Source of the DNA: Candidatus Omnitrophota bacterium
GTDB lineage: Bacteria > Omnitrophota > Gorgyraeia > Duberdicusellales > 4484-171
DNA: 64,000 nt
Direction: 5' to 3'
NCBI GenBank assembly: GCA_043820815.1
Contig: JBDRDJ010000004.1
Location: 14,956 to 78,955 of the forward strand
The notes beneath the pieces are model-generated. The model had not been told where the DNA came from, ran no database searches, and saw nothing but the letters and a program-made list of their open reading frames with translations. Made by a program: the position numbers and the translations under genes. Positions 1 to 64,000 of this stretch are shown one piece after another (positions within the stretch are counted from its first letter, which is position 1; each line of letters starts with the position of its first letter).

Positions 1-212
1 ATAAATTAGCGTAAAAATTTCAGAGGAATAAATGAAGTTTATAAAACTAACAAAAAAAGTATTGACCAATAATTTATGGCTGAAGCTTATCTCTTTGATA
101 ATTGCAATAGTGGTTTGGTTTCTGCTTAAGAAGCGGATAACCGGCGGCGGCATGAGTATATAGCTTAATTATTAGAGTACAATACTAATTTATTGTTTTT
201 GCAATATCTAAT

Positions 213-935
213 ATGAGGTTAGGCGTAAACATTGACCATACCGCAACTTTGCGTCAGGCGCGGGGAACAAACTATCCTGACCCGGTTGTTGCAGCAATGG
301 CGGCTGAATACGCCGGATGCGATTCAGTGGTTGCCCATCTGCGGGAAGACAGGCGGCATATAAAAGAACGCGATATCACCCTCATAAAAAAAATTTTAAA
401 AATTCCCCTTAATTTGGAGATGTCGGTTAACAAAGATATTGTGCGCTTTGCCGCTCAGTTAAGGCCGTATCAGGCCACTTTAGTTCCCGAGCGGCGCCAG
501 GAGCTTACAACCGAAGCAGGATTAAATATTAAGAAAAACTATAATAAAATAGAGCGAGCCGTAAACCAATTAAAAGACAAAGGAATAAAAGTCAGTCTTT
601 TTATAGATCCGCAAATATCATCAGTAGGCATAGCCGTTAAGATGGGCGTAGAAATGATAGAGTTTAATACCGGAAAGTATTCAGAATCAAAAACAAAAAC
701 TTCTATCAATAAAGAATTAAAAAGAATAAAAAACGCGGCAGTCTATGCAAAGCAGAACAATCTATCCGTTGCAGCCGGCCACGGGCTGGATTATAAAAAC
801 GTACGAAGGATCGCAAAACTAAAGGAAATAGAGGAGTTAAATATCGGCCATTCAATAATATGCCGGTCAGTATTCGTCGGTATCACTTGGGCAGTCGAAG
901 AAATGCTCGCATTAATAAATAGCCGACAACATTAA
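213..935 (+). CDS. pdxJ: Pyridoxine 5'-phosphate synthase
   Basis: 240-aa ORF; N-terminus MRLGVNIDHTATLRQARG and AHLREDRRHI are PdxJ signature regions. Confidence 0.9.
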   Translation: MRLGVNIDHTATLRQARGTNYPDPVVAAMAAEYAGCDSVVAHLREDRRHIKERDITLIKKILKIPLNLEMSVNKDIVRFAAQLRPYQATLVPERRQELTTEAGLNIKKNYNKIERAVNQLKDKGIKVSLFIDPQISSVGIAVKMGVEMIEFNTGKYSESKTKTSINKELKRIKNAAVYAKQNNLSVAAGHGLDYKNVRRIAKLKEIEELNIGHSIICRSVFVGITWAVEEMLALINSRQH

Positions 936-1054
936 ATCCGAAGCACGAAATCCGAAATTCTAAACGGGTAATATTAATTTTTTCATTCAGAAATTATGTT
1001 TCGATTCGATATTCGGATTTCAGGTTTAATTTGTTAGGAATTTTGGTGACATAA

Positions 1055-1408
1055 ATGGTTATTGGTGTTGGAATAGACATGATTAAAATAGAAAAGATCA
1101 AGAATGCCATTGATAAGTGGGGGCAAAGTTTTATCGATAGGGTATTTAACAAAGAAGAGATTGATAAAATCGCAAGCGGAAAAATGTATTACCAGCGGCT
1201 CGCAGCAAGATTTTGCGCAAAAGAAGCCGTGATCAAGGCTATTTCTAAAGAATTGCCCCTTGCGTTTAAGGACATGCGTATACTTAACAAGGATAACGGT
1301 GCGCCTTACTGTGTTTTTAATAAGGATATCGGGGTAGATATTTTTCTCTCGATTACACACATTGAAGATTATGCGGTTTCCTGTGCGGTTGCCCAAAAGA
1401 AAGCTTGA
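1055..1408 (+). CDS. acpS: Holo-[acyl-carrier-protein] synthase
   Basis: 117-aa ORF; GVGIDMIKIEKI start and FCAKEAVIKA motif typical of AcpS. Confidence 0.85.
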   Translation: MVIGVGIDMIKIEKIKNAIDKWGQSFIDRVFNKEEIDKIASGKMYYQRLAARFCAKEAVIKAISKELPLAFKDMRILNKDNGAPYCVFNKDIGVDIFLSITHIEDYAVSCAVAQKKA

Positions 1409-2225
1409 TACCCATAAAGGTGATTATGGTTTTGTGCTCGTTGCAGGCGGCTCTCCCGGCCTTACAGGTGCTGTTTGCTTGTGTGCAAACGCGGCTTTAA
1501 GAATAGGAGCAGGTTTGGTTAAGGCGGCAGTGCCGCAATCACTTTATGCAATATTTGAAATTAAACTAACTGAAAGCATGACCTTACCGCTTGCGGATAA
1601 GGGGGGTTGTTTCTGCAAGAAGTCTTTTAAAGATTTATCAGGTACACTTGATAGAATTGATACAATTTCTATAGGCCCCGGAGCAGGCTGTAATACTGAA
1701 ACCAAAGAGTTTTTCTATAAAATTATTGAAGAAATCGATAAGCCGATTGTTATAGATGCCGATGCCTTAAACGCTTTAGCTGAGAATATTGATATTCTAA
1801 AAAGGCGCAAATCAAAGAGAATGATTTTAACGCCCCATTTGGGAGAATTTAGCCGGCTAACAGGCATATCCGCCGATAAAATTAAACGGCACAGAAAAGA
1901 ACTTGCTAAAAAGTTCGCCCTTAAGTATAATTTAGTCCTTGTTCTTAAAGGCCAAAGGACGATTGTAACTGATGGCAGGAAGCTCTATGAAAACAGAACA
2001 GGCAATCCCGGCATGGCTACCGCAGGTTCAGGAGATGTTCTTACCGGGATTATTTCAGGGTTGCTGGCCCAGGGTATAGATGTTTTCGATGCGGCAAAAT
2101 TAGGGGTGTATCTGCACGGACTATCCGGTGATTTAGCGGCAAAAGATAAAACGCAATATTGCTTGATCGCCTCAGATATAATCGACTATTTGCCCAAAGC
2201 AATAAAATTTCTGCATGAGAAATAG
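1362..2225 (+). CDS. nnrD: ADP-dependent NAD(P)H-hydrate dehydratase (YjeF C-terminal domain)
   Basis: HKGDYGFVLVAGGSPGLTGA, TPHLGEF and GNPGMATAGSGDVLTG motifs; start uncertain because the ORF overlaps acpS by 47 nt. Confidence 0.8.
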   Translation: MKIMRFPVRLPKRKLDTHKGDYGFVLVAGGSPGLTGAVCLCANAALRIGAGLVKAAVPQSLYAIFEIKLTESMTLPLADKGGCFCKKSFKDLSGTLDRIDTISIGPGAGCNTETKEFFYKIIEEIDKPIVIDADALNALAENIDILKRRKSKRMILTPHLGEFSRLTGISADKIKRHRKELAKKFALKYNLVLVLKGQRTIVTDGRKLYENRTGNPGMATAGSGDVLTGIISGLLAQGIDVFDAAKLGVYLHGLSGDLAAKDKTQYCLIASDIIDYLPKAIKFLHEK

Positions 2226-2268
2226 TATTTATTACGTAATTATTAACGCAATACGCAATCCGAACAAT

Positions 2269-2342
2269 GCCGGCGTAGCTCAATCCGGCAGAGCACCTCA
2301 CTTGTAATGAGGACGTTGGGGGTTCGATTCCTCTCGCCGGCT
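2269..2342 (+). tRNA. tRNA-Thr(TGT)
   Basis: Cloverleaf read by eye: acceptor GCCGGCG/CGCCGGC, anticodon stem CCTCA/TGAGG, loop CT-TGT-AA, T-loop TTCGATT. Confidence 0.85.
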
Positions 2343-2361
2343 TTTAATGAGAAGTTAACTT

Positions 2362-3000
2362 ATGAAAGTATTAGATTATAATTTGGATTACAATAAGGTT
2401 AAGAACCTTTATTGGAATAAAGAACATACTATTAAAGATATTGCTGAAAAACTTAATGTTTCTATTTGGTCTTTGTATGGTTTTATGAATAGAAATAATA
2501 TTCCTCGGAGATCGTCATCCGAAGTTAACTATATAGTAAACAAGGGGAAGCCTCAATTTGAAGTCAAAAAACACCTTAATCACCAAGAGCAAATTCTGAA
2601 AATAGCAGGAATAATGCTTTATTGGGCGGAAGGAACCCTAAAGGGAACGTTTGTTGATTTTGCAAATAGTAATCCGAAGATAATGTGTATTTTCTTGAAT
2701 TTTTTAAGAGATATTTGCGGGGTTAAGGAACAACGGTTAAGGGTTTATCTTTATGCTTATTCTTATCAGAATATCGATGCCTTAAAGAGGTATTGGAGCA
2801 AGGTAACAAATATACCTGTAAATCAATTCACTAAACCGTACATAAGAGAAGGGAATTTAAATATCAGCAAAAGAAAATTACCTTTCGGTTTAATACATGT
2901 ACGGTATAATGATAAACGGTTGCTTGAATTGATAAGTTCTTGGATAGAAGAGTATGCAAATCGGGTAGGTGGCGGAGTGGCCAATCGCACCAGACTGTAA
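2362..3000 (+). CDS. HTH-containing protein, possible LAGLIDADG-like (homing) endonuclease
   Basis: 212-aa ORF between two tRNA genes; N-terminal HTH-like IKDIAEKLNVSIWSLYGFMNRNNI; core IAGIMLYWAEGTLKG...FANSNPKIMCIFLNFL recalls LAGLIDADG-like families (from memory, no HMM run); last 38 nt overlap the tRNA-Tyr 5' exon. Confidence 0.35.
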   Translation: MKVLDYNLDYNKVKNLYWNKEHTIKDIAEKLNVSIWSLYGFMNRNNIPRRSSSEVNYIVNKGKPQFEVKKHLNHQEQILKIAGIMLYWAEGTLKGTFVDFANSNPKIMCIFLNFLRDICGVKEQRLRVYLYAYSYQNIDALKRYWSKVTNIPVNQFTKPYIREGNLNISKRKLPFGLIHVRYNDKRLLELISSWIEEYANRVGGGVANRTRL

Positions 3001-3276
3001 AATTTGCAGCGTCTCGCCGAAAGGCGGGATGGAAAAGTGGGTGAATTCAGGGAAACCCTTTACTTTTACAATGTAAAGGGCAATCCTGAGCCAAGCCTTT
3101 GGCATTATTAATGCCATCGGAAGGTGCAGAGACTAAGTACCCACCGCCTAAGGCCTGAGTCAGCTTTAATCTAAATCAGGCTATGGTGATGAGATAGTCC
3201 AAGCCTTGAGGTAACTTGAGGGCACTTGAAATCTGGCGGACATCGTCCTTCGGAGGTTCGAATCCTCCCCTGCCCA
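2963..3276 (+). tRNA. tRNA-Tyr(GTA) interrupted by a group I intron
   Basis: 5' exon 2963-2998 (acceptor GGGTAGG, D-arm, anticodon stem CCAGA + CTGT). 3' exon 3229-3276 (AAA + TCTGG, long variable arm CGGACATCGTCCTTC, T-arm GGAGG-TTCGAAT-CCTCC, acceptor CCTGCCC + A). Joined exons give loop CT-GTA-AA. Confidence 0.85.
2999..3228 (+). ncRNA. Group I (IC3-like) self-splicing intron in the tRNA-Tyr anticodon loop
   Basis: 230 nt; preceded by exon U and ends in G. Exon CUGU can pair with intron GCAG (3006-3009), giving a U.G at the splice site. Strings TCAGGGAAACC, GGCAATCCTGAGCCAAGCC, CGGAAGGTGCAGAGACTA, ACCCACCGCCTAAGGC, GCTATGG and AGTCCAAGCC match the conserved core of Anabaena tRNA-Leu / Azoarcus tRNA-Ile introns as I recall them. 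Confidence 0.85.
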
Positions 3277-3297
3277 TTTTCTTTCGTTCAGCGGAAT

Positions 3298-3368
3298 GCG
3301 GGCGTAGTTCAGTGGTAGAACACAGGCCTTCCAAGCCTGTTATGTCGGTTCGATCCCGATCGCCCGCT
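3298..3368 (+). tRNA. tRNA-Gly(TCC)
   Basis: Acceptor GCGGGCG/CGCCCGC, anticodon stem CAGGC/GCCTG, loop CT-TCC-AA, T-loop TTCGATC. Confidence 0.85.
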
Positions 3369-3413
3369 TATTTAATTCGCACAGGCTTATTCCAATATTC
3401 TAAGAAAGTCAAA

Positions 3414-4421
3414 ATGACGAGGCCGTCTGCAGTTACAATTATCGGAGCAGGAAATTGGGGTACCACCTTAGCTGTCTTGCTCTCGGGCAAAGGATTAGGC
3501 GTTTGCCTTCATAGCGTATTTAAAGACCACAACAGCGCATTACAAAATGAACGCCAAAACAAACTCTTTCTAAAAGGCGTAAAATTCCCCTCCAGGCTGA
3601 AAATAGAGCCATCCCTTAAAGATGCCCTTGGCAGTGAAATAATCGTTATTGCTGTTCCTGTCAGATTTATTAATAAAGTTCTAAAGAAAATTAAGTCCTC
3701 ACGGATAAATCTTTCTAATAAAATATTTGTCAGCGTCAGCAAGGGCATAGAAGTAAAATCATTAAAAAGAGTATCTGAGCTTATAAGGCTGGAATTAGGC
3801 AATGTAAAAATTGCTGTTCTTTCCGGTCCAAATATTGCCTGGGAAGTAGTTAAAGAGATTCCAACTGCATCTGTCATAGCTTCTGCAAATAATAAAGTTG
3901 CAGAAAAATTGCAAGTTTTATTCTCAACGTCATCTTTTCGAGTTTATAAACATAGAGATATTGTCGGAATAGAGCTGGCAGGAGCACTTAAAAATATCAT
4001 AGCTATTGCCTGTGGAATTTCTGACGGCCTTGGATTCGGTTCGAATACTAAGGCAGCTCTGGTAACGAGGGGGCTGGTTGAAATAACCCGCTTAGGCAAA
4101 GTGTTAGGCGCCGAAACTAGCACTTTCTCTGGCCTTAGCGGTTTAGGGGATGTAGTTACTACTTGTTTCTCTCCGCATTCGCGTAACAGGACGCTTGGCG
4201 AGAAAATCGGTAACGGCAAGAGGTTAAAAGCTATACTTAAAGAAATGAAGGAAGTGGCCGAAGGAATCGAAACAGTTAAATCAGCCTACTGCTTAAGCAG
4301 GAAATTTGCCATTGATATGCCTATAACCGAACAGGTTTATGCTGTTTTATATAGAAATAAATCTCCTAAAAGGGCAGTTTGTGATTTAATGGGCAGGCCT
4401 CTTAAATTAGAAAAATCCTAA
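3414..4421 (+). CDS. gpsA: NAD(P)H-dependent glycerol-3-phosphate dehydrogenase
   Basis: Track ORF 3216-4421 reads through two tRNA genes; realistic start is ATG 3414 (MTRPSAVTIIGAGNWGTTLA Rossmann motif); GALKNIIAIACGISDG motif. Confidence 0.9.
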   Translation: MTRPSAVTIIGAGNWGTTLAVLLSGKGLGVCLHSVFKDHNSALQNERQNKLFLKGVKFPSRLKIEPSLKDALGSEIIVIAVPVRFINKVLKKIKSSRINLSNKIFVSVSKGIEVKSLKRVSELIRLELGNVKIAVLSGPNIAWEVVKEIPTASVIASANNKVAEKLQVLFSTSSFRVYKHRDIVGIELAGALKNIIAIACGISDGLGFGSNTKAALVTRGLVEITRLGKVLGAETSTFSGLSGLGDVVTTCFSPHSRNRTLGEKIGNGKRLKAILKEMKEVAEGIETVKSAYCLSRKFAIDMPITEQVYAVLYRNKSPKRAVCDLMGRPLKLEKS

Positions 4422-4547
4422 TCATTTGTTTTAATACTTTTCTTGAAAATATTTCATACAGAGTTAAAATTAATGTGTTATTGTAGAAAAAACAACCCTT
4501 GACATAGTTGGGGGATAGAGTTATTGTCAGATTGCAGGGAGGTTATT

Positions 4548-4727
4548 ATGAGAAATATAATTTTAACGCTGGTTGTAACTTTTTTTATTATGCTAACTGG
4601 ATGTGCAACATATATTGGTACCGATAATACAAAAAGCCGTGTATTTTCCCTGGGTATGTCTGAGGCAGACATCATTGAGACTATCGAACGTGCCGTAGGC
4701 AATGTTGATAAGGCCGAAAGCGAATGA
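4548..4727 (+). CDS. Small lipoprotein
   Basis: GGGAGG RBS 6 nt before ATG 4548; signal peptide ending in lipobox LTGC. Confidence 0.5.
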   Translation: MRNIILTLVVTFFIMLTGCATYIGTDNTKSRVFSLGMSEADIIETIERAVGNVDKAESE

Positions 4728-4730
4728 TAA

Positions 4731-4919
4731 ATGGTAGATTTTACCAAGGCAGAAACAATAGTCTTCTTAGCCGTTTTTAACTTGCTCGCTGTAGGTGTTC
4801 TTTTAAATGCTCATAGAAATAAAAAAGAACTAAAGCGTAACAAGAGAGCACTGGTATCTTTGATCATTGTGGAAGCTGTCTTGATAGCTGTTCTTTTTAT
4901 TAAGAAGTTATTGCTGTAA
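4731..4919 (+). CDS. Small membrane protein
   Basis: 62-aa ORF with two hydrophobic segments, immediately after the lipoprotein gene. Confidence 0.35.
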   Translation: MVDFTKAETIVFLAVFNLLAVGVLLNAHRNKKELKRNKRALVSLIIVEAVLIAVLFIKKLLL

Positions 4920-5051
4920 GATATTTGATAAGGTTTTTAAGTAAATATTTATGCTTTTATAAGATCTCTCGCTTCGCTCGAGATCAATTCGGCTATGTCA
5001 TTTCTCTTCACCTTCGGTTTGAGAAATGACGGCCTCATTGAAGGAGGTAAT

Positions 5052-5615
5052 ATGTCCAAAGAGAAATTTACCCGCAGAAAATACTTTATTAATCGTTCAG
5101 TCCAGCTCAGGTATATAATGATGAGTGTATTGCCTGCGTTAATAGTTGCTGTTGTATGCACATTTATTGTAGTCAGGACCGGTGAATTTACTCTTTCTGC
5201 AGCAAGCAATCGGCTTTCTCTGGAAATGACTTCTTTTAACAGAGTTCTTAAAAATCTAGTTAGCGAAGATGTTTCAAGAGAAAATGTTGCTAAAATTGTA
5301 ATCCAGCTAAAAGGCGAGCTTTTATCTTTTAACAATGCCTTGAGATCCACATACTTAGACACTTTAGAAGAATGGCGCGATACGCAATTGCTCGTTGTTT
5401 CTGCGGTTTTGCTCATGCTTATATGCGTGGGGGTGCTTTCTTTGCTCTATTCGCATAGGATTGTCGGACCAATTTATAGGATCGAGAAATATATCGAAAT
5501 GCTCGCCGAAGATAAAGATATACCACCTGTTAAAATCCGCTCAACAGATGAATTTCAGCATATAGCCGAGTCTTTAGAGAAGTTAAGGCAGAGACTTAAA
5601 AATAAAGGTGCTTGA
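5052..5615 (+). CDS. Membrane protein with HAMP-like linker
   Basis: GAAGGAGG RBS before ATG 5052; two TM segments; RIVGPIYRIEKYIEMLAEDKDIPPVKIRSTDEFQHIAESL resembles a HAMP domain. Confidence 0.45.
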   Translation: MSKEKFTRRKYFINRSVQLRYIMMSVLPALIVAVVCTFIVVRTGEFTLSAASNRLSLEMTSFNRVLKNLVSEDVSRENVAKIVIQLKGELLSFNNALRSTYLDTLEEWRDTQLLVVSAVLLMLICVGVLSLLYSHRIVGPIYRIEKYIEMLAEDKDIPPVKIRSTDEFQHIAESLEKLRQRLKNKGA

Positions 5616-5659
5616 TGTCTGTAGGTAGAAGAAAAATATTTTTAGGAAAATATAGTTCA

Positions 5660-6058
5660 ATGAGTTCGAAAGCGCGAAGCTCTTTTACATTAATCGAATT
5701 AGTCATTATCATCATTATTTTAGTAATTCTTCTTGGTATTTCAATTACCCGCATTATAGATTTAGCCCAGCGGGCGAAGAATGTTTCTGAAGAAGCTACT
5801 GTTAATGCCGTAAGGCAGAGCATACAGATGTATTACTTCGAATCGATAGTTAAAGATAGAGATCCTCTGTATCCTGCAGGGCTTGAGCCTGCTTTAGCCG
5901 GTGTTTTTGCATCGCAGCAAAACCCTTTCTTTATAAATATACTCGAATCCACGGGAGCCGTGCATAGAGATTGGTATAAAATTAGCGATACAGCTTACAA
6001 AGGCCCCGCGGGAAGTATTTATACCTACAATAGCACTACCGGAGAATTTAAGGAATAA
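5660..6058 (+). CDS. Type IV pilin / pseudopilin-like protein (prepilin N-terminal methylation motif)
   Basis: SSFTLIELVIIIIILVILLGI = G/S-FTLIEL class III signal; start taken at Met17 of the track ORF. Confidence 0.7.
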   Translation: MSSKARSSFTLIELVIIIIILVILLGISITRIIDLAQRAKNVSEEATVNAVRQSIQMYYFESIVKDRDPLYPAGLEPALAGVFASQQNPFFINILESTGAVHRDWYKISDTAYKGPAGSIYTYNSTTGEFKE

Positions 6059-6086
6059 TTCCCGCTGTGTCCGAAAAAATCCCCTC

Positions 6087-6382
6087 ATGAAAGCATTTAC
6101 CTTGATTGAGTTGATAATGGTTATGGTTATTATCGGGATCATGGCCGCTATAGCCATCCCGCATTTTATTGATTTACGCGGCCAATCACGCAAGGTGATT
6201 GGCCGCAAGACGGTTTTCCCATAGCAAGCCAGCTTCAAAGTGATAATACTTATTTTGCGGACGCATTTTTTGTTGACGGAAACCTTCCGCCCGCGGATCA
6301 TATTGTGGCTGCGGTAAAAGATTGGTCAGCATATTACAACGAAACCAACGGTGTTATTAATCTAGAAGCCGCCTGTCCTTAG
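6087..6382 (+). pseudogene. Prepilin-type protein interrupted by a frameshift
   Basis: MKAFTLIELIMVMVIIGIMAAIAIPHF reads to TAG 6222-6224; the -1 frame is open from 6173 to TAG 6380-6382 (…GDWPQDGFPIASQLQSDNTYFADAFFVDGNLPPADH…). Confidence 0.55.
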
Positions 6383-6423
6383 TGTAATTCTTCAATCAAA
6401 ACTGCCAAAGTTTGAATTTCAAC

Positions 6424-6480
6424 TTGACATGTTAAGTAATATGTTGTAAAATTTAATTGGTAATGGGAGTCATTACCAAT
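6424..6480 (+). promoter_or_regulatory. Promoter plus palindromic operator upstream of the fur-family gene
   Basis: TTGACA 6424-6429, 17-nt spacer, TAAAAT 6447-6452. Perfect inverted repeat ATTGGTAATG-ggagt-CATTACCAAT at 6456-6480, just downstream of the -10. Confidence 0.6.
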
Positions 6481-6502
6481 AAGAACGACCGAAGGAGGCA
6501 AG

Positions 6503-6979
6503 ATGCCCAGAGGTTTTAGAAAAGTAGGCGCGTGGTGTCATGGTAGATTTAGAGGGTATGGGTATAGGTTAACACAATCTCGCCAGGTTATTTTAGATGT
6601 TTTGAGCAAAACATCAGAGCATTTAAGCGCGGAAGAGATATACCATTACGTCCACAAAATCTATCCATCCAGCGGTATGTCAACAGTTTACAGGACATTG
6701 GAGTTGTTAGTTCAGTTACAGCTGGTTTATAAATTTGATTTTGGCGACGGCAGGGCAAGATATGAGTTAAATAGAGGCATAGAGGATAAAGAGGACCATC
6801 ATCACCATTTAATATGTATTAATTGCCAAAGAATAATTAACTATACTGATTTTATTGATGAAGAAGTAGAATTATTAAAAAGAACAGAAAATGGCCTTTC
6901 TAAAAAGTATAATTTTCAGATTATGAAACATATATTGCAGTTTTACGGATTGTGTGAGAGGTGTAAAGACAAGAGGTAA
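6503..6979 (+). CDS. Fur-family metalloregulator (Fur/Zur/PerR)
   Basis: Winged-helix MSTVYRTLELL, HHHHLICINC…CERC metal-site motifs. Confidence 0.85.
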   Translation: MPRGFRKVGAWCHGRFRGYGYRLTQSRQVILDVLSKTSEHLSAEEIYHYVHKIYPSSGMSTVYRTLELLVQLQLVYKFDFGDGRARYELNRGIEDKEDHHHHLICINCQRIINYTDFIDEEVELLKRTENGLSKKYNFQIMKHILQFYGLCERCKDKR

Positions 6980-7040
6980 ATTTTTTTGCCTCTTAATGAG
7001 AATGACTCCCATTAACAAGTAAAAAAAGGAGGTGATTAAG

Positions 7041-7424
7041 ATGCCAGGTTTTGATGGAACAGGGCCAAGAGGCGAGGGGCCGTTCACCGGTGGAGGCAGA
7101 GGTTATTGTGTGGGTTATCCTGCACAGACACCCGCACGCGGTGCCGTTTTTGCCGGCAGGCAGGGATTCGGTTATGGCCGTGGATTTGGTAGAGGTTTTG
7201 GTAGAGGACGAGGATTCGGACGTGGTTTTGGCCGGCGTTGGCCAGTATCTCCTTATCCATATGGCGCTCCATACGGAAATCCTTATGGAGTTCCGGCTAT
7301 TTCTGCTCAAGATGAAGCTCGAGATTTAAAAGAAGAAGCTCGTGCTATGCAGGATGAAATAGCCGCGATTAATCAACGCATTAAAGAGTTGGAATCTAAC
7401 GCGGCCTCGGAAGGCAATGAGTAA
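7041..7424 (+). CDS. DUF5320-family protein
   Basis: MPGFDGTGPRGEGPFTGGGRGYC N-terminus, GRGFG repeats, C-terminal coiled coil; GGAGGTG RBS before ATG 7041. Confidence 0.7.
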   Translation: MPGFDGTGPRGEGPFTGGGRGYCVGYPAQTPARGAVFAGRQGFGYGRGFGRGFGRGRGFGRGFGRRWPVSPYPYGAPYGNPYGVPAISAQDEARDLKEEARAMQDEIAAINQRIKELESNAASEGNE

Positions 7425-7502
7425 AGAGAATGGATAGGTGAGAGTATAGCTCTCGAAGGGGTTTTATTCTCACCTATTCCTTAGTTTAAAAGGAGGTATA
7501 TT

Positions 7503-7901
7503 TTGAAAGTAGCGATTTCAACAGACGGTGATTTGGTATCGGCTCATTTTGGCCGCTGCCCTTCCTTTACTATTGTGGAGTTTGAAAACAATAAAGTGAT
7601 AAGTAAACATATTATTGATAATCCAGGGCATCATCCGGGGTTTTTGCCGCAGTTTCTAAAGGAAAAAGGGGTAAACGTTATTATTGCCGGCGGTATGGGA
7701 CAGAGGGCGCAAATGCTATTTGATGAAAACAGAATTAAAACAATAATGGGAATTAGCGGTAGAGTAGATGAAATAGTTAATCAAGCCGTGGCAGGAACGC
7801 TTCAAGGCGGAGAAAGCCTTTGTAGGCCCGGGGCGGGAAAAGGGTATGGTGTAGAAAAGACAGCTTGTGATCATCCTAATGAAGACAATTGTGAGCATTA
7901 A
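7503..7901 (+). CDS. NifX/NifB-like (dinitrogenase FeMo-cofactor biosynthesis domain) protein
   Basis: MKVAISTDG…SAHFGRCPSFTIVE…VIIAGGMGQRA; TTG start 6 nt after AGGAGG. Confidence 0.75.
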   Translation: MKVAISTDGDLVSAHFGRCPSFTIVEFENNKVISKHIIDNPGHHPGFLPQFLKEKGVNVIIAGGMGQRAQMLFDENRIKTIMGISGRVDEIVNQAVAGTLQGGESLCRPGAGKGYGVEKTACDHPNEDNCEH

Positions 7902-8011
7902 AAATCGTCCGGTCGCCTGTATATCGGGAAAATTTTTTCAATATTTTCCCGAAGCGGCTCGGACATAATTCGTCCCGACGTTACGTCGGGACTCATTTAG
8001 GAGGTAAGTTT

Positions 8012-8161
8012 ATGAAAATTTGTATCACGTCGCAAGGAGATAGTTTAGATTCAGCGGTTGATTCGCGTTTTGGACGGTGTCAATATTTCATTATTGCCGA
8101 TACGGAATCAGAAGATTTTGAGTCAGTTAAGAATCCTAATATGGATAGTATGGGCGGGTGA
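8012..8161 (+). pseudogene. Truncated second NifX/NifB-like gene (49 codons)
   Basis: MKICITSQGDSLDSAVDSRFGRCQYFIIADTE… stops at MGG* where family members continue for another ~60 aa. Confidence 0.5.
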
Positions 8162-8241
8162 TGGAACCATAGCCGCGTTAGAAGTCATCCATAACTTGAT
8201 ACCACGGCATTATTTGGGTTAAAGAAACAGGGAGGTATGAT

Positions 8242-8448
8242 ATGCCTGTATATACTTTTATTTGTAAAGATTGCGGTGAGAAATTTGATTTATTAATAGG
8301 GGTAACATCTGAAGATGCAGAATTGAAATGCGGTAAGTGCGGCAGTAAGAAGGTTGAAAAGGTATTCAGCAATTTTAGTGTAGGGAGTTCTCACGGTAAG
8401 TCAGATCCTTATGGCGGGACATGTCCCACGGGAACCTGTAATCTTTAG
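8242..8448 (+). CDS. FmdB-family zinc-ribbon protein
   Basis: MPVYTFICKDCGEKF…KCGKCGS (CxxC…CxxC). Confidence 0.8.
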   Translation: MPVYTFICKDCGEKFDLLIGVTSEDAELKCGKCGSKKVEKVFSNFSVGSSHGKSDPYGGTCPTGTCNL

Positions 8449-8471
8449 AAAAATCTATAGGAGAAGATGAG

Positions 8472-8936
8472 ATGGGAGAGATAAAGAAAAAGGACAAAAA
8501 ATTTACTTATAAGACAACTGTAATTTGGAATGAGGAAAAGAAAGGGTTTCTTTGTTCACTTGGCAAGCAGACTATTGAAATAGCTGCACCTCCGGAATTT
8601 AAAGGGCATGAAGGAATATGGACACCCGAGGACCTATTCGTTGCCTCAGTTAACGCCTGCATTGAAACCACTTTTTTGCACTATGCACAAAGAGACAACT
8701 TCGAATTCCTGAGTTATGAAAGCGAGGCAGAAGGAATTTTGGAAAGAATTGAGAATCAATTTATATTCTCTGAGATTAAGGTTTGGCCAGAAATTGTAGT
8801 TGCTTCGAATAGCCATATCGAGAAAGCAAAAGAGCTTATAGAGCTTGCTGAAAAGAATTGCCTCATATCTAATTCTATAGTATCTAAAATTACCATTTAT
8901 CCTGATATAAAGGTTAAGCCTTTAGGAGACAAATGA
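8472..8936 (+). CDS. OsmC/Ohr-family protein
   Basis: WTPEDLFVASVNACIETTF and AEKNCLISNS motifs. Confidence 0.75.
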   Translation: MGEIKKKDKKFTYKTTVIWNEEKKGFLCSLGKQTIEIAAPPEFKGHEGIWTPEDLFVASVNACIETTFLHYAQRDNFEFLSYESEAEGILERIENQFIFSEIKVWPEIVVASNSHIEKAKELIELAEKNCLISNSIVSKITIYPDIKVKPLGDK

Positions 8937-8937
8937 A

Positions 8938-9000
8938 ATGCCGATGATGGAAATTAGTATAGTTCCTTTGGGTACCAAGACAGCGTCGGTCAGTAAATAG
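8938..9000 (+). pseudogene. 20-codon remnant resembling the N-terminus of an MTH1187/YkoF (DUF77) family protein
   Basis: MPMMEISIVPLGTKTASVSK* matches the family's start (…isv.PlGt…svs.yv) then stops. Confidence 0.35.
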
Positions 9001-9027
9001 GTATAAGAAGATAAAAGGGATATAAAA

Positions 9028-9339
9028 GTGGCTGATTTTAAGGAAATTGATAGTGCCCGTAAAATATTGGGTTTAGATGAATGCGCTAACTTAGAGGAAA
9101 TAACAAAAAACTATCGAGCGCTCGCGCTCAAGTACCATCCGGATAGATGTAAGGGGAAACATAAAAAAGAATGTGAAGAAATGTTTAAGAAGATATCCCA
9201 TGCCAAAAATATTTTGGGTAATTATTGTGCCGGATATAGGTATTCTTTTAAAGAAAAAGATGTGAAACGAAATTCTTATGATAAGGATTTTTATAAGCAT
9301 CTGCAGAAATTTTACGATGGCTGGTGGGGAGAAATTTAA
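9028..9339 (+). CDS. J-domain protein
   Basis: YRALALKYHPDR (HPD motif); GTG start. Confidence 0.75.
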   Translation: MADFKEIDSARKILGLDECANLEEITKNYRALALKYHPDRCKGKHKKECEEMFKKISHAKNILGNYCAGYRYSFKEKDVKRNSYDKDFYKHLQKFYDGWWGEI

Positions 9340-9345
9340 ACAGGA

Positions 9346-9966
9346 ATGAATGTATTTGACCGTTATTATAGAAAGTATGACGCTTGGTATGATTCAAATA
9401 AGTTTGCTTATTTATCGGAACTGGAGGCTTTAAAAAGAGTTTTACCAAAGTTTGGTAAAGGGTTAGAGATTGGCGTTGGTACCGGCCGGTTTGCTCATCC
9501 CCTAGGTATTACCTTAGGAATTGACCCTTCCCTTGAGATGTTAAGAATTGCTTCCCAGCGCGGAGTAAATACACGCTGGGGCTTTGGTGAAGACCTGCCT
9601 TTTTTGCATGAAACTTTTAATTATGTGGTAATAGTTATTAGTTTGTGTTTTGTAAAGAATTCTTTAAAAGTCTTGCAAGAATCCCACAGAGTTTTAAAGA
9701 AAAACAGTAAACTCATTATTGGTATTGTTGATAGAGAAAGTTTTTTAGGCAGATTTTATCAGCAGAAGAAAAGTATATTCTACAAAAAGGCTAAGTTGTT
9801 TAGCGTGAAAGAATTAACCAAATTGCTTAGCAATTTAGATTTTAAACGAATCAGCTATTGGCAGACACTATTTGATTTGCCCGAAAAAATCAATTCTGTC
9901 CAAAATCCGCGTAAAGGATTTGGTGAAGGCGGATTTGTAGTAATATCAGGAGAAAAGGCAAAATGA
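9346..9966 (+). CDS. Class I SAM-dependent methyltransferase
   Basis: LEIGVGTGRF motif I; Methyltransf_11-like layout. Confidence 0.75.
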   Translation: MNVFDRYYRKYDAWYDSNKFAYLSELEALKRVLPKFGKGLEIGVGTGRFAHPLGITLGIDPSLEMLRIASQRGVNTRWGFGEDLPFLHETFNYVVIVISLCFVKNSLKVLQESHRVLKKNSKLIIGIVDRESFLGRFYQQKKSIFYKKAKLFSVKELTKLLSNLDFKRISYWQTLFDLPEKINSVQNPRKGFGEGGFVVISGEKAK

Positions 9967-10057
9967 AGAAAGTTTACAAAAAAATTTTCTAAGGCTAAGA
10001 AATTAAAAACTATATTTGTTATTCGTTGATTATTAAGTATACGAAGGTTGCAAAATT

Positions 10058-10297
10058 ATGTTAGCAAAAATTTCTTTAGTTGATATGAAAACAGGTGAAG
10101 AAGGAATAATTATAGATATTTCTGGCGGAAGAGGAGTGTATAACCGGTTAAAGTCTATGGGGATTAGGTTAGGCGTAAAAATCGCCAGGGTTAATTCAGG
10201 TTTTGGCCGCGGCCCGGTTGTTTTGAGGGTAGGGCGCACTCAAACAGCTTTAGGTTTTGGCGTTGCTCATAAGATTATTATAGAGGTAAAACGGTGA
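10058..10297 (+). CDS. feoA: Ferrous iron transport protein A
   Basis: 79 aa; LVDMKTGEEGIIIDISGG…RLKSMGIRLGVKI SH3-like FeoA pattern; directly precedes feoB. Confidence 0.8.
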   Translation: MLAKISLVDMKTGEEGIIIDISGGRGVYNRLKSMGIRLGVKIARVNSGFGRGPVVLRVGRTQTALGFGVAHKIIIEVKR

Positions 10298-12002
10298 GAA
10301 AAGTTTTATTAATGGGTAATCCTAATGTAGGTAAAAGCGCATTATTTTCCCGTCTTACCGGCATACATGTCGTTGCCGCAAATTATCCCGGCACTACAGT
10401 TGAGTTTACTCAAGGCGCGGTGAAGATAGGCGGGGAAAAAGCGATTCTTATAGATGTTCCCGGAACCTATGGCTTGGAAGCGAACTCTAAAGCGGAAGAG
10501 ATCGCCGTGGAGATGATTAAAAGCGGCGATTTAGTCATCAACGTGGTGGATGCTACTAATCTGGAAAGAAACCTCCATTTTACCTTGCATCTTCTGGAAC
10601 AGGATATACCGGTTATTGTTGCCCTTAATGTTTGGGATGAGGCTAAGCATAAAGGTATTGATATTGACGTAAGAAAGCTGGAGGAACTTTTGGGGGTTCC
10701 GGTGGTCCCTACGGTAGCGGTCAGCGGCGAAGGAATCAAGGAACTTATTTCACGGATTCCCGAAGCTGTTAATCCTAAAATTGCCCAGAGCAGCGAAGAG
10801 CAAAGATGGGTAGAGGTAGGCAGGGTTATCGGCGCGGTTCAATCTTTGAACCGCCGCCATCATACTTTGCTGGAAATTGTCGGTGATGCCTCAGTCAATC
10901 ACGCCATTGGTATTCCCATTGCTGTTATGGTTATGTTTGCAGCCTTTAAGATAATCCGTTTTATCGGCGAGGCCTTAATCAGCGGTGTATTTGAGCCGCT
11001 TTTTGAGAATTTGTGGAAGCCGTTATTAATGAAATTGAGCGACCTGCTTTTGCCGGGGAGTTTTTTCATTCGGTTATAATCGGTAAATTAATCGGGGGAG
11101 AAATTGATTTTATCCAGTCTTTCGGGCTGCTTACTACCGGCCTTTTTGTGCCCATAGGAATGGTTTTACCTTATATTTTCGCGTTTTATCTTGTTTTAGG
11201 ATTTTTAGAGGATTTTGGTTATTTGCCGCGTCTGGCCACCTTGCTAGATAATCTTTTTCATAAAATGGGCCTGCATGGCTGGGCGGTTATTCCCAATCTT
11301 TTAGGCCTGGGGTGTAATGTTCCGGGAATTATGGCTACACGGATTTTAGAAAGCCGCAGAGAACGGTTGATTGCGGCAACAATTATTTCTATCGGTGTAC
11401 CATGTGCCGCTCTTCAGGCGATGATTTGGGGGTTAGTGGGCAAACAGGGCGGTATATATGTGGGGATTGTCTATCTTACCCTGTTTATAGCATGGGTTAT
11501 TATTGGCCGGATATTAAATATAGTTTTCAAAGGGGAGAGCCCGGCGTTGATAATGGAAGTTCCGCCTTACCGGTTACCCTCTTTGCAAACAGTAAGCAAG
11601 AAGCTCTGGATGAGGTTGATAGGGTTTTTAAAAGAGGCCATTCCAATAGTTTTATTAGGAGTTTTAGCTATAAATATTCTTTATTCATTGAAAGTGTTTG
11701 ATGTTATGGCTGATTTCTTTGCGCCGGTTATTACCAATCTGTTCGGCCTGCCTAAAGAGGCGGTTGCCGCGATAGTGATCGGATTTCTTCGTAAAGATAT
11801 AGCCATAGGTATGCTGGGAACATTGAGTTTAAGCGCTAAACAGCTCGTCGTTGCTTCAACGGTTTTGGCAATGTTTTTCCCCTGTATCGCTACTTTTACG
11901 ATACTGTTTAAGGAATTAGGCTTAAAGGATACTTTTAAAAGTATTATAATTATGATTTTAAGCAGTTTACTTGCGGGTGGAATATTAAATTTTCTTTTGT
12001 GA
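10294..12002 (+). CDS. feoB: Ferrous iron transporter FeoB, reading frame broken by a 1-nt deletion in a T-run
   Basis: G-domain LMGNPNVGKS in ORF 10294-11079; membrane domain (GYLPRLATLLD, GCNVPG) in ORF 11013-12002. Frames join as …LLLPGSFF/HSVIIGKL… if the T6 run at 11061-11066 were T7. Confidence 0.85.
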
Positions 12003-12052
12003 TTACGTTCTGCATATTAACCGCCAGCGATAAATTAACAAGGAGGTGCAAG

Positions 12053-12967
12053 ATGCATATTCCCAATGGTATGTTGCAAGGAACGATTTGTCCGGTCACC
12101 GCGGTAATTAGTACAGTAGGTATAGGGTTGGCTGCTTTTAAGGCTTTTTTTTCTGAGCATAAACCTGCCGCGGGAAAATTCGCGGCGATTACGGCATTAA
12201 TTTTTGCCGGACAGATGATGAATTTTCCAATTAACGGAGGAACCAGCGGCCATTTGCTTGGCGGCGTAATGGCGGCAGCTTTATTAGGCATCCCTTTCGG
12301 GGTTTTATCTATGGCATTAGTCGTAACAATTCAATGTTTAGTTTTTTCGGATGGCGGATCCATGGCGTTAGGAGCTAATGTGCTGAATATGGCTATAATC
12401 GGAGCAGGCTTCGGCGGAATTGTTCAAGCTTATTTTAAAAGGTTTCAATCGAATTCTTCTTATCAGGCTTTAGGTTTAGGGATTAGTGCTTGGTTAGCAG
12501 TTATGATGGCGGCTTTAGCTTGTAGTGTTGAGTTATCTTTATCGGGAGTAATTCCTTTTTTTAAAGTGACAGGAGCAATGCTCAGCACTCATGCTTTCAT
12601 TGGTATCGGGGAAGGATTAATTACCGCGGTGGTATGTTTTGTTTTATCCTCGGAATTAGTGAATAATTCTCAAAAAAAATCTGTAACGGTACCATTAGTT
12701 ACTTCAAGTATTATTGCAACTATTTTAAGCCCTTTTGCGAGTGGATTACCTGACGGATTAGAGTGGGTTGCGGAGAAATTTAATTTTTTTCGTGAATCAG
12801 CACCGACTTTTGTGAATCCATTACCTGGCTATACTGTTCCCGTAATTAGCAATGAGATAATAACTACATCTTTGACGGGCTTGGCAGGAATAGTTATCAC
12901 TTTCTTATGTGCGTGGTTAATGATTGGTTTATTGAGCAGGCCGGCGAGTATATTAGAACGAAATTAA
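12053..12967 (+). CDS. cbiM: CbiM/NikM-type metal (Co/Ni) transporter component fused to a PDGLE domain
   Basis: AAGGAGG RBS; N-terminal MHIPNGML, GGTSGHLLGG, C-terminal LPDGLEWV. Confidence 0.75.
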   Translation: MHIPNGMLQGTICPVTAVISTVGIGLAAFKAFFSEHKPAAGKFAAITALIFAGQMMNFPINGGTSGHLLGGVMAAALLGIPFGVLSMALVVTIQCLVFSDGGSMALGANVLNMAIIGAGFGGIVQAYFKRFQSNSSYQALGLGISAWLAVMMAALACSVELSLSGVIPFFKVTGAMLSTHAFIGIGEGLITAVVCFVLSSELVNNSQKKSVTVPLVTSSIIATILSPFASGLPDGLEWVAEKFNFFRESAPTFVNPLPGYTVPVISNEIITTSLTGLAGIVITFLCAWLMIGLLSRPASILERN

Positions 12968-13159
12968 GCAGGAAAGACAATTAGCATGGTGTCTAGTTTT
13001 AGTAATTAGACCCCCCGCCTCCCTATAAAATCTTTCTACACCCGCCACGAGAAATATGATATAATTAGTCGAATTAATCCTGAGGAACGAAGTGACGAAG
13101 GAGATAAGGCATCTCGGCCTAACGGCCTCGATGCCGAAATTCTTTCTTTGAAAGAATTT

Positions 13160-13235
13160 CGGGGGGTGGCGCAGCTTGGATTAGCGCACTTGAATGGGGT
13201 TCAAGGGGCCGCGGGTTCAAATCCCGCCCTCCCGA
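13160..13235 (+). tRNA. tRNA-Pro(GGG)
   Basis: C1:G72 acceptor CGGGGGG/CCTCCCG, anticodon stem CTTGA/TCAAG, loop AT-GGG-GT, T-arm GCGGG-TTCAAAT-CCCGC. Confidence 0.8.
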
Positions 13236-13317
13236 TGTTGATTGAAAGGTTTTATTTTTTAAGCAGGGTTGAGGGTTGATAGAAAGTGTATAAGTCACGT
13301 GCTCATTGAAAGATTAA

Positions 13318-13426
13318 CCTGAATAAGATACTTCGCCCGCCTGTGGCGGACTCAGTATCAATTCGCACAGCGGTTTATGTTCGCTCATTTCATTCACTCC
13401 ATAAACCGCGTGCTCATTGAAGGAGG
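13318..13426 (+). promoter_or_regulatory. Repeated two-hairpin 5' leader, copy A (ends in the RBS of the PilZ gene)
   Basis: AACCTgaATAAGATACTTCGcCCGCCTGTGGCGGACTCAGTATCAATTCG-[hairpin]-CTCATTGAAGGAGG; near-identical to 20148-20257. Confidence 0.7.
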
Positions 13427-13437
13427 TATGGTTAGAT

Positions 13438-13794
13438 ATGGGTGAAAAGTTTATGGGACATGAGAGGAGAAGACATTCGCGCTTGATAGCAAGTTTTGTA
13501 GTCAGCTACCGGATAAAAGAAATTCCCAACAATAGTGATTTAACCCAGACAAAGAATGTAGGCCAGGGGGGGTTGTTGTTAACAACCAATAAAAAGTTTG
13601 ATAAAGGAACCCTCCTGGCGGTTACGATCCGTTTCCCATTTGCTCCTCAAAAGATTGAGCTGACCGGAAGAGTAATTGAATCAAAGGAAGTAGCCAGAGA
13701 CTTAATCTATGAAACAAGAATGTGTTTTCTTGATTCGGATGAAGATTTCTTCCGCCAATTAGGTAAATTTGTCGAAACCCGTCTGAAAAGATGA
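13438..13794 (+). CDS. PilZ domain protein (c-di-GMP receptor family)
   Basis: RRRHSR (RxxxR) and NVGQGGLLL (D/NxSxxG-like) motifs; first in-frame ATG after the GAAGGAGG RBS. Confidence 0.7.
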   Translation: MGEKFMGHERRRHSRLIASFVVSYRIKEIPNNSDLTQTKNVGQGGLLLTTNKKFDKGTLLAVTIRFPFAPQKIELTGRVIESKEVARDLIYETRMCFLDSDEDFFRQLGKFVETRLKR

Positions 13795-15059
13795 TTACCA
13801 GAGTAGGTATAATAGGGCTTGGTAATGTCGGAGAAGCTACGCTTAAGCTTTTAAAGAAAAGCTCTTCTTTAATTGCCCACCGGACATCTCTTAAAATAGA
13901 CGTAAAGGGAATCTGCGATTCTCAGTCCAGCAAACGCAGGCTTTCATCGAAATTTTCGACTTTTTTTACAACAAACCCTTATGATTTAATTAATGACCCA
14001 AAGATTGATGTTATTGTTGAGTTAATCGGAGGTATAGACCCCGCCCGGAAAATTATAATTGAATCTCTAAAGAAACAAAAAAATGTTGTAACGGCAAACA
14101 AGGCTTTACTTGCCCAATCGGGAAATGAGATTTTCTCTTTAGCAGAAAGCAAACAGCGGCGCGTAGGATTTGAGGCCTCGGTTTGCGGAGCGATACCTTT
14201 AATAAAAAGTATTTCCGAAGGTTTAGTCGGCTGCGAAGTGCGAAATCTTTACGGCATAGTTAACGGCACAACGAATTACATTTTATACCAGATGGGGAAA
14301 GCCCATATTGATTTTGCATCTGCTTTAGCTGACGCTAAACTGCACGGTTTTGCCGAAAGAAAAGCTTCTTTTGATATCGAGGGCATTGATTCTCTGCATA
14401 AACTTTGCATTCTTTGTTATCTTTGTTTTGGCGTATGGCCTAAACCCGATAAGATATATACAGAAGGCATATCTAAGATATCCCTGCTCGATATTATTTA
14501 TACCCGCCAGCTTAACTATAGGATAAAGCTTTTGGCGTTAGCTAAAAAGGAGAAAAATACTTTAGACATTAGGGTTCACCCGGCTTTAGTTCCGGTTTCA
14601 CACCCGTTTTCCCAGACCACTCTTGCCTACAATGCTGTTTACCTTGATACTTACCCTGCCGGTAACCTTCTTTTTTACGGACAGGGGGCCGGCGGCACGG
14701 CCACTTCATCTTCCGTTGTTTCCGATATCGTCAATGTCTCGTTTAATACCAGAGGTTTTTCCCGTAAACAGGAGAATTTTTCATTTAAAAATATCAAAGC
14801 CACAAGTTCGCGTTACTATATAAGATTAATGGCGAAAGACCGCCCGGGAGTTCTGGCTATGATATCAAGGGTTCTTGCGTCATTAAATATAAGTATTGCT
14901 TCTGTGAGCCAAAAGGAAAGGAATAAAGAGCAATTCGTTCCGATTGTAATGATTACTCATGAAGCCAAGGAAGAAAGTGTAAAAAAGGCCCTGTCTAAAA
15001 TAGATTCTTCTTCTCTTATCAAAAACCCTACACAGCTAATACGCATAGAGGACCTGTAA
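13791..15059 (+). CDS. hom: Homoserine dehydrogenase
   Basis: GLGNVG Rossmann start, NGTTNYIL motif, C-terminal ACT-like region. Confidence 0.9.
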   Translation: MITRVGIIGLGNVGEATLKLLKKSSSLIAHRTSLKIDVKGICDSQSSKRRLSSKFSTFFTTNPYDLINDPKIDVIVELIGGIDPARKIIIESLKKQKNVVTANKALLAQSGNEIFSLAESKQRRVGFEASVCGAIPLIKSISEGLVGCEVRNLYGIVNGTTNYILYQMGKAHIDFASALADAKLHGFAERKASFDIEGIDSLHKLCILCYLCFGVWPKPDKIYTEGISKISLLDIIYTRQLNYRIKLLALAKKEKNTLDIRVHPALVPVSHPFSQTTLAYNAVYLDTYPAGNLLFYGQGAGGTATSSSVVSDIVNVSFNTRGFSRKQENFSFKNIKATSSRYYIRLMAKDRPGVLAMISRVLASLNISIASVSQKERNKEQFVPIVMITHEAKEESVKKALSKIDSSSLIKNPTQLIRIEDL

Positions 15060-15064
15060 ATATA

Positions 15065-16138
15065 ATGAAGATTAATGAATATAAAGGTGTAATTCATAGA
15101 TATTCTAAATATCTTCCTGTGGGAAGTAAAACTCCCGTAATCACTCTTAACGAAGGCAATACCCCATTGCTGTATGCCTGTGATGTATCTGCATTTCTTG
15201 GCAAACACGTAAGAGTATACCTTAAATACGAGGGTTTAAACCCAACGAGTTCATTTAAAGACAGAGGAATGACTATGGCAATCTCGAAAGCAATTGAGCA
15301 GAAGGCTGTGGCAGTTATATGTGCTTCAACCGGCAACACCTCAGCTTCTGCGGCGGCCTATTCGGCAAGGGCAGGCATAAGATGCATTGTCGTAATTCCT
15401 CAAGGGGCAATCGCTATGGGTAAACTTGCTCAGGCCATGATTCATAACGCAAGAGTAATCGCAGTAAAAGGAAATTTTGATGATGCTCTTAGAATCGTCA
15501 GGGAGATTGCCCAAAGTTATCCTGTGACTTTGGTTAACTCTGTCAACCCCTACCGTATTGAAGGGCAAAAAACCGCCGCTTTTGAAATTTGTGATTATCT
15601 TAAAATGGCCCCTCATTACCACGCCCTGCCCGTGGGCAATGCAGGCAATATAACCGCATACTGGAAAGGGTATAAGGAATATTATGCATACCGTAAAATA
15701 AGCCATTTGCCCCGTATGCTTGGATTTCAGGCAAAAGGGTCAGCGCCCATTGTTAAGGGTTACCCTATAAAGAAGCCGAAAACTATTGCAACCGCTATAA
15801 AGATTGGAAATCCTGCCAGCTGGGAAAATGCCGTTAAGGCAAAAGAAGAATCCCGCGGATTAATTGATGTAGTTACTGACACCCAGATCGTTGCCGCATA
15901 TAAATTTCTTGCGCAAAGAGAAGGAGTTTTTGTTGAACCGGCCTCAGCCGCGTCGGTTGCAGGCCTGTTTATGCTTAAGGAAAAAGGATTTTTCTCTGCC
16001 TTAAAGAAACAAGTAGTCATTACTTGTACGCTTACCGGCCACGGCCTTAAAGATCCGCAAATAGCCATAAATAATGTAGTCTCCCCTCCGGTTGTAAAAG
16101 CCAATTTAAAAGATGTTGTCAAAGCGGCAAAGATTTAA
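15065..16138 (+). CDS. thrC: Threonine synthase
   Basis: NPTSSFKDRGM PLP-lysine motif; follows hom. Confidence 0.9.
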   Translation: MKINEYKGVIHRYSKYLPVGSKTPVITLNEGNTPLLYACDVSAFLGKHVRVYLKYEGLNPTSSFKDRGMTMAISKAIEQKAVAVICASTGNTSASAAAYSARAGIRCIVVIPQGAIAMGKLAQAMIHNARVIAVKGNFDDALRIVREIAQSYPVTLVNSVNPYRIEGQKTAAFEICDYLKMAPHYHALPVGNAGNITAYWKGYKEYYAYRKISHLPRMLGFQAKGSAPIVKGYPIKKPKTIATAIKIGNPASWENAVKAKEESRGLIDVVTDTQIVAAYKFLAQREGVFVEPASAASVAGLFMLKEKGFFSALKKQVVITCTLTGHGLKDPQIAINNVVSPPVVKANLKDVVKAAKI

Positions 16139-16170
16139 ATAACATAGCCAGATAAGAGCCAGATAAGATT

Positions 16171-17772
16171 ATGGAAGGTTTCAGCCAGAAACTCTCAAAG
16201 TTATTGCAGAAGGCAGTAAAGGAAGAATTCAATATTGAGGTATGCCCTCCTTATTGGGAGCTTCCCTCTAAGCAGGAGTTTGGTGATTTATCAACGGCCG
16301 CAGCATTACGCTTGGCTTCAACCTTGAAGAAACCGCCGATGGAGATAGCCGAACGTATTAAAGGTTTTCTAAAAGAAGAATCCGGCTCTGACATAAGCAA
16401 GGTAGAGGTGTTGAAGCCGGGGTTTATAAACGTTTTTATTTCTAATCAAACTTTAATTAATTTCTTAAACGATCTTTTAAGAGATAAGGATAGTTTTTTC
16501 CGGAAGAATATCAAAAGAAAGATTATTATAGAATTCTGCAGTGCTAACCCTACAGGCCCGCTTTCTATCGCTCACGGACGCCAGGCAGTGATCGGTGATA
16601 CAATAGCAAACATCCTTGATTTTTTCGGAAATGAGGTAGAAAGAGAATATTACATAAACGATGCCGGAAGGCAGATAGATTTACTGATGTCTTCAGTCGA
16701 GGCATGGCTTAATGTTAAAGACGGCCAAGAACCGGATATACCCGAAGGCGGATACAAAGGAGACTATATAAAATCAATTGCCGGCAGCTACCTTAACAAC
16801 AAAAAAAAGGAAAACTTAAAGGAATTTGTGCTTTCATTTGTGCTTAACCTTATCAAGAAAGACCTTTCTGATTTAGGGGTATCTTTTAAAAATTGGGTAA
16901 GCCAGAGCAATATTATAAATGGAGGTTTTGTTGAAGGGGCAATTGAGCATCTTAACAAAAAAGGCTTATTATACGAGGAAGAAGGGGCTCTTTGGTTTTT
17001 ATCAACCGAAGCCGGCGATGATAAGAACAGAGTTATCAAAAAAAATGACGGAGAGCTTACGTATTTTGCTTCGGATATAGCTTACCATATAGACAAGCTA
17101 AAGCGCGGGCCTTCTCAGTTAATAAATTTATGGGGACCTGATCACCACGGTTACATAGGCCGTGTTAAGGCGGCCATAGAAGCCTTAGGTTACCAGCGTG
17201 ATATTTTGCAGATTATTATAATACAGCTTGTCAGCCTTAAAACCAAAGAGCGGATGTCCCGCAGGAAGGGTACAGCTTTACTTTTGTCTGACCTGGTAAG
17301 TGATGTAGGAAAAGACGCGGCAAGATTTTACTATCTTACAAGGCGCAATTCTTCACATCTTGAGTTTGATATAGACTTGGCAAAAGAATCATCGGTGAAC
17401 AACCCTCTTTATTACATACAGTATGCATGTGCCAGAATAGAAAGTATTTTCAAGAAAGCGGATATATTGGATTATAAACCGGATTTTAAATCTAACGAAT
17501 TTATTAAGGATGAAGAGGAATTGGTTCTTTTACGCACCTTAATGCAATTTTATTATTGTTTAGAAAAATCCTATTATTCCTATGAGCCTGTTTTTATAGT
17601 GGATTATTTAAAAAGCCTTGCCGGGAGCCTCCATAAATTTTATGAACGCAAGAAAGTCCTCGGAGAAAAAAAAGAGGTTACTTATGCAAGGCTTAACCTT
17701 TTGTGCGCGACAAAAATAGTATTGCAATGTGCTTTAAATATCCTAGGTATTACCCCTGCCCGGCAGATGTGA
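16171..17772 (+). CDS. argS: Arginine--tRNA ligase
   Basis: SANPTGPLSIAHGR (HIGH region), MSRRKG, C-terminal …ARQM. Confidence 0.9.
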   Translation: MEGFSQKLSKLLQKAVKEEFNIEVCPPYWELPSKQEFGDLSTAAALRLASTLKKPPMEIAERIKGFLKEESGSDISKVEVLKPGFINVFISNQTLINFLNDLLRDKDSFFRKNIKRKIIIEFCSANPTGPLSIAHGRQAVIGDTIANILDFFGNEVEREYYINDAGRQIDLLMSSVEAWLNVKDGQEPDIPEGGYKGDYIKSIAGSYLNNKKKENLKEFVLSFVLNLIKKDLSDLGVSFKNWVSQSNIINGGFVEGAIEHLNKKGLLYEEEGALWFLSTEAGDDKNRVIKKNDGELTYFASDIAYHIDKLKRGPSQLINLWGPDHHGYIGRVKAAIEALGYQRDILQIIIIQLVSLKTKERMSRRKGTALLLSDLVSDVGKDAARFYYLTRRNSSHLEFDIDLAKESSVNNPLYYIQYACARIESIFKKADILDYKPDFKSNEFIKDEEELVLLRTLMQFYYCLEKSYYSYEPVFIVDYLKSLAGSLHKFYERKKVLGEKKEVTYARLNLLCATKIVLQCALNILGITPARQM

Positions 17773-17835
17773 TTATTAAGCCTGCATAAGCCCAGCACAT
17801 ATTTCGCGTGAAAAGGAGCGCTGTTTTCAATAATT

Positions 17836-19506
17836 ATGAAAAGATATAAGTGGAATATAAAAGAACCTGCTAAAAACGAAGAGGCAATCGTACAAAAGTA
17901 TAATATCTCGGTTCACCTTTGCCGGGTACTTTTAAACCGCAATATTTTAGAGGAGGATTTTTTAACTTTTCTTAACTCATCTAAAGATAATTTTCACTCC
18001 CCTTATTTACTTCCCGATATAGAAAAAGCCGCAGAAAGGATAAAATGTTCCCTCCAAAGCAACGAACATATATTTATTTACGGTGATTATGACGTTGACG
18101 GCATAACTTCCCTGGCCATTTTTTATGAGTATATAAAGAATTTTCCAGGGTCATTTACATTTTATATCCCGCACCGGGTGCATGAAGGTTACGGTTTAAA
18201 TATTGAGGCAATCAAGAAAGCAAAAGAGAAAGGAGCGGGTTTGATTGTTGCTTTTGACTGCGGGACAAATTCAGAAGAAGAAATTACCTTGGCTAATTCC
18301 TACGGAATTGATGTTGTTGTAATTGACCACCATCATCCCCGGGACTGTTCTAATTCCTGTTTTGCGTTTGTAAATCCTAAAAGGAAAGATTCCAAATACC
18401 CTTTCTTAGATTTAAGCGCCGGGGCTTTATCTTTTAAACTGCTGCAAGTGTTGACCAGGAAGGATTGTTTTGAGGTTTTGGACCTGGTCGCCCTTTCTCT
18501 TGTTTGCGATGTTGTTCCCCTAAGAGGAGAAAACCGGATATTATTAAAAGAAGGGCTTTTATCCATCAAACAAAGCAAGCGTAACGCGATACAGGCGTTG
18601 TGTTCGGCAGCTAAAATAAAACAGCAAAATTTAGATGTTTTTCATTTAGGCTATATTTTAGGCCCGCGCATTAATGCTTCAGGCAGAATTGCCCATGCCA
18701 AAGACGCACTGAATATGTTTATTTCCAAAGACAGCGATGAGGTCAAAAACATGGCGTTAAAATTGATAGAATACAATATCCTTCGCAGAAACGTTGAAGC
18801 GGATATTCTTAAGCAGGCAGACGATAAGCTTAAGAATGATTTTAATGATAAGCATGCTTTGGTTGTGCATGGAGACGGATGGCATCCGGGGGTTCTGGGG
18901 ATTGTTGCCTCGCGCCTTTGCGATAAGTATTACCGTCCGGCATTCGTGATTTCTTTCGATGACAATGTCGGTGTTGGCTCAGCAAGGTCAATTGAAAATA
19001 TCCATCTTGCTGAAATGCTCGGTAAATGTTCGGATATACTTTGCGGATATGGCGGCCATAAAAAGGCAGCCGGCATACAAATTACCAAAGATCAGCTAAG
19101 CTCTTTCAGTATAAGAATAAACAGCCTTATTAAAGATAACACAGACCCGAAAGATTTTATCCCCTCTTTAGAGATTGACTGCATTTTGAGGTTTAACGAA
19201 ATAAATAATAAGTTTATAGAAGAGCTGGAAACGCTTAAGCCTTTTGGAGAAGAAAATCCAAAGCCGCAATTTGTAAGTTTTTCGGTAAAGAAAAAGTCTG
19301 CTCCGAAAAAGATCGGCAGCGGTTATTGCCTGTGGGTTACGGATGAAAACACAGTCTTTGAAGCGGTATTTTACGATAAGGATATGTTTGAAATTATCAG
19401 CTACGGCGAAACTTTCGATATTGTTTATTCTCTAAGAATGAATACCTATCACGATATACCGAAGCTTATGCTAAAAGATGTGCGTTTAGCCAGAGACAAA
19501 AGTTAG
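17836..19506 (+). CDS. recJ: Single-stranded-DNA-specific exonuclease RecJ
   Basis: DYDVDGITS, DCG, VIDHH (DHH family) and GGHKKAAG motifs. Confidence 0.9.
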   Translation: MKRYKWNIKEPAKNEEAIVQKYNISVHLCRVLLNRNILEEDFLTFLNSSKDNFHSPYLLPDIEKAAERIKCSLQSNEHIFIYGDYDVDGITSLAIFYEYIKNFPGSFTFYIPHRVHEGYGLNIEAIKKAKEKGAGLIVAFDCGTNSEEEITLANSYGIDVVVIDHHHPRDCSNSCFAFVNPKRKDSKYPFLDLSAGALSFKLLQVLTRKDCFEVLDLVALSLVCDVVPLRGENRILLKEGLLSIKQSKRNAIQALCSAAKIKQQNLDVFHLGYILGPRINASGRIAHAKDALNMFISKDSDEVKNMALKLIEYNILRRNVEADILKQADDKLKNDFNDKHALVVHGDGWHPGVLGIVASRLCDKYYRPAFVISFDDNVGVGSARSIENIHLAEMLGKCSDILCGYGGHKKAAGIQITKDQLSSFSIRINSLIKDNTDPKDFIPSLEIDCILRFNEINNKFIEELETLKPFGEENPKPQFVSFSVKKKSAPKKIGSGYCLWVTDENTVFEAVFYDKDMFEIISYGETFDIVYSLRMNTYHDIPKLMLKDVRLARDKS

Positions 19507-19719
19507 ATTACCTTTCTTGAGGCACTTTGCACAAATCAGAATTTTGGTAACTTTTCCCTTATCAATGACCCGCTTGCTTTGGAGGTTAGGCAGGAATTTT
19601 CTTTTGGTTTTTCCTGTGGTTTTCTTTCCAACCCCGCCTTTTTTCTTAGCAAGGCCTCTTCTTGTAATTGAGTTTCCGGTAATAGACCTTTTACCGCACA
19701 CTTGACATTGTCTACTCAT
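19486..19719 (-). CDS. rpmB: 50S ribosomal protein L28
   Basis: MSRQCQVCGKRSITGNSITRRG…KRKFLPNLQ. Confidence 0.9.
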   Translation of the reverse strand: MSRQCQVCGKRSITGNSITRRGLAKKKGGVGKKTTGKTKRKFLPNLQSKRVIDKGKVTKILICAKCLKKGNLTFVSG

Positions 19720-19823
19720 TTTATTCTCCTGTTTTTAGTATTTTCTGAAAACGCTTACTTTATCTGCGGTTAACAATTAAAGTTTCCGATAACCCTTGAA
19801 AAATATAGGTTTTTAATGCACTT

Positions 19824-19851
19824 AATATACTGATAAATCCAATATTGTCAA
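19824..19851 (-). promoter_or_regulatory. Putative rpmB promoter
   Basis: Minus strand TTGACA (19846-19851), 16-nt spacer, TATATT (19824-19829). Confidence 0.45.
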
Positions 19852-19870
19852 GAAAAAAAACTAAGCTGCC

Positions 19871-20132
19871 TTGACATGAAGTTTTTAATGTGTTATTGAT
19901 TATGTGTAGTTCTTTTACAAGATGGTTAATAGCGATAAAGGCAAACTTCACGAAAGTGAAGGGCGGCACAAAAGGGTTTATAAGAAAACCTTTTGTGCCA
20001 CCGTATTCCCGTTTAAAAGCGGGATTTACGGAGCAAAGCTAAGAGAACCTAAGGTCAATTAGGCTATGGTAGTCAGCTGCCGCAATGTATATAACTTTTT
20101 TAGAACCCATAGCTTTTGCTATGGGTTTTTTT
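19871..20132 (+). ncRNA. Candidate structured RNA (riboswitch-like leader or sRNA) with its own promoter and terminator
   Basis: TTGACA 19871-19876, 17-nt spacer, TGtTATTGA extended -10. GAAA-tetraloop hairpin TTCAC-GAAA-GTGAA, a 15-bp hairpin GGCACAAAAGG…CCTTTTGTGCC, and hairpin CCGTA..CCCG…CGGG..TACGG. Terminator at 20104-20132; class not identified. Confidence 0.45.
20104..20132 (+). terminator. Rho-independent terminator
   Basis: AACCCATAGC-tttt-GCTATGGGTT followed by a T-run; upstream GCTATGG (20063-20069) could compete as an antiterminator. Confidence 0.7.
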
Positions 20133-20147
20133 ATTTGAGGGCAAATG

Positions 20148-20257
20148 ACCTAAATAAGATACTTCGTCCGCCTGTGGCGGACTCAGTATCAATTCGCACA
20201 GCGGCTTATGTTCGCTCATTTCATTCGCTCCATAAACCGCGTGCTCATTGAAGGAGG
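20148..20257 (+). promoter_or_regulatory. Repeated two-hairpin 5' leader, copy B
   Basis: Same element as 13318-13426 (a few substitutions); GAAGGAGG lies 6 nt before ATG 20264. Confidence 0.7.
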
Positions 20258-20263
20258 TGAGTT

Positions 20264-20605
20264 ATGGCTAAGAAGTTCGTGGTTTTAGTATGCAGTGCGC
20301 TTATGCTCATTACGGCATCGACCGCTTATTGCGTTAACCACAGCCCCGTAACAAAATTCGGAAGAGGCGTTGTTAACGGAGCTACTTGCTGGATTGAGGT
20401 TCCGAAGCAAATTTATCTTACATCTTTAGAGTATGATCCTTTAGTCGGGATAACTTTCGGCGCGGTTAAAGGGTCTTGCTATGCAGTATTGCGTGCAGCA
20501 TCGGCTGGCTATGATACTGCATTCTTTTTGCTTCCGCCCTATGATAAAGCGGTCTTGATGCCGGAATTTGTATTTGAGGGATGGGAAGTAGAGCAGCAGT
20601 ATTAG
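20264..20605 (+). CDS. Small secreted protein, resembles the exosortase-associated TIGR04073 family
   Basis: Signal peptide; KFGRGVVNGATCWIEVPKQI … GAVKGSCYAVLRAASAGYDTAFFLLPPY recalls TIGR04073 (from memory). Confidence 0.5.
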   Translation: MAKKFVVLVCSALMLITASTAYCVNHSPVTKFGRGVVNGATCWIEVPKQIYLTSLEYDPLVGITFGAVKGSCYAVLRAASAGYDTAFFLLPPYDKAVLMPEFVFEGWEVEQQY

Positions 20606-20694
20606 TTAAGCCATAGAAAGAAATATATTCAGAAAATAGGGACAGTTTTGTTTTTCCATGTTGTTTTTGCGGGAAAACAGGCTAGTCCCTTTTT

Positions 20695-21798
20695 TCATTC
20701 AAAGAGGCCGGGTGTTTCATTCTTTACATATAAAGATTCAATTTTGCTAAGAAGGACATGATTATTTGTTTTACGGCAAAGTTTCCTTGCTTTCCTAAAA
20801 TGCCCGTCGGCTTTAGAGCGGTTTCCCTGGGCCAGATAAACCATCCCCATATTATAATAGATAGCGGGGTTTTCTTTATCTAATGACTTGGCTTTTTGAA
20901 GGGTTTCTAGAGCCTCTGGATATTGGCTGAGTTTACCGTGGGCGCTTCCTAAGTTAGTATATGCCTTTGTAAAAAGAGGATCCAGCGATATCGTGCGCTT
21001 AAAGCATTCAATGGCTTTAGCGAACTCTCCTTTGCTTGCATATACAATACCCAATCTAAAATGGGCTTGTGGGCTATTGGGGTTGATAGAAGCGCTTTCA
21101 GAAATAAGCTCCAGGGCTTTATCAAGATCTTTTTGCTGGAAGGCTTCGGAGCCGCTCTTAAGAAATTCTTCGGATAGGCTTATGCTGTCTTTTTTTCGTA
21201 GGGGGGTTTCTGAATCATCTATAAGTGATTCTTTTGACAGATTTAAATTCTCATCATCATTTTTTGGTTCAATTTCAGGAATCTTTTTGCCAATTTTATC
21301 GTAACTTCTGTCAAAGCCTCTTTTTGCTTCTTCAAACGATGGGTTGATTTCCAGCGCTTTTAAGAAATTATCCGCAGAATCTGGATATTGCCCCAGTTCA
21401 TATAAACATAAGCCAAGATTATAGAATAAGATATCTAATTTACTGTAATCTCCTCCGGCCAGCTCTAAGGCTTTGGAAAGAAGGCCTTTTGCATCAGTAT
21501 ATCTTTTTTCTTTGAGTGCAACTACCCCAAGGTTTATATGGGCATCGGGCTTGTCAGGAGAAATCTTTAGTGCGGTTTCAAAGGCGTTTTTTGCATCATC
21601 AAAATTATCTGAGCTTAAGTGGTTGTTCCCGCTAAGGATTTGCTCCCGGTAGTTCAGCTCAATTTCTATAATTTCAATCTTGCTGCCTTCTTGAGTCTGG
21701 CTTTGTGCCGAATTAGAAAGATCTGGTTGGGAGAAAGATTTAACTGTGACAAAAGAAGCAACCAGAAAGAAAACGATAGTTTTCATTATATTTCGCAT
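20695..21798 (-). CDS. Secreted TPR-repeat protein
   Basis: Signal peptide plus repeated TPR-like A..F..AL...P…A…LG units. Confidence 0.75.
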   Translation of the reverse strand: MRNIMKTIVFFLVASFVTVKSFSQPDLSNSAQSQTQEGSKIEIIEIELNYREQILSGNNHLSSDNFDDAKNAFETALKISPDKPDAHINLGVVALKEKRYTDAKGLLSKALELAGGDYSKLDILFYNLGLCLYELGQYPDSADNFLKALEINPSFEEAKRGFDRSYDKIGKKIPEIEPKNDDENLNLSKESLIDDSETPLRKKDSISLSEEFLKSGSEAFQQKDLDKALELISESASINPNSPQAHFRLGIVYASKGEFAKAIECFKRTISLDPLFTKAYTNLGSAHGKLSQYPEALETLQKAKSLDKENPAIYYNMGMVYLAQGNRSKADGHFRKARKLCRKTNNHVLLSKIESLYVKNETPGLFE

Positions 21799-21800
21799 AG

Positions 21801-23741
21801 TTACATCTCCTGCCTGAGTTGTTTTTCGGCATCAACAACATCGCGGTTTACTTTTTTAAGACAGTTGATTATGTTTTGGCGTAAATGATTACTTATTTGA
21901 TTTGAAGAATATAGTTCACGCAAAACCTGTATTGCCATTCTGAAATACCTTACGATTTCTCCCTCATCTATATGGCAGATTTTATTTAAAGCAGAGAATT
22001 CGGCTCCATGATACCATAATCTTGCCGCTTCGCTCAAGTAGAAAAAAAACCTTTTACTTAAGGGGTATATTCTATATTTACGTTCCCGGTTGTGTATATC
22101 TTTTATCAGGCTGTCCATTCTTCTTTTAAGTAATTTTGTTGGTTTATTCAGATCCGGCCGCCTCTGGCCCTTCCGGGGTTCATATACAAGGGCGGTTACA
22201 AGAACGAAAAGTGTTTCTCCGTCAAGATCATCAAGAAAATTGTCTTCGAAAAGCTCGCCTATAGCAAGCTCAAAACTATAAATGCTTGAAACGAATTTTC
22301 CTTTTATGCTCAAGCCGGAACCGGTAATGTAGCCGAAATCTTTAAGAAGAGCGAGTTTTCTTTTTAAAAGGCCCAAGACTTGATTTTTTTGCCATTCTTT
22401 ACTCTGGAAAAAGTGAAATGACTTAGGGTAGATATCGTAAATCCTTTCACCCATAAGGTCATAAAGGTTTAAGCATGTGGCATAGCATGAGTTAAGCTGG
22501 CTCATTATCGGTTCATAATTACCGTAGATAATGTTTTCAAGTGATTTCATATCGATATGAGAGGGGTTAACGCGCGAAAAAACAAACCCTTTTGAATCAA
22601 TTCCCCTGCGGCCAGCCCGGCCGGCCATCTGGTAGAAATCCCGGGTTTTAAGATAGCCGTGGGCTCTTGCGTAAAATTTGCTCAATGCGTCAAAAACAAC
22701 TGTTTTTGCGGGCATGTTAATCCCTAAGGCAAAAGTTTCTGTAGTAAAAATAAGTTTTATTAATCCGGTTGTAAAAAGTTGTTCGATGATTTCTTTTATG
22801 GTAGGAAGAAGGCCTGCGTGATGATAAGCTATGCCGCGTTTTAATATCAGGTTTAAAAAAGATATATGAGCAGATGAGCTTATGTTGAATTTAGCAAGGA
22901 GCCCTTCGAATTGGCTAATAATTTTATTACTTTCAGAAGGCGACAAGAAGTTAAGGTGGCTTGCTTCATGAGCGAGTATTTCACAGCGTTTTCGTGAGAA
23001 TGAAAAATAAATAGCAGGCAGGCCGTTCATTTGATCTATATCTTTAAAGAGGGTGCGGGTCCGGTTTGGCTTTGAAAAATTATAGCTTTCCTGATAGGAA
23101 CGGTTTTTTAAAGCAGAACACAGGAGTTGAGATTTTTTTAGGGACGAAAGGTTAGGAAATAACTCATTGTCACACTGAAAAAGAAAATTAAGCGGTACCG
23201 GCCTTTCTTTCTCAATTACCGTACGCAGGGGGTGGTTGTGCACTTTGCCCAGCCAGGTTATAAATTCATCTATGTTCGGAATAGTTGCGCTTAACGCCAG
23301 CATTCTCATATGGTTAGGCAGAAGAATTATTGTTTCTTCCCAGACTGTACCGCGTTCAATATCGTCAAGGTAATGAATTTCATCAAAAATTATCCACTCC
23401 CTTTTTCTAAATTCGTCTTCCTCAACCAAAATAGCATTACGGAATATCTCAGTGGTCATAATCAGAACAGGGGCAGTCCTGTTTATGCTGACGTCTCCGG
23501 TGAGAATTCCTACGCATCCGGGATATTTCTTAGAAAAGTCTCTAAATTTCTGGTTGCTCAGCGCTTTTATAGGGGCGGTATAAACAACCCCTTTGTTAGC
23601 TTTCATACAGTCTTCTATTATGTGTTCGGCAATCAATGTTTTTCCGGCCCCGGTAGGCGCGCTGACAATTACCGAGTGCCCGCGCCGGGAATAATCAATT
23701 GCTTCTTTTTGGAAGTCATCAAGTTGAAATTCTCTTTCCAT
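21801..23741 (-). CDS. Ski2-like (HelY-type) DEAD/DEAH-box helicase
   Basis: SAPTGAGKT, FDEIHYLDD, LSATIPN, QMAGRAGRRG and a C-terminal DSHCT-like EGEIVRYFRM; start moved to MEREFQLDDFQ (the track N-terminus runs into the promoter palindrome). Confidence 0.8.
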   Translation of the reverse strand: MEREFQLDDFQKEAIDYSRRGHSVIVSAPTGAGKTLIAEHIIEDCMKANKGVVYTAPIKALSNQKFRDFSKKYPGCVGILTGDVSINRTAPVLIMTTEIFRNAILVEEDEFRKREWIIFDEIHYLDDIERGTVWEETIILLPNHMRMLALSATIPNIDEFITWLGKVHNHPLRTVIEKERPVPLNFLFQCDNELFPNLSSLKKSQLLCSALKNRSYQESYNFSKPNRTRTLFKDIDQMNGLPAIYFSFSRKRCEILAHEASHLNFLSPSESNKIISQFEGLLAKFNISSSAHISFLNLILKRGIAYHHAGLLPTIKEIIEQLFTTGLIKLIFTTETFALGINMPAKTVVFDALSKFYARAHGYLKTRDFYQMAGRAGRRGIDSKGFVFSRVNPSHIDMKSLENIIYGNYEPIMSQLNSCYATCLNLYDLMGERIYDIYPKSFHFFQSKEWQKNQVLGLLKRKLALLKDFGYITGSGLSIKGKFVSSIYSFELAIGELFEDNFLDDLDGETLFVLVTALVYEPRKGQRRPDLNKPTKLLKRRMDSLIKDIHNRERKYRIYPLSKRFFFYLSEAARLWYHGAEFSALNKICHIDEGEIVRYFRMAIQVLRELYSSNQISNHLRQNIINCLKKVNRDVVDAEKQLRQEM

Positions 23742-23847
23742 AACAAGAGTATTATAGCAGATATATTTAAAAACATATATCGAAAGATTATTAGCCAATA
23801 TCGCGGCAATAAAGAACCGAGGGTCGTTATCGCGGCAGTTAATTTCC

Positions 23848-23890
23848 AAACATAACATTAGAATCGACGACCGTTCATTCTAATGTTATA
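23848..23890 (+). promoter_or_regulatory. Palindromic promoter/operator cassette, copy 1
   Basis: AACATTAGAAT-cgacgaccgttc-ATTCTAATGTT; loop holds a -35-like TCGACG. The 3' arm runs into TGtTATAAT (TATAAT 23887-23892), 6 nt before GTG 23899. Confidence 0.55.
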
Positions 23891-23898
23891 ATAGAATT

Positions 23899-24723
23899 GT
23901 GAGCAAAAAGTTAAATAAAATTTTATACGGCGGTAAGAAAATCGTGGAGCGGACACTTTCCGATTTTATTGACAGTTTTTTGTTTCTTCTTTATTTTTCC
24001 ACGCCACCATACACGACAAAGGTGCTGAGCGTCTTCGCACCTGAATTTAAAACATCAAATTTGAATATGCAAATAAGCAGGCTTTATAAAAAAGGGTATA
24101 TTTCTAAAATTAGAAAAGGGAAAAGCGTATTCGTTTCGCTCGTTGAAAACTTCTGGAAGATTAAAGAGAATTCTATCGAAGAAAAAAATAATAAACATAA
24201 AAAGAAATGGGATAAGAAATGGCGCCTGCTTATTTATGATATTCCGGAGGAGAAAAAGAGGCGAAGAAATAGGCTACGAAGATACATTAAAGATTTAGGG
24301 TATGGTAAGGTTCAAGATAGCTGCTGGGTATCGTGTTATGATTTTGGGGATCAGCTTTATAGATTTGCGCGGCAAGAAAATATCCTGGATTACCTCTGTA
24401 TTTATGAAGGAAAATTTTTTATTGGAAAGAAGATTGATGATATGGTTGAGGAAATTTGGCAGTTAAAAAAATTGCATAAAAGATATGATGAGTTAATTAA
24501 AAATTGCTCTGAAGCTATAGAGACAGTAAGGACAAGAGATGCCGAAGCTAGCCAATGGTATAGTCTTTACTATTATCTTTATAAGGATTACATTGCTATT
24601 CTAAAAGATGATCCGTGTCTTCCCGTTGAGTTTTTAAAAGGCCGGTCACGCCATAATGCAGAAAGCATATTTAAAAAATTTGTTAGCTGCATCTCTAAAG
24701 AATTAAAGGGCTTTCAGCCATAA
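23899..24723 (+). CDS. PaaX-family transcriptional regulator-like protein
   Basis: WDKKWRLLIYDIPEEKKRRRNRLRRYIKDLGYGKVQDSCWVS matches the PaaX central motif; GTG start with no SD (possibly leaderless). Confidence 0.55.
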   Translation: MSKKLNKILYGGKKIVERTLSDFIDSFLFLLYFSTPPYTTKVLSVFAPEFKTSNLNMQISRLYKKGYISKIRKGKSVFVSLVENFWKIKENSIEEKNNKHKKKWDKKWRLLIYDIPEEKKRRRNRLRRYIKDLGYGKVQDSCWVSCYDFGDQLYRFARQENILDYLCIYEGKFFIGKKIDDMVEEIWQLKKLHKRYDELIKNCSEAIETVRTRDAEASQWYSLYYYLYKDYIAILKDDPCLPVEFLKGRSRHNAESIFKKFVSCISKELKGFQP

Positions 24724-24746
24724 AATTAAAACAATTTTCCTAATTC

Positions 24747-24793
24747 AAACATAACGTTAGAATCGACGACCGTTCATTCTAATGTTATGTTTG
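24747..24793 (+). promoter_or_regulatory. Palindromic promoter/operator cassette, copy 2
   Basis: CAAACATAACGTTAGAAT-cgacgaccgttc-ATTCTAATGTTATGTTTG; ~40 nt identical to copy 1, 57 nt upstream of the SGNH hydrolase gene. Confidence 0.55.
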
Positions 24794-24849
24794 AAGTGGC
24801 TATGGCGGCGGTTTTAGAAATATTTTTGTTAAAAAAATTTAAATTTTAA

Positions 24850-25455
24850 ATGGTGCCAAAAAAATTATTTATCCTTTTTCCATTTTTGATTTTATGTAAT
24901 GCTTGCACCCCGGCTATTAAAAACCTAAATAATGAAGGTTTATCAGTCGTATGTTTAGGGGATAGCATTGCTTCAGGATCAGGGGTTAAAAAGGAGGAGT
25001 CGTTTATAGGCATTCTTGAGCGTAAGATTTCTAAACCGATAATAAATTCCGGAATAGCAGGAGATACGACCGAAAATGCCCTGAGACGCATAGAAAGAGA
25101 TGTATTGTCAAAAGCCCCTTTTTTAGTAATAGTTGAATTAGGCGGCAATGATTACCTAAGAAAAGTTCCCAAAAGCAGCACATTTAGAAACTTAGAGGGG
25201 ATAATAATTAAAATTCAGGGATATGGCGCGGCTGTTGTGTTGTGTGATGTCAGCAGTAATTCTATATTGGCGGGTTACAACAGCGGTTTTAAAAAGCTTT
25301 CAAAGAGAACCGGTTCCATTTTAGTGCCGCGCATGATGCGCGGAATTTTAGATGACCCGTCAAAAAAATCCGACTTCATCCATCCTAACAAAGAAGGCCA
25401 CCGTTTGATAGCCCAGCGTATCTATGAAGAAATTTCAAAGTATTTCGATTTCTAA
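24850..25455 (+). CDS. SGNH/GDSL-family esterase/lipase (secreted)
   Basis: VVCLGDSIASGSG (block I), GGNDY (block III), DFIHPNKEGH (block V); N-terminal signal. Confidence 0.8.
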   Translation: MVPKKLFILFPFLILCNACTPAIKNLNNEGLSVVCLGDSIASGSGVKKEESFIGILERKISKPIINSGIAGDTTENALRRIERDVLSKAPFLVIVELGGNDYLRKVPKSSTFRNLEGIIIKIQGYGAAVVLCDVSSNSILAGYNSGFKKLSKRTGSILVPRMMRGILDDPSKKSDFIHPNKEGHRLIAQRIYEEISKYFDF

Positions 25456-25559
25456 TCATAGTTATTCCGGATAGCCTTAAAGGGTTTACATCCAACGCCG
25501 TGAAGGATTAAATTAAGAAGTTTAGGCCAATAGCCATTTGCCATAGGTAATTTGCTATT

Positions 25560-25646
25560 TGGTGCCGGAGGAGGGAGTTGAACCCTCACCTCCTTGCGGA
25601 GACTGGATTTTGAGTCCAGCGCGTCTGCCAATTCCACCACTCCGGC
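25560..25646 (-). tRNA. tRNA-Leu(CAA), CCA encoded
   Basis: Reverse complement GCCGGAGTGGTGGAATTGGCAGACGCGCTGGACTCAAAATCCAG…GGGTTCAACTCCCTCCTCCGGCACCA; long variable arm. Confidence 0.85.
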
Positions 25647-25700
25647 TTAATGGCAAATTGCCTGTGGCAAATGCCTAATGGTTAGCAATTATTCGATAAG

Positions 25701-25758
25701 ATAATAACATTACGTATTTTCTTTGTCAATTGACAATTTCCCTCTACAATGGTAATAT
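25701..25758. promoter_or_regulatory. Back-to-back divergent promoters for tRNA-Leu (-) and tRNA-Ala (+)
   Basis: Palindrome TTGTCAATTGACAA. Plus strand: TTGACA 25730-25735, 17 nt, TAATAT 25753-25758. Minus strand: TTGACA (25724-25729), 17 nt, TATTAT (25701-25706). Confidence 0.65.
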
Positions 25759-25820
25759 CTCTCTTAAATTAGATTGTAGGGAGGTCGCGATCGTTCCCTA
25801 CAAATAAAATTTTCTTGATA

Positions 25821-25893
25821 GGGGCCGTGGTGCAGCTGGGAGCACGCGACACTGGCAGTGTTGAGGTCAGGGGTTCGAATCCCCTCGGCTCCA
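25821..25893 (+). tRNA. tRNA-Ala(GGC)
   Basis: Acceptor GGGGCCG/CGGCTCC with G3:U70, loop CT-GGC-AG, T-arm AGGGG-TTCGAAT-CCCCT. Confidence 0.85.
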
Positions 25894-25913
25894 TTTAAAA
25901 ATAATAATTACAA

Positions 25914-26768
25914 TTGTTAAGATTAGGCGCACACGTATCCATTTCAGGGCATATTTACCTTTCTATAGAGAGGGCTCTTAAACTGCGTTGCAATACAATG
26001 CAGATATTTTCCCGGAATCCCCGCCAGATAAGAAGAGGTTTTATCTCCGAAGGCGATATCAAAATTTTCAGGCAAAAACTAAAAGAATCAGGAATTTACT
26101 CTTTTATCGTCCACATACCTTACACTTTGAATTTAGCTGCCCCTAAGAAACGTTTTTATGCAATTACTATTAGAGAATTTACTGAAGACCTTAAGGAAGC
26201 CGGGAGACTGGGAGCCGATTTTTTAGTTACTCATCCCGGAAGCAGCAAGGGGCTTTCCAAGAATAAAGGATTAAAGAGGATTATCGAGGCTTTAAGGCTT
26301 ATTCTTCATCAAGCGCGCGGCGTTAAAACAAAAATACTTTTAGAAAATGTTTCAGGCAGCGGTGATTGGCTGGGGTCTACATTCGCTGAATTAGGAGAAA
26401 TTATAAAGGGAGTATCTTTTAACAGGAAGGTCGGGATTTGCCTTGATACTTGCCATGCTTTTTGCGCCGGCTACCCTTTAAACACCGCAGGCGGCCTTAA
26501 GGAGATGATTAAAGAAATTGACAGGGAAGTAGGGGTTAGGCGTCTTAAAGCCATTCACCTTAATGATACCAATGATGATTTAGGTTCTAAGAAAGACAGG
26601 CACAGCCATATTGGAAAAGGAAAAATCGGCCTCGAAGGGTTTAGCCGCATAATAAATCATCCCCTTTTCAGGAATATACCTTTTATAATTGAAACACCTA
26701 AGGAATCTGAAGAGGACGACTTAAATAATTTAACAACCATAAGGAAACTTTACGCAAATTCAGGATAA
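25914..26768 (+). CDS. nfo: Deoxyribonuclease IV (endonuclease IV)
   Basis: GAHVS…, LVTHPGS, LENVSG, CLDTCH, HLNDT AP-endonuclease family 2 motifs. Confidence 0.9.
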   Translation: MLRLGAHVSISGHIYLSIERALKLRCNTMQIFSRNPRQIRRGFISEGDIKIFRQKLKESGIYSFIVHIPYTLNLAAPKKRFYAITIREFTEDLKEAGRLGADFLVTHPGSSKGLSKNKGLKRIIEALRLILHQARGVKTKILLENVSGSGDWLGSTFAELGEIIKGVSFNRKVGICLDTCHAFCAGYPLNTAGGLKEMIKEIDREVGVRRLKAIHLNDTNDDLGSKKDRHSHIGKGKIGLEGFSRIINHPLFRNIPFIIETPKESEEDDLNNLTTIRKLYANSG

Positions 26769-26847
26769 TAAGCAAAATGAACAATCGGTTTGTATCCGGA
26801 ATCAGGTTCAATATTGTCTTTAAAACCTTAAATGATATAATCTTACT

Positions 26848-29300
26848 ATGATTTACAACAAAGAGATCGATAAGAAATGGCAGAATTACTGGGATAAGAA
26901 TGGGTTTTTCAAAGTTGATATAAAAGACAAATCGAGCCGTAGATATTACTGCTTAGTGATGTTTCCTATCCTTCCAGCGAGCTTCACGCAGGGCATGCCC
27001 GCAATTATGTTATCGGCGATGCCGTAAGCCGCTATAAAATAATGCAGGGGTTTAATGTTTTAAGCCCCATAGGCTGGGATGCTTTTGGCCTCCCTGCCGA
27101 AAACCAGGCAATCAAACACAAAATACACCCCAAAGCATGGACGATTAAAAATATACAAAGAATTACGGGCCAGCTTAAAAGCTGGGGTATCGGTTATGAC
27201 TGGGAAAAGGAAATTACTACCTGCCAGCCTGATTATTACAAATGGACCCAGTGGATTTTTCTCGAACTTTATAAAAAGGGACTTGCTTACCGCAAAGAGG
27301 CTCTCGTCAATTGGTGCAATTCCTGCAAAACCGTTCTTGCCAACGAGCAGGTGATAAGCGGCGCCTGTGAGCGCTGTTCGAGTGATGTAACTCAGAAGAA
27401 ACTTAAACAGTGGTTTTTCAAAATAACCGAATATGCAGAAAAACTTCTAAGCGGCTTAGAGTTGCTCAGCGAGTGGCCGGAAAGAGTCAAATTAATGCAG
27501 AATAACTGGATAGGAAAGTCATCGGGGGTTGAAATAAAGTTTCCCGTTCAGGGAACTTCTGAGGTGCTTGAATGTTTTACCACACGCGTTGACACTATCT
27601 TTGGCGCTACATTTGTCGCATTAAACTGGGAGCACCCTTTTGTCGAAAGGCTTATGGCCAATCCTGATATAAGGGATTTTGTTCAGAGGGTAAAAAATCA
27701 GCCTGTTTCCGTCCGCCTTATGGATAGTTTTGAAAAAGAGGGTATTTTTACCGGATACTATGCCTTAAATCCCATGACAAAAGAAAAGATTCCAATTTGG
27801 ATTGCTAACTATATTCTTTCCGGATACGGAACCGGGGCGATAATGTGCGTTCCCGCACACGATGAGCGTGATTACGAATTTGCCGTAAAATACAACTTGC
27901 CTATCGTCGAAGTAATCAAAAATACCAACCACCAATCACCAACCACCAACCACGATAAAAAAGCCTATGAAGGAGAAGGGGTGCTTATCAACTCATCCCG
28001 GTTCAACGGTTTGCCCTCGGAAGAAGCAAAGGAAAAAATAGCGGATTACATGCAGGAAAATAGCATTGGTAAACGGGATATTAATTATAAACTTAGGGAT
28101 TGGCTGGTTTCCCGCCAGCGTTACTGGGGAGCGCCGATTCCTGTTATATACTGTAAGGAATGCGGCCAGATTCCTGTGCCGGAGAAAGATTTACCGGTTT
28201 TACTGCCTGATGTTAAAGAGTTTCTTCCCACAGGGCAGTCGCCTTTAACTTACAGCGAAGAGTTCATAAATACCAAATGCCCTGAATGCAGCCGGCCGGC
28301 AATCAGAGAAACCGATACCATGGATACCTTTGTTGATTCAAGCTGGTATTATCTGCGCTATATTTCTTCCAAAGACGAACAGCGCCCTTTTGTCAGCGCC
28401 GATATAAAGAGATGGCTGCCTGTTGACCAGTATATAGGAGGAGTTGAGCACGCGATACTTCATCTTATGTATTCGCGTTTTATCTATAAGTTTCTCATCG
28501 ATAATAAAAACATAGATACTGATTTTCCGGAACCGTTTAAAAGGCTCTTTACCCAGGGCATGATAGTCAAGGACGGCGCAAAGATGTCAAAATCAAAGGG
28601 CAATGTCGTTGCCCCCGATTACATTATCGATAAATTCGGAGCCGACACAATGAGGCTCTATATTCTTTTTATGGGGCCTCCCGAGAAAGACGCCGAGTGG
28701 CAGGACCAGGGGCTTCAGGGTTGTTTCAGGTTTATACAGCGGGCATTGCGCTTAGCCGAAATTCTGCGTAATTACCGGGAATCCGCAGATTCCGGCGGGC
28801 TGAATCCTGAGGAAATAACTCTGCTAAGAAAGATTCATACAACCATAAAATCCGTAACGCGCGACCTTGAAGGAAGTTTTCAGTTTAATACGGCAATCAG
28901 CAGAATAATGGAATTAGTAAACCAGGCGCATAAATCTTTAAATGACGGTTCATTGCGCAAAGAGGTCCTGCGCGAAGCAGTGGATACTACTTTTATTCTT
29001 CTTTCTCCTTTTACGCCTCATCTTTGCGAAGAGGTTAATGAGCTGCTTGGCAATAAGCATTCCGTGTTTAAACGCAGCTGGCCCCGCGCTAACCAAAAGT
29101 ATTTACAGGAAGAGGAAGTTGAAATAGCTGTTCTTGTAAACGGGAAAGTCAAAGATAGGCTTCTGGTAAACGTTAACTGGCCTAAAGAGGAGATACAGGA
29201 AAAGGCCCTTTCTTTAGAAAAGATTAAAACTGCCCTCAAAAACAACTCGCCAAAAAAGGTTATTTATATAGACAAGAAAATCGTAAACATCGTCGCTTAA
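26848..29300 (+). CDS. leuS: Leucine--tRNA ligase, N-terminus displaced by an apparent 1-nt deletion
   Basis: ATG 26848 gives MIYNKEIDKKWQNYWDKNGFFKV…RYYCLVMFP. After ~26967 the +1 frame continues YPSSELHAGHARNYVIGDAVSRYKIMQGFNV… into track ORF 27042-29300 (KMSKS present). Confidence 0.9.
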
Positions 29301-29399
29301 TTTTGATCAGAAGTCAGAAGCCAGAGATAGAAGTCAGAAGGCATAAGGCTATTATTATATACTATTCTGAAACCTGACATCTGAAACTCAACTTAAATT

Positions 29400-29768
29400 A
29401 TGTTTCTATTGTCTCCCAGAGAACGCCAGGTTTTGCTTTGCATAGGCCTTCTTATACTATCCGGAAGTATTTTGCGCCTTGTAAAATCAAACAAATATCA
29501 GCCGGAATCAATAGCGCAAAACCCTGCCTTTACAGACCCTGTTTATAAACAGATTGATATCAATACCGCTTCAACCAAAGAGCTTGAGAGCCTCCCCGGT
29601 ATAGGCCCGGCAATTGCGCAAAGAATCATAGACTACCGCAGGCAGCACGGGAATTTTAAGAGTATAAATGACCTTAAGAATGTAAAAGGAATCGGTGATA
29701 AAAAAATCGAAGCCATCAAAAATTTCATCACTCTTACTTTAAACAATATTTCTGAAGATGGCCAATAA
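29400..29768 (+). CDS. comEA: ComEA-family DNA-binding protein (helix-hairpin-helix)
   Basis: [28 protein letters not shown]…[11 protein letters not shown]. Confidence 0.85.
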
Positions 29769-29800
29769 AATTTAATCTGCGGCCATCTGCGTTAAAACTA

Positions 29801-31246
29801 ATGAAAAACATCAATCTGGGCGCTTGCCTGAATTTCTTCATTTTCATTTGCTTTGCTTTGGGTATTATTATCGGCAGGCATTTTCAGTTTTTTATGCTTT
29901 TTCTGTGCTTGTCATCGGCCGCTCTATTATCAGCAATCTTCTATCATAAGCGCAACAGGCCTTTTGTTTTTGAAATATCACTGCTTTTGTTATTTGTTTT
30001 TTTAGGAGCATTATGGATTATTCCTTATTCTTTTTATAGTTTAAAAGATTTCTCGGGAACTGAAAACAATTTTAAACTTAAAGTCGTATCTTATCCTATA
30101 AAGCAGTATCACCGCAATTCTTTCAAGGCTCATATAGAAAGGGCAGGAGTTTATCCGGTATGCCAAAAGGTAAAAGCAGCCGATTATACCCTGTCAATGC
30201 AGTATCTTAACTCGTACGCCGTAAAAGGTAAAATAAGAGAAAGCAAATACAAGAAACGGTTTTTTTATACCCTTTATATAAAGAAGGATTCGGGTTTACA
30301 TGAATTACCTTTAAAACTTATCGACAGGCTGAAGATAAAAATAACCGCCAGCCTGCTTAATTTATTCGAAAGAAACACAAGCCCGGAGGCGTTCAGTTTC
30401 CTGTCTTCGGTTTTTTTAGGGCGCAGGGAATTCTTAGGGGGCCAGAGGGAAATTTTTCAAAGAGCCGGCGCCTCTCACCTTTTAGCCATAAGCGGGCTCC
30501 ACATTGGTTTAAGCGCTTTTATTCTTGTATTTTTTCTTAGATCCCTGCATTTAAATTATCGGGCGAGCTTAGCCGCCTCACTAATTTTTCTAATTTGTTA
30601 TACCATTCTTACAGGGGCAAGCGCATCGACCGTACGCGCGGTTATTATGTATTTAGTTTTTGCAATCAGTTTCTTTGCCGAAAGCAAAACAAACCCTTTT
30701 AACTCCTTGGGCCTTGCGGGTTTTGTTTCTTTGCTTGTTAACCCGGAAGCCTTGTTTGAGGTTGGTTTCCAGCTGTCCTTTTTGGCAGTGGGCGCCATTA
30801 TTTTAGGCTTCAGCTTTTTCCCCCTGAAGGCCTCAAGAAGCCCGGTTGCTAATTACTTAAAGCATATTTTTGTCTCGTCGCTCTGGGTTGCCCTGTTTAT
30901 TACCCCTTTAGTATCATACTATTTCGGGCGTGTCTATATCTTAAGCCCTGCCTTTAATATAATTTTTATACCTTTCTTTACGGCAATTTTGACAGTGAAT
31001 TTTCTTATGATTATGCTTTCGCCGATACCTTATTTTGCCGCTAGCATTGGCGCGGTCATTTCTCTTCTGATTAAAATCTTTATTGCTTCGGCGCGTTTCT
31101 TAGGCTCCTTAAGGTTTTCCGCGTTTCCTTATACTTTTACATTAAAGGGTATGACTCTATATTATTTTTTTCTTTTACTCTTGTTCTTTTCAGTTAAGCA
31201 TGCTTTTATATGGCTCAGCCTAAAGGGAAAATTAATCAGAAAATAA
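29801..31246 (+). CDS. comEC: ComEC/Rec2-family membrane channel (no beta-lactamase domain)
   Basis: Polytopic membrane protein; FQRAGASHLLAISGLHIG competence-domain motif. Confidence 0.8.
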   Translation: MKNINLGACLNFFIFICFALGIIIGRHFQFFMLFLCLSSAALLSAIFYHKRNRPFVFEISLLLLFVFLGALWIIPYSFYSLKDFSGTENNFKLKVVSYPIKQYHRNSFKAHIERAGVYPVCQKVKAADYTLSMQYLNSYAVKGKIRESKYKKRFFYTLYIKKDSGLHELPLKLIDRLKIKITASLLNLFERNTSPEAFSFLSSVFLGRREFLGGQREIFQRAGASHLLAISGLHIGLSAFILVFFLRSLHLNYRASLAASLIFLICYTILTGASASTVRAVIMYLVFAISFFAESKTNPFNSLGLAGFVSLLVNPEALFEVGFQLSFLAVGAIILGFSFFPLKASRSPVANYLKHIFVSSLWVALFITPLVSYYFGRVYILSPAFNIIFIPFFTAILTVNFLMIMLSPIPYFAASIGAVISLLIKIFIASARFLGSLRFSAFPYTFTLKGMTLYYFFLLLLFFSVKHAFIWLSLKGKLIRK

Positions 31247-31259
31247 AAAACCATTTTAA

Positions 31260-31288
31260 TTGACATGCTTATGCGGCTAAGGTAAAAT
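31260..31288 (+). promoter_or_regulatory. Sigma70-type promoter ahead of the PPIase-cpaB-secretin-ATPase gene string
   Basis: TTGACA 31260-31265, 17-nt spacer, TAAAAT 31283-31288. Confidence 0.6.
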
Positions 31289-31307
31289 AAATTAAAAAGG
31301 AGGAGGT

Positions 31308-32210
31308 ATGCCTAAGAAAGTTTTAACTATTTTAGTTTTATGTGTAATCCTTATAGCAGGATGTGATAATCTTCCCTGGAATAAGCCGCAACAGCCAAAA
31401 CCGGAAAAATCGCCGGTTCTTTCCTATAAAGGCCCTCTTTTAGCCCAAGTAGGCAATTGGGCTATAGGAAAAATAGATTTTGAAAACCAGCTTAAAGCCG
31501 TAAGGGCCATAAATGCTGAAATTGATACCGAGAATAAAGAATTCCAAAAGCGTTTTCTCCAGGAGCTGGTAGATATCGAGACTCTGGCTCAGGAAGCAGA
31601 AGCTCAGGGTGTGGATAAGGAAAAAGAGGTTCAGGACGCAATAAGAAATTTTAAGCGTACCCTCCTGGCACAGAAGATGCTCGGTGACATAGCAAAAAGC
31701 ATTACTGTAACCGATGTGGAAATAAAGAATTTCTACGAAAGTAACAAATTGGCTTTAACAGAGCCTCAGCAGACAAAAGTGCGGGAAATAGTTGTTTCAA
31801 CTGAGACGGAGGCCAAAGACCTTTTAATTAAACTTCTTAAAGGCGAAGATTTCGCAAGCCTTGCAAAAGAATACTCCGTGTCAGAGAATAAAAGCAAAGG
31901 GGGAGACCTGGGGTATTTGATTTTTGGTTCGGAAAATATCCCGGAGAGGCTCAAGAATTTTGAGAAGTTCTGGCAGACAGTATTCACTACTGAAAAAGGA
32001 AGCTCTTCGAATTATTTTAAAGGAGAAGAAGGATACTATATTATCAAGGTTGAAGATATAAAAGAAGGAAAAATCACTCCTTTAAGCGAAGTCCGCGAGG
32101 CAATAGAAGAGAGGCTGCGCAGGGATAAAATAGAGAAGAAAAAAGACGATATAGTCTTTAGCGCCAAGTCAAAATTCGAAATAAAGGTTAATAGCCATTT
32201 GCTCGACTAA
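31308..32210 (+). CDS. Parvulin-type peptidyl-prolyl isomerase lipoprotein (PrsA/SurA-like)
   Basis: Lipobox LIAGC; parvulin segment FASLAKEYSVSENKSKGGDLGY. Confidence 0.8.
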   Translation: MPKKVLTILVLCVILIAGCDNLPWNKPQQPKPEKSPVLSYKGPLLAQVGNWAIGKIDFENQLKAVRAINAEIDTENKEFQKRFLQELVDIETLAQEAEAQGVDKEKEVQDAIRNFKRTLLAQKMLGDIAKSITVTDVEIKNFYESNKLALTEPQQTKVREIVVSTETEAKDLLIKLLKGEDFASLAKEYSVSENKSKGGDLGYLIFGSENIPERLKNFEKFWQTVFTTEKGSSSNYFKGEEGYYIIKVEDIKEGKITPLSEVREAIEERLRRDKIEKKKDDIVFSAKSKFEIKVNSHLLD

Positions 32211-32228
32211 TAAAAAAAGAGGTAAGAT

Positions 32229-33041
32229 ATGGACAAAAGAATGGTGAACATAGTAATCGGTCTTATTGTGGGTATGTTTGCGCTATTTCTGATTTGGCAG
32301 CATAACGCAAGGCAGGAAGCGAGAATCCAGAGGCTTATTGAGGAAGGCAAACTCGTTGAAGTCGTTGTCGCAAGGAGAGACATACCTAAAGAAACCACTA
32401 TAACTCAGGATATGATTGAGAAGAAGGTAGTAAAGAAGAATACTTTAAACCCGAATGACTTAAGTGATGTTCAATCCGTTATCGGCCAGTTTGCCGAGAC
32501 CGATATTTTAAGAGGCCAGTATATAAGCGCAAACATGTTAAGGATTTTAACGGGGGCGGATTACCTTTCTCAGACAGTTCCACCGGGTTACCGGGCGATA
32601 ACTATTCCTGTTGACAAAATTTCCGCTATCGAAGGCTTACTTCGTCCGGGAGACAAGGTCGATATTATAGGAACTTTCAGCCTGCCCACAGGCTCAGGCC
32701 AGAATGCTCCCGTTGTTGTCAATGTGTTTCAGAATGTTAAGATTCTTGCGACAAATAAAAACATATCTCCTTATCAACAGTCAACGAGCATCGATACTAT
32801 AACGCTTTCTCTTAAACCGGAAAATGTTAAAGTGCTTACCTATATGTTAGAGTGGAGCAAACTCAGGCTGGTGTTAAGGTCTCCTTTGGATACCGGCGAA
32901 GAGTTTGGGTATTCAGCGGTCACATTTGATAATTTAATGGCGCGCCTGGGGTTTACTCCGCCGCCTCCGACGTCTAAGCAAGATGAGCTTACTGTTGAGG
33001 TTTACCGCGGCTCACAAAGCGGCGAGGAACCTTTGCGCTGA
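32229..33041 (+). CDS. cpaB: Flp pilus assembly protein CpaB/RcpC
   Basis: N-terminal TM, SAF-like VVVARRDIPKETTITQDMI, RcpC-type beta domain; sits upstream of the secretin. Confidence 0.8.
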   Translation: MDKRMVNIVIGLIVGMFALFLIWQHNARQEARIQRLIEEGKLVEVVVARRDIPKETTITQDMIEKKVVKKNTLNPNDLSDVQSVIGQFAETDILRGQYISANMLRILTGADYLSQTVPPGYRAITIPVDKISAIEGLLRPGDKVDIIGTFSLPTGSGQNAPVVVNVFQNVKILATNKNISPYQQSTSIDTITLSLKPENVKVLTYMLEWSKLRLVLRSPLDTGEEFGYSAVTFDNLMARLGFTPPPPTSKQDELTVEVYRGSQSGEEPLR

Positions 33042-33050
33042 TATAAGAAG

Positions 33051-33158
33051 TAACCTTTATAAGATACTTCGTCCGCCTGCTGCGGACTCAGTATCAATTC
33101 GGCCTTATGACTTATGAAAATCAAAGATTTTTATAAGTCATGGCCTCATTGAAGGAGG
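33051..33158 (+). promoter_or_regulatory. Repeated two-hairpin 5' leader, copy C (between cpaB and the secretin)
   Basis: Conserved flanks identical to copies A/B; second hairpin replaced by the unrelated stem GGCCTTATGACTTATGAAAATC/GATTTTTATAAGTCATGGCC; GAAGGAGG 6 nt before TTG 33165. Confidence 0.7.
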
Positions 33159-33164
33159 ATAACC

Positions 33165-34793
33165 TTGAGAACGATAATAATAACTTCTTTCATATTTATA
33201 TTCTCGTTTTTCTCTATTTTTCCTTTCACAACTCTAACAGCTCAAAATTTTCTAAACCTCGAAGAAGATGACAAAGAAATATCGCTTATTGTGGGTGAGG
33301 TTAATGTTTTTAGTGTTTTATCTCCCAAGCGGGCATCTATCCGTAATCCGGAAATCGCTGATATTACTAAGATTTCCGGAAATGAGGTTGTTGTCGTGGC
33401 AAAACAAGGCGGAGAAACCGTACTTACAATATGGGACAAAGCGGGGAAAAACGAATTTTTTATTACTGTCCAGCCCCAGGATCTCGATAGAGTCAGTGAG
33501 AAACTCAAGAATTTGATAAATAAAAATTTAGAGATAGAGAACGTATCTTTTAAAAATAATGAAGTTACCGGCAAGATAATGGTTATGGGAGAGGTAACAC
33601 CTGTTGAGAAAGCGAATATCGAAAGCGTTCTCGAGCCCTTTGCTGCAAGCGTAAATAACCTTCTCTCCTTAAAGGAAGAGAGCAAGATGGTTGAGATTGA
33701 ATGCCAGGTTCTTGAATTGAACAAGAGTAAAATAGACCAGTTGGGTGTTAACTGGCAGGATTATTTGCAATTTAGAGAGGAGCCTTATTCGGCTCCCGGC
33801 ACCACTTCTACGGGAGGCGTCAGCACCACCCTGAATAAAATAAAACCCTGGAGCGCTATTTGGCCTGTGCATTTATGGTCAAGAGACGCACTTACCGCGC
33901 GTATCAATATGATTATTGAAGACGACAAGGGAAGAATCCTTTCCAGGCCTCAGCTTATGTGTTTAAGCGGAAAAGAAGCAAAGCTGACAGTAGGAGGAGA
34001 AGTCCCCTATGTTAGTTCATCGACAACCAATGAGACCGGCACAGGAGTTGATGTTGAGTATAGAGAGTACGGGGTAATCTTAACTTTACAGCCCAATGTG
34101 ATTTCCGGCAACAGAGTCCTTCTTAACGTAAGCACTGAAGTAAGCGAGCTTGACTGGACAAACGCTATCACGGTTTCGAGCATAAGCATCCCCGCATTCA
34201 CTACCCGCGAAGCCGAAACCGTTTTGAATGTTGACTCCGGAGATACTATATTCATCGGCGGCCTCATCAAAAACGAAGAATCAAAAAATATTGATAAAGT
34301 TCCCGGTTTGGCAAACATTCCTATTCTGGGGGCGCTTTTTAGGTCTAAGGATTTTCAGAATGACGAAACCGAGCTTGTCATAACCTTAACGCCTATAATC
34401 AGGGAAAGTAACATTGAAAAGCCCCGGCCGGCTGCCGAGGGCCAGGGGCGTGCTCCGATTTCTTTAAAACCGGTTGTGTTTCCCGAGTACCTTACACATG
34501 ATAAAAACTTAAACGAATATATACTTAAAGTCCAAAACATGATTTTTAAATCCCTTGGCTATCCCAGGCTCGCAGGCGAAGCGGGCTGGCAGGGAGATTT
34601 GAAACTCAAGATTCATTTAAACCAGGAAGGACATATTATCGAGGCAAGAGTAATTGAGTCTTCCGGGTATGAGTATTTTGATAGTAGTGCTCTTGATGTC
34701 GCAAAGTCTTTAAGTCCGTACCCGCCGTTTCCTTCTAGCGTAGAGCTGGAAGACCTATGGATAGACATACCTATAGCCTATAGAATAAAGTAG
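33165..34793 (+). CDS. cpaC: Tad-type secretin (CpaC/RcpA) with a C-terminal TonB-C-like domain
   Basis: Signal peptide; pilus-formation N-domain (LIVGEVNVFSV…VVVAKQGGETVLTIWD); secretin core (VPGLANIPILGALFRS); last ~90 aa (GYPRLAGEAGWQGDLKLKIHLNQEGHIIEARVIESSGYEYFDSSALDV) look like TonB_C. Confidence 0.8.
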   Translation: MRTIIITSFIFIFSFFSIFPFTTLTAQNFLNLEEDDKEISLIVGEVNVFSVLSPKRASIRNPEIADITKISGNEVVVVAKQGGETVLTIWDKAGKNEFFITVQPQDLDRVSEKLKNLINKNLEIENVSFKNNEVTGKIMVMGEVTPVEKANIESVLEPFAASVNNLLSLKEESKMVEIECQVLELNKSKIDQLGVNWQDYLQFREEPYSAPGTTSTGGVSTTLNKIKPWSAIWPVHLWSRDALTARINMIIEDDKGRILSRPQLMCLSGKEAKLTVGGEVPYVSSSTTNETGTGVDVEYREYGVILTLQPNVISGNRVLLNVSTEVSELDWTNAITVSSISIPAFTTREAETVLNVDSGDTIFIGGLIKNEESKNIDKVPGLANIPILGALFRSKDFQNDETELVITLTPIIRESNIEKPRPAAEGQGRAPISLKPVVFPEYLTHDKNLNEYILKVQNMIFKSLGYPRLAGEAGWQGDLKLKIHLNQEGHIIEARVIESSGYEYFDSSALDVAKSLSPYPPFPSSVELEDLWIDIPIAYRIK

Positions 34794-34794
34794 T

Positions 34795-36963
34795 ATGCAG
34801 GCACGCATAATAACATTATTCAGCCCTAAGGGAGGGGTAGGTAAAACCCTTTTTTCTCTTAATATCGCGGTGAGCCTTTCCTCAAAAGCAAGGCGGGTGT
34901 TGTATCTTGACCTCGATTTGGGCGCTCCTCAATCAACCTCGAAACTATTGGGAATTTCGGCTAAGTATTGTCTTTTTAATCTCATAGAACAGTTTGATGA
35001 ATTCGCCCAGAAGAAGCGCAATGTGCACAGCTACCTTTCCCGGTATAAAGGCAATTTAGCCTTTTTGCCTTCGATAACCAAGCTTTCCCAGAGGTCAAAG
35101 ATAACCTCGCAGGTAATAAAGGATTTCTTAAACCTCGTTCAAAACGATTTCGATTTTATCATCATAGACGGCGGAAGCACTTTAACCGACAACCTTATTA
35201 CCACCTTTGATTTCTCAAGCCTTATTCTTCTTGTGTTAACACCTGATACTCTTTCAATTTATCAAACCGAGTGGCTTCTTGATACCCTTCAGAGCATCGG
35301 GTTTCCTTCGCGTATGATAAAAGTAATATTAAACCGTGCCGAGAGTAAAGGTTCTATCAGCTGGCAGGAGATAAAAGCTATTCTGCCTTCCGAAATTATT
35401 GCGCTCGTTCCATCAGAAGGAAAAGTCGCAGGAGTATCTATGAACAAAGGCGTTCCGATTGTTGACTATAGCCCCAATTCTAAGATTTCAAACGCAATTG
35501 ATAAACTTACAAAAGATTTAATTGACAGAGCTGATATCCATATTGAACATAAAGACTTAACCCAAATCCGCCTATCAAAAGACTTAGAAGTCCAGGAAGA
35601 GGAATTGTTCTGGGAGAAAATAGGTTTGGCTGAGAAGACTGAAAAGATAGAGCTTAGGGAAGAGGAAGATGAGGTGATAAGATTCAAAAAAAGGGTTCAC
35701 CAGCAGCTTATCGAAGAACTTGATTTAAAACGCCTGTCTATCGAAGTTTTCTCATACAGCCCTGATCGAATAAGGGAATTGCGTAAGCGGGCAGAGAGAG
35801 TTGTGGCCAATATAATAAGCAAAGAAGCCGGAGGATTCATCTCTTCTCTTGAGGTGCGTAAGAAAGTGACCAAAGAGATACTGGATGAGGCTCTTGCTTT
35901 CGGGCCTCTGGAAGATCTTCTCAAAGACCCGTCCACAACAGAGGTAATGGTTAACAATAAAGACCATATTTACATAGAGAGAGAAGGTAAGCTTTATTTA
36001 ACAACCAAGAAGTTTACCAGCAACGATCAGGTAAGAATAGTTATTGAAAGAATACTTGCTCCTTTAGGAAGGAGAATTGATGAGTCTGTTCCTTATGTTG
36101 ACGCCCGCCTTCCTGACGGCTCACGCGTTAATGCTATTATATCGCCCCTTTCTTTGACCGGGCCGACTTTAACCATAAGAAAATTCGCTCGCCAGCGTTT
36201 TACCATGGACCATTTAATAAATAAATTCGAGAGTTTAACCCCTGAGATAGCCTTGTTTTTAAATGCCGCAGTCAGGGCCCGCAAAAATATCCTGATTTCA
36301 GGCGGAACCGGTTCAGGAAAAACAACATTCTTAAATATTTTATCTGAGTATATCCCTGATGAAGAGAGGATTGTTAGTATTGAAGATTCAGCCGAGCTTA
36401 AACTTCACCAGGCACACTGGGTAAGGCTTGAGGCGCGGCCGCCTAATATTGAGGGAAAGGGCGAGATTACAATAAGGGATTTATTCAGAAATTCCCTTCG
36501 CATGCGCCCTGACAGGATAATCGTAGGTGAAGTTAGAGGCCACGAAGTTATTGATATGCTTCAGGCCATGAATACAGGCCACGACGGGAGTATGTCAACA
36601 ATTCATGCCAACACAACCCATGATGTTTTAATAAGGCTTGACAGTATGATTTTGATGAGCGGCATAGAACTTCCTGTGCGTTCCATAAGAGAGATGATTG
36701 CTTCAGCCCTTGATTTGATTGTCCAGACAGAGCGTTTGTCAGACGGGTCCCGTAAGGTAGTTGCTGTTACAGAAGTTGTCGGCATGCTCGATGAAACCCA
36801 TATAAACCTTCAGGATATATTTTACTACCGCCAGACCGGCGTAGATGATAAAGGAAAAGTTAAAGGTTATTTTACTTCTTTAGGCTATATTCCTACATTC
36901 TACGATGAAATTCGGGCCCGCGGCATTGATTTACCCAGAGAAGTATTCATCTCTAAAGAATAA
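34795..36963 (+). CDS. TadZ/CpaE-like ParA/MinD ATPase fused to a TadA/CpaF secretion ATPase
   Basis: N-terminus SPKGGVGKT (deviant Walker A); C-terminal half GGTGSGKTT, IVSIEDSAEL, TGHDGSMSTIHAN (T2SSE/VirB11 family). Confidence 0.8.
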   Translation: MQARIITLFSPKGGVGKTLFSLNIAVSLSSKARRVLYLDLDLGAPQSTSKLLGISAKYCLFNLIEQFDEFAQKKRNVHSYLSRYKGNLAFLPSITKLSQRSKITSQVIKDFLNLVQNDFDFIIIDGGSTLTDNLITTFDFSSLILLVLTPDTLSIYQTEWLLDTLQSIGFPSRMIKVILNRAESKGSISWQEIKAILPSEIIALVPSEGKVAGVSMNKGVPIVDYSPNSKISNAIDKLTKDLIDRADIHIEHKDLTQIRLSKDLEVQEEELFWEKIGLAEKTEKIELREEEDEVIRFKKRVHQQLIEELDLKRLSIEVFSYSPDRIRELRKRAERVVANIISKEAGGFISSLEVRKKVTKEILDEALAFGPLEDLLKDPSTTEVMVNNKDHIYIEREGKLYLTTKKFTSNDQVRIVIERILAPLGRRIDESVPYVDARLPDGSRVNAIISPLSLTGPTLTIRKFARQRFTMDHLINKFESLTPEIALFLNAAVRARKNILISGGTGSGKTTFLNILSEYIPDEERIVSIEDSAELKLHQAHWVRLEARPPNIEGKGEITIRDLFRNSLRMRPDRIIVGEVRGHEVIDMLQAMNTGHDGSMSTIHANTTHDVLIRLDSMILMSGIELPVRSIREMIASALDLIVQTERLSDGSRKVVAVTEVVGMLDETHINLQDIFYYRQTGVDDKGKVKGYFTSLGYIPTFYDEIRARGIDLPREVFISKE

Positions 36964-36971
36964 GGTAAAAG

Positions 36972-38036
36972 ATGGCTCAAGGTATTGAGAAGCTTGCAAA
37001 ACTATTGGCTGACTCCAAAATAACCGAAATAATGATAAACGGCCCCCAGGCTACATGGCTCGAACTTGGGGGTAAGAAGTTTAAAGTAGATGTCATTTTC
37101 AGCGAGGATGACGTTAAGGATATAATCGATGAGTATTTTACCAAAGTCGGGAAAACAATATCTTACTTTCATCCTTTTGGCGATGTTTGCCTTCCTGACG
37201 GTTCCCGTGTCAACATCATCCAGCATCCACTTTCGCGCTGCGGGACCGCGATAACCATAAGAAAATTTGACCGCGAACTGCATTCTTTAGACGACTTAGT
37301 TGTAAGGGGAACTCTAAACCAGAAGATGGCAGAGTTTCTAATTGCCTGTATAAGAGGAAGAATCAATATTCTTTTTTCCGGCGCAACTGGCTCAGGCAAA
37401 ACCACCACCATGGAGATGCTCTCTCATCATATACCCGAACAGGAAAGAGTCGTAACCATAGAGGATACCGCTGAACTTGTTCTCCATCAGGATAATTTGG
37501 TGCCCATGGAAACGCGCACTCCCGATGAGCATGGAAAAGGAGAAGTCAGCCTGCGTGACCTTATACGAAATGCTCTTCGCATGCGCCCGGACAGGATAAT
37601 CGTCGGCGAGGTAAGGGGGCCTGAGGCGCTTGAGATGATTCAGGCTATGTCCACCGGCCACAGGGGAACCTTGGCTGTAATTCACGGAAATTCCCCACAG
37701 GAGATAACAAGCAGGATGGAAACCCTGATACTTTCCTCAGGCATAAAGCTTCCCATTGAAGAAATAAGGCGTATGATCGGTAAAACCTTAAATATTATAA
37801 TCCAGCAGGAGCGTTCAGATGATGGTGTACGCCGTATAACTCATATTTCTGAAGTGCGCGGTGTCGAGCGCAATGAGGTCGGCCTCCAGGATTTGTTTAT
37901 CTTCCGCCGTGAAACCAAGGATCATGAAGGAAGAATCCAGGGCAAATTCAAGACCGTTATGAGAAATTATCCCCGTTTTTTCCCCGAATTTCAGCGTCTC
38001 GGCCTTCTTGACGATAAGGCCTTCTCCGATTATTAA
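36972..38036 (+). CDS. Second TadA/CpaF-family secretion ATPase (no N-terminal extension)
   Basis: ITEIMINGP, GATGSGKTT, VVTIEDTAEL, TGHRGTLAVIHGNS. Confidence 0.85.
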   Translation: MAQGIEKLAKLLADSKITEIMINGPQATWLELGGKKFKVDVIFSEDDVKDIIDEYFTKVGKTISYFHPFGDVCLPDGSRVNIIQHPLSRCGTAITIRKFDRELHSLDDLVVRGTLNQKMAEFLIACIRGRINILFSGATGSGKTTTMEMLSHHIPEQERVVTIEDTAELVLHQDNLVPMETRTPDEHGKGEVSLRDLIRNALRMRPDRIIVGEVRGPEALEMIQAMSTGHRGTLAVIHGNSPQEITSRMETLILSSGIKLPIEEIRRMIGKTLNIIIQQERSDDGVRRITHISEVRGVERNEVGLQDLFIFRRETKDHEGRIQGKFKTVMRNYPRFFPEFQRLGLLDDKAFSDY

Positions 38037-38085
38037 TCCCACCCTTTTTAAAAGTAACCGTTTCAATTTTTTTTCAATTTTACCT

Positions 38086-38180
38086 TGAAAAATGGTTACT
38101 TTATATGGTATAAATAAATGAAAAGAGGGTTTTGGGATACAACCAACCAAACCAAGGGGGCGAAGAGCCCCCTCTTTTTT
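38086..38180 (+). promoter_or_regulatory. Promoter-leader-terminator module P1
   Basis: TTGAAA 38086-38091, 18-nt spacer ending ATATGG, TATAAA 38110-38115, N3, ATGA. Weak terminator GGGGC-gaaga-GCCCC + T-run at ~38156-38180. Confidence 0.5.
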
Positions 38181-38293
38181 ACCAGGCTTTTTTAACTCCA
38201 TTAAGCCTACAAAATAAGTTAGATATACAAGAAAACCCTTGATTTTTTTGCGGGCTTAAGGTATCCTACATTGTTTATTATCCCAGGCTAATT

Positions 38294-39739
38294 ATGGCAC
38301 AAAAGAAAATCGAGAAATCAATCAAGAAATTGGTTATAAGAGAGAAGAAAAAAGCCCCTTATTTAGGGGTAAGGGAAATTTCCCGAATTATTAAGGAAAA
38401 ACATAATATCTCAGTTTCGAAGAGCGCAATCTCTAATATACTTTCCAACAAAGGTATAAGCGAGGGTAAGGGGCGAAAGCCGTCTTCTATCAGGTATGCC
38501 ACGCAAGAGAATTTGCAGTGCGGCCTTCTTCTTTTAAAAGCCTTGGATTCGCATATCGGTTTATTTAATGAAGCTGCCCGGCAATTAGCGGTTTATTTCC
38601 CGAAGCTGAAAATTGATAAGGTCCAGAAGCTATTAAACCTTGCTGTTTTTTCATCAATGGCCGGCGCAAACAATTCCCAAAACATAGAAAGAAAAGGACT
38701 GCTTAGCATATCGGGTTTGTATAAATTTCCCGCCTTGGCATGGGATAATTTAAATAGGGTAATTGAAAAATATAACCCTCCAGTGAGCCTTGCGGCGATG
38801 AAAGAAGACTTAAAGATCGCCTCATCGGTTAAGTTTATATTTTCTGACGGGTCAACCGGTTTTTGCGATGCTAAATTTTCAACTTTATGGGATGTGCCCT
38901 GCGGGGTTGAGGAGTTCTTTCTCCCTCTTAAATGGGTTCGCCAGCGGATTAGGCGGATGCTTGATGAAAAGACATTGATAATCGGCTACACAAAAAGTTT
39001 TGATCATCTATCCCCTCTTGTTTTAGACTTTATCCAGGGCATAAAAACCGGATTAAGCAAAATAGAAGTTTTGGGAGAAGATGATGAGGCCATATATGAA
39101 TTAAATGAAGAAATTTCCGGCATTACGCTTGCGTGCGGTTATGCCCCCAGAATTTTAGCAAAAGGCATGACTTTTCTTGCTAAACAGGGAAGGTTCCACA
39201 GGCATTTTTGGCAGGAGCTCGGCCAGATTTATACGGTTAAAATCCTTACAGAATTTTCTTGTCCCCAGAAAAAGCAGGCAATCAGATTGCCAAACATTCT
39301 TATAAAACATAAAATAGCGGCGCTTCCCGTATGGGGTGTTATCACAACGGAAAATATAAAAAGAAGGTCAAAAGACTTTACGCTTCTGATGAAAAGGTAT
39401 TTTTATTCCTGGCCTTATCCCCATGACACTTTTGAAGCCGATATGAAAATCATAGAGCAATCTCTTTTTGCTGTTGCGCAAAGCAGGGATTTTATACGTA
39501 AAATCATCCCCGACAACCTTACGATATCGGCTCTTTCTGACTTTAAAGTTTTGGGGTATCTTCTTATGCAGGTATTTCAGAAAATGATTGCAGAGGCAGA
39601 GCTCCTCAATAAAAAAGGCTCTTTTTCTTACCATAAGGAATTTGTCAAGGTATTTTTACCTTTATTAAATAAGGAAGTGAAAAAAAAGATTAACCGTTCA
39701 GGGCTGTATTTAGATGAGAAAAGAATATTTGTTACATAA
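38294..39739 (+). CDS. Hypothetical protein with N-terminal helix-turn-helix
   Basis: 481 aa; LGVREISRIIKEKHNISVSKSAISNILS HTH-like; no other motif recognised. Confidence 0.5.
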   Translation: MAQKKIEKSIKKLVIREKKKAPYLGVREISRIIKEKHNISVSKSAISNILSNKGISEGKGRKPSSIRYATQENLQCGLLLLKALDSHIGLFNEAARQLAVYFPKLKIDKVQKLLNLAVFSSMAGANNSQNIERKGLLSISGLYKFPALAWDNLNRVIEKYNPPVSLAAMKEDLKIASSVKFIFSDGSTGFCDAKFSTLWDVPCGVEEFFLPLKWVRQRIRRMLDEKTLIIGYTKSFDHLSPLVLDFIQGIKTGLSKIEVLGEDDEAIYELNEEISGITLACGYAPRILAKGMTFLAKQGRFHRHFWQELGQIYTVKILTEFSCPQKKQAIRLPNILIKHKIAALPVWGVITTENIKRRSKDFTLLMKRYFYSWPYPHDTFEADMKIIEQSLFAVAQSRDFIRKIIPDNLTISALSDFKVLGYLLMQVFQKMIAEAELLNKKGSFSYHKEFVKVFLPLLNKEVKKKINRSGLYLDEKRIFVT

Positions 39740-39800
39740 CATGCTGTTATCAAATATGTTATGGAATGCTGCTGCCTTAGGAAAGCTCTTAATTTCTCGT

Positions 39801-40093
39801 GAAAGCGTTTTCGCAATTAGCCGCTTTTTTTTAAAGTTAGCTTGAAATCGCACCCTCAGATATGGTATACTTATATGATTTCAGGGAGGCAACGATAAAG
39901 GTTCCTTGAGCTATACCCGGCTCAAGGAAACAAAGCCACGGGTCCCAAGAACACAGCTTACTTAACTCTTCTTAGAATCACATCTATTTAAAGCGGATTT
40001 TGCATTCGCAGACTCTATCTAAATACGAAAAAGGGATAACCGGGTTGCCGAAAAGTCTCTCATTGACTCATTCGGCAACCCGGTTTGTTATTT
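39801..40093 (+). promoter_or_regulatory. Promoter-leader module P2 ahead of the pilin array
   Basis: Upstream box GAAAGCGTTTTCGCAATTAG; TTGAAA 39842-39847, 18 nt, TGgTATACT (39866-39871), N3, ATGA. AAAGCCACGG at 39932-39941; 15-bp perfect hairpin 40038-40085 followed by TGTTATTT. Confidence 0.55.
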
Positions 40094-40105
40094 AGGGAGG
40101 ATTAG

Positions 40106-40450
40106 ATGAAATTAAGAAAATCACAATCAATACTCGAATATATAAGCGTTTCGATTGTATTCGCAGTTGTAGGCGTTGCTGCCTTTATCGCCGGCATCAA
40201 AGGCGCCGCCGACACATACCAGGGAACAACAGAAACTTATTTCTCTGAAAGCACCCTTATGGGAAAAACATTAGAAGACAAAGTTGATCAGGGCCAGTAC
40301 AAATGGCCGTCTAATTGGGCCGAGCACACTGATCAATTCGGCGGTTCTGTGCCCCAGGATCAAATAATCAATGACCCGGGCGAAAACAACGGTTATACCG
40401 CAGGCCAGGCCCGCGGCGAGCTTTACGAAATGCCAAACTGGAGCCGATAA
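40106..40450 (+). CDS. Flp/Tad-type pilin-like protein (a)
   Basis: AGGGAGG RBS; MKLRKS-QSILEY-ISVSIVFAVVGVAAFIAG. Confidence 0.6.
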   Translation: MKLRKSQSILEYISVSIVFAVVGVAAFIAGIKGAADTYQGTTETYFSESTLMGKTLEDKVDQGQYKWPSNWAEHTDQFGGSVPQDQIINDPGENNGYTAGQARGELYEMPNWSR

Positions 40451-40623
40451 TGAATAAGAAAAAAATTAAAGCCCAAAGCATTATGGAATACGTGGCATTA
40501 GTATTAATCACATCCGCGGCAGTATCGGCAATCGCGTTTTATGTTTCAAGAAGCATCGAGGTAAGAGTAAGGCATCTAAACCAGGAGTTAAACGAAGCCT
40601 CAAGAGGCGCAGGTAAGATATAA
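40450..40623 (+). CDS. Flp/Tad-type pilin-like protein (b), 57 aa, not in ORF track
   Basis: ATG overlaps the previous stop (TAATG); MNKKKIKA-QSIMEY-VALVLITSAAVSAIAFYVSRSIEVRV. Confidence 0.55.
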   Translation: MNKKKIKAQSIMEYVALVLITSAAVSAIAFYVSRSIEVRVRHLNQELNEASRGAGKI

Positions 40624-40634
40624 GAGAGGTCACA

Positions 40635-41030
40635 ATGAAAAATAAGCTAAAAAAAGGCATAAAAACCCAGAGCATCCTTGAATATATCGCTGTTTTAACA
40701 GCGGTTGTGATCGCAATTGTTGCCGGAACAGTTGGTCTAAGGCAGGGTGTTGATACAGGCTTAAGCCAGATACAGGATGAGGCGACGAATAATATCATGA
40801 AGCAGACTGAGCCTCCGGAGAATATTGCGAGCCAGGATTTCTATGAGCCCCCGGGAAATTTAAATGACCCCAAATGGAACGACCAAACAGATACTTACGG
40901 CGGTGCAGAATATAATCAGGGAGAGTATTATTTTCACCAGGGCGAAAGTGATATGGGCTATGTTAAGGAAGTGGAGAAGTCTCTTCCGGCTGTGATAAGC
41001 GGCAGTTTACCAGAGACAGAGATTAAATAA
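40635..41030 (+). CDS. Flp/Tad-type pilin-like protein (c)
   Basis: MKNKLKKGIKT-QSILEY-IAVLTAVVIAIVAG. Confidence 0.6.
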   Translation: MKNKLKKGIKTQSILEYIAVLTAVVIAIVAGTVGLRQGVDTGLSQIQDEATNNIMKQTEPPENIASQDFYEPPGNLNDPKWNDQTDTYGGAEYNQGEYYFHQGESDMGYVKEVEKSLPAVISGSLPETEIK

Positions 41031-41040
41031 GGGAGCAAAG

Positions 41041-41205
41041 ATGTTATTTAAACGCAAATCCCAAAGTTTCCTTGATTACGCGGCGTTGATAGCCCTTGTT
41101 TCACTATCTTTGATAGCCATGACCGGTTATATATTCAGCTCCATAAGAGCGCGCACACATCACGCCTGGGCTGATATATATGATCCGATAACCGGAGTTA
41201 GATAA
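41041..41205 (+). CDS. Flp/Tad-type pilin-like protein (d), 54 aa, not in ORF track
   Basis: MLFKRKS-QSFLDY-AALIALVSLSLIAMTGYIFSSIRAR. Confidence 0.5.
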   Translation: MLFKRKSQSFLDYAALIALVSLSLIAMTGYIFSSIRARTHHAWADIYDPITGVR

Positions 41206-41262
41206 TATATGTTTTTGAAGAATCTTTGTAAGATTAGAATAAAAATAGGGGAGGTGGATAAA

Positions 41263-41472
41263 ATGAGAGTTAAAAAAGCTCAGAGCATCTTAGAATATAT
41301 CATTGTGTTGTCAGCTATTATTGTTGCCGTAATTGCCGCGGCAAACGGGCCTATAAGAAATGCCATCAACCAGATGTTTACTGACTCCTCAGAGGTTATG
41401 ACAACCCAGACAGCTACATTTCTAAATAACGCAGGAAGAAACCCGGATGGCGATAATATTAACCAGCAATGA
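41263..41472 (+). CDS. Flp/Tad-type pilin-like protein (e)
   Basis: GGGGAGG RBS; MRVKKA-QSILEY-IIVLSAIIVAVIAA; 69 aa, closest in size to a classical Flp. Confidence 0.6.
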   Translation: MRVKKAQSILEYIIVLSAIIVAVIAAANGPIRNAINQMFTDSSEVMTTQTATFLNNAGRNPDGDNINQQ

Positions 41473-41529
41473 TTAAAAGTATACTGTCACAAGAAAAGCT
41501 ATGACAAAATAATTTAAGGAGGTGTCCCG

Positions 41530-41841
41530 ATGTTAGTAAAGATGAAAAAAGCACAATCAACGGCGGAATACGCAATTCTCTTTGCCTTGGTTGTAGCGGC
41601 GGCCATGGGAATACAGAACTATGTAAAACGCGGCCTTGAGGCCCGCGTGTTTGATGCAGTAAATGACTACGTTGCCACAACCGGCGGCCAAACCCTGCAA
41701 TACGAAGGAACAAGCGGTGAAAAAATAACGACTAATCAAAGACAGGAAAGGACATTTGTTGAGGATTTTGATAATCAGGATTCTCCGATTACCATAACCG
41801 AAGACATGAAAGCCGATCACACATCCTTCACACGTCAATAA
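41530..41841 (+). CDS. Flp/Tad-type pilin-like protein (f)
   Basis: AAGGAGG RBS; MLVKMKKA-QSTAEY-AILFALVVAAAMGIQNYVKRGLEARV. Confidence 0.6.
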   Translation: MLVKMKKAQSTAEYAILFALVVAAAMGIQNYVKRGLEARVFDAVNDYVATTGGQTLQYEGTSGEKITTNQRQERTFVEDFDNQDSPITITEDMKADHTSFTRQ

Positions 41842-41924
41842 GGCTTAAAGCAAAGGATTTGTTAAAACTTTTGACATAGAGCCAAAAGTTATTCCGATGG
41901 CAAAATTTTAAGGAGGTGTAAGAC

Positions 41925-42251
41925 GTGTTACAGAAAATGAAAAAATCACAAAGCACATTAGAGTATGCTCTTCTTATAGGTGTAGTCGTGGGAGCATTGC
42001 TTACCATGCAGACCTATATTAAAAGGTCAATCCAAGGAAGGTTGGTTACCGTAGGTGACCAGATAGGCGACCAGTATTCACCCGATTTAACCAAGCGCAA
42101 CGAGCACATGTTAGTAACCAACGACAGAGTTGTTGAAGCGACAACCGGAGGAGTTGCCGGTTTTATGGAAACAACTGTTGAGGGAGGCCGCACTGAATCT
42201 CAAACTAGAAGAGAGGTAAGCCCGCTTGACCAGGAGACCTTTGTTGAATAA
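41925..42251 (+). CDS. Flp/Tad-type pilin-like protein (g)
   Basis: AAGGAGG RBS, GTG start; MLQKMKKS-QSTLEY-ALLIGVVVGALLTMQTYIKRSIQGRL…GDQIGDQY. Confidence 0.6.
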   Translation: MLQKMKKSQSTLEYALLIGVVVGALLTMQTYIKRSIQGRLVTVGDQIGDQYSPDLTKRNEHMLVTNDRVVEATTGGVAGFMETTVEGGRTESQTRREVSPLDQETFVE

Positions 42252-42286
42252 GGCCCAAGCTAAGGATAATGCAAGGAAGGGTGATA

Positions 42287-42628
42287 ATGAGAATAAGCCG
42301 TAATAACACTATAAACAAACGGTTTAAGAAAGCCCAGTCTGTTTTGGAATATGCACTGTTAGTAGCAGTTTCCGTAGGCGCTCTTTTAGGCGCAGGAGCC
42401 TATATAAAAAGAGCTATGCAGGGCCAGCTTCAGGCAACCAGCGACCAGATGGCAGACCAATATGCAAACGGGCTTACGGATTTGCACGAGCAGTTCACAT
42501 CAGAATCAAGAACAGCCCAGGTAAAATGGCCGGGGCCGCTTGATACAGCCCGTTCAAAAGGGTCATTTTCAGCAAGATCAGAGCGCAAATCGCGGCCTTT
42601 AGATGAAACACAACCCTTTAATAATTGA
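42287..42628 (+). CDS. Flp/Tad-type pilin-like protein (h)
   Basis: …KRFKKA-QSVLEY-ALLVAVSVGALLGAGAYIKRAMQGQL…SDQMADQY. Confidence 0.6.
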   Translation: MRISRNNTINKRFKKAQSVLEYALLVAVSVGALLGAGAYIKRAMQGQLQATSDQMADQYANGLTDLHEQFTSESRTAQVKWPGPLDTARSKGSFSARSERKSRPLDETQPFNN

Positions 42629-42667
42629 AACGAATTGCGAAATACGAAATCACGAGGTAATCATTAG

Positions 42668-43369
42668 ATGGTTATGAAATTAAAGAAAAACCCTAAAAAA
42701 GCCCAATCTTTCTTAGAATACTCTTTTCTAATCGCAATAGCCGTTGTAACACTCCTTGCCATGGGTAGTTATTTATCAAGAGGCATGCAGGGCAATTTAA
42801 AACAGCACGTTGACAACTTAGGCGGTGAAAGAGTAACCGGAGATACCTTTACCCCGGGTAAGTGGTATGGCGACGGCGATTTCTCAAATGTGGCAAAAAT
42901 AACCAGCTGGGCTTTTGAATACGAAGGAAGAGAGGGTTTCTCAGTTATGACAGGAGGCATGAAAAGGAGCGATTTAAATAAAATTACAGGAACCGCTAAT
43001 TTAAATGAAGTCCCCGAGGCAAATATTAACTTTGAATCACAGCTTTCCGGAGAGGAAAAAGCCCTTGTCAATTCGGTATTCGGTTCATCGTTTGACCCCG
43101 GCATGGATGTTATGGTTAACAATGTAAATTCTCAAACTCCTCATTTCTCAAGCCCCAACGGCGGCATTGTTGAAATGGGCGAATTTGCCGCAGATAGCTT
43201 AAGTAACCAGGCAGTTGGTATTGTTGAAGAATACGTAACTCAACCTGACATTAACCAGGCTCAGCAGGATATTGAAACATTTAAAAACAACCCTGATTAT
43301 AACCCCGAGGACTTAACAGGTTTAAATTACGATGAATTAAATGTAGATGCAAGTGAGGCAGTCAAATGA
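42668..43369 (+). CDS. Flp/Tad-type pilin-like protein with a long C-terminal extension (i)
   Basis: …NPKKA-QSFLEY-SFLIAIAVVTLLAMGSYLSRGMQGNL; 233 aa. Confidence 0.6.
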   Translation: MVMKLKKNPKKAQSFLEYSFLIAIAVVTLLAMGSYLSRGMQGNLKQHVDNLGGERVTGDTFTPGKWYGDGDFSNVAKITSWAFEYEGREGFSVMTGGMKRSDLNKITGTANLNEVPEANINFESQLSGEEKALVNSVFGSSFDPGMDVMVNNVNSQTPHFSSPNGGIVEMGEFAADSLSNQAVGIVEEYVTQPDINQAQQDIETFKNNPDYNPEDLTGLNYDELNVDASEAVK

Positions 43370-43779
43370 AAACCATAAACAAAAAAGGAAATGCGATAGT
43401 CGAATACAGCGTCTTATTATTTATTGTTATCGGCTTTTTATCAAGCATGCATTATTTTTTAAACCGTCATATCCAGGCCCGCGTGCGCCATGAAACAAAT
43501 CAAAAGGTTCGCCGGCCAATGCCGTTTATATGGCAAAGCTCAGTTGAATTCAGCAGTCAAAAGGCAAACCACGACCGGAAAGAATATGCTTATGGCGATA
43601 CAATTGTTGAATCGGATTTCCAAACGTCTTATACTGTTTTAAGCGCGCCGCCGCCGCCAAAAGTGCCTTTACCAATTGCCAGCCTTCATATCCAGGATGC
43701 GGCAATGCCGGCACCGGGACAGTCAAATCCTGGACATAGACGCATGTCGCATGATGAGGGAACTAACCCTGAGGATTAA
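43366..43779 (+). CDS. TadE/TadF-like minor pilin candidate (j)
   Basis: ATGA overlap with the previous gene; MKTINKKG-NAIVEY-SVLLFIVIGFL…FLNRHIQARV. Confidence 0.5.
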   Translation: MKTINKKGNAIVEYSVLLFIVIGFLSSMHYFLNRHIQARVRHETNQKVRRPMPFIWQSSVEFSSQKANHDRKEYAYGDTIVESDFQTSYTVLSAPPPPKVPLPIASLHIQDAAMPAPGQSNPGHRRMSHDEGTNPED

Positions 43780-43797
43780 TAATTAAAGGAGTATAGA

Positions 43798-44376
43798 ATG
43801 AAAATAGAGTCTGTTAACAAATCACAAGCAATGGTTGAAATGGCTGTTTTAGGCACACTTCTGCTTGTTGCTGTTGGCATTGTTGTAACTTATGTTGCCA
43901 AGCTTAATAATGACCAGTGGGTGCTTATGCAGGCATTTAGAAGTGCCCTTGCTAAAGCTCATGATACAAATGAGATTGTTTCTTACGGAACTTGGGATGA
44001 CCGCAGAATGGCTTCGGTTAGCGAGCCCATTTTAGGCCAGAGAATTACATCAAGCGGTTCAGCAGTTGTTCATTGGTCAATTCCCAGCGTTGAAGGTTCA
44101 GGGGAGAGCCCGCAAGATAAAACTTATGTTAAAGTTAACGGTGGAATGATTCCTAAGCTTTATGAGTATGACCTTGGTTCAGGCCAAAGCGGAGGGGTTG
44201 AACCGATATATATAACAACAAAACATTCAAAAGTAACAATTGATACCCAGAATGATAAAACGCAATCTACCCGTTCAGCAGGAACCGCAGAAGCTATGAT
44301 TTATAAAATTGCAGAGAAAAACTATCCGCAGGCAAGGTATTCCGGAGCCTCACGCACCTTAACCGGAGGAAAGTAA
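43798..44376 (+). CDS. TadE/TadF-like minor pilin candidate (k)
   Basis: AAGGAG RBS; MKIESVNKS-QAMVEM-AVLGTLLLVAVGIVV. Confidence 0.5.
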   Translation: MKIESVNKSQAMVEMAVLGTLLLVAVGIVVTYVAKLNNDQWVLMQAFRSALAKAHDTNEIVSYGTWDDRRMASVSEPILGQRITSSGSAVVHWSIPSVEGSGESPQDKTYVKVNGGMIPKLYEYDLGSGQSGGVEPIYITTKHSKVTIDTQNDKTQSTRSAGTAEAMIYKIAEKNYPQARYSGASRTLTGGK

Positions 44377-44381
44377 GTGTT

Positions 44382-44502
44382 ATATCAAAAATCAAAAATT
44401 AAATATCAAAATGACAATGTAAAAATAAAATTTTTAAGATTGAGTCTAAACATTTTAAATTTTAATTTGTAATTTTGATTTTTGATATTTGATTTTTAAT
44501 TT
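44382..44502. repeat. AT-rich inverted-repeat element without cargo
   Basis: Left arm ATATCAAAAATCAAAA… pairs with right arm …TTTTGATTTTTGATAT. Right arm TTTTAATTTGTAATTTTGATTTTTGATATTTGATTTTT is ~40/43 identical to 45228-45270. Confidence 0.55.
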
Positions 44503-44517
44503 AAAATCGGAGGATAA

Positions 44518-44778
44518 ATGAAAAAGATAAGCTCACAAAGTTTACTTGAATCAGTCTTGGCATTTGCCGCGGCAACGGCGATAATAGGAGCGGCAATGGG
44601 TATTTTCGGCTGGGGCATTGCCCATATTCCCGCACGCCAGGCAACTTATGAGGCAACCCGCGTATTAGCCGGAAGGTCGCGGGGGCGCAATGTCGATGAG
44701 AGAGGCGCTCATGGCGGCGCATACGCAGTCCCGGTTTGGCCGACATACTCAACCGGCGCCGGATTGGCAGCCTACTGA
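44518..44778 (+). CDS. Pilin-like small protein (l)
   Basis: GGAGG RBS; MKKISS-QSLLES-VLAFAAATAIIGAAMGIFGW; GC-richer tail. Confidence 0.45.
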   Translation: MKKISSQSLLESVLAFAAATAIIGAAMGIFGWGIAHIPARQATYEATRVLAGRSRGRNVDERGAHGGAYAVPVWPTYSTGAGLAAY

Positions 44779-44787
44779 CAGGTTATT

Positions 44788-44838
44788 TTAAATTAAAAAT
44801 CAAAAATTAAAATGTAAAATGAAATATTAAAATTTAAA
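44788..44838. repeat. Left AT-rich inverted repeat of the four-helix-bundle cassette
   Basis: AAATCAAAAATTAAAATGTAAAA is the reverse complement of parts of 45220-45270. Confidence 0.5.
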
Positions 44839-45219
44839 ATGGATAAATACGGAATAGACAAAGAAAAATTTAAAACAGAATTTAAAAACAGGCTTTATAA
44901 ATTTGCCCTTAAAATTATTGAATTTATTGATAAATTGCCTAGCGATAATGTTTCAAGAAGGCTTGGAGATCAATTATTGCGAAGCGGAACAAGCATATTA
45001 GGAAATTACATTGAAGGACAATCTGCAAGCAGTAAAAAATATTTTATAAATTTTTTCAACCATTCATTAAAATCAGCAAATGAAAGCAAAATATGGCTTA
45101 TGCTTTTAGGCGATAGTAAACGTGCAACTAATGAGAACGTAAGCCCTTTTTTAAGTGAATTAGATGAAATTGCAAAGATTTTTGCTTCAAGCATCCTTAC
45201 GCTTAAAGGAAAACGCTAA
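44839..45219 (+). CDS. Four-helix-bundle protein (TIGR02436; the family formerly called 23S rRNA intervening-sequence protein)
   Basis: FALKIIEFIDKLP…LGDQLLRSGTSILGNYIEGQSASSKKYFINFFNHSLKSANES matches the family pattern. Confidence 0.8.
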   Translation: MDKYGIDKEKFKTEFKNRLYKFALKIIEFIDKLPSDNVSRRLGDQLLRSGTSILGNYIEGQSASSKKYFINFFNHSLKSANESKIWLMLLGDSKRATNENVSPFLSELDEIAKIFASSILTLKGKR

Positions 45220-45270
45220 TTTTTACATTTTAATTTGTCATTTTGATTTTTGATATTTAATTTTTGATTT
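45220..45270. repeat. Right AT-rich inverted repeat of the four-helix-bundle cassette
   Basis: TTTTTACATTTTAATTTGTCATTTTGATTTTTGATATTTAATTTTTGATTT. Confidence 0.5.
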
Positions 45271-45293
45271 ATTTCAATATCAGGAGGCAAAAC

Positions 45294-46592
45294 ATGGGGA
45301 GGCGCAACCTCTTTTTATCAATCCGCAAAAGCCAAATCTCAGTCTATTTTATCGCCGCAATCGCAACCCTTATCGCAATCACCTTTATAATAATAATTGT
45401 GGGAAAAACCGCAAAAGATAAAACCCACTCCGCGAATGCCGCAGACGCCGGAGCTTTGGCTGCTGCTTCTGTTATGGCCAATGCTTTTAATTATGTTGCT
45501 GACCAGAATGATAGTGATAAAAGTAAAAGAGGCTCGATGAAAGAAGAACATAACAGAGGTGTTTCCAGTGACCAGCCATCGCAGCAACTTAAGTCAAAAT
45601 TGGCTCAGGATAAAAATTATACGGATGAAAAGATAGCTTATGGCTCTGCTGCAGGTTTTCTTTCTCCGATAGCACTTCCTCAAGACCGTATAATAATACA
45701 TGAGGGAGACGTTGCTGCACAAACCGTTTCTGATGCCGAGCGACACAGGAAAGATCATGATCAAGAAATGCAACAGAAGTTGGATGCTGTAAAGAGGGCT
45801 GTAGATGGTAACCAAGAGAACCCCGATAATTATTATAACAATGCTCTTTATATGGGTATTATGATTAATTTTCAGAATTCCGGCATTATGCACCGCTTAG
45901 GCGATAAAACTAGAGATGAATATCAAGCATTTCTCGATGAAATTAAGCCCGACAATGTCCAAAGCGGCATGCCTTATACTTTTCCCTGGGTAGACGGTTC
46001 TGCCCGATTCCATATGGTTACAGCAATTGTTGAGATAGAACCAGCCGATAATTGGAACGTAAGGATAAATAGGGACAATGAAACTAAACAGGAAGAGGAT
46101 GCGCGAAAAGCCGAAGCTGATTTTAGAAATGCTCAGCAGAAGGGTGTGGAAGCACAAAAAAATCGATTGGATGGCGTGGCAGATCCACTATATGACCCGA
46201 TATTACATACCCCGCCAGGGACGGTCAATGAAAATGAAGCGCACAGTTTCATGGATAGCGGAAAAAGAACATATGATGATTGGTTCGAAGGGCAACAAGA
46301 GGCTCAGAACCTGATAATAAGAAATAGTAGCGAAACTCAAGATTACACTGTTGCTTATGTGGAAGATATTATTCACTCACAAACCGTATACTCGGCTAAT
46401 TTTCAATTTCATATGGGAAGTCCGGTAAAAAGCATCATGTTCGGCGATATTGATGAAATAACCTTTTATCCACCTGTTCAAAGTTCTGCTGTAGCAAGTT
46501 TTAATTGTACAGGAAGAGGAGACATAAGCAGGGGTGACGCTAATGGCGATGCAGAATCAGGGTTTGAGGCATGCTTGATTGCAGCATTTTAA
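45294..46592 (+). CDS. TadG-like protein (Tad_N N-terminal domain)
   Basis: AGGAGG RBS; …SIRKS-QISVY-FIAAIATLIAITFIIIIVGKTAKDKTHSANAADAGALAAASV resembles the pilus-assembly TadG N-terminal pattern. Confidence 0.6.
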   Translation: MGRRNLFLSIRKSQISVYFIAAIATLIAITFIIIIVGKTAKDKTHSANAADAGALAAASVMANAFNYVADQNDSDKSKRGSMKEEHNRGVSSDQPSQQLKSKLAQDKNYTDEKIAYGSAAGFLSPIALPQDRIIIHEGDVAAQTVSDAERHRKDHDQEMQQKLDAVKRAVDGNQENPDNYYNNALYMGIMINFQNSGIMHRLGDKTRDEYQAFLDEIKPDNVQSGMPYTFPWVDGSARFHMVTAIVEIEPADNWNVRINRDNETKQEEDARKAEADFRNAQQKGVEAQKNRLDGVADPLYDPILHTPPGTVNENEAHSFMDSGKRTYDDWFEGQQEAQNLIIRNSSETQDYTVAYVEDIIHSQTVYSANFQFHMGSPVKSIMFGDIDEITFYPPVQSSAVASFNCTGRGDISRGDANGDAESGFEACLIAAF

Positions 46593-46730
46593 ATTAAGAT
46601 AGAAGAGCTATGAAACACAAATATATATTTTTTACGTAGCATACAAAAAATATATAAATTAGATAATTTTTATTTTATCTGTTTTATCCTTTTATTAAGA
46701 ATTTTAAAGCGATATTATTTCGGAGGTAAG

Positions 46731-47597
46731 ATGATTAAGGCAAAAAAATCATTTCTCACATTTTTCTTTTTGATTATTACGTGCCAATTTTTATTAGCGA
46801 GACCATTAGATTTACCTAAGCCCCATAGGACAGAAATGGTTAGCCAAGAAGCTAAACACTTAACTAATATGGAGGTAACAACTTATTTCTATCAATCTTA
46901 TTTATCAAAAGAAGAGATATTAGGTTTTTATCGTAAGTTTCTTGTTTCTGATGGTTGGCGTGAAACTAATTATTCCGGAAGTAATAGCCTTAAACAGAGT
47001 AGTTTTAGCTTCTCAAAAACCATCGTTAATAAAATAGTTCTCGGATTTCTATCTTCTCCCGAAAAAGGGAAAAGTTCCTATTTTATAAGTATACAAGATT
47101 CTCTCAAGATTCCTCCTTGGCCTGCTTGGATTTTTACTAAACCACGTAATCTTGACTTTATGCCAGTTTATTCTGTGGCAACGGAATTCATTTATAACAC
47201 TTATTTTTATCCTATGATTGGTGCAGCATACTTAAGTCATAGCAATACGAAAACAGTAAAAGATTTCTATTTAAATGAAATGCCTAAATTTAAATGGAAT
47301 TTAGTGGATTCTCAATCTCACGACGGCGGATACGATTTCTTTAAATGGCTTAAAATAGTTGACCCATTTACAAAGCAGATACCATTTTTGGAATCTAAAG
47401 GGTACGATGATATAATTCCACCGCTTAAAGTAGAAGGGGTAACTTTAGTATTTGAGCAACCGGAAACGAATTGCACAATTACTATATACAGATTCACAGA
47501 TATTTTACCTCTCTCAATCAAATCGGTATTTGATATGTCTTTCATGGAAACACATGGAACAACTTTAATATGCGTATATTATTTCGAAATAAAATAG
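46731..47597 (+). CDS. Secreted hypothetical protein
   Basis: GGAGG RBS, signal peptide; shares the EILGFYRKFLVSDGW motif with 47805-48248. Confidence 0.5.
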   Translation: MIKAKKSFLTFFFLIITCQFLLARPLDLPKPHRTEMVSQEAKHLTNMEVTTYFYQSYLSKEEILGFYRKFLVSDGWRETNYSGSNSLKQSSFSFSKTIVNKIVLGFLSSPEKGKSSYFISIQDSLKIPPWPAWIFTKPRNLDFMPVYSVATEFIYNTYFYPMIGAAYLSHSNTKTVKDFYLNEMPKFKWNLVDSQSHDGGYDFFKWLKIVDPFTKQIPFLESKGYDDIIPPLKVEGVTLVFEQPETNCTITIYRFTDILPLSIKSVFDMSFMETHGTTLICVYYFEIK

Positions 47598-47633
47598 ATA
47601 TATGGTTATTGAAGAAATATAATTTGAAACAAA

Positions 47634-47801
47634 ATGAAAAATATTGTAAATAAGAAATCACAAGCAGTAATAACTTATGCGGTGTTGATTGCTTTTATTG
47701 CCGCGACTTTGATTGTAATGTTCGGCTATATCCAGCGCCGGATTCAGGGCGTATATCAGCAGGCCGGAGATTCAATCGGCGAAGGCGAACTGAAGGATTA
47801 A
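47634..47801 (+). CDS. Pilin-like small protein (o), 55 aa, not in ORF track
   Basis: MKNIVNKKS-QAVITY-AVLIAFIAATLIVMFGYIQRRIQGVYQQAGDSIGEGE; shares both family motifs but has a weak RBS. Confidence 0.45.
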   Translation: MKNIVNKKSQAVITYAVLIAFIAATLIVMFGYIQRRIQGVYQQAGDSIGEGELKD

Positions 47802-47804
47802 CCT

Positions 47805-48248
47805 ATGAAAATAATACGAATCATACATTATTTTTTTACGGTATTCTTATTTATCGCCATTTGTTTAAATGTTTTTGCGCAAGCAGAACTGCAGGAGAGG
47901 TTGAAATTGCTGCCCAGAGGCACTGAGCTGGTTTTTGAAAAGCAGGATGGAGAAAAAGGCGTAGTTGAGATCATAAAGCGAAAATACTACTCTCAGGCAC
48001 AAAAGAATGAGATCCTTGAGTTTTATCGGATCATGTTTATCAATGAAGGCTTTAAAGAGTTAGAGGGATACCCTCCGATTAAGGATGAGAAGCTTAAGTT
48101 AGTGTATTCTTTTTCAAAAGGGCAAACCATGGTAATGCTAAATTTCTTACAGAATTCCGAAAGACTTGAAACAACCTATTGGTTAAGCACACATTACGTA
48201 AAATCAATACCAAAAGGGCCTTTAGAGAATAAAGAAGGTGGTGAATAA
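47805..48248 (+). CDS. Secreted hypothetical protein
   Basis: Signal peptide; EILEFYRIMFINEGF motif, paralogous to 46731-47597. Confidence 0.5.
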   Translation: MKIIRIIHYFFTVFLFIAICLNVFAQAELQERLKLLPRGTELVFEKQDGEKGVVEIIKRKYYSQAQKNEILEFYRIMFINEGFKELEGYPPIKDEKLKLVYSFSKGQTMVMLNFLQNSERLETTYWLSTHYVKSIPKGPLENKEGGE

Positions 48249-48251
48249 GCT

Positions 48252-48434
48252 ATGATGAAAAAAGCTCAAGGCGCGCTTATCGCTATGTTCGTCATTGCAT
48301 TCCTTATCGCTGTGGTCTTTACCTTAGTTGACCGCGCAAAAGGAAAATTCGCTGAATACAACGAAAAGCAGGACAAAAAGATAGCTGAAAAATCAATTGA
48401 AGCGCCCAAATTAGGCAGGTTAAACAAATATTAA
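48252..48434 (+). CDS. Small single-pass membrane protein (q), pilin-like N-terminus
   Basis: AAGGTGG RBS; MMKKA-QGALIAMFVIAFLIAVVFTLVDRAKGKFAEY; paralogue of 49498-49680. Confidence 0.5.
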   Translation: MMKKAQGALIAMFVIAFLIAVVFTLVDRAKGKFAEYNEKQDKKIAEKSIEAPKLGRLNKY

Positions 48435-48547
48435 CCCGGAAAATGCTTATGCATTTCTTAGGTTAAATAATTTTACTGTAAAGCCCGCCTTAAAGACGTT
48501 GCCGTCCCTAAAAAGGGATGGGCTTTACAAGTATCCCTTTAAGGGAT

Positions 48548-48598
48548 AAAAAACGGCTCCGCTTAAAAAGTAACCCTTTTTACGGAGCCCGTTTTTTT
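48548..48598. terminator. Long hairpin with flanking A/T runs (bidirectional terminator candidate)
   Basis: AAAAACGGCTCCG…CGGAGCCCGTTTTT followed by a T-run. Confidence 0.5.
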
Positions 48599-48610
48599 CT
48601 CCCCTCCCTA

Positions 48611-48717
48611 CTATCACTCCGCGAGTGATAGTACAGGTGAGAAGAAATAATGTTTGAAGAGAAGCTTATTTTATTATAAAATATTAAATATATGTTACTA
48701 TCACTCCGCGAGTGATA
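48611..48717 (+). repeat. Two REP-like hairpins upstream of the RAYT gene
   Basis: CTATCACT-CCGCG-AGTGATAG at 48611-48631 and CTATCACT-CCGCG-AGTGATA at 48698-48717, same orientation. Confidence 0.7.
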
Positions 48718-48759
48718 TATAGGGAGAATGTAATAAAGCGGGAAAGGAAGAGTTTCAAG

Positions 48760-49479
48760 ATGGGGATTAACTACGATACAGGAGTATATCACGTTTTTAA
48801 CAAAAGTATTGCCAGATATACAATATTTTCTCATGAGCTTGAATTTTCCCGATTTATTGAGACGGTTGATTATTATCAATTAAAAGACCCTCCATTACGG
48901 CTATCTTACTATTTAGAGCGCAATAAGCCGCTAGCTTCAGAGGCAAAAAATAGAAAAATAGTTCCCTTAGATAAAATTAGCGATAATAAACTGGTTGAAA
49001 TTATTGCTTATTGTATTATGCCCACTCATTTTCATATTCTTCTTAGAGAACTTTGTGAAGGCGCAGCGAGTGTTTTTATGAGGAGAACTCTCAATAGCTA
49101 CACCCATTATTTTAACAAAAAGAATAAGCGAAAAGGGCCTTTATGGGAAAGCAGGTTTAAGAAAGTGATGGTTGAAAGCGATGAGCAATTAGTTCATTTA
49201 ACCCGCTATATTCATTTAAATCCTGTTACTGCCTATCTTGTGGATAATCCCGCTGATTGGGAATACTCTTCATATAAGCAATATTTAGGTGAAACTTACG
49301 CAAAATGTATCGATTGCCAATTTAATAATCTTTTGGATATTACCCCGCAGTCTTATAAGGAATTTTGCCAAGATTCTATTGCTTATCAGAGAGATTTAGC
49401 TTCTATTAAGAGGTTAACTCTTGAAGGGGAAGCCATACCCATTAAGAAAACTAACAATACATTTTTATCAGTAGGTTAA
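48760..49479 (+). mobile_element. IS200/IS605-like Y1 (HUH) transposase, REP-associated tyrosine transposase (RAYT)-like
   Basis: GVYHVFNKSI, YCIMPTHFHILL (HUH), LTRYIHLNPV, SSYKQY; start taken at MGINYD. Confidence 0.7.
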
Positions 49480-49497
49480 TAAAAGAGGAGGCGATAA

Positions 49498-49680
49498 ATG
49501 AAGTTAAAAGTAAAATCACAGATGGCGCTTATTTATCTTTTTGCTATCGCTTTTGTTATAGCTTTGATTTTTACTGCGGTTGACCGCGCGCGAAAGAGTT
49601 TTTCAGAATATACCGAGAAAAAAGAAGAAAAAGATAAGTTAATGCATGACAACATGACAAATACAACCAGGAACAGGTGA
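49498..49680 (+). CDS. Small single-pass membrane protein (r), paralogue of q
   Basis: GAGGAGG RBS; MKLKVKS-QMALIYLFAIAFVIALIFTAVDRARKSFSEY. Confidence 0.5.
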   Translation: MKLKVKSQMALIYLFAIAFVIALIFTAVDRARKSFSEYTEKKEEKDKLMHDNMTNTTRNR

Positions 49681-49774
49681 TTTATTTTTCTTCGCCCAAA
49701 TACCTCTGCGGACTTGCCGCAGGGTGGTTCATTTTAATAGGCACATTCTCCGGGGCAGAGGCAGCAGAAGAAAG

Positions 49775-51763
49775 ATGGATATATTTTCCTTAGTATTCGG
49801 CGGCGGCAAGAAAAACCTGGCTCAGGCATTTTTTAAGGGCAATACATTCGAATTGCGGCCTCAGCAGGTTGATATGCTTAAAGCTGTAGATAAAGCTATA
49901 GCCAAAAACAGGCACCTTATAGTTGAAGCAGGAACCGGTGTCGGAAAAAGCATAGCTTATCTTTTACCGTTTATAAAGCGGACAATAGACAAAGACAGTA
50001 AAGTTGTTATATCCACATATACAAAGACTTTGCAGGAACAGTTAGTTAAAAAGGACCTTCCCAGGCTAAAAGAAGTCCTGGGGTTAGATTTTAAGTTTTC
50101 TTTATGTATGGGGTCGGCTAATTACATCTGCTTAAGAAGAGCCCGCCAGAACCAAATATCGGGGATATTTGAATCAGAGAAAGAAAAAGAGGATACATTG
50201 GCAATCCGGGAGTGGCTTAAGAAAACAAAAAGCGGCCTTAAGCCGGAGCTCAATTTTTCTCCTCAGGAAAGCGTATGGAATAAGGTTTGCCGGGAAAGCG
50301 ACCTCTGCATGGGCAGAAACTGCACTTTTAGAAAAGATTGTTTTTACGCAAAAGCAAAAGCAGAGGAATCTAAGGCGAATATTCTTGTTACCAATCACCA
50401 TCTTTTCTTCGCCAATGTCGCATCAGGCGGTGCAGTATTACCATCATTTCAAGCGGTTGTTTTTGATGAGGCCCATACATTAGAGCAGGTTGCGACTAAT
50501 TACTTAGGCATAGAGGTTTCAAATTTTAAAATAAAGTATTTTCTCGACACCCTGTTTAACCCGCAAACAGAAAAAGGGTTATTAAGAGGCATAAAGGGAG
50601 TGCCAAGGCGTAAAATCGGATATATTAGAAATAAACTCAATGACTTAAAAATAGCATCCGAAGATTTCTTCAATGATGCCGTCAGGAAATTCGGCCAGGA
50701 TTCAAAAACCTTACGGTTGAGAAATCCGCCGCTTGTGGCTGTTGTTTTGCAGGAGGCATTTTACAATATCGCCAAAGCTCTCGATGAAATCAAAGAGGAA
50801 GCCGAAAAGGAAGAGGATAAGATTGAGATAAAATACGCCGCATCACGGGCTTATGAATTAAGAACCGCTTTAGGCAACATCGTCTATTTAGAATTGCCCG
50901 GTTATGTTTACTGGCTGGAAATAGAAAACCGGCCGCGGGGGCTAAGGTATACTTTTGCCGCAGCCCCCATAGATATATCGCAGGAATTCAGGACAAAAGT
51001 CTTAGAAAAAACCAAGCCGGTTATACTTACCTCAGCTACGCTGTCAGTAGCAGGGAGCTTTGATTTTTTAAAGAAAAACCTCGGCTTTGATAACAATATG
51101 GATGAGTTAATTCTTGATTCGCCGTTTGATTATGCAAAAAACGTCCTTTTGTATATTCCCAAAGCTGTTTGCGACCCAACTTACGATTATGAAGAATATA
51201 GGGCTTCTTTGCTGTCTCAGATAAATGAGATCCTTCCTTTAATGCAGGGAAGGACATTTATACTATTTACCAGCTTCAAAATGATGTTTAAAATTTATCA
51301 ACAAATCAAGGAGCGCTTCCAAAACCTGAAAGTCCTGCGCCAGGGCGAAGCCCCGCGTTATAAACTCCTTGAGGTATTTAAACAGAGCAGTAACGCGGTT
51401 TTGCTGGGAACAAACACCTTTTGGCAGGGCATAGATATTCCCGGCAGGCCTTTAGAATGCGTTATTATCACCAAACTTCCCTTTGCTGTCCCTGACGATC
51501 CTGTTACAGAGGCTAAAATGGAGCTATTAGAATCAGAAGGAAAAAACCCTTTTAAACATTATCAGATACCGCAGGCGGTTATAATGCTCAGGCAGGGTTT
51601 TGGAAGGCTTATACGCACAAAAACCGACCGCGGCATGGTCGTTATTCTTGACCCCAGAATCAGAACCAGGTATTACGGAAGGGAATTCTTAAAAGCTTTG
51701 CCGCAATGCAGGCAAATTTTTTCCTTAGAATACGCAAAAGGTTTCTTTGCTTTAAGCCGCTAA
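49775..51763 (+). CDS. dinG: DinG/XPD-family ATP-dependent DNA helicase (Fe-S type)
   Basis: EAGTGVGKS, VFDEAH, Cys cluster C…C…C…C (CRESDLCMGRNCTFRKDC), TNTFWQGIDIPG, QGFGRLIR. Confidence 0.8.
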   Translation: MDIFSLVFGGGKKNLAQAFFKGNTFELRPQQVDMLKAVDKAIAKNRHLIVEAGTGVGKSIAYLLPFIKRTIDKDSKVVISTYTKTLQEQLVKKDLPRLKEVLGLDFKFSLCMGSANYICLRRARQNQISGIFESEKEKEDTLAIREWLKKTKSGLKPELNFSPQESVWNKVCRESDLCMGRNCTFRKDCFYAKAKAEESKANILVTNHHLFFANVASGGAVLPSFQAVVFDEAHTLEQVATNYLGIEVSNFKIKYFLDTLFNPQTEKGLLRGIKGVPRRKIGYIRNKLNDLKIASEDFFNDAVRKFGQDSKTLRLRNPPLVAVVLQEAFYNIAKALDEIKEEAEKEEDKIEIKYAASRAYELRTALGNIVYLELPGYVYWLEIENRPRGLRYTFAAAPIDISQEFRTKVLEKTKPVILTSATLSVAGSFDFLKKNLGFDNNMDELILDSPFDYAKNVLLYIPKAVCDPTYDYEEYRASLLSQINEILPLMQGRTFILFTSFKMMFKIYQQIKERFQNLKVLRQGEAPRYKLLEVFKQSSNAVLLGTNTFWQGIDIPGRPLECVIITKLPFAVPDDPVTEAKMELLESEGKNPFKHYQIPQAVIMLRQGFGRLIRTKTDRGMVVILDPRIRTRYYGREFLKALPQCRQIFSLEYAKGFFALSR

Positions 51764-51836
51764 CTAAAGAATGAGATGCGAAGGCAAAGGATATATAAAT
51801 ATAGCCTGTGTCAGTTTAGAGGGGCATATTAATTTT

Positions 51837-53159
51837 TTAAATGAGTTTATCCGCAATATAAGGTATTTGGCTTACCATATATAAAGGCAGGGAAAGTATT
51901 CTATCTTGCAGGGATATGTTTTCGACCGAGAGCTTTATTCCAAGCGCAGATTTCTTTTGCTCAAGAAATAAATGTAATGATTTTAACCTTCCTGATCTAC
52001 CCGCTTTTACTTCTATAGGGATAATATATTTATTTCTTGTTAAAAGGTAATCTACTTCAGCCATACTTCTTCTTTTATCCCTGGCCCAGAAAAAAAGCTG
52101 ATTATCTTGAAAGGGGTCCATGTATGCCCTTAGCTCTTGAGCCACAAATTGTTCAGCTACCGCGCCGGCATTTACCTGCATAATATCTTTGGCTTTTTGT
52201 GTTTCAGCCTGCAATCCGCATGCTTTTTGCATGAGTCCGATATCTAAAAAAGTAAGTTTAATCTTTTGCAAATTTATTTGTGAATTCAAAGGAATCCCGG
52301 ATGCCTTTGAAGCATACACAGGCCTTACTACGCGCGCCATAGATAATAACTCTATAGCGTTTCTTAAATCCCGAGATTTTACTTCCCTATCTATATTTAC
52401 AAACTTAATTCGTTGCCCGGTTAAGCGCGGTGCGGCATCAAAAACTTTTTGAAGATATTTATGGTGAGACAAATTTGCGTATTTACCGAAATCATTCCGG
52501 TATGTTTCAAGAAGGCCGGTTTGTATGCGTTGGCAATCGAAGAAATTTAAGCTTGAAACATATTCTTTAACTACTTCAGGCATGCCGCCAATGATTAGAT
52601 ATATACGGAGTAAATCCAGCAGTTTTTCATGAATAGCTATGTCAATAGGCAATATGTCCCTATGGTTTATTATGTGCTCTTTTAGATTTGTATAACCAGA
52701 TGCATCGAGAAATTCAAAGAATGACATCGGTTCCATATTGATAAAAGACACTCGGCCGACAGGAAACCTAAAATCTTCCTGTTTAAAGCTAAATTCCAGC
52801 AATGAACCAGCCCCTATTACAGGCTGTTGGGGCATTAATTCTTTAAAATATCGCAGAGATATAATAGCAGAAGGGCACTCCTGTATTTCGTCAAGAAAAA
52901 TAAGACAGTCATTAGTGATGTGGACGTTAAGGAGCAATTGAAGTTTATTGATAATATCTTGAGGTTTTAGATTTTGAAAACATTCTTTTAAGTTGGGGGT
53001 GAGTTCAAAGTTTATGGAGATTATATTTTTAAAATATTTTGTCCCAAAAGTTTCTATCGTATAGCTTTTTCCAACCTGACGAGCCCCGCGCACAAGAAGG
53101 GGGATTTTATTACCTTTATTTTTCCACTCCAATAATGCTTTTTCTATGTATCTTTTCAT
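51837..53159 (-). CDS. AAA-family ATPase (DUF4143-containing type)
   Basis: LLVRGARQVGKS Walker A, LIFLDEIQ Walker B, C-terminal EVDYLL…IPIEVK nuclease-like fold motif. Confidence 0.75.
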   Translation of the reverse strand: MKRYIEKALLEWKNKGNKIPLLVRGARQVGKSYTIETFGTKYFKNIISINFELTPNLKECFQNLKPQDIINKLQLLLNVHITNDCLIFLDEIQECPSAIISLRYFKELMPQQPVIGAGSLLEFSFKQEDFRFPVGRVSFINMEPMSFFEFLDASGYTNLKEHIINHRDILPIDIAIHEKLLDLLRIYLIIGGMPEVVKEYVSSLNFFDCQRIQTGLLETYRNDFGKYANLSHHKYLQKVFDAAPRLTGQRIKFVNIDREVKSRDLRNAIELLSMARVVRPVYASKASGIPLNSQINLQKIKLTFLDIGLMQKACGLQAETQKAKDIMQVNAGAVAEQFVAQELRAYMDPFQDNQLFFWARDKRRSMAEVDYLLTRNKYIIPIEVKAGRSGRLKSLHLFLEQKKSALGIKLSVENISLQDRILSLPLYMVSQIPYIADKLI

Positions 53160-53538
53160 ATTTATCCTTACTTTGGCTGTAATGCAGGGTTATTATAGCC
53201 AATAAATGGGCTAAAGTCAAGATAAATAACGGTAAATGATAAGAATTGGGGTTTCTTATAAATTTGCCTTCTTACTAAATCGTCAAGCGCCTACCCTACA
53301 AGGTTTCCTCTAAAGCCTTCTCACTGGGTAGAGGTGTGGGTGAAGCCGAAGAAATTATCAGGGAAGTTAAGAATGAAGTTTTGTCATGGGATGTTGAGTA
53401 ATTTTGAGAAATGCGAAGCATTTTTCTGTATCAATTTACCCTGCGGTAAGACATAGGGTAAATTGATTAAAATGCTCGACTCGCTAAAAAATAAATGATA
53501 AAATATTACTGGCTATATCTTGAAAGGAAAAAACATAT

Positions 53539-54399
53539 ATGGATGCTCCTGTACCAATTTTCTTTGCTTACGGACTGCTTCTGCTATCAATATGCATTAT
53601 CTGCTATTACGGCGTAACATTTCTTCTTAAAAGATTTGACCGCGCCCAGCAAAGCAAAGCCGAGAAAACCGCCGCCCAGTTTGAGGAGATGTTTCTTTTC
53701 TTAAGAAAAGAAGCTCTTATTGTTCTATACATATTTGTGCCTCTTCTTTTAGGCTTAGTCAGTTTTATCGCGACAAAGAAGTGGTGGGTTGCTTTAAGTT
53801 TTGCCTTGGTTGGGGCGTTTTTCCCTTTATGGCTTGTGCGTTTTCTTGAAAGAAGAAGGCAAAATAAATTTGTTATTCAGCTTGTCGATGGGCTTATGAT
53901 CATGAACAGCTGTTTAAAGGGCGGCTTGACATTAATCCAGTCTTTTGAAATCTTAGCAGAGGAAATATCCCCTCCAATGAGCCAGGAAATTATGCTGCTT
54001 AACCGTGAAATTAAAGTAGGTGTTACGCTTGAAGAGGCGCTTCTGAGGCTTAACAACAGGATGCCGTCTGAGGAGATGATACTTATTTCTTCGGCTATTC
54101 TGGTTGCGCGCGAAACAGGAGGCGACTTAACTAAAGTTTTTTCAAGGCTCATCGAGACAATTAGAGACAGGCTTAAGCTAAGGGAGTTGGTTTCAACTCT
54201 TACGCTTCAGGCGCGGCTTCAGGCAATAATAATTTCCCTTCTTGGCCCTGCGTTTTTCTTTATCGTGCGAAAAATAAAACCTGACCATTTTGATATTATG
54301 TGGAAAGATGAGCTTGGAAGGATGATTTTAGGCATCGCGCTTGTGCTTCAGATAATAGGTTTTATATTAATAATTATATTCGGAAAGGTTGAGATTTAA
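53539..54399 (+). CDS. tadB: Tad pilus inner-membrane platform protein TadB (T2SSF family)
   Basis: QLVDGLMIMNSCLKGGLTLIQSF, polytopic; adjacent to tadC. Confidence 0.8.
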   Translation: MDAPVPIFFAYGLLLLSICIICYYGVTFLLKRFDRAQQSKAEKTAAQFEEMFLFLRKEALIVLYIFVPLLLGLVSFIATKKWWVALSFALVGAFFPLWLVRFLERRRQNKFVIQLVDGLMIMNSCLKGGLTLIQSFEILAEEISPPMSQEIMLLNREIKVGVTLEEALLRLNNRMPSEEMILISSAILVARETGGDLTKVFSRLIETIRDRLKLRELVSTLTLQARLQAIIISLLGPAFFFIVRKIKPDHFDIMWKDELGRMILGIALVLQIIGFILIIIFGKVEI

Positions 54400-55277
54400 T
54401 GAGCTTGCTACTTTATATTTTATATGGATTGTTGGTCTTTGGGTTTATCCTGTTTTTCATAGGGCTTTTTCCAAAACCGCCTGATACGGTTTCCATATTT
54501 GGAGATGAGGCAAAAGAAAAGCGGGGTTCGGTACTTTCCCCCATACTTGCGCCCTTTGCGCCGTTTAACAAAATAATTCTTAAGTCATTTCGTTTAGAAG
54601 AGCGCTTAAACAAAAATATTTACCTGGCGCGCTGGAGAGTTACTCCCGCGGAATTTCTCGTAGGCAAAGAGCTGTTGGCTTTGGTTTTTCCCTTGGCCAT
54701 GATTATGTTTAATTTAGGAAATATCTGGTGGCGCCTGGGTGCGGCATTATTTGGTTTTATACTTCCCGATATTATTCTTAACTCAAGGGTGCGCAGGAGA
54801 AAATTCCTGATTAATCGGGTTTTGCCTGAAACAATCGATTTGCTCGGGCTTTGCGTTGGCGCCGGCTTGGATTTTATGGCCGCGGTGCGCTGGGTCGTAG
54901 ATAAAGTAAAAATCAACCCCATGATCGAAGAATTAGGATTGGTGTTAAAAGAAATAAATGTAGGCAAGCCGCGCGTTGAATCTCTTCGCGCAATGGCTAA
55001 GAGAGTTGAAATTCCCGATGTTACTTCATTTGTTAGAATCTTAATTCAGGCAGACCGCATGGGAACTCCTGTTGAGGAAACTTTTAAAATATTATCAGAA
55101 GACACCCGTATGCGCAGGTTTCACCGCGGCGAACGCCAAGCAATGAAAGCCCCTCTAAAAATGCTCATCCCTCTGATTTTCTGTATCCTTCCTGTCATTC
55201 TAATTATCGTAGCCGGCCCCATCCTTATCAGGTTCATGAAAGAAGGCGTATTCGGCCCTGCCGGCCTTGCCAGATAA
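54399..55277 (+). CDS. tadC: Tad pilus inner-membrane platform protein TadC (T2SSF family)
   Basis: LPETIDLLGLCVGAGLDFMAAV, RRFHRGERQAMKAPLKM. Confidence 0.8.
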   Translation: MSLLLYILYGLLVFGFILFFIGLFPKPPDTVSIFGDEAKEKRGSVLSPILAPFAPFNKIILKSFRLEERLNKNIYLARWRVTPAEFLVGKELLALVFPLAMIMFNLGNIWWRLGAALFGFILPDIILNSRVRRRKFLINRVLPETIDLLGLCVGAGLDFMAAVRWVVDKVKINPMIEELGLVLKEINVGKPRVESLRAMAKRVEIPDVTSFVRILIQADRMGTPVEETFKILSEDTRMRRFHRGERQAMKAPLKMLIPLIFCILPVILIIVAGPILIRFMKEGVFGPAGLAR

Positions 55278-55378
55278 TCCTAAATAACGCAGCATTTTGG
55301 AATCTATAATGCCATTTTGCATAGATTTTTGGCAATACTAGTGCCATTTATACTTTCATTATGGCCTCTTGTTGATGA

Positions 55379-55996
55379 TTATTTCCCTAAAGGTTTGAAG
55401 GTTGGCATCTTTACTCTTGGCGGGCTATTTTTTGAAGGGAAAATACGTTCTGCCTTAAAAGAAAAAGCAGCCCCACCGATGCCGGCTCTATACGGAGTGC
55501 TTTGCCGGGATTGCGGTGCGGTAAATGTTTTAACAGGGTTTGTTGAGGATGGATTTTTTGCTGGTTGTGATTCAACAGGCGAAGGTGCTAAGGGAATAGG
55601 TTCAGCTGGCTCAATTTCTGCCTTGGCAGGTGTAGGCATACCGCCTGCACCGGGCATTGCGGCTTGAGCTCCTGCGCTTCCAGCGCCGCCGCATCTTTGC
55701 AGAGCGTTCTGGCGAAAACGGGGAAATATAGCGGGTTTGTCATTTTCCGCTCTGCGCACAGCTAATCTGGCAAATAAGCCGCAGCGGCTGCCTTCTCTTT
55801 GGGCAAAGTCTCCCTGGCGAAGCCGGCCTCCACTGAGGCTGGCTGTGCCTCTCTGACGAAAACCTCTGTTTTGAAACACTCCATCAAAAAGCCTGCGGGC
55901 ATGGGCAGTATTTTCCAATAACCCTGCGTTAACAATAACTGCTAAGGCAACAACTGTGAAATATCTCTCTAAAGCTTTTATATTCTGCATTTCCAT
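55379..55996 (-). CDS. Secreted low-complexity Cys-containing protein, paralogue of 61570-62226
   Basis: GAGGT RBS before Met10; signal ending AHA-R; shares G.RCG, RR…KPAIFPRFR and C.GG..GAG motifs with the other copy. Confidence 0.55.
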   Translation of the reverse strand: MEMQNIKALERYFTVVALAVIVNAGLLENTAHARRLFDGVFQNRGFRQRGTASLSGGRLRQGDFAQREGSRCGLFARLAVRRAENDKPAIFPRFRQNALQRCGGAGSAGAQAAMPGAGGMPTPAKAEIEPAEPIPLAPSPVESQPAKNPSSTNPVKTFTAPQSRQSTPYRAGIGGAAFSFKAERIFPSKNSPPRVKMPTFKPLGK

Positions 55997-56239
55997 CCCT
56001 ACCTCTTTTTTATCATTTTTCATTATTTTATAACATGAGAATTGCTTTTTTGCAACCTTATTTTAAAAAAAACTTAGCACATTTCCAGGTGTTAATTTTG
56101 GGTCATTCGTAAATAATGTAAAGATATTTATATAACCCTCGGCATTGTAAGGCATAACAAAAATCTCTTTTTGCGCAGTCTTGACGGGTGTGGGGTCTAT
56201 TTTTGTTATGCCGTAAACCACAAAATTTACGAAAAAATC

Positions 56240-56494
56240 TTAATTTTCAGTACAGAATAAATAAATTAGCAGGTAGAGGGAGCATATTACCAAGGCAGAA
56301 AGCACGTGGCTATACCCTGCTTTGGCAAGCCAGGGAATAAGAACATCGATGTCGAGGATTTTAAAATAGTTCAGATATGCGGGAGTACCCGTTATTAAGG
56401 AAATAATAAATATTATTATAATATGAGCGCAAGCTGAGAAAAAGATGGTTTTAATCAGAGCATCCAAATATCTATTTTTAGCTATTTTCTTCAT
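56240..56494 (-). CDS. Small membrane protein
   Basis: 84 aa with three hydrophobic segments. Confidence 0.4.
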   Translation of the reverse strand: MKKIAKNRYLDALIKTIFFSACAHIIIIFIISLITGTPAYLNYFKILDIDVLIPWLAKAGYSHVLSALVICSLYLLIYLFCTEN

Positions 56495-56652
56495 AAGGAA
56501 ACTATTTTACCATAGATTGTTTTGACTGGCAAGGCCTACCTTAAATGTAAACCCACCTGAAACCATAGCAGTAAGCAATATGGCCGCCGAATATAACAGA
56601 CAACATGTTTATAGTTTGCTGATTATGAGCATGTTACGCATCTATTTGTCCA

Positions 56653-56686
56653 CTTAGGTGGTCAAGTAGAGACTTGACCACCTAAG
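56653..56686. repeat. 14-bp perfect inverted repeat
   Basis: CTTAGGTGGTCAAG-tagaga-CTTGACCACCTAAG. Confidence 0.6.
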
Positions 56687-56689
56687 ACT

Positions 56690-57049
56690 TTCGTGGTGAT
56701 TCGTCTCTAATTCGTGGCAATTCGTGTTAAAAAGAAAGCGTTCTCGCAAATACCCCTAAATCGCCTTGTTTTTTGTTTCGGCGATGTGGTATATTCAAAT
56801 GAATACTTTTGCGAATTGAAGAAATTTTTTTCTGGGGAGACGACAAAGGCATTCTTGTCACAGATTACACAGATTGGATGTTGATTACACAGATGAATAT
56901 CTGTGATTAGGGGTGCAAAGCCACGGACCTAATAGCAAATAGCAAATGGCCTATTGCTTATGGTCAATATAAACCATAAGTTCTAAGCCATTAGCTGTTA
57001 GCCAGGAAAGCCGGGTTGCCGAAATTCCTTCGGTAATCCGGCCTTTTTT
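56690..57049 (+). promoter_or_regulatory. Promoter-leader-terminator module P3 ahead of the 1426-aa gene
   Basis: Four TTCGT direct repeats (56690, 56700, 56711, 56721); box GAAAGCGTTCTCGCAAATAC. TTGTTT 56766-56771, 18 nt, TGgTATATT (56790-56795), N3, ATGA. AAAGCCACGG at 56917-56926; terminator GCCGGGTTGCCGAA-attcc-TTCGGTAATCCGGC + T6 (57010-57049). Confidence 0.55.
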
Positions 57050-57241
57050 ATTGGGATGTAATACATCCCAATAAAAAAGGTCCCGAACGAGTCCGGGGGA
57101 ATTGTCCGAAGGAAAATTACCCCGGTATACAGCGAGGAGGGGCTATTAATAAAATAGATTGATATGATTATAGAAGCGGATATCCGCGGATATAAACGCG
57201 GATTTACGCTTGCTTGATAAAGGGTAAATGGGGAGGCACAT

Positions 57242-60200
57242 ATGAAAAACAGGGGAGTTTTTGGGGGAGTTCTGTGGTTAATTCTATTACTGCTTACTTT
57301 CTCTTTGTTTTTTACAAACGATGTTGAGGCACAGTTATTCCGGGGAAGATTTCGTTCGCAAAGTTACAGTTATTCATCACCAAGCAAGAGTTCAGCGCCT
57401 GCGGCAAATTCTCAATCTCAAAGCACATCACAACCTCAAACACAACCAGGAACTTCCAAACCGGCCCCTAAAACAAATGTAACCCAGGCACAACCCAAAG
57501 CTAATACCCAGAAACCGTTAACAAACCCCATGAGCACTAATAGAAACGCCCCATACGCGATGCATTTACGGGGGACAAACGGTAAAAGTGTAACTTTCTA
57601 TACTCCTGATGCAGGAAAAACATACCGTACGGTTGATGGCTTAAGCCGCAAATCAGGTGCGGTTGCTCCTTCTCAGGTAAGCAATGCCTGGATTTCTTAT
57701 GGTGATAAAGCTAATCCCAACTGGCAGAGAATCACTCCCGATCAAATTTCAAGTTTTCATTTTAATCCTGCTGGTTCAAAAGCCGGAGGTTCTGGAAGCA
57801 TTACATATTATTTTAAGCAAACTCCAAACGGAGGTTATTATCAGGCGGCAAATGGCCAGACCCGCAGGCCTGTAAGCAGTGTAGCCTTACCAGCCCAGAT
57901 GAAAGCATGGGTTGGAACCGGAGATATTAAGAGCCCTAAGTGGCAGAATTTAGGCCAGTATAGCCAGGGGCCTGCAAAGTTAAATTTAGGAAATCTGAAA
58001 GTTACAGGGGCGATTTTTAGAAGTTTAGGCGCTGCCGCAGTTAATCAGGCAAAGCAGGAAATTGCGGCCAAAGCTAACATCACTGACGCAGTTATTTTAG
58101 GAAGCCCTGATTTAGCGCGCCGCTCAGGCTCAGGGATGCTTGAGCTTCGCGTCTGGAATTTAAGGCAGCAGGTTGTTACGGGTTTAGGCAAAGACAGCGG
58201 CCTCTTAGGCGCTGATGGAAGAGGCACATCAGGCATTCAATCTGTTGGGCCTAACTGGCTTGTTTTCAACCATGGCCAGGTGAGCAGAGCATATAAAAGC
58301 ACAGTTGATTGGGGGAGAAAATTGGCTGACAGCTTTGGTGTTCCTAAGGATAGCCCGATAAGAGATGTTTCGTTAGGCGCTTTTGATTGGGCAACAACCG
58401 CCGGTAACCTCGCAGCTGCCCGATTTACTCCCTCGATTCACGCAAAGGGCGTTAAATACGGCGCTTTTACGGATTGGAATTTACCCCACGAAACTACAGT
58501 GGCGGTCAAAACCATATCTCCGGTAAATCAGAACATCCATGTATTAGGGCTTAGCATAAACTCACCACGCATTCATCAAGGCCAGCTTACTTTTACCCAG
58601 CCGGTTTATGATAATCAAAAAAGACTTATTGCCAATCAATTTAAGCCTGTTCTTGAACCTTACCGGGTAGTTGAGAGAATGGTTGCCGGACAATGGGAAG
58701 CTTCAACGGGCCGTATCGGGCCATATACAATTTTTAAAGGCCAAGCTCATAACCCTAATGTTAATGATCTCGGCAAGCTTGTACTTAGCCCTGATAGAAT
58801 TATAATGGAAGGTAAAGGTTGGAAGCAGGATGGTATGATCAGGCCTTCACCCATTGAGGGTTTAAAAGTAATATCAGGCCAGCTTATAATAGCCGGCAAC
58901 AATGGTTTTAACCCTAATACGCACCCCTTATACCGCCAAAACTCAGACATTGAGCCTTTTGTAAAAATCGGTGATACTTTTGTAACCAACACAATTGACC
59001 GCTTTGACCAGGCAATCGGAGTTTTCGGCCAGGGCAGAACCATGCTTTTTGCCCGCCAGAGTGAATTCTCCGTAAATGATAATTCTTTAAAAGGCGATAT
59101 ATATGCCGGCATACCTAAGTCAATAGAAGGATCTTTAAAGAGCATGAAAGTTTACTGGGCGGCAGTTTCTCAAACGCCTATTGCCAAAGATATGCTTCAA
59201 GCCCCCGTAGTTTCACTGGCTAACATCGACCCGGTTAATCCTTTCCCGCAAGGCCAGGCAATACAAGGAATTGATAAAGAACCTTTGCTTTTTGTAAAGC
59301 AAGCTGCTTACAGTATAGATAAGCCCGGTATTGTTACGCAAACACCTTGGGAGTTTACCGGTCGTGCATCACAAACCATTTTTAAAGCCGCCGGTGACAT
59401 AAACGGCCTTAAACAATTTACAGATTTAGCTAAAATAAATACACAATCTCACGCCCCGAAATTAAGCCAGCCCCCGATGCCTGAGCCTGCGCTTGTGCCT
59501 ATTACCCAGACAGATAAGTTTGCATCTTTGGCTGATTTTAATCCTCAATCGTTTGATTTTGCTTCAATCGATGTAAATGCAGAGAAAAAGGATCCCCGCC
59601 TCGATATAATCGCGCCATCATTAGAGAAACTTGAAATCACTTTTCCAAAAATATCAAACGCCTCAGAATATGCTTACGCTGAAGAAACACTGCAAATGTT
59701 TAATGTGCCCGGATACTCTATGGAAAACTTAGATGGCCTTGGGCCAAAACAGGATTTAGTTATAAGCAAGAAATTATTTAATGGCCCTGATATTGAAATA
59801 AAATCACTTGAATTTAAACTATCGCCTTCAGCTGAGCAAATTGAGATTGCGCGCATTGAGAAGATATTTAATGAGCATTTTGCTGCTGAAGAATTACTCG
59901 GGCATCAATCAAGCGCAAGCGCCAGAAGTATTCCAAAACAAGAAATTGATATTGTCGAATCACCGCTGGGGGGCGGTAAGGGAGACCCGCTTTTAGACAG
60001 CAACCCGTTTAATGATATGGCTGATGACCTGAGAGATATGGGAGTTTATCCGGAAAAAGGAAGCAGCCCGGCCGAGTTTTATATAGCAAAACAATTGGCT
60101 TATTTTGTTGCAAAACCGGCTGATTCGGTTAGGGAAATAAGTGAGGCTATCGTATCGAAAGGGGAGGATTACACAGATAAAGTTGTTACAGTAGTATCTC

Positions 60201-61522
60201 AAATAAAAGATTCAGAAACAACCCAGAAAGTTATATCCCAAGCGGCAAAGATAGCTCAGTATAAGCCTGAAAATACCGGCAGCCAAAGTATAATTAAGAG
60301 CCAGTACAGTAAAATACAAAAACCCGGTTTAGGCGGTTTTGGTTCTCAAAAACCCAATGATATGGCGGATTTCAACGCTGACCCGAAGAAGCTGTCAGCC
60401 CAGCTTAATATTGATAGAGCAATGGAGAAGCAAAATCAAAACATGGCCGAACTTGTCAAGGCACAGCAAGAAATATACATAGTTCAGGTTATGAATGTGA
60501 ATACAACCAAGGTGTACGATGTTATTCGTCAAGATGTACCTGTTGGCAATGAAAAATTACGCGGTTATGATATTTTAGACAAAGAAACAGGAAAGTATTC
60601 TCAGGAACTTCCCCAAGGCAGATATGAAGTTATTAGGGTAGTCCGCGGCAGCGCAGAAAACCCAATAGTAGAAAGGAAGGTTTATATAACAACTGACAAA
60701 AGGGTTCATGATTGGATTGACGAGAAAACAACTCTTATGAAACCAGCAGAAATCCAAGTTTGGCTTGAAGGCGCAGGGTGGAAAGCAAGAATCGCCCCAA
60801 TAGTTGAAGCAAGCGGAAACTACAAAAAAGATTCAACCGGACGTATTATAGTTGGCATTGAGGCTTTAACAAATGATGGAAAACCAAAAGGCGACGGCCT
60901 TAAATATGGGGACGATGCCGATGAGATCCTAAAAACAATGCCGCCGGTTGTAAAATCAAAGATTGATATGTATCGAAGCCCTGACATTGTTAATAATAAC
61001 GACCAAGCCTTAAATATCGCTAAAATGTTTGGTTTAGGAAGTGACGCGATGAGGCAGGCAATGGAGAATAATAACGCAGAACGTGTAAGCGCGCATGTAA
61101 ACGCAAGCTATATAACGCCAATCGCAAAGCCAGGCAAAGGAGAACTTTCACCCAGTGAACAGCTGTACGCACAGCAAAAAAACCGCACCCAAGCTGATAT
61201 CGATTTAGAAACAAAGCAAACCATGAATTACTATATTGAACAAGGGATAAAAAGTAAAAAGGCATTTAGTAATATTCTAAGTACTTCTGCAAAAGATTTG
61301 GGGCTTAAAGAGTCAGAATACTATAAGGTAGTTGGCGAAATTTGGTGGAAGAGAGGCGTAAATGAGAAGAACCCGGGGGCATTTGGTTTGACATCTTTTT
61401 ATGGCTGGAAACAAGCTTATTCAGCAGCAAAAGAGAAAATGTCAGGCACCAGTAAGCCTGCTGAAAAGAAATTTACCCAGCAGCCGCCAAGGCCGGCGCC
61501 TATTGGAACGATAATGCCTTAA
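57242..61522 (+). CDS. Large secreted protein of unknown function (1426 aa)
   Basis: GGGGAGG RBS; signal peptide …TNDVEA-QLF; S/Q/P/T-rich linker; no domain recognised. Confidence 0.7.
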   Translation: MKNRGVFGGVLWLILLLLTFSLFFTNDVEAQLFRGRFRSQSYSYSSPSKSSAPAANSQSQSTSQPQTQPGTSKPAPKTNVTQAQPKANTQKPLTNPMSTNRNAPYAMHLRGTNGKSVTFYTPDAGKTYRTVDGLSRKSGAVAPSQVSNAWISYGDKANPNWQRITPDQISSFHFNPAGSKAGGSGSITYYFKQTPNGGYYQAANGQTRRPVSSVALPAQMKAWVGTGDIKSPKWQNLGQYSQGPAKLNLGNLKVTGAIFRSLGAAAVNQAKQEIAAKANITDAVILGSPDLARRSGSGMLELRVWNLRQQVVTGLGKDSGLLGADGRGTSGIQSVGPNWLVFNHGQVSRAYKSTVDWGRKLADSFGVPKDSPIRDVSLGAFDWATTAGNLAAARFTPSIHAKGVKYGAFTDWNLPHETTVAVKTISPVNQNIHVLGLSINSPRIHQGQLTFTQPVYDNQKRLIANQFKPVLEPYRVVERMVAGQWEASTGRIGPYTIFKGQAHNPNVNDLGKLVLSPDRIIMEGKGWKQDGMIRPSPIEGLKVISGQLIIAGNNGFNPNTHPLYRQNSDIEPFVKIGDTFVTNTIDRFDQAIGVFGQGRTMLFARQSEFSVNDNSLKGDIYAGIPKSIEGSLKSMKVYWAAVSQTPIAKDMLQAPVVSLANIDPVNPFPQGQAIQGIDKEPLLFVKQAAYSIDKPGIVTQTPWEFTGRASQTIFKAAGDINGLKQFTDLAKINTQSHAPKLSQPPMPEPALVPITQTDKFASLADFNPQSFDFASIDVNAEKKDPRLDIIAPSLEKLEITFPKISNASEYAYAEETLQMFNVPGYSMENLDGLGPKQDLVISKKLFNGPDIEIKSLEFKLSPSAEQIEIARIEKIFNEHFAAEELLGHQSSASARSIPKQEIDIVESPLGGGKGDPLLDSNPFNDMADDLRDMGVYPEKGSSPAEFYIAKQLAYFVAKPADSVREISEAIVSKGEDYTDKVVTVVSQIKDSETTQKVISQAAKIAQYKPENTGSQSIIKSQYSKIQKPGLGGFGSQKPNDMADFNADPKKLSAQLNIDRAMEKQNQNMAELVKAQQEIYIVQVMNVNTTKVYDVIRQDVPVGNEKLRGYDILDKETGKYSQELPQGRYEVIRVVRGSAENPIVERKVYITTDKRVHDWIDEKTTLMKPAEIQVWLEGAGWKARIAPIVEASGNYKKDSTGRIIVGIEALTNDGKPKGDGLKYGDDADEILKTMPPVVKSKIDMYRSPDIVNNNDQALNIAKMFGLGSDAMRQAMENNNAERVSAHVNASYITPIAKPGKGELSPSEQLYAQQKNRTQADIDLETKQTMNYYIEQGIKSKKAFSNILSTSAKDLGLKESEYYKVVGEIWWKRGVNEKNPGAFGLTSFYGWKQAYSAAKEKMSGTSKPAEKKFTQQPPRPAPIGTIMP

Positions 61523-61524
61523 GT

Positions 61525-61550
61525 AGGGGCCGACCCCTGTGTCGGCCCGT
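61525..61550 (+). repeat. GC-rich hairpin element, copy 1
   Basis: AGGGGCCGACCCCTGTGTCGGCCCGT directly after the stop of the 1426-aa gene. Confidence 0.6.
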
Positions 61551-61569
61551 TAAAGTAAGGTGAAAGAAA

Positions 61570-62226
61570 ATGGTTAGAGAACGAAATTTCAGAATAGCGA
61601 TTTTGGTGTTTATTGCCATATGCTTGCTCACAGCGCAAGATGCCCATGCCCGCGAGGGGCGCCTGCTGGGAGGAAGATTAGGCGGCGGCGGGCTATTTAG
61701 CGGCCGCTGCGGCCCGATTAAGAAAATGTCTCTGCGTAGAGAAGCAAGAGGAAAGCCGGCGATTTTTCCCCGCATTCGCGCCGCGGCTTACAGGGATTGT
61801 ATTGGCGGAAGCTGCGGGGCAGGATTAAGCGCAGGTAAGCCCGCGCCCGGTGCATTCTCAGATATGAAGAAAGAGGAAGGCCAGGCTTTTGAGAAAGTTC
61901 CCCTGGCGCTAAAACCAGAATCAACTGCTCGATCTTCAGATAAAGGAGCCGCTACTTCACCGCGTGATAGAAATCCTCTTGTCCAGCAAGAATATAAAGA
62001 AACTATAAAATCACCGGATAGAGGCCCTTCAGCACAGCCAAAACGCCAAACCTGGCCGCAATATCGTGATAACGCAGTTGAGAGAGATTCTCAATCTTAT
62101 GCAAGGCCTTTTATGGGAACTTCGGAATACGGTTCAAAACTTCAAGAATATAGATTGGGCCTGCCAAAAAGTACCCCTTATATAAATAGAGTTAAGCAAG
62201 ATTATCAAAGAACAAGTAACCGATAG
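61570..62226 (+). CDS. Secreted low-complexity Cys-containing protein, paralogue of 55379-55996
   Basis: AAGGTGA RBS; signal ending AHA-R; GRCG, RREARGKPAIFPRIR and CIGGSCGAG motifs. Confidence 0.6.
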   Translation: MVRERNFRIAILVFIAICLLTAQDAHAREGRLLGGRLGGGGLFSGRCGPIKKMSLRREARGKPAIFPRIRAAAYRDCIGGSCGAGLSAGKPAPGAFSDMKKEEGQAFEKVPLALKPESTARSSDKGAATSPRDRNPLVQQEYKETIKSPDRGPSAQPKRQTWPQYRDNAVERDSQSYARPFMGTSEYGSKLQEYRLGLPKSTPYINRVKQDYQRTSNR

Positions 62227-62317
62227 CAAGATTATAACAAACTGTTAATAAAACACTTATGTTATCTATTGTCCACATTCATACCGGGAATGGTGCCATA
62301 CCCTTGCAATAATTATA

Positions 62318-62343
62318 GCGGGCCGGCACAGGGGCCGGCCCCT
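62318..62343 (-). repeat. GC-rich hairpin element, copy 2 (inverted)
   Basis: Reverse complement AGGGGCCGGCCCCTGTGCCGGCCCGC = copy 1 with paired substitutions in the stem. Confidence 0.6.
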
Positions 62344-62409
62344 ACAATACTTTTATTTTTCTTTCATCGTTCATTGCTGCGAAGCCAGGAGCGAAGCGAA
62401 GGCGAAGCA

Positions 62410-62601
62410 GAAAGCGGTTTCACAAATAGGCGATATTTACCTTGCTTTTTTAAGGGCGGATATGGTATACTGACATGAAAGCAAGAGTTCTTTGGATACA
62501 AAAAAAGCCACGGAAAAAACGCGGATAACCGCGGAGGTTAATATGTCCGTGGCAAAACAATTTGAATGATAAAGGGAGGCGATGTGCCTCTCTTTTTTTT
62601 T
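62410..62601 (+). promoter_or_regulatory. Promoter-leader-terminator module P4
   Basis: Box GAAAGCGGTTTCACAAATAG; TTGCTT 62442-62447, 18 nt, TGgTATACT (62466-62471), N3, ATGA. AAAGCCACGG at 62504-62513, with GCCACGGA/TCCGTGGC pairing (62507-62514 / 62546-62553). Terminator GGGAGGC-gatgt-GCCTCTC + T9 (62574-62601). Confidence 0.6.
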
Positions 62602-62629
62602 GATAAGATTGAGGGGAGCAAGGAGGTGT

Positions 62630-64000
62630 ATGATGAAAAGCAAAAGTAAAAACCTAATTATAGCTTTAAATCAAACCAAGCAAGCGCCTTTATTTTTTAT
62701 TAAAATTATATTAATAACAGCTATGCTTTGTTCTTTTTCAACCGATATTTATGCACGTGGTGGAAGTAGACAACCAACCAAGGAAGATCCGATATCAATG
62801 CCAACTCCTCTTTTGCATGATCAGCCATCATCTGTCCCGGCAGTAGTGACAAGAACACCGCTTTCAGTTAATAATCCATCAGCATTTTCGTCACCGACAA
62901 GGCCTTTTATGCCAACAGCACCTTCTCGATCATGGTCGTCTGTAACTGCTCCAGGAACATTGCCAAGAATTCCACAGCCTGTTTCTCCGGCAGTTACAGG
63001 AAATTCGCCGTCTTTATCAAGGCCGGCATTGCCAAGTATGCGGCCTAATTCAAGCGCAGCGCTAACCCACAATATCCAGCCTGTTGCACGAGCTAATTCC
63101 AGCCGATTGACTGCGGTTTCGCCTGTGGTAAATCCACTTACTGCGGTTGTGTCTTCGCCAATGCCATCGGGCCGATTGAATAACCCGACGGCAATAACAG
63201 CTAATAGCCGTCCAAGTTTAACCATGCCTGATTCTTCTGCAAGATTAAGGCCAGAGGTAATTGCAACAACTGCTGTGCCTGCCATGCCGCGAATGCAGGA
63301 TTTTGCAATTCCTGCGGCAGTGCAGCCTCGGCCTCAAGCACAGCGTCCGGCGCTGCAGCCAGTTATAGCAGCAAGAGAACCATTGCAAAGAATGGCAATG
63401 CCAAGAGTTGAGCCAATTCACCGCATCCAGCCGCAAGCAATGGCAGCCATGCCAAGAGTTGCGCCTGTTGAACGAGTTAACCCGCAGATGGCAAATATTC
63501 CAATGCCGAATAGTTTAAGAAACACGCAATACAATCCAAGTTTGCGCCCTCAAATAAATAACTTTGCAATGTTTACCCATGCACAAGCGGCCATTCGTAA
63601 CCATAGTGTTATGAGTAGGTTATCAATTAGCCCAATTTCTCAACCTATTTATAATATCAAGAGCAATTTTGCATCCGCGGCAAATCGTAACGTATCTTTT
63701 AACAATCATTTAAATCAAAGTTTTATAAAAACCGCAAACTTATCGCTGAATTCTCAAAGCGCGTTTAACCCGGCATTTTCTAAAATGGCAAAGTTAAACC
63801 CGCAATTGGCGCCGCGTAATAATTATAAATTAAATAATACTGCGCAATTAAATGCTGCCTTTAAACCTTCATTCGCCGGTTTAAGCGATGTTTCTCTAAG
63901 GCCGATAAAACAACCAGCATCTTTAGCTGTGCAAAAGCCGCTTATGCCGGGAAGTTTAAACGCGAGCCTTATGCGATTTACATATCTCTCTAAGAATTTA
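62630..64000 (+). CDS. Secreted Pro/Ala/Ser-rich protein, 3' end beyond the window (absent from the ORF track)
   Basis: AGGAGG RBS 62621-62626, ATGATG start, signal peptide LFFIKIILITAMLCSFSTDIYA. I translated 457 codons by eye to the window end without a stop; contains repeats MPRVEP/MPRVAP. Confidence 0.65.
   Translation, partial: MMKSKSKNLIIALNQTKQAPLFFIKIILITAMLCSFSTDIYARGGSRQPTKEDPISMPTPLLHDQPSSVPAVVTRTPLSVNNPSAFSSPTRPFMPTAPSRSWSSVTAPGTLPRIPQPVSPAVTGNSPSLSRPALPSMRPNSSAALTHNIQPVARANSSRLTAVSPVVNPLTAVVSSPMPSGRLNNPTAITANSRPSLTMPDSSARLRPEVIATTAVPAMPRMQDFAIPAAVQPRPQAQRPALQPVIAAREPLQRMAMPRVEPIHRIQPQAMAAMPRVAPVERVNPQMANIPMPNSLRNTQYNPSLRPQINNFAMFTHAQAAIRNHSVMSRLSISPISQPIYNIKSNFASAANRNVSFNNHLNQSFIKTANLSLNSQSAFNPAFSKMAKLNPQLAPRNNYKLNNTAQLNAAFKPSFAGLSDVSLRPIKQPASLAVQKPLMPGSLNASLMRFTYLSKNL

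Follow-up and report, generated by a model that had tools for sequence, protein, structure and literature searches.

This work reports a previously undescribed palindromic repeat family that pervades Candidatus Omnitrophota. We consider it probable that the element is modular palindromic mobile DNA of a MITE- or REPIN-like kind, which is co-transcribed with its host genes while the downstream translation is preserved, and we infer nuclease-driven steps in its movement. The mobile reading is favored because at least 110 copies precede unrelated genes, an inverted module and a nuclease gene are present, the central hairpins have been swapped, and orthologous genes are occupied patchily; the same four observations support the "mobile UTR cassette" that an earlier note on this DNA had offered as one of its two readings. 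No account of the element was found in the literature on Omnitrophota repeats or RNA motifs, on GIY-YIG proteins with MITEs or palindromes, or on MITEs with Shine-Dalgarno sequences.

Five copies of the element in a 64-kb window

The window, namely the whole 64-kb stretch of Omnitrophota DNA that was analyzed, holds five copies of the element. The earlier note had claimed three of them, at 13318-13426 (copy A), 20148-20257 (copy B) and 33051-33158 (copy C), and all three are real, as the 43-nt core ATAAGATACTTCGYCCGCCTGNNGCGGACTCAGTATCAATTCG has exactly three matches, at 13323, 20154 and 33059, all on the + strand, while 0 of 100 shuffles gave a match. Two further copies, D (4955-5047) and E (7907-8004), had been missed; CTCATTGAAGGAGG occurs four times (5034, 13413, 20244 and 33145) versus 0.4 expected, and copy E is a diverged copy (TAATTCG...CTCATTTAGGAGG). 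The features of the five copies are as follows.

13289-13312, + strand: copy A, plausible remnant (TATAAGTCACGTGCTCATTGAAAG) of a further module, from its 3′ half, resembling the consensus CATAAGT....GTGCTCATTGAAGGAG by eye
13316-13329, + strand: copy A, left inner junction stub (AACCTGAATAAGAT), whose homolog in full-length elements reads G.CTGAATTTGACCC
13327-13359, + strand: copy A, central hairpin H1, GATACT-TC-GCCCGCC..GGCGGAC-TC-AGTATC, from the sequence
13359-13419, + strand: copy A, right terminal module, of the form CAAT-TC-G(stem)C-TC-ATTG; scored 65.6 bits (E 2.8e-13) by covariance model R1; covariation
13420-13426, + strand: copy A, Shine-Dalgarno AAGGAGG; ATG of the PilZ gene at 13438, 11 nt past GGAGG
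20143-20160, + strand: copy B, left-end stub, AAATGA joined to CCTAAATAAGAT; full-length elements have AAATGA as their left-end consensus
20158-20190, + strand: copy B, central hairpin H1, from the sequence
20190-20250, + strand: copy B, right terminal module; R1, 62.5 bits, E 1.5e-12
20251-20257, + strand: copy B, Shine-Dalgarno AAGGAGG; ATG at 20264, 6 nt past GGAGG, opens a 113-aa ORF
33052-33065, + strand: copy C, left inner stub (AACCTTTATAAGAT), 10 nt past the rcpC/cpaB TGA stop
33063-33095, + strand: copy C, central hairpin H1, from the sequence
33095-33151, + strand: copy C, right terminal module; R1, 71.0 bits, E 1.5e-14
33152-33158, + strand: copy C, Shine-Dalgarno AAGGAGG; TTG at 33165, 6 nt past GGAGG, starts the Tad secretin (Secretin + TonB_C)
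4955-4985, + strand: copy D, stub TTTTATAAGAT and short H1, GATCTC-TC-GC.ttc.GC-TC-GAGATC, from the sequence
4985-5047, + strand: copy D, right terminal module and AAGGAGG; R1, 70.1 bits, E 2.6e-14
7907-7964, + strand: copy E, composite central hairpin GTCCGGTCGC...GCGGCTCGGAC with inner hairpin CGGGAAAAT..ATTTTCCCG, from the sequence
7966-8004, + strand: copy E, short right module TAAT-TC-G TCCCGACGT.ACGTCGGGA C-TC-ATTT and AGGAGG; R1, 20.1 bits, E 0.011

Copies A, B and C contain the two hairpins with TC/TC internal loops just as they had been described, and their Shine-Dalgarno sequences do lie 6-11 nt before a start codon (11 nt before ATG 13438, 6 nt before ATG 20264 and 6 nt before TTG 33165). 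These three copies have one common H1, and A and B are 96% identical across 111 nt; the right-module stem of copy C is unlike the stems of A and B in sequence. The H1 of copy D is shorter than the others and carries a compensating change, GATACT/AGTATC being replaced by GATCTC/GAGATC, and the H1 type of copy E (..TCGAAAATTT..AAATTTTCTCG..) is also present in three related loci (L014, L078 and L112). Downstream, ATG 5052 after copy D starts a HAMP-domain membrane protein and ATG 8012 after copy E a NifX/NifB-like ORF (both from Pfam), while the 113-aa ORF after copy B has no Pfam match. Additionally, the Rfam scan places a c-di-GMP-I riboswitch upstream of copy B, and the element sits between the riboswitch terminator and its ORF.

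At the left side, the copies are reduced. Copy A retains a stub without the left module hairpin, and its H1 occupies the position at which full-length relatives carry a GIY-YIG ORF. The sequence just upstream of it (13289-13312), which the earlier note had taken for a decayed further copy, matches the module consensus by eye and receives no score from covariance model R1; a remnant of a further module is plausible there. Neither a nuclease gene nor a left module was found in the 64-kb window, and the window copies may for that reason be inert relics. It is likely, in our estimation, that they are left-truncated members, free of the nuclease gene, of the family of modular palindromic mobile elements.

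The element, which the earlier note could not match to a named motif, is covered by no Rfam family: an Rfam 15 scan of the whole window at gathering thresholds gave nothing that overlaps it, and at E<=10 copies A, B and C were overlapped or adjoined by chance-level miRNA, snoRNA or sRNA matches only.

Architecture and distribution of the family

A database scan with the pattern CAATTCG-N25-55-CTCATTGAAGGAG matched at least 114 stretches, and nearly all the matches listed are Omnitrophota MAGs or SAGs, the genome of Velamenicoccus archaeovorus being among those with matches. The scan yielded more than 110 copies beyond those in the window. Judged from the N-terminal peptides of the matches listed, the downstream genes are unrelated housekeeping genes with no common function, such as those for EF-Tu, L31, GroEL after GroES, IlvD, AroC, MutM and YebC. 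In 698 kb of related loci, the covariance model found 181 matches.

The module, of about 65 nt, reads GGGT-YAAT-TC-G(15-bp stem with apical mini-hairpin)C-TC-ATTR. A full-length element consists, in order, of the left end (T)AAATGA, an inverted module, the GC-rich central hairpin H1, a forward module and the right end CTCATTGA; AAGGAGG comes immediately after it, and the start codon of the host gene 5-7 nt further on. In full-length relatives the left module, with ends TCAAATGA and TCATTGA, repeats the right module in inverted orientation, which gives the element terminal inverted repeats, and inverted doublets of imperfect palindromes are present as in REP/REPIN systems.

The full-length element spans the distance from the stop codon of the upstream gene to the Shine-Dalgarno of the downstream gene. 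In 13 of the 18 elements with a left module, the upstream stop codon lies -9 to +2 nt from the left boundary, and 74 of 100 elements have an upstream gene on the same strand. The association with start codons holds beyond the window: an ORF of at least 60 codons begins within 25 nt of 101 of the 111 model matches that bear a Shine-Dalgarno, in a sample biased towards gene starts, since the loci were drawn by a pattern that includes the Shine-Dalgarno, the covariance model having also found a few copies without it. The spacing from GGAG to the start peaks at 5-7 nt, and the predicted mean unpaired probability of the Shine-Dalgarno, 0.54, is unremarkable. Numerous copies lie within operons, for example groES-groEL and rcpC-rcpA, and therefore must be transcribed.

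Several other readings of these features were tried and rejected. The 5′ AACCU of copies A, C and D could pair as an anti-Shine-Dalgarno with GAAGGAGG. Such pairing was rejected as a general feature, since in other genomes this site reads G.CTGAATTTGACCC, where the left module has its inner junction, and since the accessibility of the Shine-Dalgarno is unremarkable. A leader peptide that would begin at the left-end ATG (AAATGAAG) was discarded, as manual translation showed unconserved frames and stops. The TTGACA of the commonest H1 family was dropped as a promoter −35 box, since H1 loop lengths vary and other H1 families are without the motif. The flanking stems of GGGTTCAATTC are unsuited to a tRNA-like T-arm, and an integron attC site lacks support, with no R′/R″ core sites and with housekeeping genes as neighbors. 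Finally, long-range pairing of the left with the right hairpin was rejected, and each hairpin is taken to fold locally, because the two stems of one element differ in sequence.

A GIY-YIG nuclease gene nested in the central hairpin

A GIY-YIG ORF lies inside H1 in L114 (twice), L028, L082, L105, L040, L076 and L035 (PF01541, 43-62 bits), and with a truncated copy in L015 and a pseudogene in L107 the gene is found at nine loci altogether. The ORF, of about 80 aa, is UPF0213/Slx1-like; the proteins of 77-107 aa comprise the catalytic domain only, with no additional DNA-binding domain detected and with 19 bits against the homing-endonuclease model TIGR01453 (cutoff 56), and their closest solved structures in the PDB are UPF0213 proteins and SLX1. 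Three families of H1 arms pair with three ORF subfamilies, and the left and right modules of ORF-bearing copies are the same as those of ORF-free copies. The shorter elements, which without the ORF are roughly 90 to 250 nt long, are copies that have lost the nuclease ORF. We know of no bacterial transposase that is a GIY-YIG catalytic domain by itself, and mobilization of the element by the GIY-YIG nuclease is put forward here as a possibility. Homologs of the protein in other lineages, in L115 (named WOR-3) and L117, have their own GC-rich inverted repeats around the ORF and no R1 modules.

Indications of mobility

The orthologous loci L090 and L108 have flanks and modules that are about 95-100% identical and H1 hairpins that are unrelated, and L108 additionally carries a nested 51-nt insertion. 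In several comparisons, one ortholog has the element and another lacks it (L011 versus L103 and L008; L051 versus L069; L018 versus L054; L049 versus L029). The H1 swap between L090 and L108 and the decayed ORFs of L015 and L107 point indirectly to homing-type cleavage and gene conversion at ORF-less sites.

As to new insertion, a target-site duplication is weakly indicated. Direct repeats, varying in length from 6 to 11 nt and containing the Shine-Dalgarno, flank about 10 of 46 elements. In L051, L042 and L083 the flank repeats reach into locus-specific sequence, L051 having the 11-nt GGAGGTTCTAA, Shine-Dalgarno included, on both flanks. Of the 46 elements, 6 carry GGAGG within the 10 nt that end the left flank, and 4 have a common flank substring of at least 8 nt versus 1.2 expected, a marginal excess, with a maximum of 4 in 200 permutations.

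The exchange of H1, with or without the ORF, between unchanged flanking modules can also be explained by two nested parasites, wherein the module doublets would be MITE/REPIN-like DNA moved by an enzyme encoded elsewhere (for example, a Y1 transposase of the RAYT/IS200-605 type), and the GIY-YIG genes with their H1 cassettes would be independent homing endonuclease genes that invade the module junction. Such an arrangement would accommodate the homologs of L115 and L117 in inverted repeats of their own, the many module elements that are ORF-free, and the single module type that is common to three H1 families. However, the GIY-YIG protein is without the DNA-binding domain that is usual in homing endonucleases, and the 5′ GTAG that is the hallmark of REPs is absent from the module consensus. 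We hold this alternative to be possible, though somewhat doubtful.

Covariation and strand signature of the module

The earlier note had asked for a covariation test of its hairpins, and the support is strong. In the module alignment, 96.2% of cells are paired versus 28-35% with the partners slid, and double-change cells number 242, compared with 69 in shuffles; none of the 500 shuffles gave as many. The 3′ module consists of a 4-bp basal helix, the TC/TC internal loop and a long covarying stem; the basal helix covaries (CG 106, AT 25, TA 10, GC 2), and so does the loop-closing pair (GC 128, AT 15, CG 7), while the TC/TC loop stays unchanged in 146-150 of the 150 matches. Covariation alone is no discriminator, as a DNA palindrome would show it equally. 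As to the strand signature, G·U pairs (27) are not in excess over A·C mismatches (22) in forward modules, the counts in inverted modules are 3 and 4, and on the left side the inverted modules still read TC/TC on the strand of the module itself, which would give GA/GA in the mRNA. Because G·U is not above A·C and the inverted modules keep TC/TC, these patterns point to a constraint on the module that acts on DNA rather than on an RNA read from one strand.

The same data bear on whether the right module is instead a host-selected RNA, a generic intercistronic or 5′-UTR device that would present the Shine-Dalgarno and would stabilize the mRNA end or serve as an RNase III/E/Y site, with a phylum-specific protein binding the UC/UC loop and the DNA palindromes being secondary. 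The right module is always in sense, with the Shine-Dalgarno canonically spaced and directly 3′ of the basal helix; the copies in groES-groEL and rcpC-rcpA must be transcribed; copy B stands between a riboswitch terminator and its ORF; and the covariation is strong, with invariant unpaired nucleotides and termini kept phylum-wide. The conservation of the termini across the phylum, together with a productive orientation in about 90%, would also fit a host-selected function. Yet such an RNA would leave the missing G·U excess and the GA/GA of inverted modules unaccounted for, the element is often absent from orthologous genes, the downstream genes are functionally unrelated, a nuclease gene is nested within the element, and the predicted Shine-Dalgarno accessibility is unremarkable. 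We regard it as unlikely, and the protein- or ligand-binding cis-regulatory RNA of the earlier note finds no support, in view of the diverse downstream genes, the lack of a G·U excess and the TC/TC kept equally in inverted modules. A sensing leader specific to c-di-GMP or surface-structure genes, the gene set to which the earlier note had drawn attention, is highly improbable and already contradicted: three of the five downstream genes in the window do encode a PilZ protein, the Tad secretin and a probable secreted protein that is also under the c-di-GMP-I riboswitch, but that separate riboswitch before copy B is the only c-di-GMP link found, the other two copies precede HAMP and NifX-like proteins, at least 100 copies precede unrelated housekeeping genes, there is no Rfam match, and the conservation pattern is DNA-like.

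Discussion

Based on these findings, we propose the following course for a MITE/REPIN-like mobile element. First, the hairpins with TC/TC mismatches would be recognized as DNA, in the form of an extruded hairpin, a cruciform or inverted half-sites, by the putative nuclease of the element or by another enzyme. Break-induced gene conversion, that is, homing, could then move the cassette of H1 and ORF among existing copies, with the shared modules acting as homology arms, and from time to time a new insertion may take place at the Shine-Dalgarno/start junction, with duplication of that junction. Placed between a stop codon and a ribosome-binding site, the element would be co-transcribed with the host operon, and a strong, correctly spaced Shine-Dalgarno left at its right side would allow translation of the downstream gene to persist; so many copies may be tolerated because the downstream gene should still be translated. 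In the mRNA, stable hairpins would form, and its stability or processing may change as a side effect.

In its most specific form, which we advance tentatively and think less likely than the general mobile reading, the proposal amounts to a new class of mobile element, wherein a minimal Slx1/UPF0213-type nuclease would recognize TC/TC hairpins or cruciforms, home among hundreds of docking sites, insert at the Shine-Dalgarno/start, duplicate the ribosome-binding site and, by bringing its own stop codon and Shine-Dalgarno, leave operon expression undisturbed.

The mycobacterial interspersed repetitive units (MIRUs) are intercistronic as well, and within operons their ends run into the stop codon on the upstream side and the translation start signals on the downstream side; they are tandem direct repeats with short ORFs and have neither palindromic hairpin modules nor a nuclease gene. 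REPINs and BIMEs, the REP doublets associated with RAYT, resemble the Omnitrophota element in their short imperfect palindromes, their inverted doublets with larger hairpins possible, their many intergenic copies per genome, their persistence in lineages, and the conserved mismatches or bulges in covarying stems. However, the Omnitrophota modules are longer (about 65 nt) and lack the 5′ GTAG in their consensus, the element lies at the junction from stop codon to Shine-Dalgarno whereas REPINs and BIMEs lie at the 3′ ends of genes or operons, and a GIY-YIG gene sits inside the doublet whereas in REPIN systems a Y1 transposase is flanked by REPs.

The bacterial MITEs Correia, ERIC and BOX, which alter expression when co-transcribed (PMC3049150, PMC10969869), are likewise small, structured, multi-copy elements with terminal inverted repeats that are often transcribed in operons, and BOX is modular, as the Omnitrophota family is. 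Unlike them, the Omnitrophota family is phylum-wide, with stems that covary rather than merely decay. No MITE that consistently abuts the Shine-Dalgarno is described in these two sources (PMC3049150, PMC10969869), and the MITE review among them makes no mention of the Shine-Dalgarno, the ribosome-binding site or GIY-YIG. The free-standing GIY-YIG homing endonucleases, such as those of the phage T4 seg genes (PMC2988022), share the small ORF between conserved genes, the presence or absence among relatives and the decay into pseudogenes, whereas the Omnitrophota ORF, of about 80 aa, is a UPF0213/Slx1 catalytic domain only and lies in the hairpin of a repeated palindromic element at many sites of cellular genomes.

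If this reading is true, an unannotated repeat is abundant in Omnitrophota genomes and provides many genes, core ones included, with their ribosome-binding site or with a duplicate of it, which matters for the calling of gene starts, the annotation of non-coding RNA and the assembly of MAGs. Strong covariation beside a Shine-Dalgarno does not suffice for calling a regulatory RNA. We found no characterized function for the widespread small GIY-YIG proteins of the UPF0213/YhbQ type, and the reading, if true, suggests for them a role in a selfish palindromic element, whose nuclease they would be. For mobile DNA, expression-preserving insertion at the ribosome-binding site would be an unusual means of sparing compact operons.

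Copies of the element in the window

The three copies that the earlier note had described were recovered as such, with a 43-nt core at 13323, 20154 and 33059 (all +) that had no match in 100 shuffles, and each ends in CTCATTGAAGGAGG, with its Shine-Dalgarno (SD), and has the start codon 6-11 nt on. A repeat search and a 3′-motif search of the window added a fourth copy, D, and a later covariance model a fifth, diverged copy, E.

4955-5047, copy D, upstream of a HAMP-domain protein
7907-8004, copy E, upstream of a NifX-like ORF
13318-13426 (+), copy A, upstream of a PilZ gene
20148-20257 (+), copy B, upstream of a 113-aa ORF
33051-33158 (+), copy C, upstream of a Tad secretin gene

In all of them the left part is a mere stub, AACCTGAATAAGAT or, for copy B, AAATGA-CCTAAATAAGAT; next come the central hairpin (H1) and the right module, a 3′ terminal hairpin with a basal helix and a TC/TC internal loop. 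Copy D keeps this architecture and the TC/TC loop with a shorter H1, in which GATACT/AGTATC is changed in a compensating manner to GATCTC/GAGATC. Across 111 nt, copies A and B show 96% identity, and A, B and C have H1 in common with a differing right-module stem in C, which fits recent copying or gene conversion. The earlier note had found no named motif, and Rfam held no match to the element, whether gathering thresholds or a looser limit of E<=10 applied.

The stretch 19930-20137, directly upstream of copy B and the 113-aa ORF (20264-20605), holds a c-di-GMP-I riboswitch match (36.5 bits, where the gathering score is 35, and 35.8 bits with the GGC variant model), after which comes a hairpin like that of an intrinsic terminator, with a T run (20108-20137); copy B therefore sits between the riboswitch expression platform and its presumed target gene.

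Other features of the window

The interval 2966-3277 contains a group I intron that is complete (2982-3221, 88 bits) and apparently splits a tRNA-Tyr(GUA)-like gene, missed by ARAGORN, within its anticodon loop (apparent exons ..CCAGACTGTAAA and ..ATCTGGCGGACATCGTCCTTCGGAGGTTCGAATCCTCCCCTGCCCA on either side of the intron). This gene is flanked by tRNA-Thr (2269-2342) and tRNA-Gly (3298-3368), and a 212-aa ORF without a Pfam match (2362-3000) extends into its 5′ exon. A 53-nt direct repeat, 91% identical (23847-23899 and 24746-24798) and with an internal inverted repeat AACATTAGAAT..ATTCTAATGTT, encloses a 274-aa ORF with PaaX central (Cas2-like) and PaaX C-terminal domains. At 44418-45271, two copies of a 51-nt AT-rich repeat, TTTTAAATTTTAATTTGTAATTTTGATTTTTGATATTTGATTTT..., begin at 44453 and 45221 and are 92% identical; read by eye, the translation of the region between them looks like a four-helix-bundle protein.

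Distribution, anatomy and position of the family

One scan of a species-representative genome collection with the pattern CAATTCG-N25-55-CTCATTGAAGGAG matched at least 114 stretches. Among the matches listed, nearly all are Candidatus Omnitrophota MAGs/SAGs, with complete genomes (Velamenicoccus archaeovorus LiM, CP070807) and some TPA bins labelled Planctomycetes also present, and about eight from other taxa lack the hairpin and are probably chance matches. The N-terminal peptides encoded 3′ of the element belong to mutually unrelated genes, among the matches listed EF-Tu (MAKEKFER), L31 (MKDKIHP), IlvD, AroC, MutM and YebC, and also GroEL immediately after GroES; therefore, the surface or c-di-GMP regulon suggested by the genes next to the first three copies is not borne out.

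An alignment of 76 copies gave the right-module consensus GGTT-CAAT-TC-G[stem]C-TC-ATTG-AAGGAGG. Its helices, for which the earlier note had sought covariation, stood up to RNAalifold and pair counting, with 96.2% pairing versus 28-35% when the partners were slid, and with 242 double-change cells versus 69 in shuffles, a value reached by none of 500 shuffles. R1, a covariance model of this module, gave 181 matches on 100 loci; loci from other genomes carry L numbers below. Among these matches covariation is seen in the 4-bp basal helix (CG 106, AT 25, TA 10, GC 2; variants AAGT/ACTT and TATT/AATA were also found) and at the pair closing the internal loop (GC 128, AT 15, CG 7). The four nucleotides of the internal loop read T, C, T, C in 146-150 of the 150 sequences, and most copies (85 of 150) carry another pyrimidine loop close to the apex, TTAYG-TY...TC-CRTAA.

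Many R1 matches are inverted copies of the module, being on the opposite strand and 20-110 nt 5′ of a forward match. From such pairs and from longer upstream views, the following order was read.

Parts of the full-length element, 5′ to 3′
1, left end (T)AAATGA
2, inverted (left) module
3, G.CTGAATTTGA
4, central hairpin H1
5, TT, then the forward (right) module
6, right end CTCATTGA, then AAGGAGG

H1 falls into discrete families that each recur across MAGs, namely CCCTTGACAT.., CCCAGCACTAATTT.., CCCCGCCCTTTTGG.., CCCCACACCCAG.. and ATAAGAT[AC].., the last being the type in the window. In 74 of 100 elements the gene upstream has the same orientation, and where a left module was detected, the stop codon of that gene falls -9 to +2 nt from the left boundary in 13 of 18. 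On the right, an ORF of at least 60 codons begins within 25 nt of 101 of the 111 SD-bearing R1 matches, with GGAG-to-start spacing peaking at 5-7 nt. Thus, the element fills the intercistronic gap from stop codon to ribosome-binding site.

A GIY-YIG nuclease gene within H1

At L114, two elements within 8 kb each hold an 80-aa ORF in the H1 loop, in the arrangement CCCAGCACTAATTT-tct-ATG ... TAG-TGCTGGG-TT-CAATTCG, so that the ORF stop codon falls in the H1 3′ arm. When every ORF of the loci was searched with a profile, nine such ORFs were recovered, seven of them intact or nearly so (two at L114; L028, L082, L105, L040, L076), one divergent (L035) and one truncated (L015); direct reading of L107 showed a pseudogene. 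The products score 43-62 bits against Pfam GIY-YIG and fall short of the cutoff set for group I intron endonucleases, and their nearest solved structures are UPF0213 proteins, then SLX1. Three H1 arm families enclose three distinct ORF subfamilies.

Close homologues form more than 100 database clusters, called, where named, 'GIY-YIG nuclease family protein [Candidatus Omnitrophota]'. One of these is arranged likewise, in the 5′ UTR of a 2989-aa ORF beside ORFs of ~20,000 aa. At L119/L120 (1150-1880), a GIY-YIG-bearing element with a tandem second H1 was observed downstream of a sigma-70-like promoter (TTGACA-N17-TATACT), in the leader of the 2989-aa HEAT-repeat ORF beside ORFs of 19,857-23,706 aa. 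Outside Omnitrophota, distant homologues at L115 (1443-1829, a WOR-3-named bin) and L117 (1387-1848, an unclassified bacterium) are bracketed by GC-rich inverted or palindromic repeats without R1 modules, so palindrome-enclosed small UPF0213-type GIY-YIG genes may be a wider phenomenon.

Evidence for mobility

The orthologous loci L090 and L108 are ~95-100% identical in their flanks and in both modules, and their H1 hairpins are unrelated, one being TTGACA-type and the other GCCC-type with an apparent ORF remnant; in L108 the left hairpin loop also contains a nested palindromic insertion of 51 nt. Upstream of the element (alignment columns 170-330), both loci conserve a promoter-like region TTGACAAAATTAAAAAAAATGATATATTA and a ~100-nt leader ending in a terminator-like hairpin GCCAGGATTCGATTTTAGCTTTGCGGTTTTTT, which could be an unrelated small RNA or attenuator. 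Occupancy is patchy, as several orthologous genes have the element in one genome and lack it in another.

At L051, 11 nt (GGAGGTTCTAA), the upstream gene's stop codon included, stand on both sides of the element, and L042 and L083 have 8-nt locus-specific flanking repeats. Among 46 composite elements, six have GGAGG in the left flank, no more than 10 nt from its end, and in four the two flanks share a substring of at least 8 nt (1.2 expected); because the permutation test for locus-specific duplication is marginal, target-site duplication counts as suggestive and not as established.

Discussion

The family, its anatomy, positions and covariation, the nested nuclease gene, H1 exchange and patchy occupancy are established at the level of sequence. 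Family, exchange, occupancy and nested gene together make the mobile cassette, one of the readings offered in the earlier note, the best supported, and we propose a modular palindromic mobile element of MITE/REPIN type, whose complete form carries a minimal GIY-YIG nuclease gene. The TC/TC hairpins would be recognised as DNA by the nuclease or another enzyme, leading to homing or transposition, and insertion would occur at the SD/start junction, possibly generating the SD duplication, so that the host gene retains a correctly spaced strong SD. It is also plausible that there are two layers, with the modules mobilised by a separate transposase and the GIY-YIG cassettes being independent homing parasites.

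A host-selected RNA role is live but weaker than the mobile-element reading. Any element that lies within an operon must be transcribed there, as must copy B, which separates a riboswitch terminator from its ORF; the RNA may therefore have side effects on stability, processing or translation. However, an RNA-selected helix normally tolerates G·U far better than A·C, and the stems are nearly all Watson-Crick, with G·U 27 versus A·C 22 in forward modules and 3 versus 4 in inverted ones. Inverted modules also retain TC/TC on their own strand, and therefore GA/GA as read in mRNA. Both points argue that the constraint is not transcript-specific; as far as sequences go, the conservation pattern is DNA-like.

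Compared with known systems, the family departs from every one of them in some defining feature: it resembles REPINs/BIMEs but lacks GTAG, with no RAYT noted at the loci; it resembles Correia, ERIC and BOX-type MITEs, but its target-site duplication is variable or uncertain; and it resembles free-standing GIY-YIG homing endonuclease genes, but its nuclease has no DNA-binding domain. Neither Rfam nor the searchable literature, which took in the main Omnitrophota genomics paper and a prokaryotic MITE review of 2024, yielded a description of it. What specialists would not expect is its phylum-wide spread, its fixed position at the SD and its Slx1/UPF0213-like nuclease.

Follow-up and report, generated by a model that had tools for sequence, protein, structure and literature searches.

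The element between the cpaB and secretin genes of the tad locus, here called copy C, is one recent insertion of an Omnitrophota-wide, strongly structured repeat that mostly lies immediately beside the ribosome-binding site of a gene, and not a regulator specific to the pilus operon. The family to which it belongs is an undescribed structured, dispersed intergenic repeat or leader, without match in Rfam or in the searchable literature. Copy C was analysed within a window of 64,000 nt (the whole stretch of DNA under study), in which four full copies (D, A, B and C), one mini copy and one remnant were located. The Omnitrophota are a widespread phylum whose members are mostly ultra-small, probably host-dependent and known almost only from metagenomes, and to our knowledge nothing is known of how they control gene expression.

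Anatomy and fold of copy C

The features of the cpaB-secretin junction are given below in positions of the window, with the strand and, where a feature was predicted or aligned, the source of the assignment.

32229..33041, + strand: upstream cistron, CpaB/RcpC, with its stop at 33041
33042..33055, + strand: spacer after the cpaB stop, TATAAGAAG-TAACC (from the sequence and homologous junctions)
33055-33158, + strand: copy C, in the order CTTTATAAGAT-ACTTCGTCCGCCTGCTGCGGACTCAGTA-TCAATTCG-GCC...GGC-CTCATTGAAGGAGG
33055..33065, + strand: 5' block CTTTATAAGAT, common to copies A, B and D
33063..33095, + strand: hairpin 1, GAUACU-UC-GUCCGC / CUGCU / GCGGAC-UC-AGUAUC (RNAfold)
33094-33101, + strand: TCAATTCG block (from the sequence)
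33094..33100, + strand: 5' flank of the core unit, basal-stem strand UCAAU and then the 5' UC of the UC/UC loop (family alignment)
33101..33145, + strand: hairpin 2, GGCC-TT-ATGACTTATGAAAATC / AAA / GATTTTTATAAGTCAT-GGCC (RNAfold)
33145-33158, + strand: 3' block CTCATTGAAGGAGG (from the sequence)
33146..33152, + strand: 3' flank of the core unit, 3' UC of the internal loop and then basal-stem strand AUUGA (family alignment)
33153..33158, + strand: Shine-Dalgarno AGGAGG, abutting the basal stem, 6 nt before the TTG (from the sequence)
33165..34793, + strand: downstream cistron, tad/Flp secretin with a C-terminal TonB_C domain and a TTG start

All of the features that an earlier note on this DNA had described at the junction were found in place, among them the gap of 123 nt (cpaB stop at 33041 to TTG at 33165) and the GTCCGC/GCGGAC stem of hairpin 1. 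Folding with RNAfold gave both of the hairpins that it had proposed, at -44.5 kcal/mol for copy C against -21.8 +/- 3.1 kcal/mol for shuffled sequences (z = -7.35; 0 of 200 shuffles as good). Nucleotides 33094-33095 are common to hairpin 1 and to the basal stem of hairpin 2, so that the outermost pairs of the two hairpins are mutually exclusive. The 5' block sits where the family has a GAAUUUGA strand, which is degenerate here. The interior of hairpin 2 consists of GGCC, a UU bulge, a 16-bp helix including the CUUAUG/UAUAAG family core, an AAA loop and GGCC; the apical UC/UC loop is replaced by A-U pairs, and the nearest relatives in this respect are the units at loci L083 and L058.

Membership of copy C in the family was assessed by its parts and by its score. 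It has the framework UCAAU-UC-G...C-UC-AUUGA, the element ACUUAUG...AUAAGU in the consensus register, AGGAGG directly after the stem, and a further hairpin (H1) before the unit, and the covariance model of the family, R1, gave it 65.0 bits, as compared with 62.8-67.3 bits for copies A, B and D. The view that the hairpin of copies A and B had been replaced in copy C by an unrelated stem was thus not upheld. Since the family core is kept, together with a GGCC/GGCC outer stem that occurs in other genomes too, hairpin 2 of copy C is a different variant of the same family.

Homologous tad loci

A metagenome scan returned 80 loci with secretin homologues at 33-60% identity, and a protein of 542 aa that is 100% identical to the secretin was found by homologue search to be recorded in a metagenome-assembled Candidatus Omnitrophota genome. 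None of the 80 homologous tad loci had the unit before the secretin, the ten model matches in these loci lying elsewhere. In the 40 loci that allowed measurement, the distance from the upstream ORF to the start of the secretin ranged from -11 to +55 nt, with a median of about 12 nt and a plain Shine-Dalgarno sequence, versus 123 nt here. Absence of conserved structure from homologous loci, which the earlier note had named as evidence that would tell against its proposal, is thus what the tad locus presents. Because the unit is missing from all 80 homologues and their gaps are far shorter, copy C is, on this comparison of sequences, a lineage-specific insertion of about 104 nt in a tight junction, and it now provides the ribosome-binding site of the secretin. 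The spacer that precedes it, TATAAGAAG-TAACC, may be a decayed copy of the ancestral Shine-Dalgarno of the junction, to judge from its resemblance to TAAtataaggaggacaATG in the homologue L115.

Other copies in the window

The remaining members of the family in the window are as follows.

4957..5047, + strand: copy D, ahead of a HAMP-domain gene and pilin-like genes; second hairpin in the UUUUYC/GAAAAA subclass
7965..8004, + strand: mini unit AUAAU-UC-G[8-bp hairpin]C-UC-AUUUA-GGAGG (20 bits, E about 0.009), with its end 7 nt ahead of the ATG at 8012
13290..13312, + strand: remnant of the 3' half of a unit, decayed (ATAAGTCACGTGCTCATTGAAAGAT), a short way upstream of copy A and in the same orientation
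13319..13426, + strand: copy A, ahead of a PilZ-domain gene, after which come the genes of homoserine dehydrogenase and threonine synthase
20150..20257, + strand: copy B, downstream of a c-di-GMP-I riboswitch match and a terminator-like hairpin, before a 113-aa ORF

Across the window, CTCATTGAAGGAGG was matched four times against 0.40 expected, the 5' block three times against 0.00 expected, and CAATTC-N25-55-CATTGAAGG four times against 0.01 expected. Copy B is placed between the terminator of the c-di-GMP-I riboswitch match and the ORF that belongs to it, and therefore lies inside a 5' UTR. In copy D, hairpin 1 is preserved through three compensatory pairs (GAUCUC/GAGAUC). Copies A and B are identical at 104 of 108 nt though their downstream genes are unrelated, while copy C agrees with both at 35 of 39 nt in hairpin 1 and at only 21 of 47 nt in hairpin 2. 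Because copy C shares the first hairpin with A and B and not the second, and because A and B are so alike before unrelated genes, it was concluded that modules are copied and recombined within the genome. The differing second hairpin, previously taken as a structure retained in the same place under a new sequence, is a product of this reassortment of family modules and did not arise by compensatory evolution on the spot.

Architecture and covariation of the unit

The core unit, of about 60 nt, has the form NNNNU-UC-N[hairpin]N'-UC-ANNNN followed by AGGAGG. Its parts are a 5-bp basal stem, a U-A closing pair, a 2x2 UC/UC internal loop and a stable interior hairpin, after which comes (A)AGGAGG; the flanks read (GGGU)UCAAUUCG and CUCAUUGA. 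An alignment of 74 units gave a rod-like hairpin with compensatory changes in 9 of the 16 predicted pairs, and R1 was built from this alignment. The model was run together with nhmmer over the fetched loci, and units with flanks unlike the scan pattern were recovered in this way. Among 121 units, all 16 modelled pairs had compensatory changes and 98.1% of the cells were paired, compared with 74.5% in shuffles and 18-39% with slid partners; this alignment was fitted to the model and is biased toward structure by that fitting, the margin being large nonetheless.

The basal stem covaries (UCAAU/AUUGA, UAAAU/AUUUA, UUAAU/AUUAA, UAAGU/ACUUA, CACAU/AUGUG and CGCGU/ACGCG), as does the pair next after the UC/UC loop, which is G-C, A-U or C-G, while the U-A closing pair and the 2x2 UC/UC internal loop are invariant across units. 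In most units the interior has a CUUAYG/CRUAAG core together with a second UC/UC loop. The UUUUYC/GAAAAA core of copy D, a long perfect hairpin, or an H1-type hairpin (L078) takes its place in a minority, so that the invariant flanks can enclose any stable hairpin, that of the mini copy included.

The earlier note had claimed that the RNA structure itself is selected. The first part of this claim, that a stem at this position is under selection, is borne out by the compensatory changes and by the differing interiors between invariant flanks; the second part, that selection acts specifically on RNA, is not, given that G-U pairs are rare and symmetric (60 in the sense and 62 in the antisense direction, against about 2580 Watson-Crick pairs in 123 units). 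Such symmetry is expected of a hairpin that works at the DNA level or of a family that is frequently copied.

Distribution in the phylum

The family was sought with the scan pattern TCAATTCG-N28-58-CTCATTGAAGGAG, an exact 21-base pattern that requires the Shine-Dalgarno sequence, in one genome per species. At least 114 loci were obtained, and among the matches listed all but three chance-like ones belong to Omnitrophota or to metagenome-assembled genomes that are unclassified or mislabelled; Velamenicoccus archaeovorus, with a complete genome, is among those with matches. The first 80 pattern loci represent about 57 assemblies, and the module is present in at least 55 species-level genomes. 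Use of the signal by phages found no support, the canonical pattern being absent from the viral contig collection.

Comparison with Rfam 15 gave no match of any copy to any family at the gathering threshold, and in E-value mode the region 32950-33250 gave only matches at chance level (at most 18 bits, E of at least 0.6). The motif sequence was not found in the searchable literature, and no such element is mentioned in two papers on Omnitrophota genomes.

Gene context and translation starts

An ORF starts 2-15 nt after GGAG, most commonly at a spacing of 5-8 nt, in 114 of 118 pattern-matching loci, a set selected by a pattern that itself required the Shine-Dalgarno sequence. In the unbiased sample, which comprised ten model matches in 447 kb around tad loci, only one match had a Shine-Dalgarno sequence. 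Where diverged units have one, it is spaced 0-1 nt from the stem. The fetched loci contained no 16S gene with which the 16S rRNA 3' end could be compared with CUCAUUGAAGGAGG, and Rfam searches for non-coding RNA genes after units without a Shine-Dalgarno sequence gave one unrelated tRNA only.

Among 103 classifiable units, 82 come after a co-directional ORF, at distances of 17-571 nt (at most 200 nt for 68 of them), and the other 21 come after a divergent ORF, so that an intercistronic position such as that of copy C is the norm. The 108 downstream proteins from other genomes matched 158 Pfam families and are often small, typically abundant proteins, including cold-shock proteins, GAPDH, ATP synthase c, P-II, acyl carrier protein, SpoVG and YebC. 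In 15 groups of homologous downstream genes, the unit is kept in different species although the hairpin variants differ (GAPDH, YebC, acyl carrier protein, SpoVG, P-II, cold-shock protein and flavodoxin are among them). Since the downstream genes are diverse housekeeping genes, the units do not define a pilus or c-di-GMP regulon, and the idea of a leader specific to such genes is contradicted.

The H1 hairpin, mirror units and module exchange

A second and more variable hairpin, H1, usually ends directly before the unit. Several H1 classes recur across genomes (...UGUCAAGGGU, ...AGUGCUGGGU and ...AGGGCGGGGU), and the 3' end of H1 is GGGU, GGAU, GGGA or GGGG in 99 of 118 units, copy C being atypical with AGUA. 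The H1 class of the window (GAUACU-UC-stem-UC-AGUAUC) is rare and was seen in one other genome only, at locus L049. Exchange of modules is also apparent at loci L085 and L102, which have the same H2 before orthologous cold-shock genes and different H1 hairpins.

A mirror unit on the opposite strand was detected by nhmmer for 37 of 125 units (about 30%), 30-120 nt upstream and with H1 in common; none was detected at any copy in the window. Mirror units mostly lack a Shine-Dalgarno sequence, though in a few cases a doublet serves divergent genes. Within a doublet the arms belong to different variants, and each arm pairs within itself and not with the other. Mirror units without a Shine-Dalgarno sequence are paired as well as units that have one, and mostly have no ORF after them, from which it follows that translation is not the sole constraint on the structure.

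Two accounts of these arrangements were considered and rejected. A leader peptide in the mirror arm was suggested by the ATG in CAAATGAAG, which opens ORFs of 2-17 codons; because these are tiny, the ATG is often missing and a Shine-Dalgarno sequence is rare, the 'peptide' is regarded as a by-product of the hairpin sequence. Insertion of the hairpin into a pre-existing small hairpin would be expected to leave 'empty' modules, with UCAAUUCG joined directly to CUCAUUGA, and none was found in 1.3 Mb.

Proposed function and alternatives

The reading that we favour, to which we give about an even chance, is that the family is a modular, proliferating hairpin cassette that acts in cis in the mRNA by placing a rigid hairpin against a strong Shine-Dalgarno sequence. 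The cassette would be transcribed within the mRNA, where the rigid hairpin would keep upstream sequence away from the ribosome-binding site, may stack on the helix of the Shine-Dalgarno sequence with 16S rRNA, and may also protect the downstream segment of the mRNA. The invariant UC/UC loop is probably where a protein or nuclease recognises the cassette, as, for instance, in RNase III-like processing, which would give the downstream cistron a 5' end of its own. The predicted fold, used here as a working model, fits the geometry of an RNase III-type intercistronic site in having about 22-25 bp with internal loops and in lying between cistrons. The outcome would be strong, context-independent translation of the downstream gene, in a family that multiplies and reshuffles its modules within genomes. 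For the internal cistron studied here, an effect of the unit is plausible, as the unit now gives the secretin its only Shine-Dalgarno sequence.

This reading can be extended to a phylum-specific general expression signal, in which a dedicated Omnitrophota endoribonuclease or translation-initiation helper would recognise the module and thereby mark a subset of genes for processing and strong, context-independent translation. We consider the extension unlikely. The genes with units, roughly 7% in the window, often encode abundant housekeeping proteins. If the extension were true, the units would be the cellular counterpart of the engineered hairpin insulators that are placed before ribosome-binding sites, spread by copy-and-paste.

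The main competitor is a repeat that acts at the DNA level, selfish or domesticated and similar to REP/REPIN elements or to those mobilised by IS200/IS605-type transposases, in which an HUH/tyrosine transposase or recombinase would recognise the hairpin, with its conserved mismatches, in single-stranded DNA. Proximity to the Shine-Dalgarno sequence would then result from target preference or from the tolerance of insertions, and any effect on the secretin would be incidental. We regard this as a serious possibility though a somewhat unlikely one. A function of the hairpin in DNA is possible because the G-U pairs have no strand bias and the mirror units are equally well paired. In its favour are also the multiple copies per genome, the near-identity of copies A and B at unrelated genes, the lineage-specific insertion at the tad junction, the inverted doublets and the decayed tandem remnant beside copy A. 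Direct repeats of at least 9 nt flank 5.5% of units as compared with 4.0% in a permuted control, and such an absence of target-site duplications is predicted for HUH-type elements. (TAACC occurs on both sides of copy C, in the spacer and again at 33160-33164, and nothing comparable occurs at A, B and D.) In an isolated case, locus L138, H1 and the unit are flanked by a 20-nt duplicate of a tRNA 3' end, which would also suit an element that moves as DNA.

A candidate enzyme for a DNA-level repeat is encoded in the window itself, since the ORF at 48712-49479 is RAYT-like (Pfam Y1_Tnp, 37 bits; NCBIfam REP_Tyr_transpos, 71.7 bits, which is under the model cut-off of 80). Against this, the gene is flanked not by units but by a different hairpin of 22 nt (TACTATCACTCCGCGAGTGATA), and a tblastn search with E. 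coli RayT over the 1.3 Mb that surround more than 170 units gave no further RAYT-like ORF. A conserved GTAG-like 5' tetranucleotide at the foot of the hairpin was likewise not found, the arms of the doublets differ in variant and pair within themselves, and the Shine-Dalgarno sequence keeps a constant distance of 0-1 nt. Conservation of the flanks throughout the phylum and retention of the unit before the same housekeeping genes in distant species would be unusual for selfish repeats. Identification of the family as a MITE was rejected, as copy C has no terminal inverted repeats and target-site duplications are not in excess.

A variant of the RNA model, in which the cassette is the operator of a global, trans-acting RNA-binding regulator, is in our view quite unlikely. 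According to it, a phylum-specific protein would bind the UC/UC loop and repress or activate the translation of many genes for abundant proteins, and the secretin would have been recruited to its control by the insertion. Unpaired nucleotides that are invariant inside covarying helices would suit a protein-binding site, as would the repetition of the stem-UC/UC-stem design two or three times per cassette (including hairpin 1 in the window), the predicted overlap of the site with the ribosome landing zone, and the recurrent association with particular gene families. However, no candidate protein is known, the same module is kept in mirror units without genes, and copy C is without the apical UC/UC loop.

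A boundary between transcription units, with the cassette as a promoter (TAAGAT as -10, or the TTGACA of many H1 stems as -35) or with H1 as a terminator, is very improbable. TAAGAT, in the 5' block of the window copies, and TTGACA, in the commonest H1 class, do resemble sigma-70 hexamers, and 17 nt separate TTGACA from TCAATT where the H1 hairpin is shortest. The H1 loop, however, ranges from 3 to more than 40 nt, which leaves no fixed spacing, and other H1 classes are without TTGACA. Copy C has promoter-like matches at chance (3 against 1.4 +/- 1.0 expected), none with these hexamers and none in the conserved blocks, and no terminator-like site; the sequence after H1 is not U-rich, and with a promoter inside copy B, transcription would escape the riboswitch terminator that closely precedes it.

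A dedicated cis-regulatory leader (riboswitch- or attenuator-like) of pilus and c-di-GMP-related genes, controlling an internal tad cistron, is scarcely credible: the four full window copies do precede a HAMP and pilin-like operon, a PilZ gene, a riboswitch-controlled small ORF and the secretin, but the downstream genes of the family are functionally unrelated, the homologous tad loci are without the unit, the freely exchangeable interior leaves no conserved core resembling a ligand pocket, a terminator/antiterminator alternative was not found, no Rfam family is matched, and an alternative pairing of hairpin 1 with the Shine-Dalgarno sequence is present in copy A only. This last pairing, in which the 5' strand of hairpin 1 would sequester the Shine-Dalgarno sequence (ACUUC with GAAGG), was rejected as a mechanism since it is not predicted for B, C or D.

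Comparison with known systems

The REP, BIME and REPIN elements of Proteobacteria, with their RAYT transposases, resemble the units in being dispersed intergenic hairpins with tens or more copies per genome, often in inverted doublets, co-transcribed with the flanking genes, without target-site duplications and with near-perfect Watson-Crick stems on both strands. The Omnitrophota unit differs in being longer (about 60 nt) and in having invariant UC/UC loops. Its flanks are conserved phylum-wide, whereas those of REP are conserved within a genus, and it lies 5' of genes, 0-1 nt from the Shine-Dalgarno sequence, whereas REP lies at 3' ends. It is also without a tetranucleotide of the GTAG type, its doublet arms are not mutually paired, and the sole RAYT-like gene found has a different hairpin.

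Correia/NEMIS elements of Neisseria, ERIC, RUP and BOX are MITE-like repeats that alter the expression of neighbouring genes; they lie near gene starts, are co-transcribed and can supply expression signals or RNase III sites. Each is confined to one genus or family, and terminal inverted repeats and target-site duplications are characteristic of them. Like them, the Omnitrophota unit is a small structured repeat near gene starts whose presence or absence at each locus is lineage-specific. Unlike Correia/NEMIS, copy C has no inverted termini, and its family has no excess of direct repeats and is conserved across the phylum.

For a cassette that acts in cis in the mRNA, the closest working model is given by the RNase III hairpins of phage T7 (e.g. 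R1.1), which have 20-25 bp and a conserved internal loop and lie between cistrons just upstream of the next ribosome-binding site. Cleavage is known for T7, and the analogy here is drawn from sequence and predicted fold. The loop sequence of the Omnitrophota unit differs from that of the T7 sites, and the unit is cellular, phylum-wide and found also in mirror copies without a gene. Rfam cis-regulatory leaders and riboswitches are similar in their conserved 5' UTR or intercistronic structure beside the Shine-Dalgarno sequence and in their strong covariation; the units differ from them in matching no model, in their unrelated downstream genes, in their interchangeable interior and in not being conserved at orthologous tad loci.

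Should the unit act on RNA, it would represent a general signal of a new kind, for translation or processing, and a natural insulator part ready for use; should it act on DNA, it would be a hairpin repeat of unusual age and conservation that has spread to ribosome-binding sites. In the annotation of genomes, the units explain many long 'empty' intergenic gaps and mark true start codons, such as the TTG of the secretin.

Cassette variants

The apical loop of hairpin 2, the interior hairpin of the Omnitrophota hairpin unit, comprised 20 nt (UUCGCUCAUUUCAUUCRCUC) in copies A and B (window positions 13379-13398 and 20210-20229), contained a direct repeat of UUCGCUC, and was found nearly unaltered in units of other genomes (loci L013 and L072). 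The UCG...CUC motif was present at up to three nested levels per cassette. A few units in other genomes had no Shine-Dalgarno sequence:

L095 starting near 6708, - strand, unit without Shine-Dalgarno sequence
L048:1499, unit without Shine-Dalgarno sequence
L060 near 4137, - strand, unit without Shine-Dalgarno sequence

In these three loci the start codon was located just 2-3 nt past the basal stem, which hints that the hairpin may replace the Shine-Dalgarno sequence in some cases. The N-terminus of the ORF downstream of the L095 unit resembled ribosomal protein L2, and the ORF downstream of the L060 unit was similar to ATP synthase epsilon.

Reduced forms of the cassette were located at two positions within the window:

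7965-8004, + strand, miniature cassette with the invariant flanks and the UC/UC loop
13290-13312, + strand, 3' half of a decayed unit, ATAAGTCACGTGCTCATTGAAAGAT, in direct orientation and directly 5' of copy A

In the miniature cassette, a simple 8-bp hairpin was enclosed by the invariant flanks and the UC/UC loop, and was followed by GGAGG and an ATG at 8012. The ORF starting at this ATG had a NifB/NifX family-like N-terminus and, as read, a stop after 49 codons. The remnant beside copy A suggests that cassettes were tandemly duplicated or replaced at one site.

Repeats of a tRNA 3' end were present at two loci from other genomes. In L138, a 20-nt direct repeat of a tRNA 3' end (AAATCCGGTTGGGGCTACCA) was present on both sides of hairpin 1 and the unit (11-30 and 142-161), and in the similar repeats at L178:90-260 this tRNA end was partially copied several times. 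These repeats look like the result of integration at a tRNA gene.

Genes and elements adjacent to copies B and C

19930-20140, + strand, c-di-GMP-I riboswitch match (36.5 bits) with terminator-like hairpin
33165-34793, + strand, tad secretin with C-terminal TonB_C domain
34795-36963, + strand, ParA/MinD-like (TadZ/CpaE-like) domain fused to a CpaF-type secretion ATPase, 722 aa

The riboswitch match contained a large insertion and scored barely over the gathering score of 35. On its 3' side was a strong terminator-like hairpin with a T-run (about 20107-20140), followed by copy B and then by a 113-aa ORF that had no Pfam match. The secretin-TonB_C fusion downstream of copy C was kept in well over 100 Omnitrophota homologues, and the ATPase fusion was encoded by the next gene.

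Other elements in the window

48609-49479, + strand, RAYT-like (IS200/Y1-type) transposase ORF with palindromes

The RAYT-like ORF is without link to the hairpin cassette family. It contained the HUH (HFH) and YIHLNP motifs and matched Pfam Y1_Tnp (37 bits) and NCBIfam REP_Tyr_transpos (71.7 bits, below the cut-off of 80), and a 22-nt palindrome, TACTATCACTCCGCGAGTGATA, occurred twice on its 5' side (48609-48630 and 48696-48717). Two small membrane-protein ORFs, similar to each other, flanked it (about 48253-48434 and 49499-49681).

2965-3277, + strand, intron-split tRNA-Tyr(GUA) gene, Rfam Intron_gpI match
2362-3000, ORF of 212 aa, directly 5' of the split tRNA-Tyr

The anticodon loop of this tRNA gene was interrupted by a group I intron (2982-3221, 88 bits), and ARAGORN made no call for the split tRNA. 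The gene was a member of the usual cluster tRNA-Thr / tRNA-Tyr / tRNA-Gly / tuf. The 212-aa ORF overlapped the 5' half of the tRNA gene and, as a candidate, might encode a homing endonuclease.

Follow-up and report, generated by a model that had tools for sequence, protein, structure and literature searches.

Why should the outer-membrane secretin of a Tad pilus end in a domain that resembles the C-terminal domain of TonB? A secretin depends on accessory factors for its delivery to the outer membrane, for multimerisation and for bearing the load of a retracting pilus. The factor differs from one system to another, and the Tad case is only starting to be resolved, with TadD in Pseudomonas and CpaD and CpaI in Caulobacter. 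The question arises here in the Omnitrophota, which are ultra-small, mostly uncultured and probably predatory or parasitic bacteria, with the Tad pilus as one of their main candidate host-interaction machines. We have analysed a window of 64 kb of Omnitrophota DNA, in which one gene encodes such a secretin. All features described below are on the + strand unless stated otherwise.

The gene (33165..34793) is a single unbroken ORF of 542 codons plus stop with a TTG start, preceded by a Shine-Dalgarno sequence, AAGGAGGA, at 33152-33159, and its product is identical to NCBI protein P0001 (542 aa). A Sec signal peptide without a lipobox can be read from the sequence at residues 1-26 (33165..33242), with the cleavage site between TTLTA and QN, and the AF2 model places a helix at residues 2-18. 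It is followed by a T2SS-T3SS_pil_N β-sandwich domain at residues 37-101 (33273..33467; Pfam PF13629, E 1.8e-11; pLDDT ~90), which resembles the VirB9 N-terminal domain in structure comparison, as already reported for the N-domain of RcpA (PMC10499894). A small α/β ring-type N-domain occupies residues 107-169 (33483..33671; AF2, pLDDT 87-91), with helices at 107-121 and 146-159 and strands at 127-132, 137-144 and 163-169. The secretin core spans residues 252-412 (33918..34400), where PF00263 matches with an E value of 5e-47 and 160 bits (gathering score 27.5). The first 37 Foldseek matches of the full-length model are all secretins, and the best solved relatives of the core in a phmmer search of the PDB are 8jvb (E 3e-44) and Pseudomonas aeruginosa RcpA, 8odn (E 2e-33). 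Beyond the core lies a flexible, variable, K/E-rich tether of 29 aa (residues 413-441; 34401..34487; pLDDT <50 at 416-441). In the family as a whole, P410 and Y452 are 24 to 63 aa apart (median 40), and the tether contains 12% K, 11% E and 7% P. The TonB_C domain follows at residues 442-542 (34488..34790). The original prediction had the protein running about 130 aa past the core sequence LVITLTPII, which ends at residue 412, and had placed the TonB-like region at 34512-34793; inspection of the ORF found the extension, the coordinates (residues 450-542 plus the stop codon) and the quoted sequence to be correct.

The likeness of this C-terminal domain (CTD) to TonB_C is far above chance. PF03544 matches residues 465-541 with an E value of 9.4e-14 and 52.1 bits, where the gathering score is 24.6, and covers positions 4-79 of the 79 in the model, so that the hmmscan comparison suggested with the original prediction returns both this model and PF00263 (252-412) in the same ORF. 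TonB_2 is also matched by Pfam at residues 480-529 (E 1e-4), and the NCBIfam model TIGR01352 (tonB_Cterm) covers residues 465-542 over positions 2-76 of 76 (E 1.7e-16, 60.3 bits against 27.1). In a phmmer search of the PDB, residues 449-542 align end to end with the C-terminal domain of Helicobacter pylori TonB, and the two share IPIAY in the last strand (HLKIPIAY in H. pylori). A structure prediction, likewise proposed as a check, gave a TonB-type fold: the AF2 model of residues 436-542 has a pLDDT of 90.1 and a pTM of 0.79, with the elements H-H-E-E-H-E, and the first 24 PDB matches in Foldseek are exclusively TonB, HasB, FusB or TolA domain III structures. The top match, 6sly, has an E value of 1.7e-5, a TM score of 0.73 and an rmsd of 2.0 Å, and TM scores among the matches reach 0.73-0.77. 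The AF2 model and Foldseek thus recover the α-β-β-α-β pattern of TonB/TolAIII C-terminal domains. Pfam, TIGR01352 and AF2/Foldseek agree that a secretin and a C-terminal TonB_C domain are fused in one gene, as originally claimed.

Along the CTD, a helix at 447-463 is followed by YP at 466-467, strand b1 at 477-486, strand b2 at 491-498, the SSG motif at 499-501, a second helix at 503-515, the loop SPYPPFP at 517-523 and strand b3 at 530-539. Among 166 family sequences Y452, P467, G477, G489, S500 and D506 are invariant, Y466 is present in 99%, and P523 and P536 in 98-99%; within the SSG motif S499 is kept in 86% and G501 in 94%, next to the invariant S500. The best-kept element of the domain is b3 (DLWIDIPIAY; 34752..34781), with a mean top-residue frequency of 0.73, higher than the secretin-core mean, and an entropy of 1.0 bit. 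The homologous strand of TonB is the one that pairs with the Ton box in the BtuB-TonB and FhuA-TonB complexes (2GSK, 2GRX). It should be mentioned that b3 may be so well kept for structural reasons alone; the ending xPIxY/F is common among TonB_C domains.

The fusion is not peculiar to this genome. PF13629, PF00263 and PF03544 occur together in all 120 of the 120 best database homologues (38-62% identity), and 79 species-level genome loci carry the protein at 32-60% identity, matching to residue ~540 unless the contig ends. In 77 of the 80 regions compared it is a single ORF at the same position. The homologues with informative names are all from Omnitrophota, as judged from named database matches only. 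Column conservation is 0.55 in the CTD, 0.56 in pil_N, 0.62 in the secretin core and 0.23 in the linker, which indicates that the CTD is under purifying selection as strong as that on the N-domains. Between pairs of sequences, identity in the core correlates with identity in the CTD (r 0.60), so the two have been inherited together. A survey of architectures with both domains, as proposed originally, found the single-ORF form shared by about 200 homologues; in Omnitrophota the fusion is the normal state of this family of Tad secretins.

The locus around the gene is that of a Tad pilus. Gene families within 10 kb on either side of the secretin were compared in 79 loci (80 regions compared), and the order PPIase lipoprotein, CpaB, secretin, CpaE::CpaF is kept in 65-76 of the compared loci. 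The first of these (31308..32210) is a SurA/PrsA-like PpiC-type PPIase lipoprotein with the lipobox LIAG-C19 (Pfam Rotamase_2, E 7.5e-18; SurA_N_3). Its family is found in 75 loci, in 70 of them as the second gene upstream of the secretin; NCBIfam peptidylprolyl isomerase and PrsA models score under their cutoffs, and the G-C of the lipobox is conserved. CpaB/RcpC (32229..33041; 270 aa; Pfam RcpC, E 7.9e-21; SAF) is an inner-membrane-anchored alignment protein, found in 76 of the 80 regions compared and directly upstream of the secretin in 72 loci. An alignment of 76 CpaB sequences shows a C-terminal motif, T-V-E-[IV]-Y-[RK]-G (32991..33011), behind a variable P/Q/E-rich linker. The motif is a candidate docking strand or hairpin; in Caulobacter, CpaB docks on CpaI via a C-terminal β-hairpin (PMC13170226). 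Downstream, a 722-aa fusion of a CpaE/TadZ-like ParA/MinD domain to a CpaF/TadA ATPase (34795..36963; Pfam AAA_31/CbiA/ParA at 4-210, T2SSE at 369-644 with E 3.6e-64) starts 2 nt past the secretin stop codon, and holds this +1 position in 65 loci. A second CpaF-like ATPase of 354 aa (36972..38036; T2SSE, E 3.1e-46) stands at +2 in 21 loci.

Further along, about 12 small Flp/class-III-signal-like genes (40106..44778), read as pilins and minor pilins from the N-termini of their translations, begin with K-[KA]-A-Q-S-x-L-E-Y, after which comes a hydrophobic helix. The Class_IIIsignal match is weak, and pilin clusters 5, 7, 12 and 14 are kept downstream in other loci. A TadE/TadG-like protein of 442 aa (45264..46592) matches PF13400 with an E value of 5e-4, and 4e-8 in a homologue, and the TadB and TadC platform proteins (286 and 292 aa; 53539..55277) match T2SSF at 3.8e-19 and 8.9e-16. 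A 481-aa HTH protein (38294-39739) was considered as a transposase insertion splitting the locus; its Pfam and NCBIfam matches are weak and sub-threshold, and it is a locus member in 42 genomes, so that we reject this idea. The secretin itself carries pil_N where the secretins of T2SS, T3SS and T4aP have N0/STN or AMIN domains, it lies with CpaB/RcpC, CpaE/TadZ, CpaF/TadA, TadB/C and Flp-type pilins, and JGI names its homologues CpaC. By domain content and neighbourhood, the gene is classed as an RcpA/CpaC-type outer-membrane secretin of a Tad/Flp pilus.

Its relationship to the studied Tad secretins, RcpA (8odn) and the CpaC of the Caulobacter CpaC-CpaD complex, extends over pil_N, the secretin core (the phmmer match to RcpA given above) and the tad gene set including the TadE/G-like protein. 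The difference lies at the C-terminus. P. aeruginosa RcpA ends in a short unstructured S-domain, of which the final 4 residues are essential and form the binding site for TadD, a TPR pilotin (PMC10499894), whereas the Omnitrophota secretin has the tethered TonB_C domain instead. In the family alignment only 2-7 residues follow b3, and an RcpA-like terminal tail is absent. Caulobacter CpaC, in turn, is belted around its barrel by CpaD, an essential, OmpA-like lipoprotein and predicted peptidoglycan binder, encoded separately just 3' of cpaC (PMC13170226), whereas the Omnitrophota loci have no conserved tadD or cpaD/rcpB. No TPR/TadD, RcpB/CpaD or OmpA-like family is among those conserved within 10 kb of the secretin in the 79 loci, and no gene separates the secretin from cpaE::cpaF in the window. 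The Omnitrophota secretin therefore has neither an S-domain/TadD tail nor, within 10 kb, a conserved gene for a CpaD/RcpB lipoprotein. The TadD tail or CpaD/RcpB partner is not universal among Tad systems (PMC13170226). The original remark that a pilotin or RcpB function is not evident at the locus holds for both the conserved families and the 64-kb window; TadD or CpaD homologues could be encoded beyond the window and the 10-kb flanks. A TPR protein at 20695-21798 on the - strand was examined as a TadD-like pilotin and rejected: its signal peptide lacks a lipobox Cys, and it lies 11 kb off on the other strand and is not a conserved neighbour.

By analogy, the TonB_C domain would occupy the place that the pilotin-binding S-domain or the belt of CpaD has in the studied Tad systems. 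In other bacteria such pores are anchored or assembled by separate helper lipoproteins, for which the fusion is probably a substitute. The reading that we favour with moderate confidence is that the TonB_C module is a built-in periplasmic anchor or docking module, taking the place of the S-domain and serving as an accessory factor in cis. The pilotin-binding S-domain would have been swapped for a tether of 24-63 residues and a complete TonB_C domain. The secretin C-terminus is expected to exit on the periplasmic side of the barrel wall, and a 13-14-mer would therefore be ringed by 13-14, or 26-28, TonB_C domains on tethers. Such a ring around the barrel could supply in cis what the TadD pilotin or the OmpA-like CpaD belt give in trans, fixing the channel in the envelope and/or aiding its assembly. 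Two binding routes can be envisaged. In one, the ring would attach multivalently to the cell wall; in the other, an extended peptide of a periplasmic partner would be captured by β-strand augmentation on b3, as in TonB and TolA. Peptidoglycan binding by TonB C-terminal domains has reportedly been seen, in one older report. Pfam matches no AMIN, LysM, OmpA, SPOR or PG_binding domain in the protein, so the analogy with an anchor is one of position and multivalency only. Anchoring to peptidoglycan or to a periplasmic partner in place of a pilotin or RcpB, as put forward in the original prediction, is plausible. It is noted that the conserved PPIase lipoprotein could provide a chaperone or pilotin-like function in trans, or could be the true assembly factor, the CTD then having another role. 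If the favoured reading is true, a built-in TonB_C would solve the accessory-factor problem of secretins in a new way and give a first function to a TonB C-terminal domain outside TonB/TolA-type inner-membrane proteins.

Accessory domains in cis are known from other pilus secretins. The AMIN domains of PilQ and the LysM domains of CpaC-type proteins are likewise built in, sometimes in tandem, but they are N-terminal and have an established peptidoglycan-binding fold, whereas the Omnitrophota TonB_C is C-terminal and a putative binding module. The nearest secretin relatives from outside Omnitrophota (e.g., P0383 of Armatimonadetes) have the order LysM, pil_N, BON and secretin, and accessory domains in cis are a general theme of Tad secretins. 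A parallel in trans is the GspA/GspB (ExeA/ExeB) pair, in which the TonB-like periplasmic ExeB contacts the secretin and, together with the peptidoglycan-binding ExeA, is needed for assembly where pilotins are not used (PMC4098917). ExeB, however, is a separate inner-membrane-anchored protein whose likeness to TonB lies in topology and a Pro-rich region, with no TonB_C fused to the secretin.

The behaviour of the same domain elsewhere in the phylum also bears on its role. Secretins with two tandem CTDs were found (L073, 13 representatives, P0158, P0278 and P0131), and TolC-like OEP proteins (P0153, P0201 and P0268, from an Omnitrophica-named cluster) carry 2-6 N-terminal TonB_C copies. The OEP arrays hold the domains most closely related to the secretin CTD, and the conserved loop SP[YF]P.FP marks a subfamily that is also found as tandem arrays. 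Together with Peptidase_M56-TonB_C proteins, the Omnitrophota OEP proteins belong to the same TonB_C subfamily and give the best non-secretin matches to the CTD. Like the secretin, the OEP proteins are outer-membrane channels with TonB_C in cis, although their copies are N-terminal and number 2-6; in the Peptidase_M56 proteins TonB_C lies C-terminal to an inner-membrane sensor-protease domain. We know of no experimental study of either type. A search of the window and the 79 loci with a family HMM in six-frame translation found TonB_C-like ORFs in the secretin genes only. Among the best 144 representatives there is no stand-alone canonical TonB that could be the domain donor, and the single-domain matches are all short fragments, many of them visibly truncated secretins. 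The positional analogy, taken with this behaviour of the domain elsewhere in the phylum, strengthens the reading as an anchor or partner-binding module.

A more specific form of docking, which we consider rather unlikely, is that the TonB_C domain captures a Ton-box-like peptide across the envelope, which could be the C-terminal T-V-E-I-Y-R-G hairpin of CpaB or the tether at the N-terminus of the PPIase lipoprotein. Such capture, a special case of docking, would follow the logic of TonB and its receptors with inverted polarity and link the half of the Tad machine in the inner membrane to that in the outer membrane. β-Augmentation with a partner peptide is common to all solved TonB_C/TolAIII functions (2gsk, 2grx, 6i97, 9dc4, 6s3w), b3 is the most conserved element of the CTD, and CpaB ends in its strongly kept short motif behind a variable linker in 76 loci. 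Moreover, Caulobacter CpaI bridges CpaB to the secretin, many Tad systems are without CpaI (PMC13170226), and no CpaI-like gene is conserved in the Omnitrophota loci compared. The CpaB hairpin is, however, a general Tad feature that in Caulobacter docks on a pil_N-like β-sandwich (PMC13170226), which makes the secretin's own pil_N domain the default docking site, and the 2-6 TonB_C copies on TolC-like proteins, which have no CpaB partner, argue for a more generic ligand. A wider proposal is more doubtful still: TonB_C would be a general cis tether for Omnitrophota outer-membrane channels, with the Tad case possibly an inverted Ton system that captures the C-terminal strand of inner-membrane-anchored CpaB and makes pilotin, CpaD and CpaI unnecessary. 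If it were true, it would reveal an unrecognised way in which machines of the outer membrane are coupled to the cell wall or to partners in the inner membrane.

It is improbable that the CTDs mainly bind one another, strand exchange stapling neighbouring secretin subunits into a self-contained clamp in place of S-domain contacts and with no external ligand. Dimers are seen in some solved structures of TonB-CTD fragments, chains A and B of 1u07 are among the Foldseek matches, T2SS secretin S-domains touch neighbouring subunits, and tandem CTDs in one chain are compatible with domain-domain pairing. A long, variable, disordered tether is nevertheless ill-suited to a rigid staple, the dimerisation of full-length TonB CTDs is considered fragment-dependent, and the 2-6-copy arrays on trimeric TolC-like proteins would be left unexplained.

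The secretin is no TonB, and in all likelihood it transduces no energy of its own. The CTD matches the C-terminal domain of TonB (6sly/5lw8, 2gsk/2grx) and TolA domain III in sequence and fold over its full length, has both YP and SSG, and ends at the same C-terminal boundary as a real TonB. TonB, however, combines an inner-membrane anchor, a Pro-rich rod and ExbBD, whereas the Omnitrophota CTD is borne by an outer-membrane protein without ExbBD context. The N-terminus consists of a cleavable signal peptide and secretin domains and has no transmembrane anchor that could engage ExbB/ExbD, and the Pro-rich periplasmic spacer is absent, the linker of 24-63 aa being K/E-rich with 7% Pro. ExbB, ExbD, TolQ, TolR and TonB-dependent receptors were not found among the scanned window ORFs of at least 100 aa, nor are their genes among the conserved neighbours in the 79 loci. 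A role as a TonB-type energy coupler, in which an ExbBD/TolQR-type motor or TonB-dependent receptors are tied to the secretin and the PMF gates the pore or drives uptake, is thus highly improbable: the domain is anchored at the outer, not the inner, membrane, and anchor, spacer, motor and receptor genes are all missing from the protein, the window ORFs scanned or the conserved neighbourhood. What speaks for it is the NCBI automatic name of the protein, 'TonB family protein', and two genetic links whose mechanism is unexplained, that of TonB paralogues to transformation in A. baumannii (PMC8811193) and that of PocAB-TonB3 to type IV pilus assembly or localisation in P. aeruginosa, for which interaction with PilQ N0 was proposed (PMC5285504). 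PocAB-TonB3 is, however, a complete ExbBD-TonB-like inner-membrane complex acting in trans in a type IVa system, and not a fusion. The NCBI name arose because TIGR01352 alone among the NCBIfam models passes its cutoff, and we reject the TonB identity that it implies on the architecture. The N-terminal EISLIVGE of the mature secretin was also considered as a Ton box and dismissed, being instead the first strand of the folded pil_N domain.

That two genes, a secretin and a small TonB-like one, only look like a single gene owing to a missed stop or an error in sequencing or assembly is practically inconceivable, as the sole hint of a gene boundary, a low-complexity and poorly conserved linker, stands against a continuous frame in the window, the same single ORF in independent assemblies from many studies and platforms across 32-100% identity, a linker in frame at every length from 24 to 63 aa with no need for a ribosome-binding site or start context within it, and fragments starting inside the linker that lie on short contigs or are short partial sequences. 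The frameshift or two-gene origin that the original prediction named as a possible refutation is rejected on the unbroken frame and the single ORF conserved in about 200 homologues.

No mention of a secretin::TonB_C fusion was met in the Omnitrophota, Tad or secretin literature searched, in line with the original suggestion that it had not been described. The fusion is conserved across Omnitrophota and yet appears to be undescribed. Its proteins are already in the databases under a misleading automatic name, and the finding corrects a widespread misannotation of Omnitrophota secretins as 'TonB family protein'. The isolated CTD of 100 residues is small and confidently modelled. In at least one recent survey, 'TonB-domain' genes, which are possible members of the fusion family, flank giant-protein loci together with secretion and pilus genes; as far as these possible members are concerned, the link to secretins went unnoticed there because the secretins are named 'TonB family protein'.

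The secretin gene occupies 33165-34793 on the forward strand as an unbroken ORF of 542 aa read from the sequence, with a TTG start five bases past a AAGGAGGA ribosome-binding site. Pfam profiles place T2SS-T3SS_pil_N at residues 37-101 (E 1.8e-11), Secretin at residues 252-412 (E 5e-47), TonB_C at residues 465-541 (E 9.4e-14; 52 bits versus a gathering score of 24.6) and TonB_2 at residues 480-529. The original prediction had assigned a TonB-C-like domain to the secretin C-terminus at 34512-34793. These coordinates are correct, being residues 450-542 plus the stop codon, the peptide quoted for the C-terminus matches the translation, and Secretin and TonB_C are both present in the one ORF. By sequence, the nearest solved structures to the secretin core are 8jvb, an Acidithiobacillus secretin, and 8odn, the RcpA of P. 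aeruginosa. Residues 449-542 align over their full length with the TonB C-terminal domain of Helicobacter pylori; the IPIAY of the last strand is identical in the two proteins, which have a common C-terminal end point.

A full-length AF2 model, built on a 54-sequence alignment, is confident in the pil_N domain, a small ring domain of alpha/beta type, the greater part of the core and residues 442-540. Residues 416-441 have pLDDT below 50, indicating that the C-terminal domain (CTD, residues 442-542) hangs on a disordered tether. Residues 436-542 modelled alone gave a pLDDT of 90.1 and a pTM of 0.79, with the topology helix-helix-strand-strand-helix-strand. In Foldseek searches with this model, TonB, HasB, FusB and TolA domain III make up all of the best 24 PDB matches, so that structure prediction returns the TonB fold that had been anticipated; the top match is the H. 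pylori TonB-CTD (E 1.7e-5, TM 0.73, rmsd 2.0 Å, 29% identity). For the full-length model, secretins fill ranks 1-37 of the PDB matches; TonB CTDs and a VirB9 N-terminal domain come after them, the VirB9 match in agreement with the description of the RcpA N-domain as VirB9-like (PMC10499894). On the basis of the sequence, profile and fold matches, the fusion of a secretin with a C-terminal TonB_C domain is confirmed at all three levels.

The fusion is not peculiar to this genome. When the best 120 matches from a collection of 5.8 billion proteins were examined, the same three Pfam domains were found in 120 of 120, at 38-62% identity and with lengths of 520-567 aa for the complete ones; those with an organism name are all Omnitrophota/Omnitrophica. 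Scanning a single genome from each GTDB species yielded 118 relatives. The best 79 of these loci (32-60% identity) all align to residue ~540, save where the contig stops earlier. Their titles, taken as submitted, are Omnitrophota or generic or crude bulk MAG labels, the crude ones including 'uncultured Planctomycetia' and one 'Deltaproteobacteria'. The recurrence of a single ORF across the homologues and the 79 loci shows that the fusion is not an artefact of a missed stop codon or a frameshift.

Conservation was evaluated as the mean top-residue frequency in an alignment of 166 non-redundant family members. The CTD (0.55) is as conserved as the N-domains (0.56 and 0.53), the core (0.62) lies slightly above it, and the linker (0.23) is unconserved. 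P467 of the YP motif, G477, G489, S500 of SSG and D506, TonB hallmarks among them, are invariant, and Y466 of the YP motif is found in 99% of the members. Within the CTD, conservation is highest in the last strand, residues 530-539 (0.73), and the proteins stop 2-7 residues past it. The gap between the barrel end and the CTD is K/E-rich and varies from 24 to 63 residues across the family. Pairwise identities of core and CTD correlate (r 0.60), as expected of one old, vertically inherited fusion.

Relatives of the CTD outside this architecture were sought with a 107-residue CTD-only query against 1.84 billion representative proteins, giving 5967 matches at E <= 1e-3, of which 294 reach E <= 1e-10. 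Family-built HMMs were used to sort the best 144 new representatives, and examples were checked with Pfam. About 73 of them are secretins with one CTD. In a further 13 secretins (640-1091 aa) the CTD is present twice in tandem, some of these having very long linkers that bring the total up to 1091 aa. Two-CTD proteins include P0125, P0126, P0130, P0131, P0133, P0135, P0136, P0138, P0139, P0158 and P0278. One of the 79 loci, L073 from an Omnitrophota single-cell genome, also encodes a two-CTD secretin (1577-3517), and the named relatives of a divergent two-CTD secretin are again Omnitrophota. These two-CTD Tad secretins are a copy-number variant of the fusion. Single-domain matches among the best 144 are short fragments, many of them visibly truncated secretins.

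The remainder of the 144 have no secretin domain. They include the TolC-like OEP proteins P0153, P0201 and P0268, which carry two to six tandem N-terminal TonB_C domains, and the Peptidase_M56 (BlaR1-like) membrane proteins P0151, P0156, P0217 and P0221, which carry three to six tandem repeats and rank among the closest relatives of the CTD. The repeats and the secretin CTD have an SP[YF]P.FP loop in common. OEP genes with the same TonB_C subfamily as the secretin CTD lie at 7853-10243 of locus L080 and 832-3222 of locus L081; the former adjoins a giant ORF, which exceeds 2294 aa. At least one TonB_C-OEP cluster is named Omnitrophica by NCBI. To our knowledge, TolC-like OEPs with N-terminal TonB_C arrays have not been described.

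The gene neighbourhood bears on what the CTD may do. ORFs were called in the 79 loci and the window, clustered and ordered relative to the secretin fusion, which is at position 0 in 77 loci. No TPR (TadD-like), OmpA-like or CpaD/RcpB family is present among the neighbours conserved within 10 kb of the secretin, and a cpaE::cpaF gene directly follows the secretin, in line with the earlier remark that no pilotin or RcpB is evident at the locus. In P. aeruginosa, the TPR lipoprotein TadD is bound by the final four residues of the unstructured RcpA S-domain, an interaction that secretin formation requires (PMC10499894). Caulobacter can do without its TadD orthologue, and the lipoprotein CpaD is essential instead; CpaD is encoded directly downstream of cpaC, belts the barrel and has a predicted OmpA-like peptidoglycan-binding fold (PMC13170226). 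Compared to these systems, the Omnitrophota proteins have their extra domain at the same site of accessory contact, the periplasmic C-terminus outside the barrel, and in gene order the CTD is where cpaD would be. Considering this match in position and gene order, we infer that the CTD is a cis replacement of the trans-acting accessory factors.

Other Tad secretins have different additions. The next-nearest CpaC-type secretins (Armatimonadetes, Acidobacteria and others) are without TonB_C and have N-terminal LysM and/or BON, or nothing; in P0383, P0370, P0357 and P0388 (Armatimonadetes, MAGs), LysM and BON precede the core. With LysM/BON elsewhere and TonB_C in Omnitrophota, lineage-specific cis accessory domains form a general theme of Tad secretins, of which TonB_C is the Omnitrophota version. 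A 727-aa protein, P0326, has a C-terminal extension of ~280 aa without a Pfam family.

Two modes of action are compatible with these observations. The CTD could bind the cell wall or another envelope polymer multivalently; in favor of this mode are the occurrence of tandem arrays on two kinds of outer-membrane channel that are unrelated to each other, the parallel to modules of the LysM, AMIN and OmpA-like types, and a location that is expected to be close to the wall. Alternatively, the CTD could capture an extended peptide by beta-augmentation on its last strand, the only structurally established mechanism for TonB and TolA domains. Among the PDB fold matches of the CTD, 2gsk, 2grx, 6i97, 9dc4 and 6s3w show this mechanism, and the last strand being the best-conserved element of the CTD is consistent with capture there. 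A candidate peptide would be the C-terminal T-V-E-I-Y-R-G motif of CpaB behind its variable linker (residues 255-261; 32991-33011, +). In the alignment of 76 CpaB homologues, the C-terminus reads T-V-E-[IV]-Y-[RK]-G-x-x-K-E-x-V-P after a variable P/Q/E-rich linker. This motif probably corresponds to the docking hairpin of Caulobacter CpaB, to which CpaI links the secretin (PMC13170226). However, the Caulobacter hairpin docks on a pil_N-like sandwich, and the present secretin has its own pil_N. Finally, a TonB-type energy-transducing role is very unlikely because everything connecting a TonB to ExbBD is missing. The window ORFs scanned include no ExbB, ExbD, TolQ, TolR or TonB-dependent receptor gene. 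A family-specific HMM found no further TonB_C copy beyond the secretins in the window or the 79 loci. The best 144 CTD representatives do not include a canonical TonB, with its membrane anchor, Pro-rich rod and single CTD.

As had been supposed, the fusion appears undescribed: no description was found in the literature searched, nor any paper with both Pfam accessions, and in public databases it carries names that were assigned automatically. P0001, the NCBI protein identical to the window secretin, and its homologues are named 'TonB family protein', since among NCBIfam models only TIGR01352 (tonB_Cterm; E 1.7e-16) passes its cutoff; secretin models match, but under their equivalog cutoffs. 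JGI names homologues 'pilus assembly protein CpaC'. The NCBI naming conceals the Tad secretin in annotated Omnitrophota genomes. The principal genomics paper on Omnitrophota covers RcpA phylogeny and never mentions TonB (PMC10066038), and the giant-gene paper mentions neither secretins nor TonB. A 2026 preprint notes 'TonB C-terminal domain' genes flanking giant-protein loci with secretion and pilus genes and draws no link to secretins. The Tad secretin is itself of a known kind, and the new element is the cis accessory domain on it. The significance would be greater if TonB_C turned out to tether outer-membrane channels generally in the phylum.

Other members of the locus are also well conserved. 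A PpiC-type PPIase family occurs in 75 loci, at position -2 in 70. The window member (31308-32210, +) is a SurA/PrsA-like lipoprotein with a SurA-like N-domain and the lipobox LIAG-C19 with Asp at +2; the lipobox is conserved across loci. This protein could be a chaperone or pilotin-like factor that is dedicated to the secretin or to the pilins. We know of no PPIase lipoprotein in the classical tad/cpa gene set. CpaB/RcpC is at position -1 (family in 76 loci), and a CpaE/TadZ (ParA/MinD-like)::CpaF/TadA fusion is at position +1 in 65 loci; in the window it has 722 aa (34795-36963, +; Pfam) and starts 2 nt downstream of the secretin stop codon. The next position holds a DUF192 (COG1430) protein in 28 loci, exemplified by L073 (5723-6067) and 27 others, or a second, shorter CpaF-like ATPase in 21. 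The window lacks the DUF192 protein and has the ATPase in its place (36972-38036, +), which may form an extension/retraction pair with the CpaE::CpaF fusion.

Downstream, a protein of 481 aa that has an N-terminal HTH but belongs to no Pfam family (38294-39739, +) may be a regulator. It belongs to a ~500-aa family in 42 loci; its reading as an insertion was rejected, the transposase-like matches being weak and sub-threshold and the gene being a conserved Tad-locus member in those genomes. An array of ~12 Flp-like pilin genes (40106-44778, +; 54-233 aa) follows, each product having a class-III-signal-like N-terminus, K-A-Q-S-x-L-E-Y, then a hydrophobic helix. This pilin and minor-pilin set is unusually large for one Tad locus. 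TadE/G-like proteins follow the array in a conserved unit, and TadB and TadC are encoded further downstream (53539-55277, +). Between them stand an IS200-like Y1 transposase, a DinG-like helicase and an AAA_14/DUF4143 ATPase (minus strand) at 48712-53159, and the Tad locus appears interrupted in this genome.

The 123-nt cpaB-secretin intergenic region (33042-33164, +) is predicted to form two strong hairpins, one with a GC-rich stem (33063-33095) and the other with a long stem rich in AU (33101-33145; both +), with an MFE of -46.2 kcal/mol and a z-score of -6.4 versus shuffles. No U-tract follows the hairpins in this region, and they may act in mRNA processing, stability or attenuation. Two small secreted paralogues without a family (46731-47597 and 47805-48248) have a common 'EIL.FYR...GW/F' motif, and a 1426-aa ORF just past tadB/tadC (57242-61522, +) is without a Pfam match at E <= 1e-3. 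Immediately upstream of the PPIase-cpaB-secretin genes and on their strand lie ComEA (HHH_3) and ComEC (Competence domain) at 29400-31246 (+). This adjacency, which is not kept in most other loci, raises the possibility of a role for the pilus in taking up DNA in this organism.
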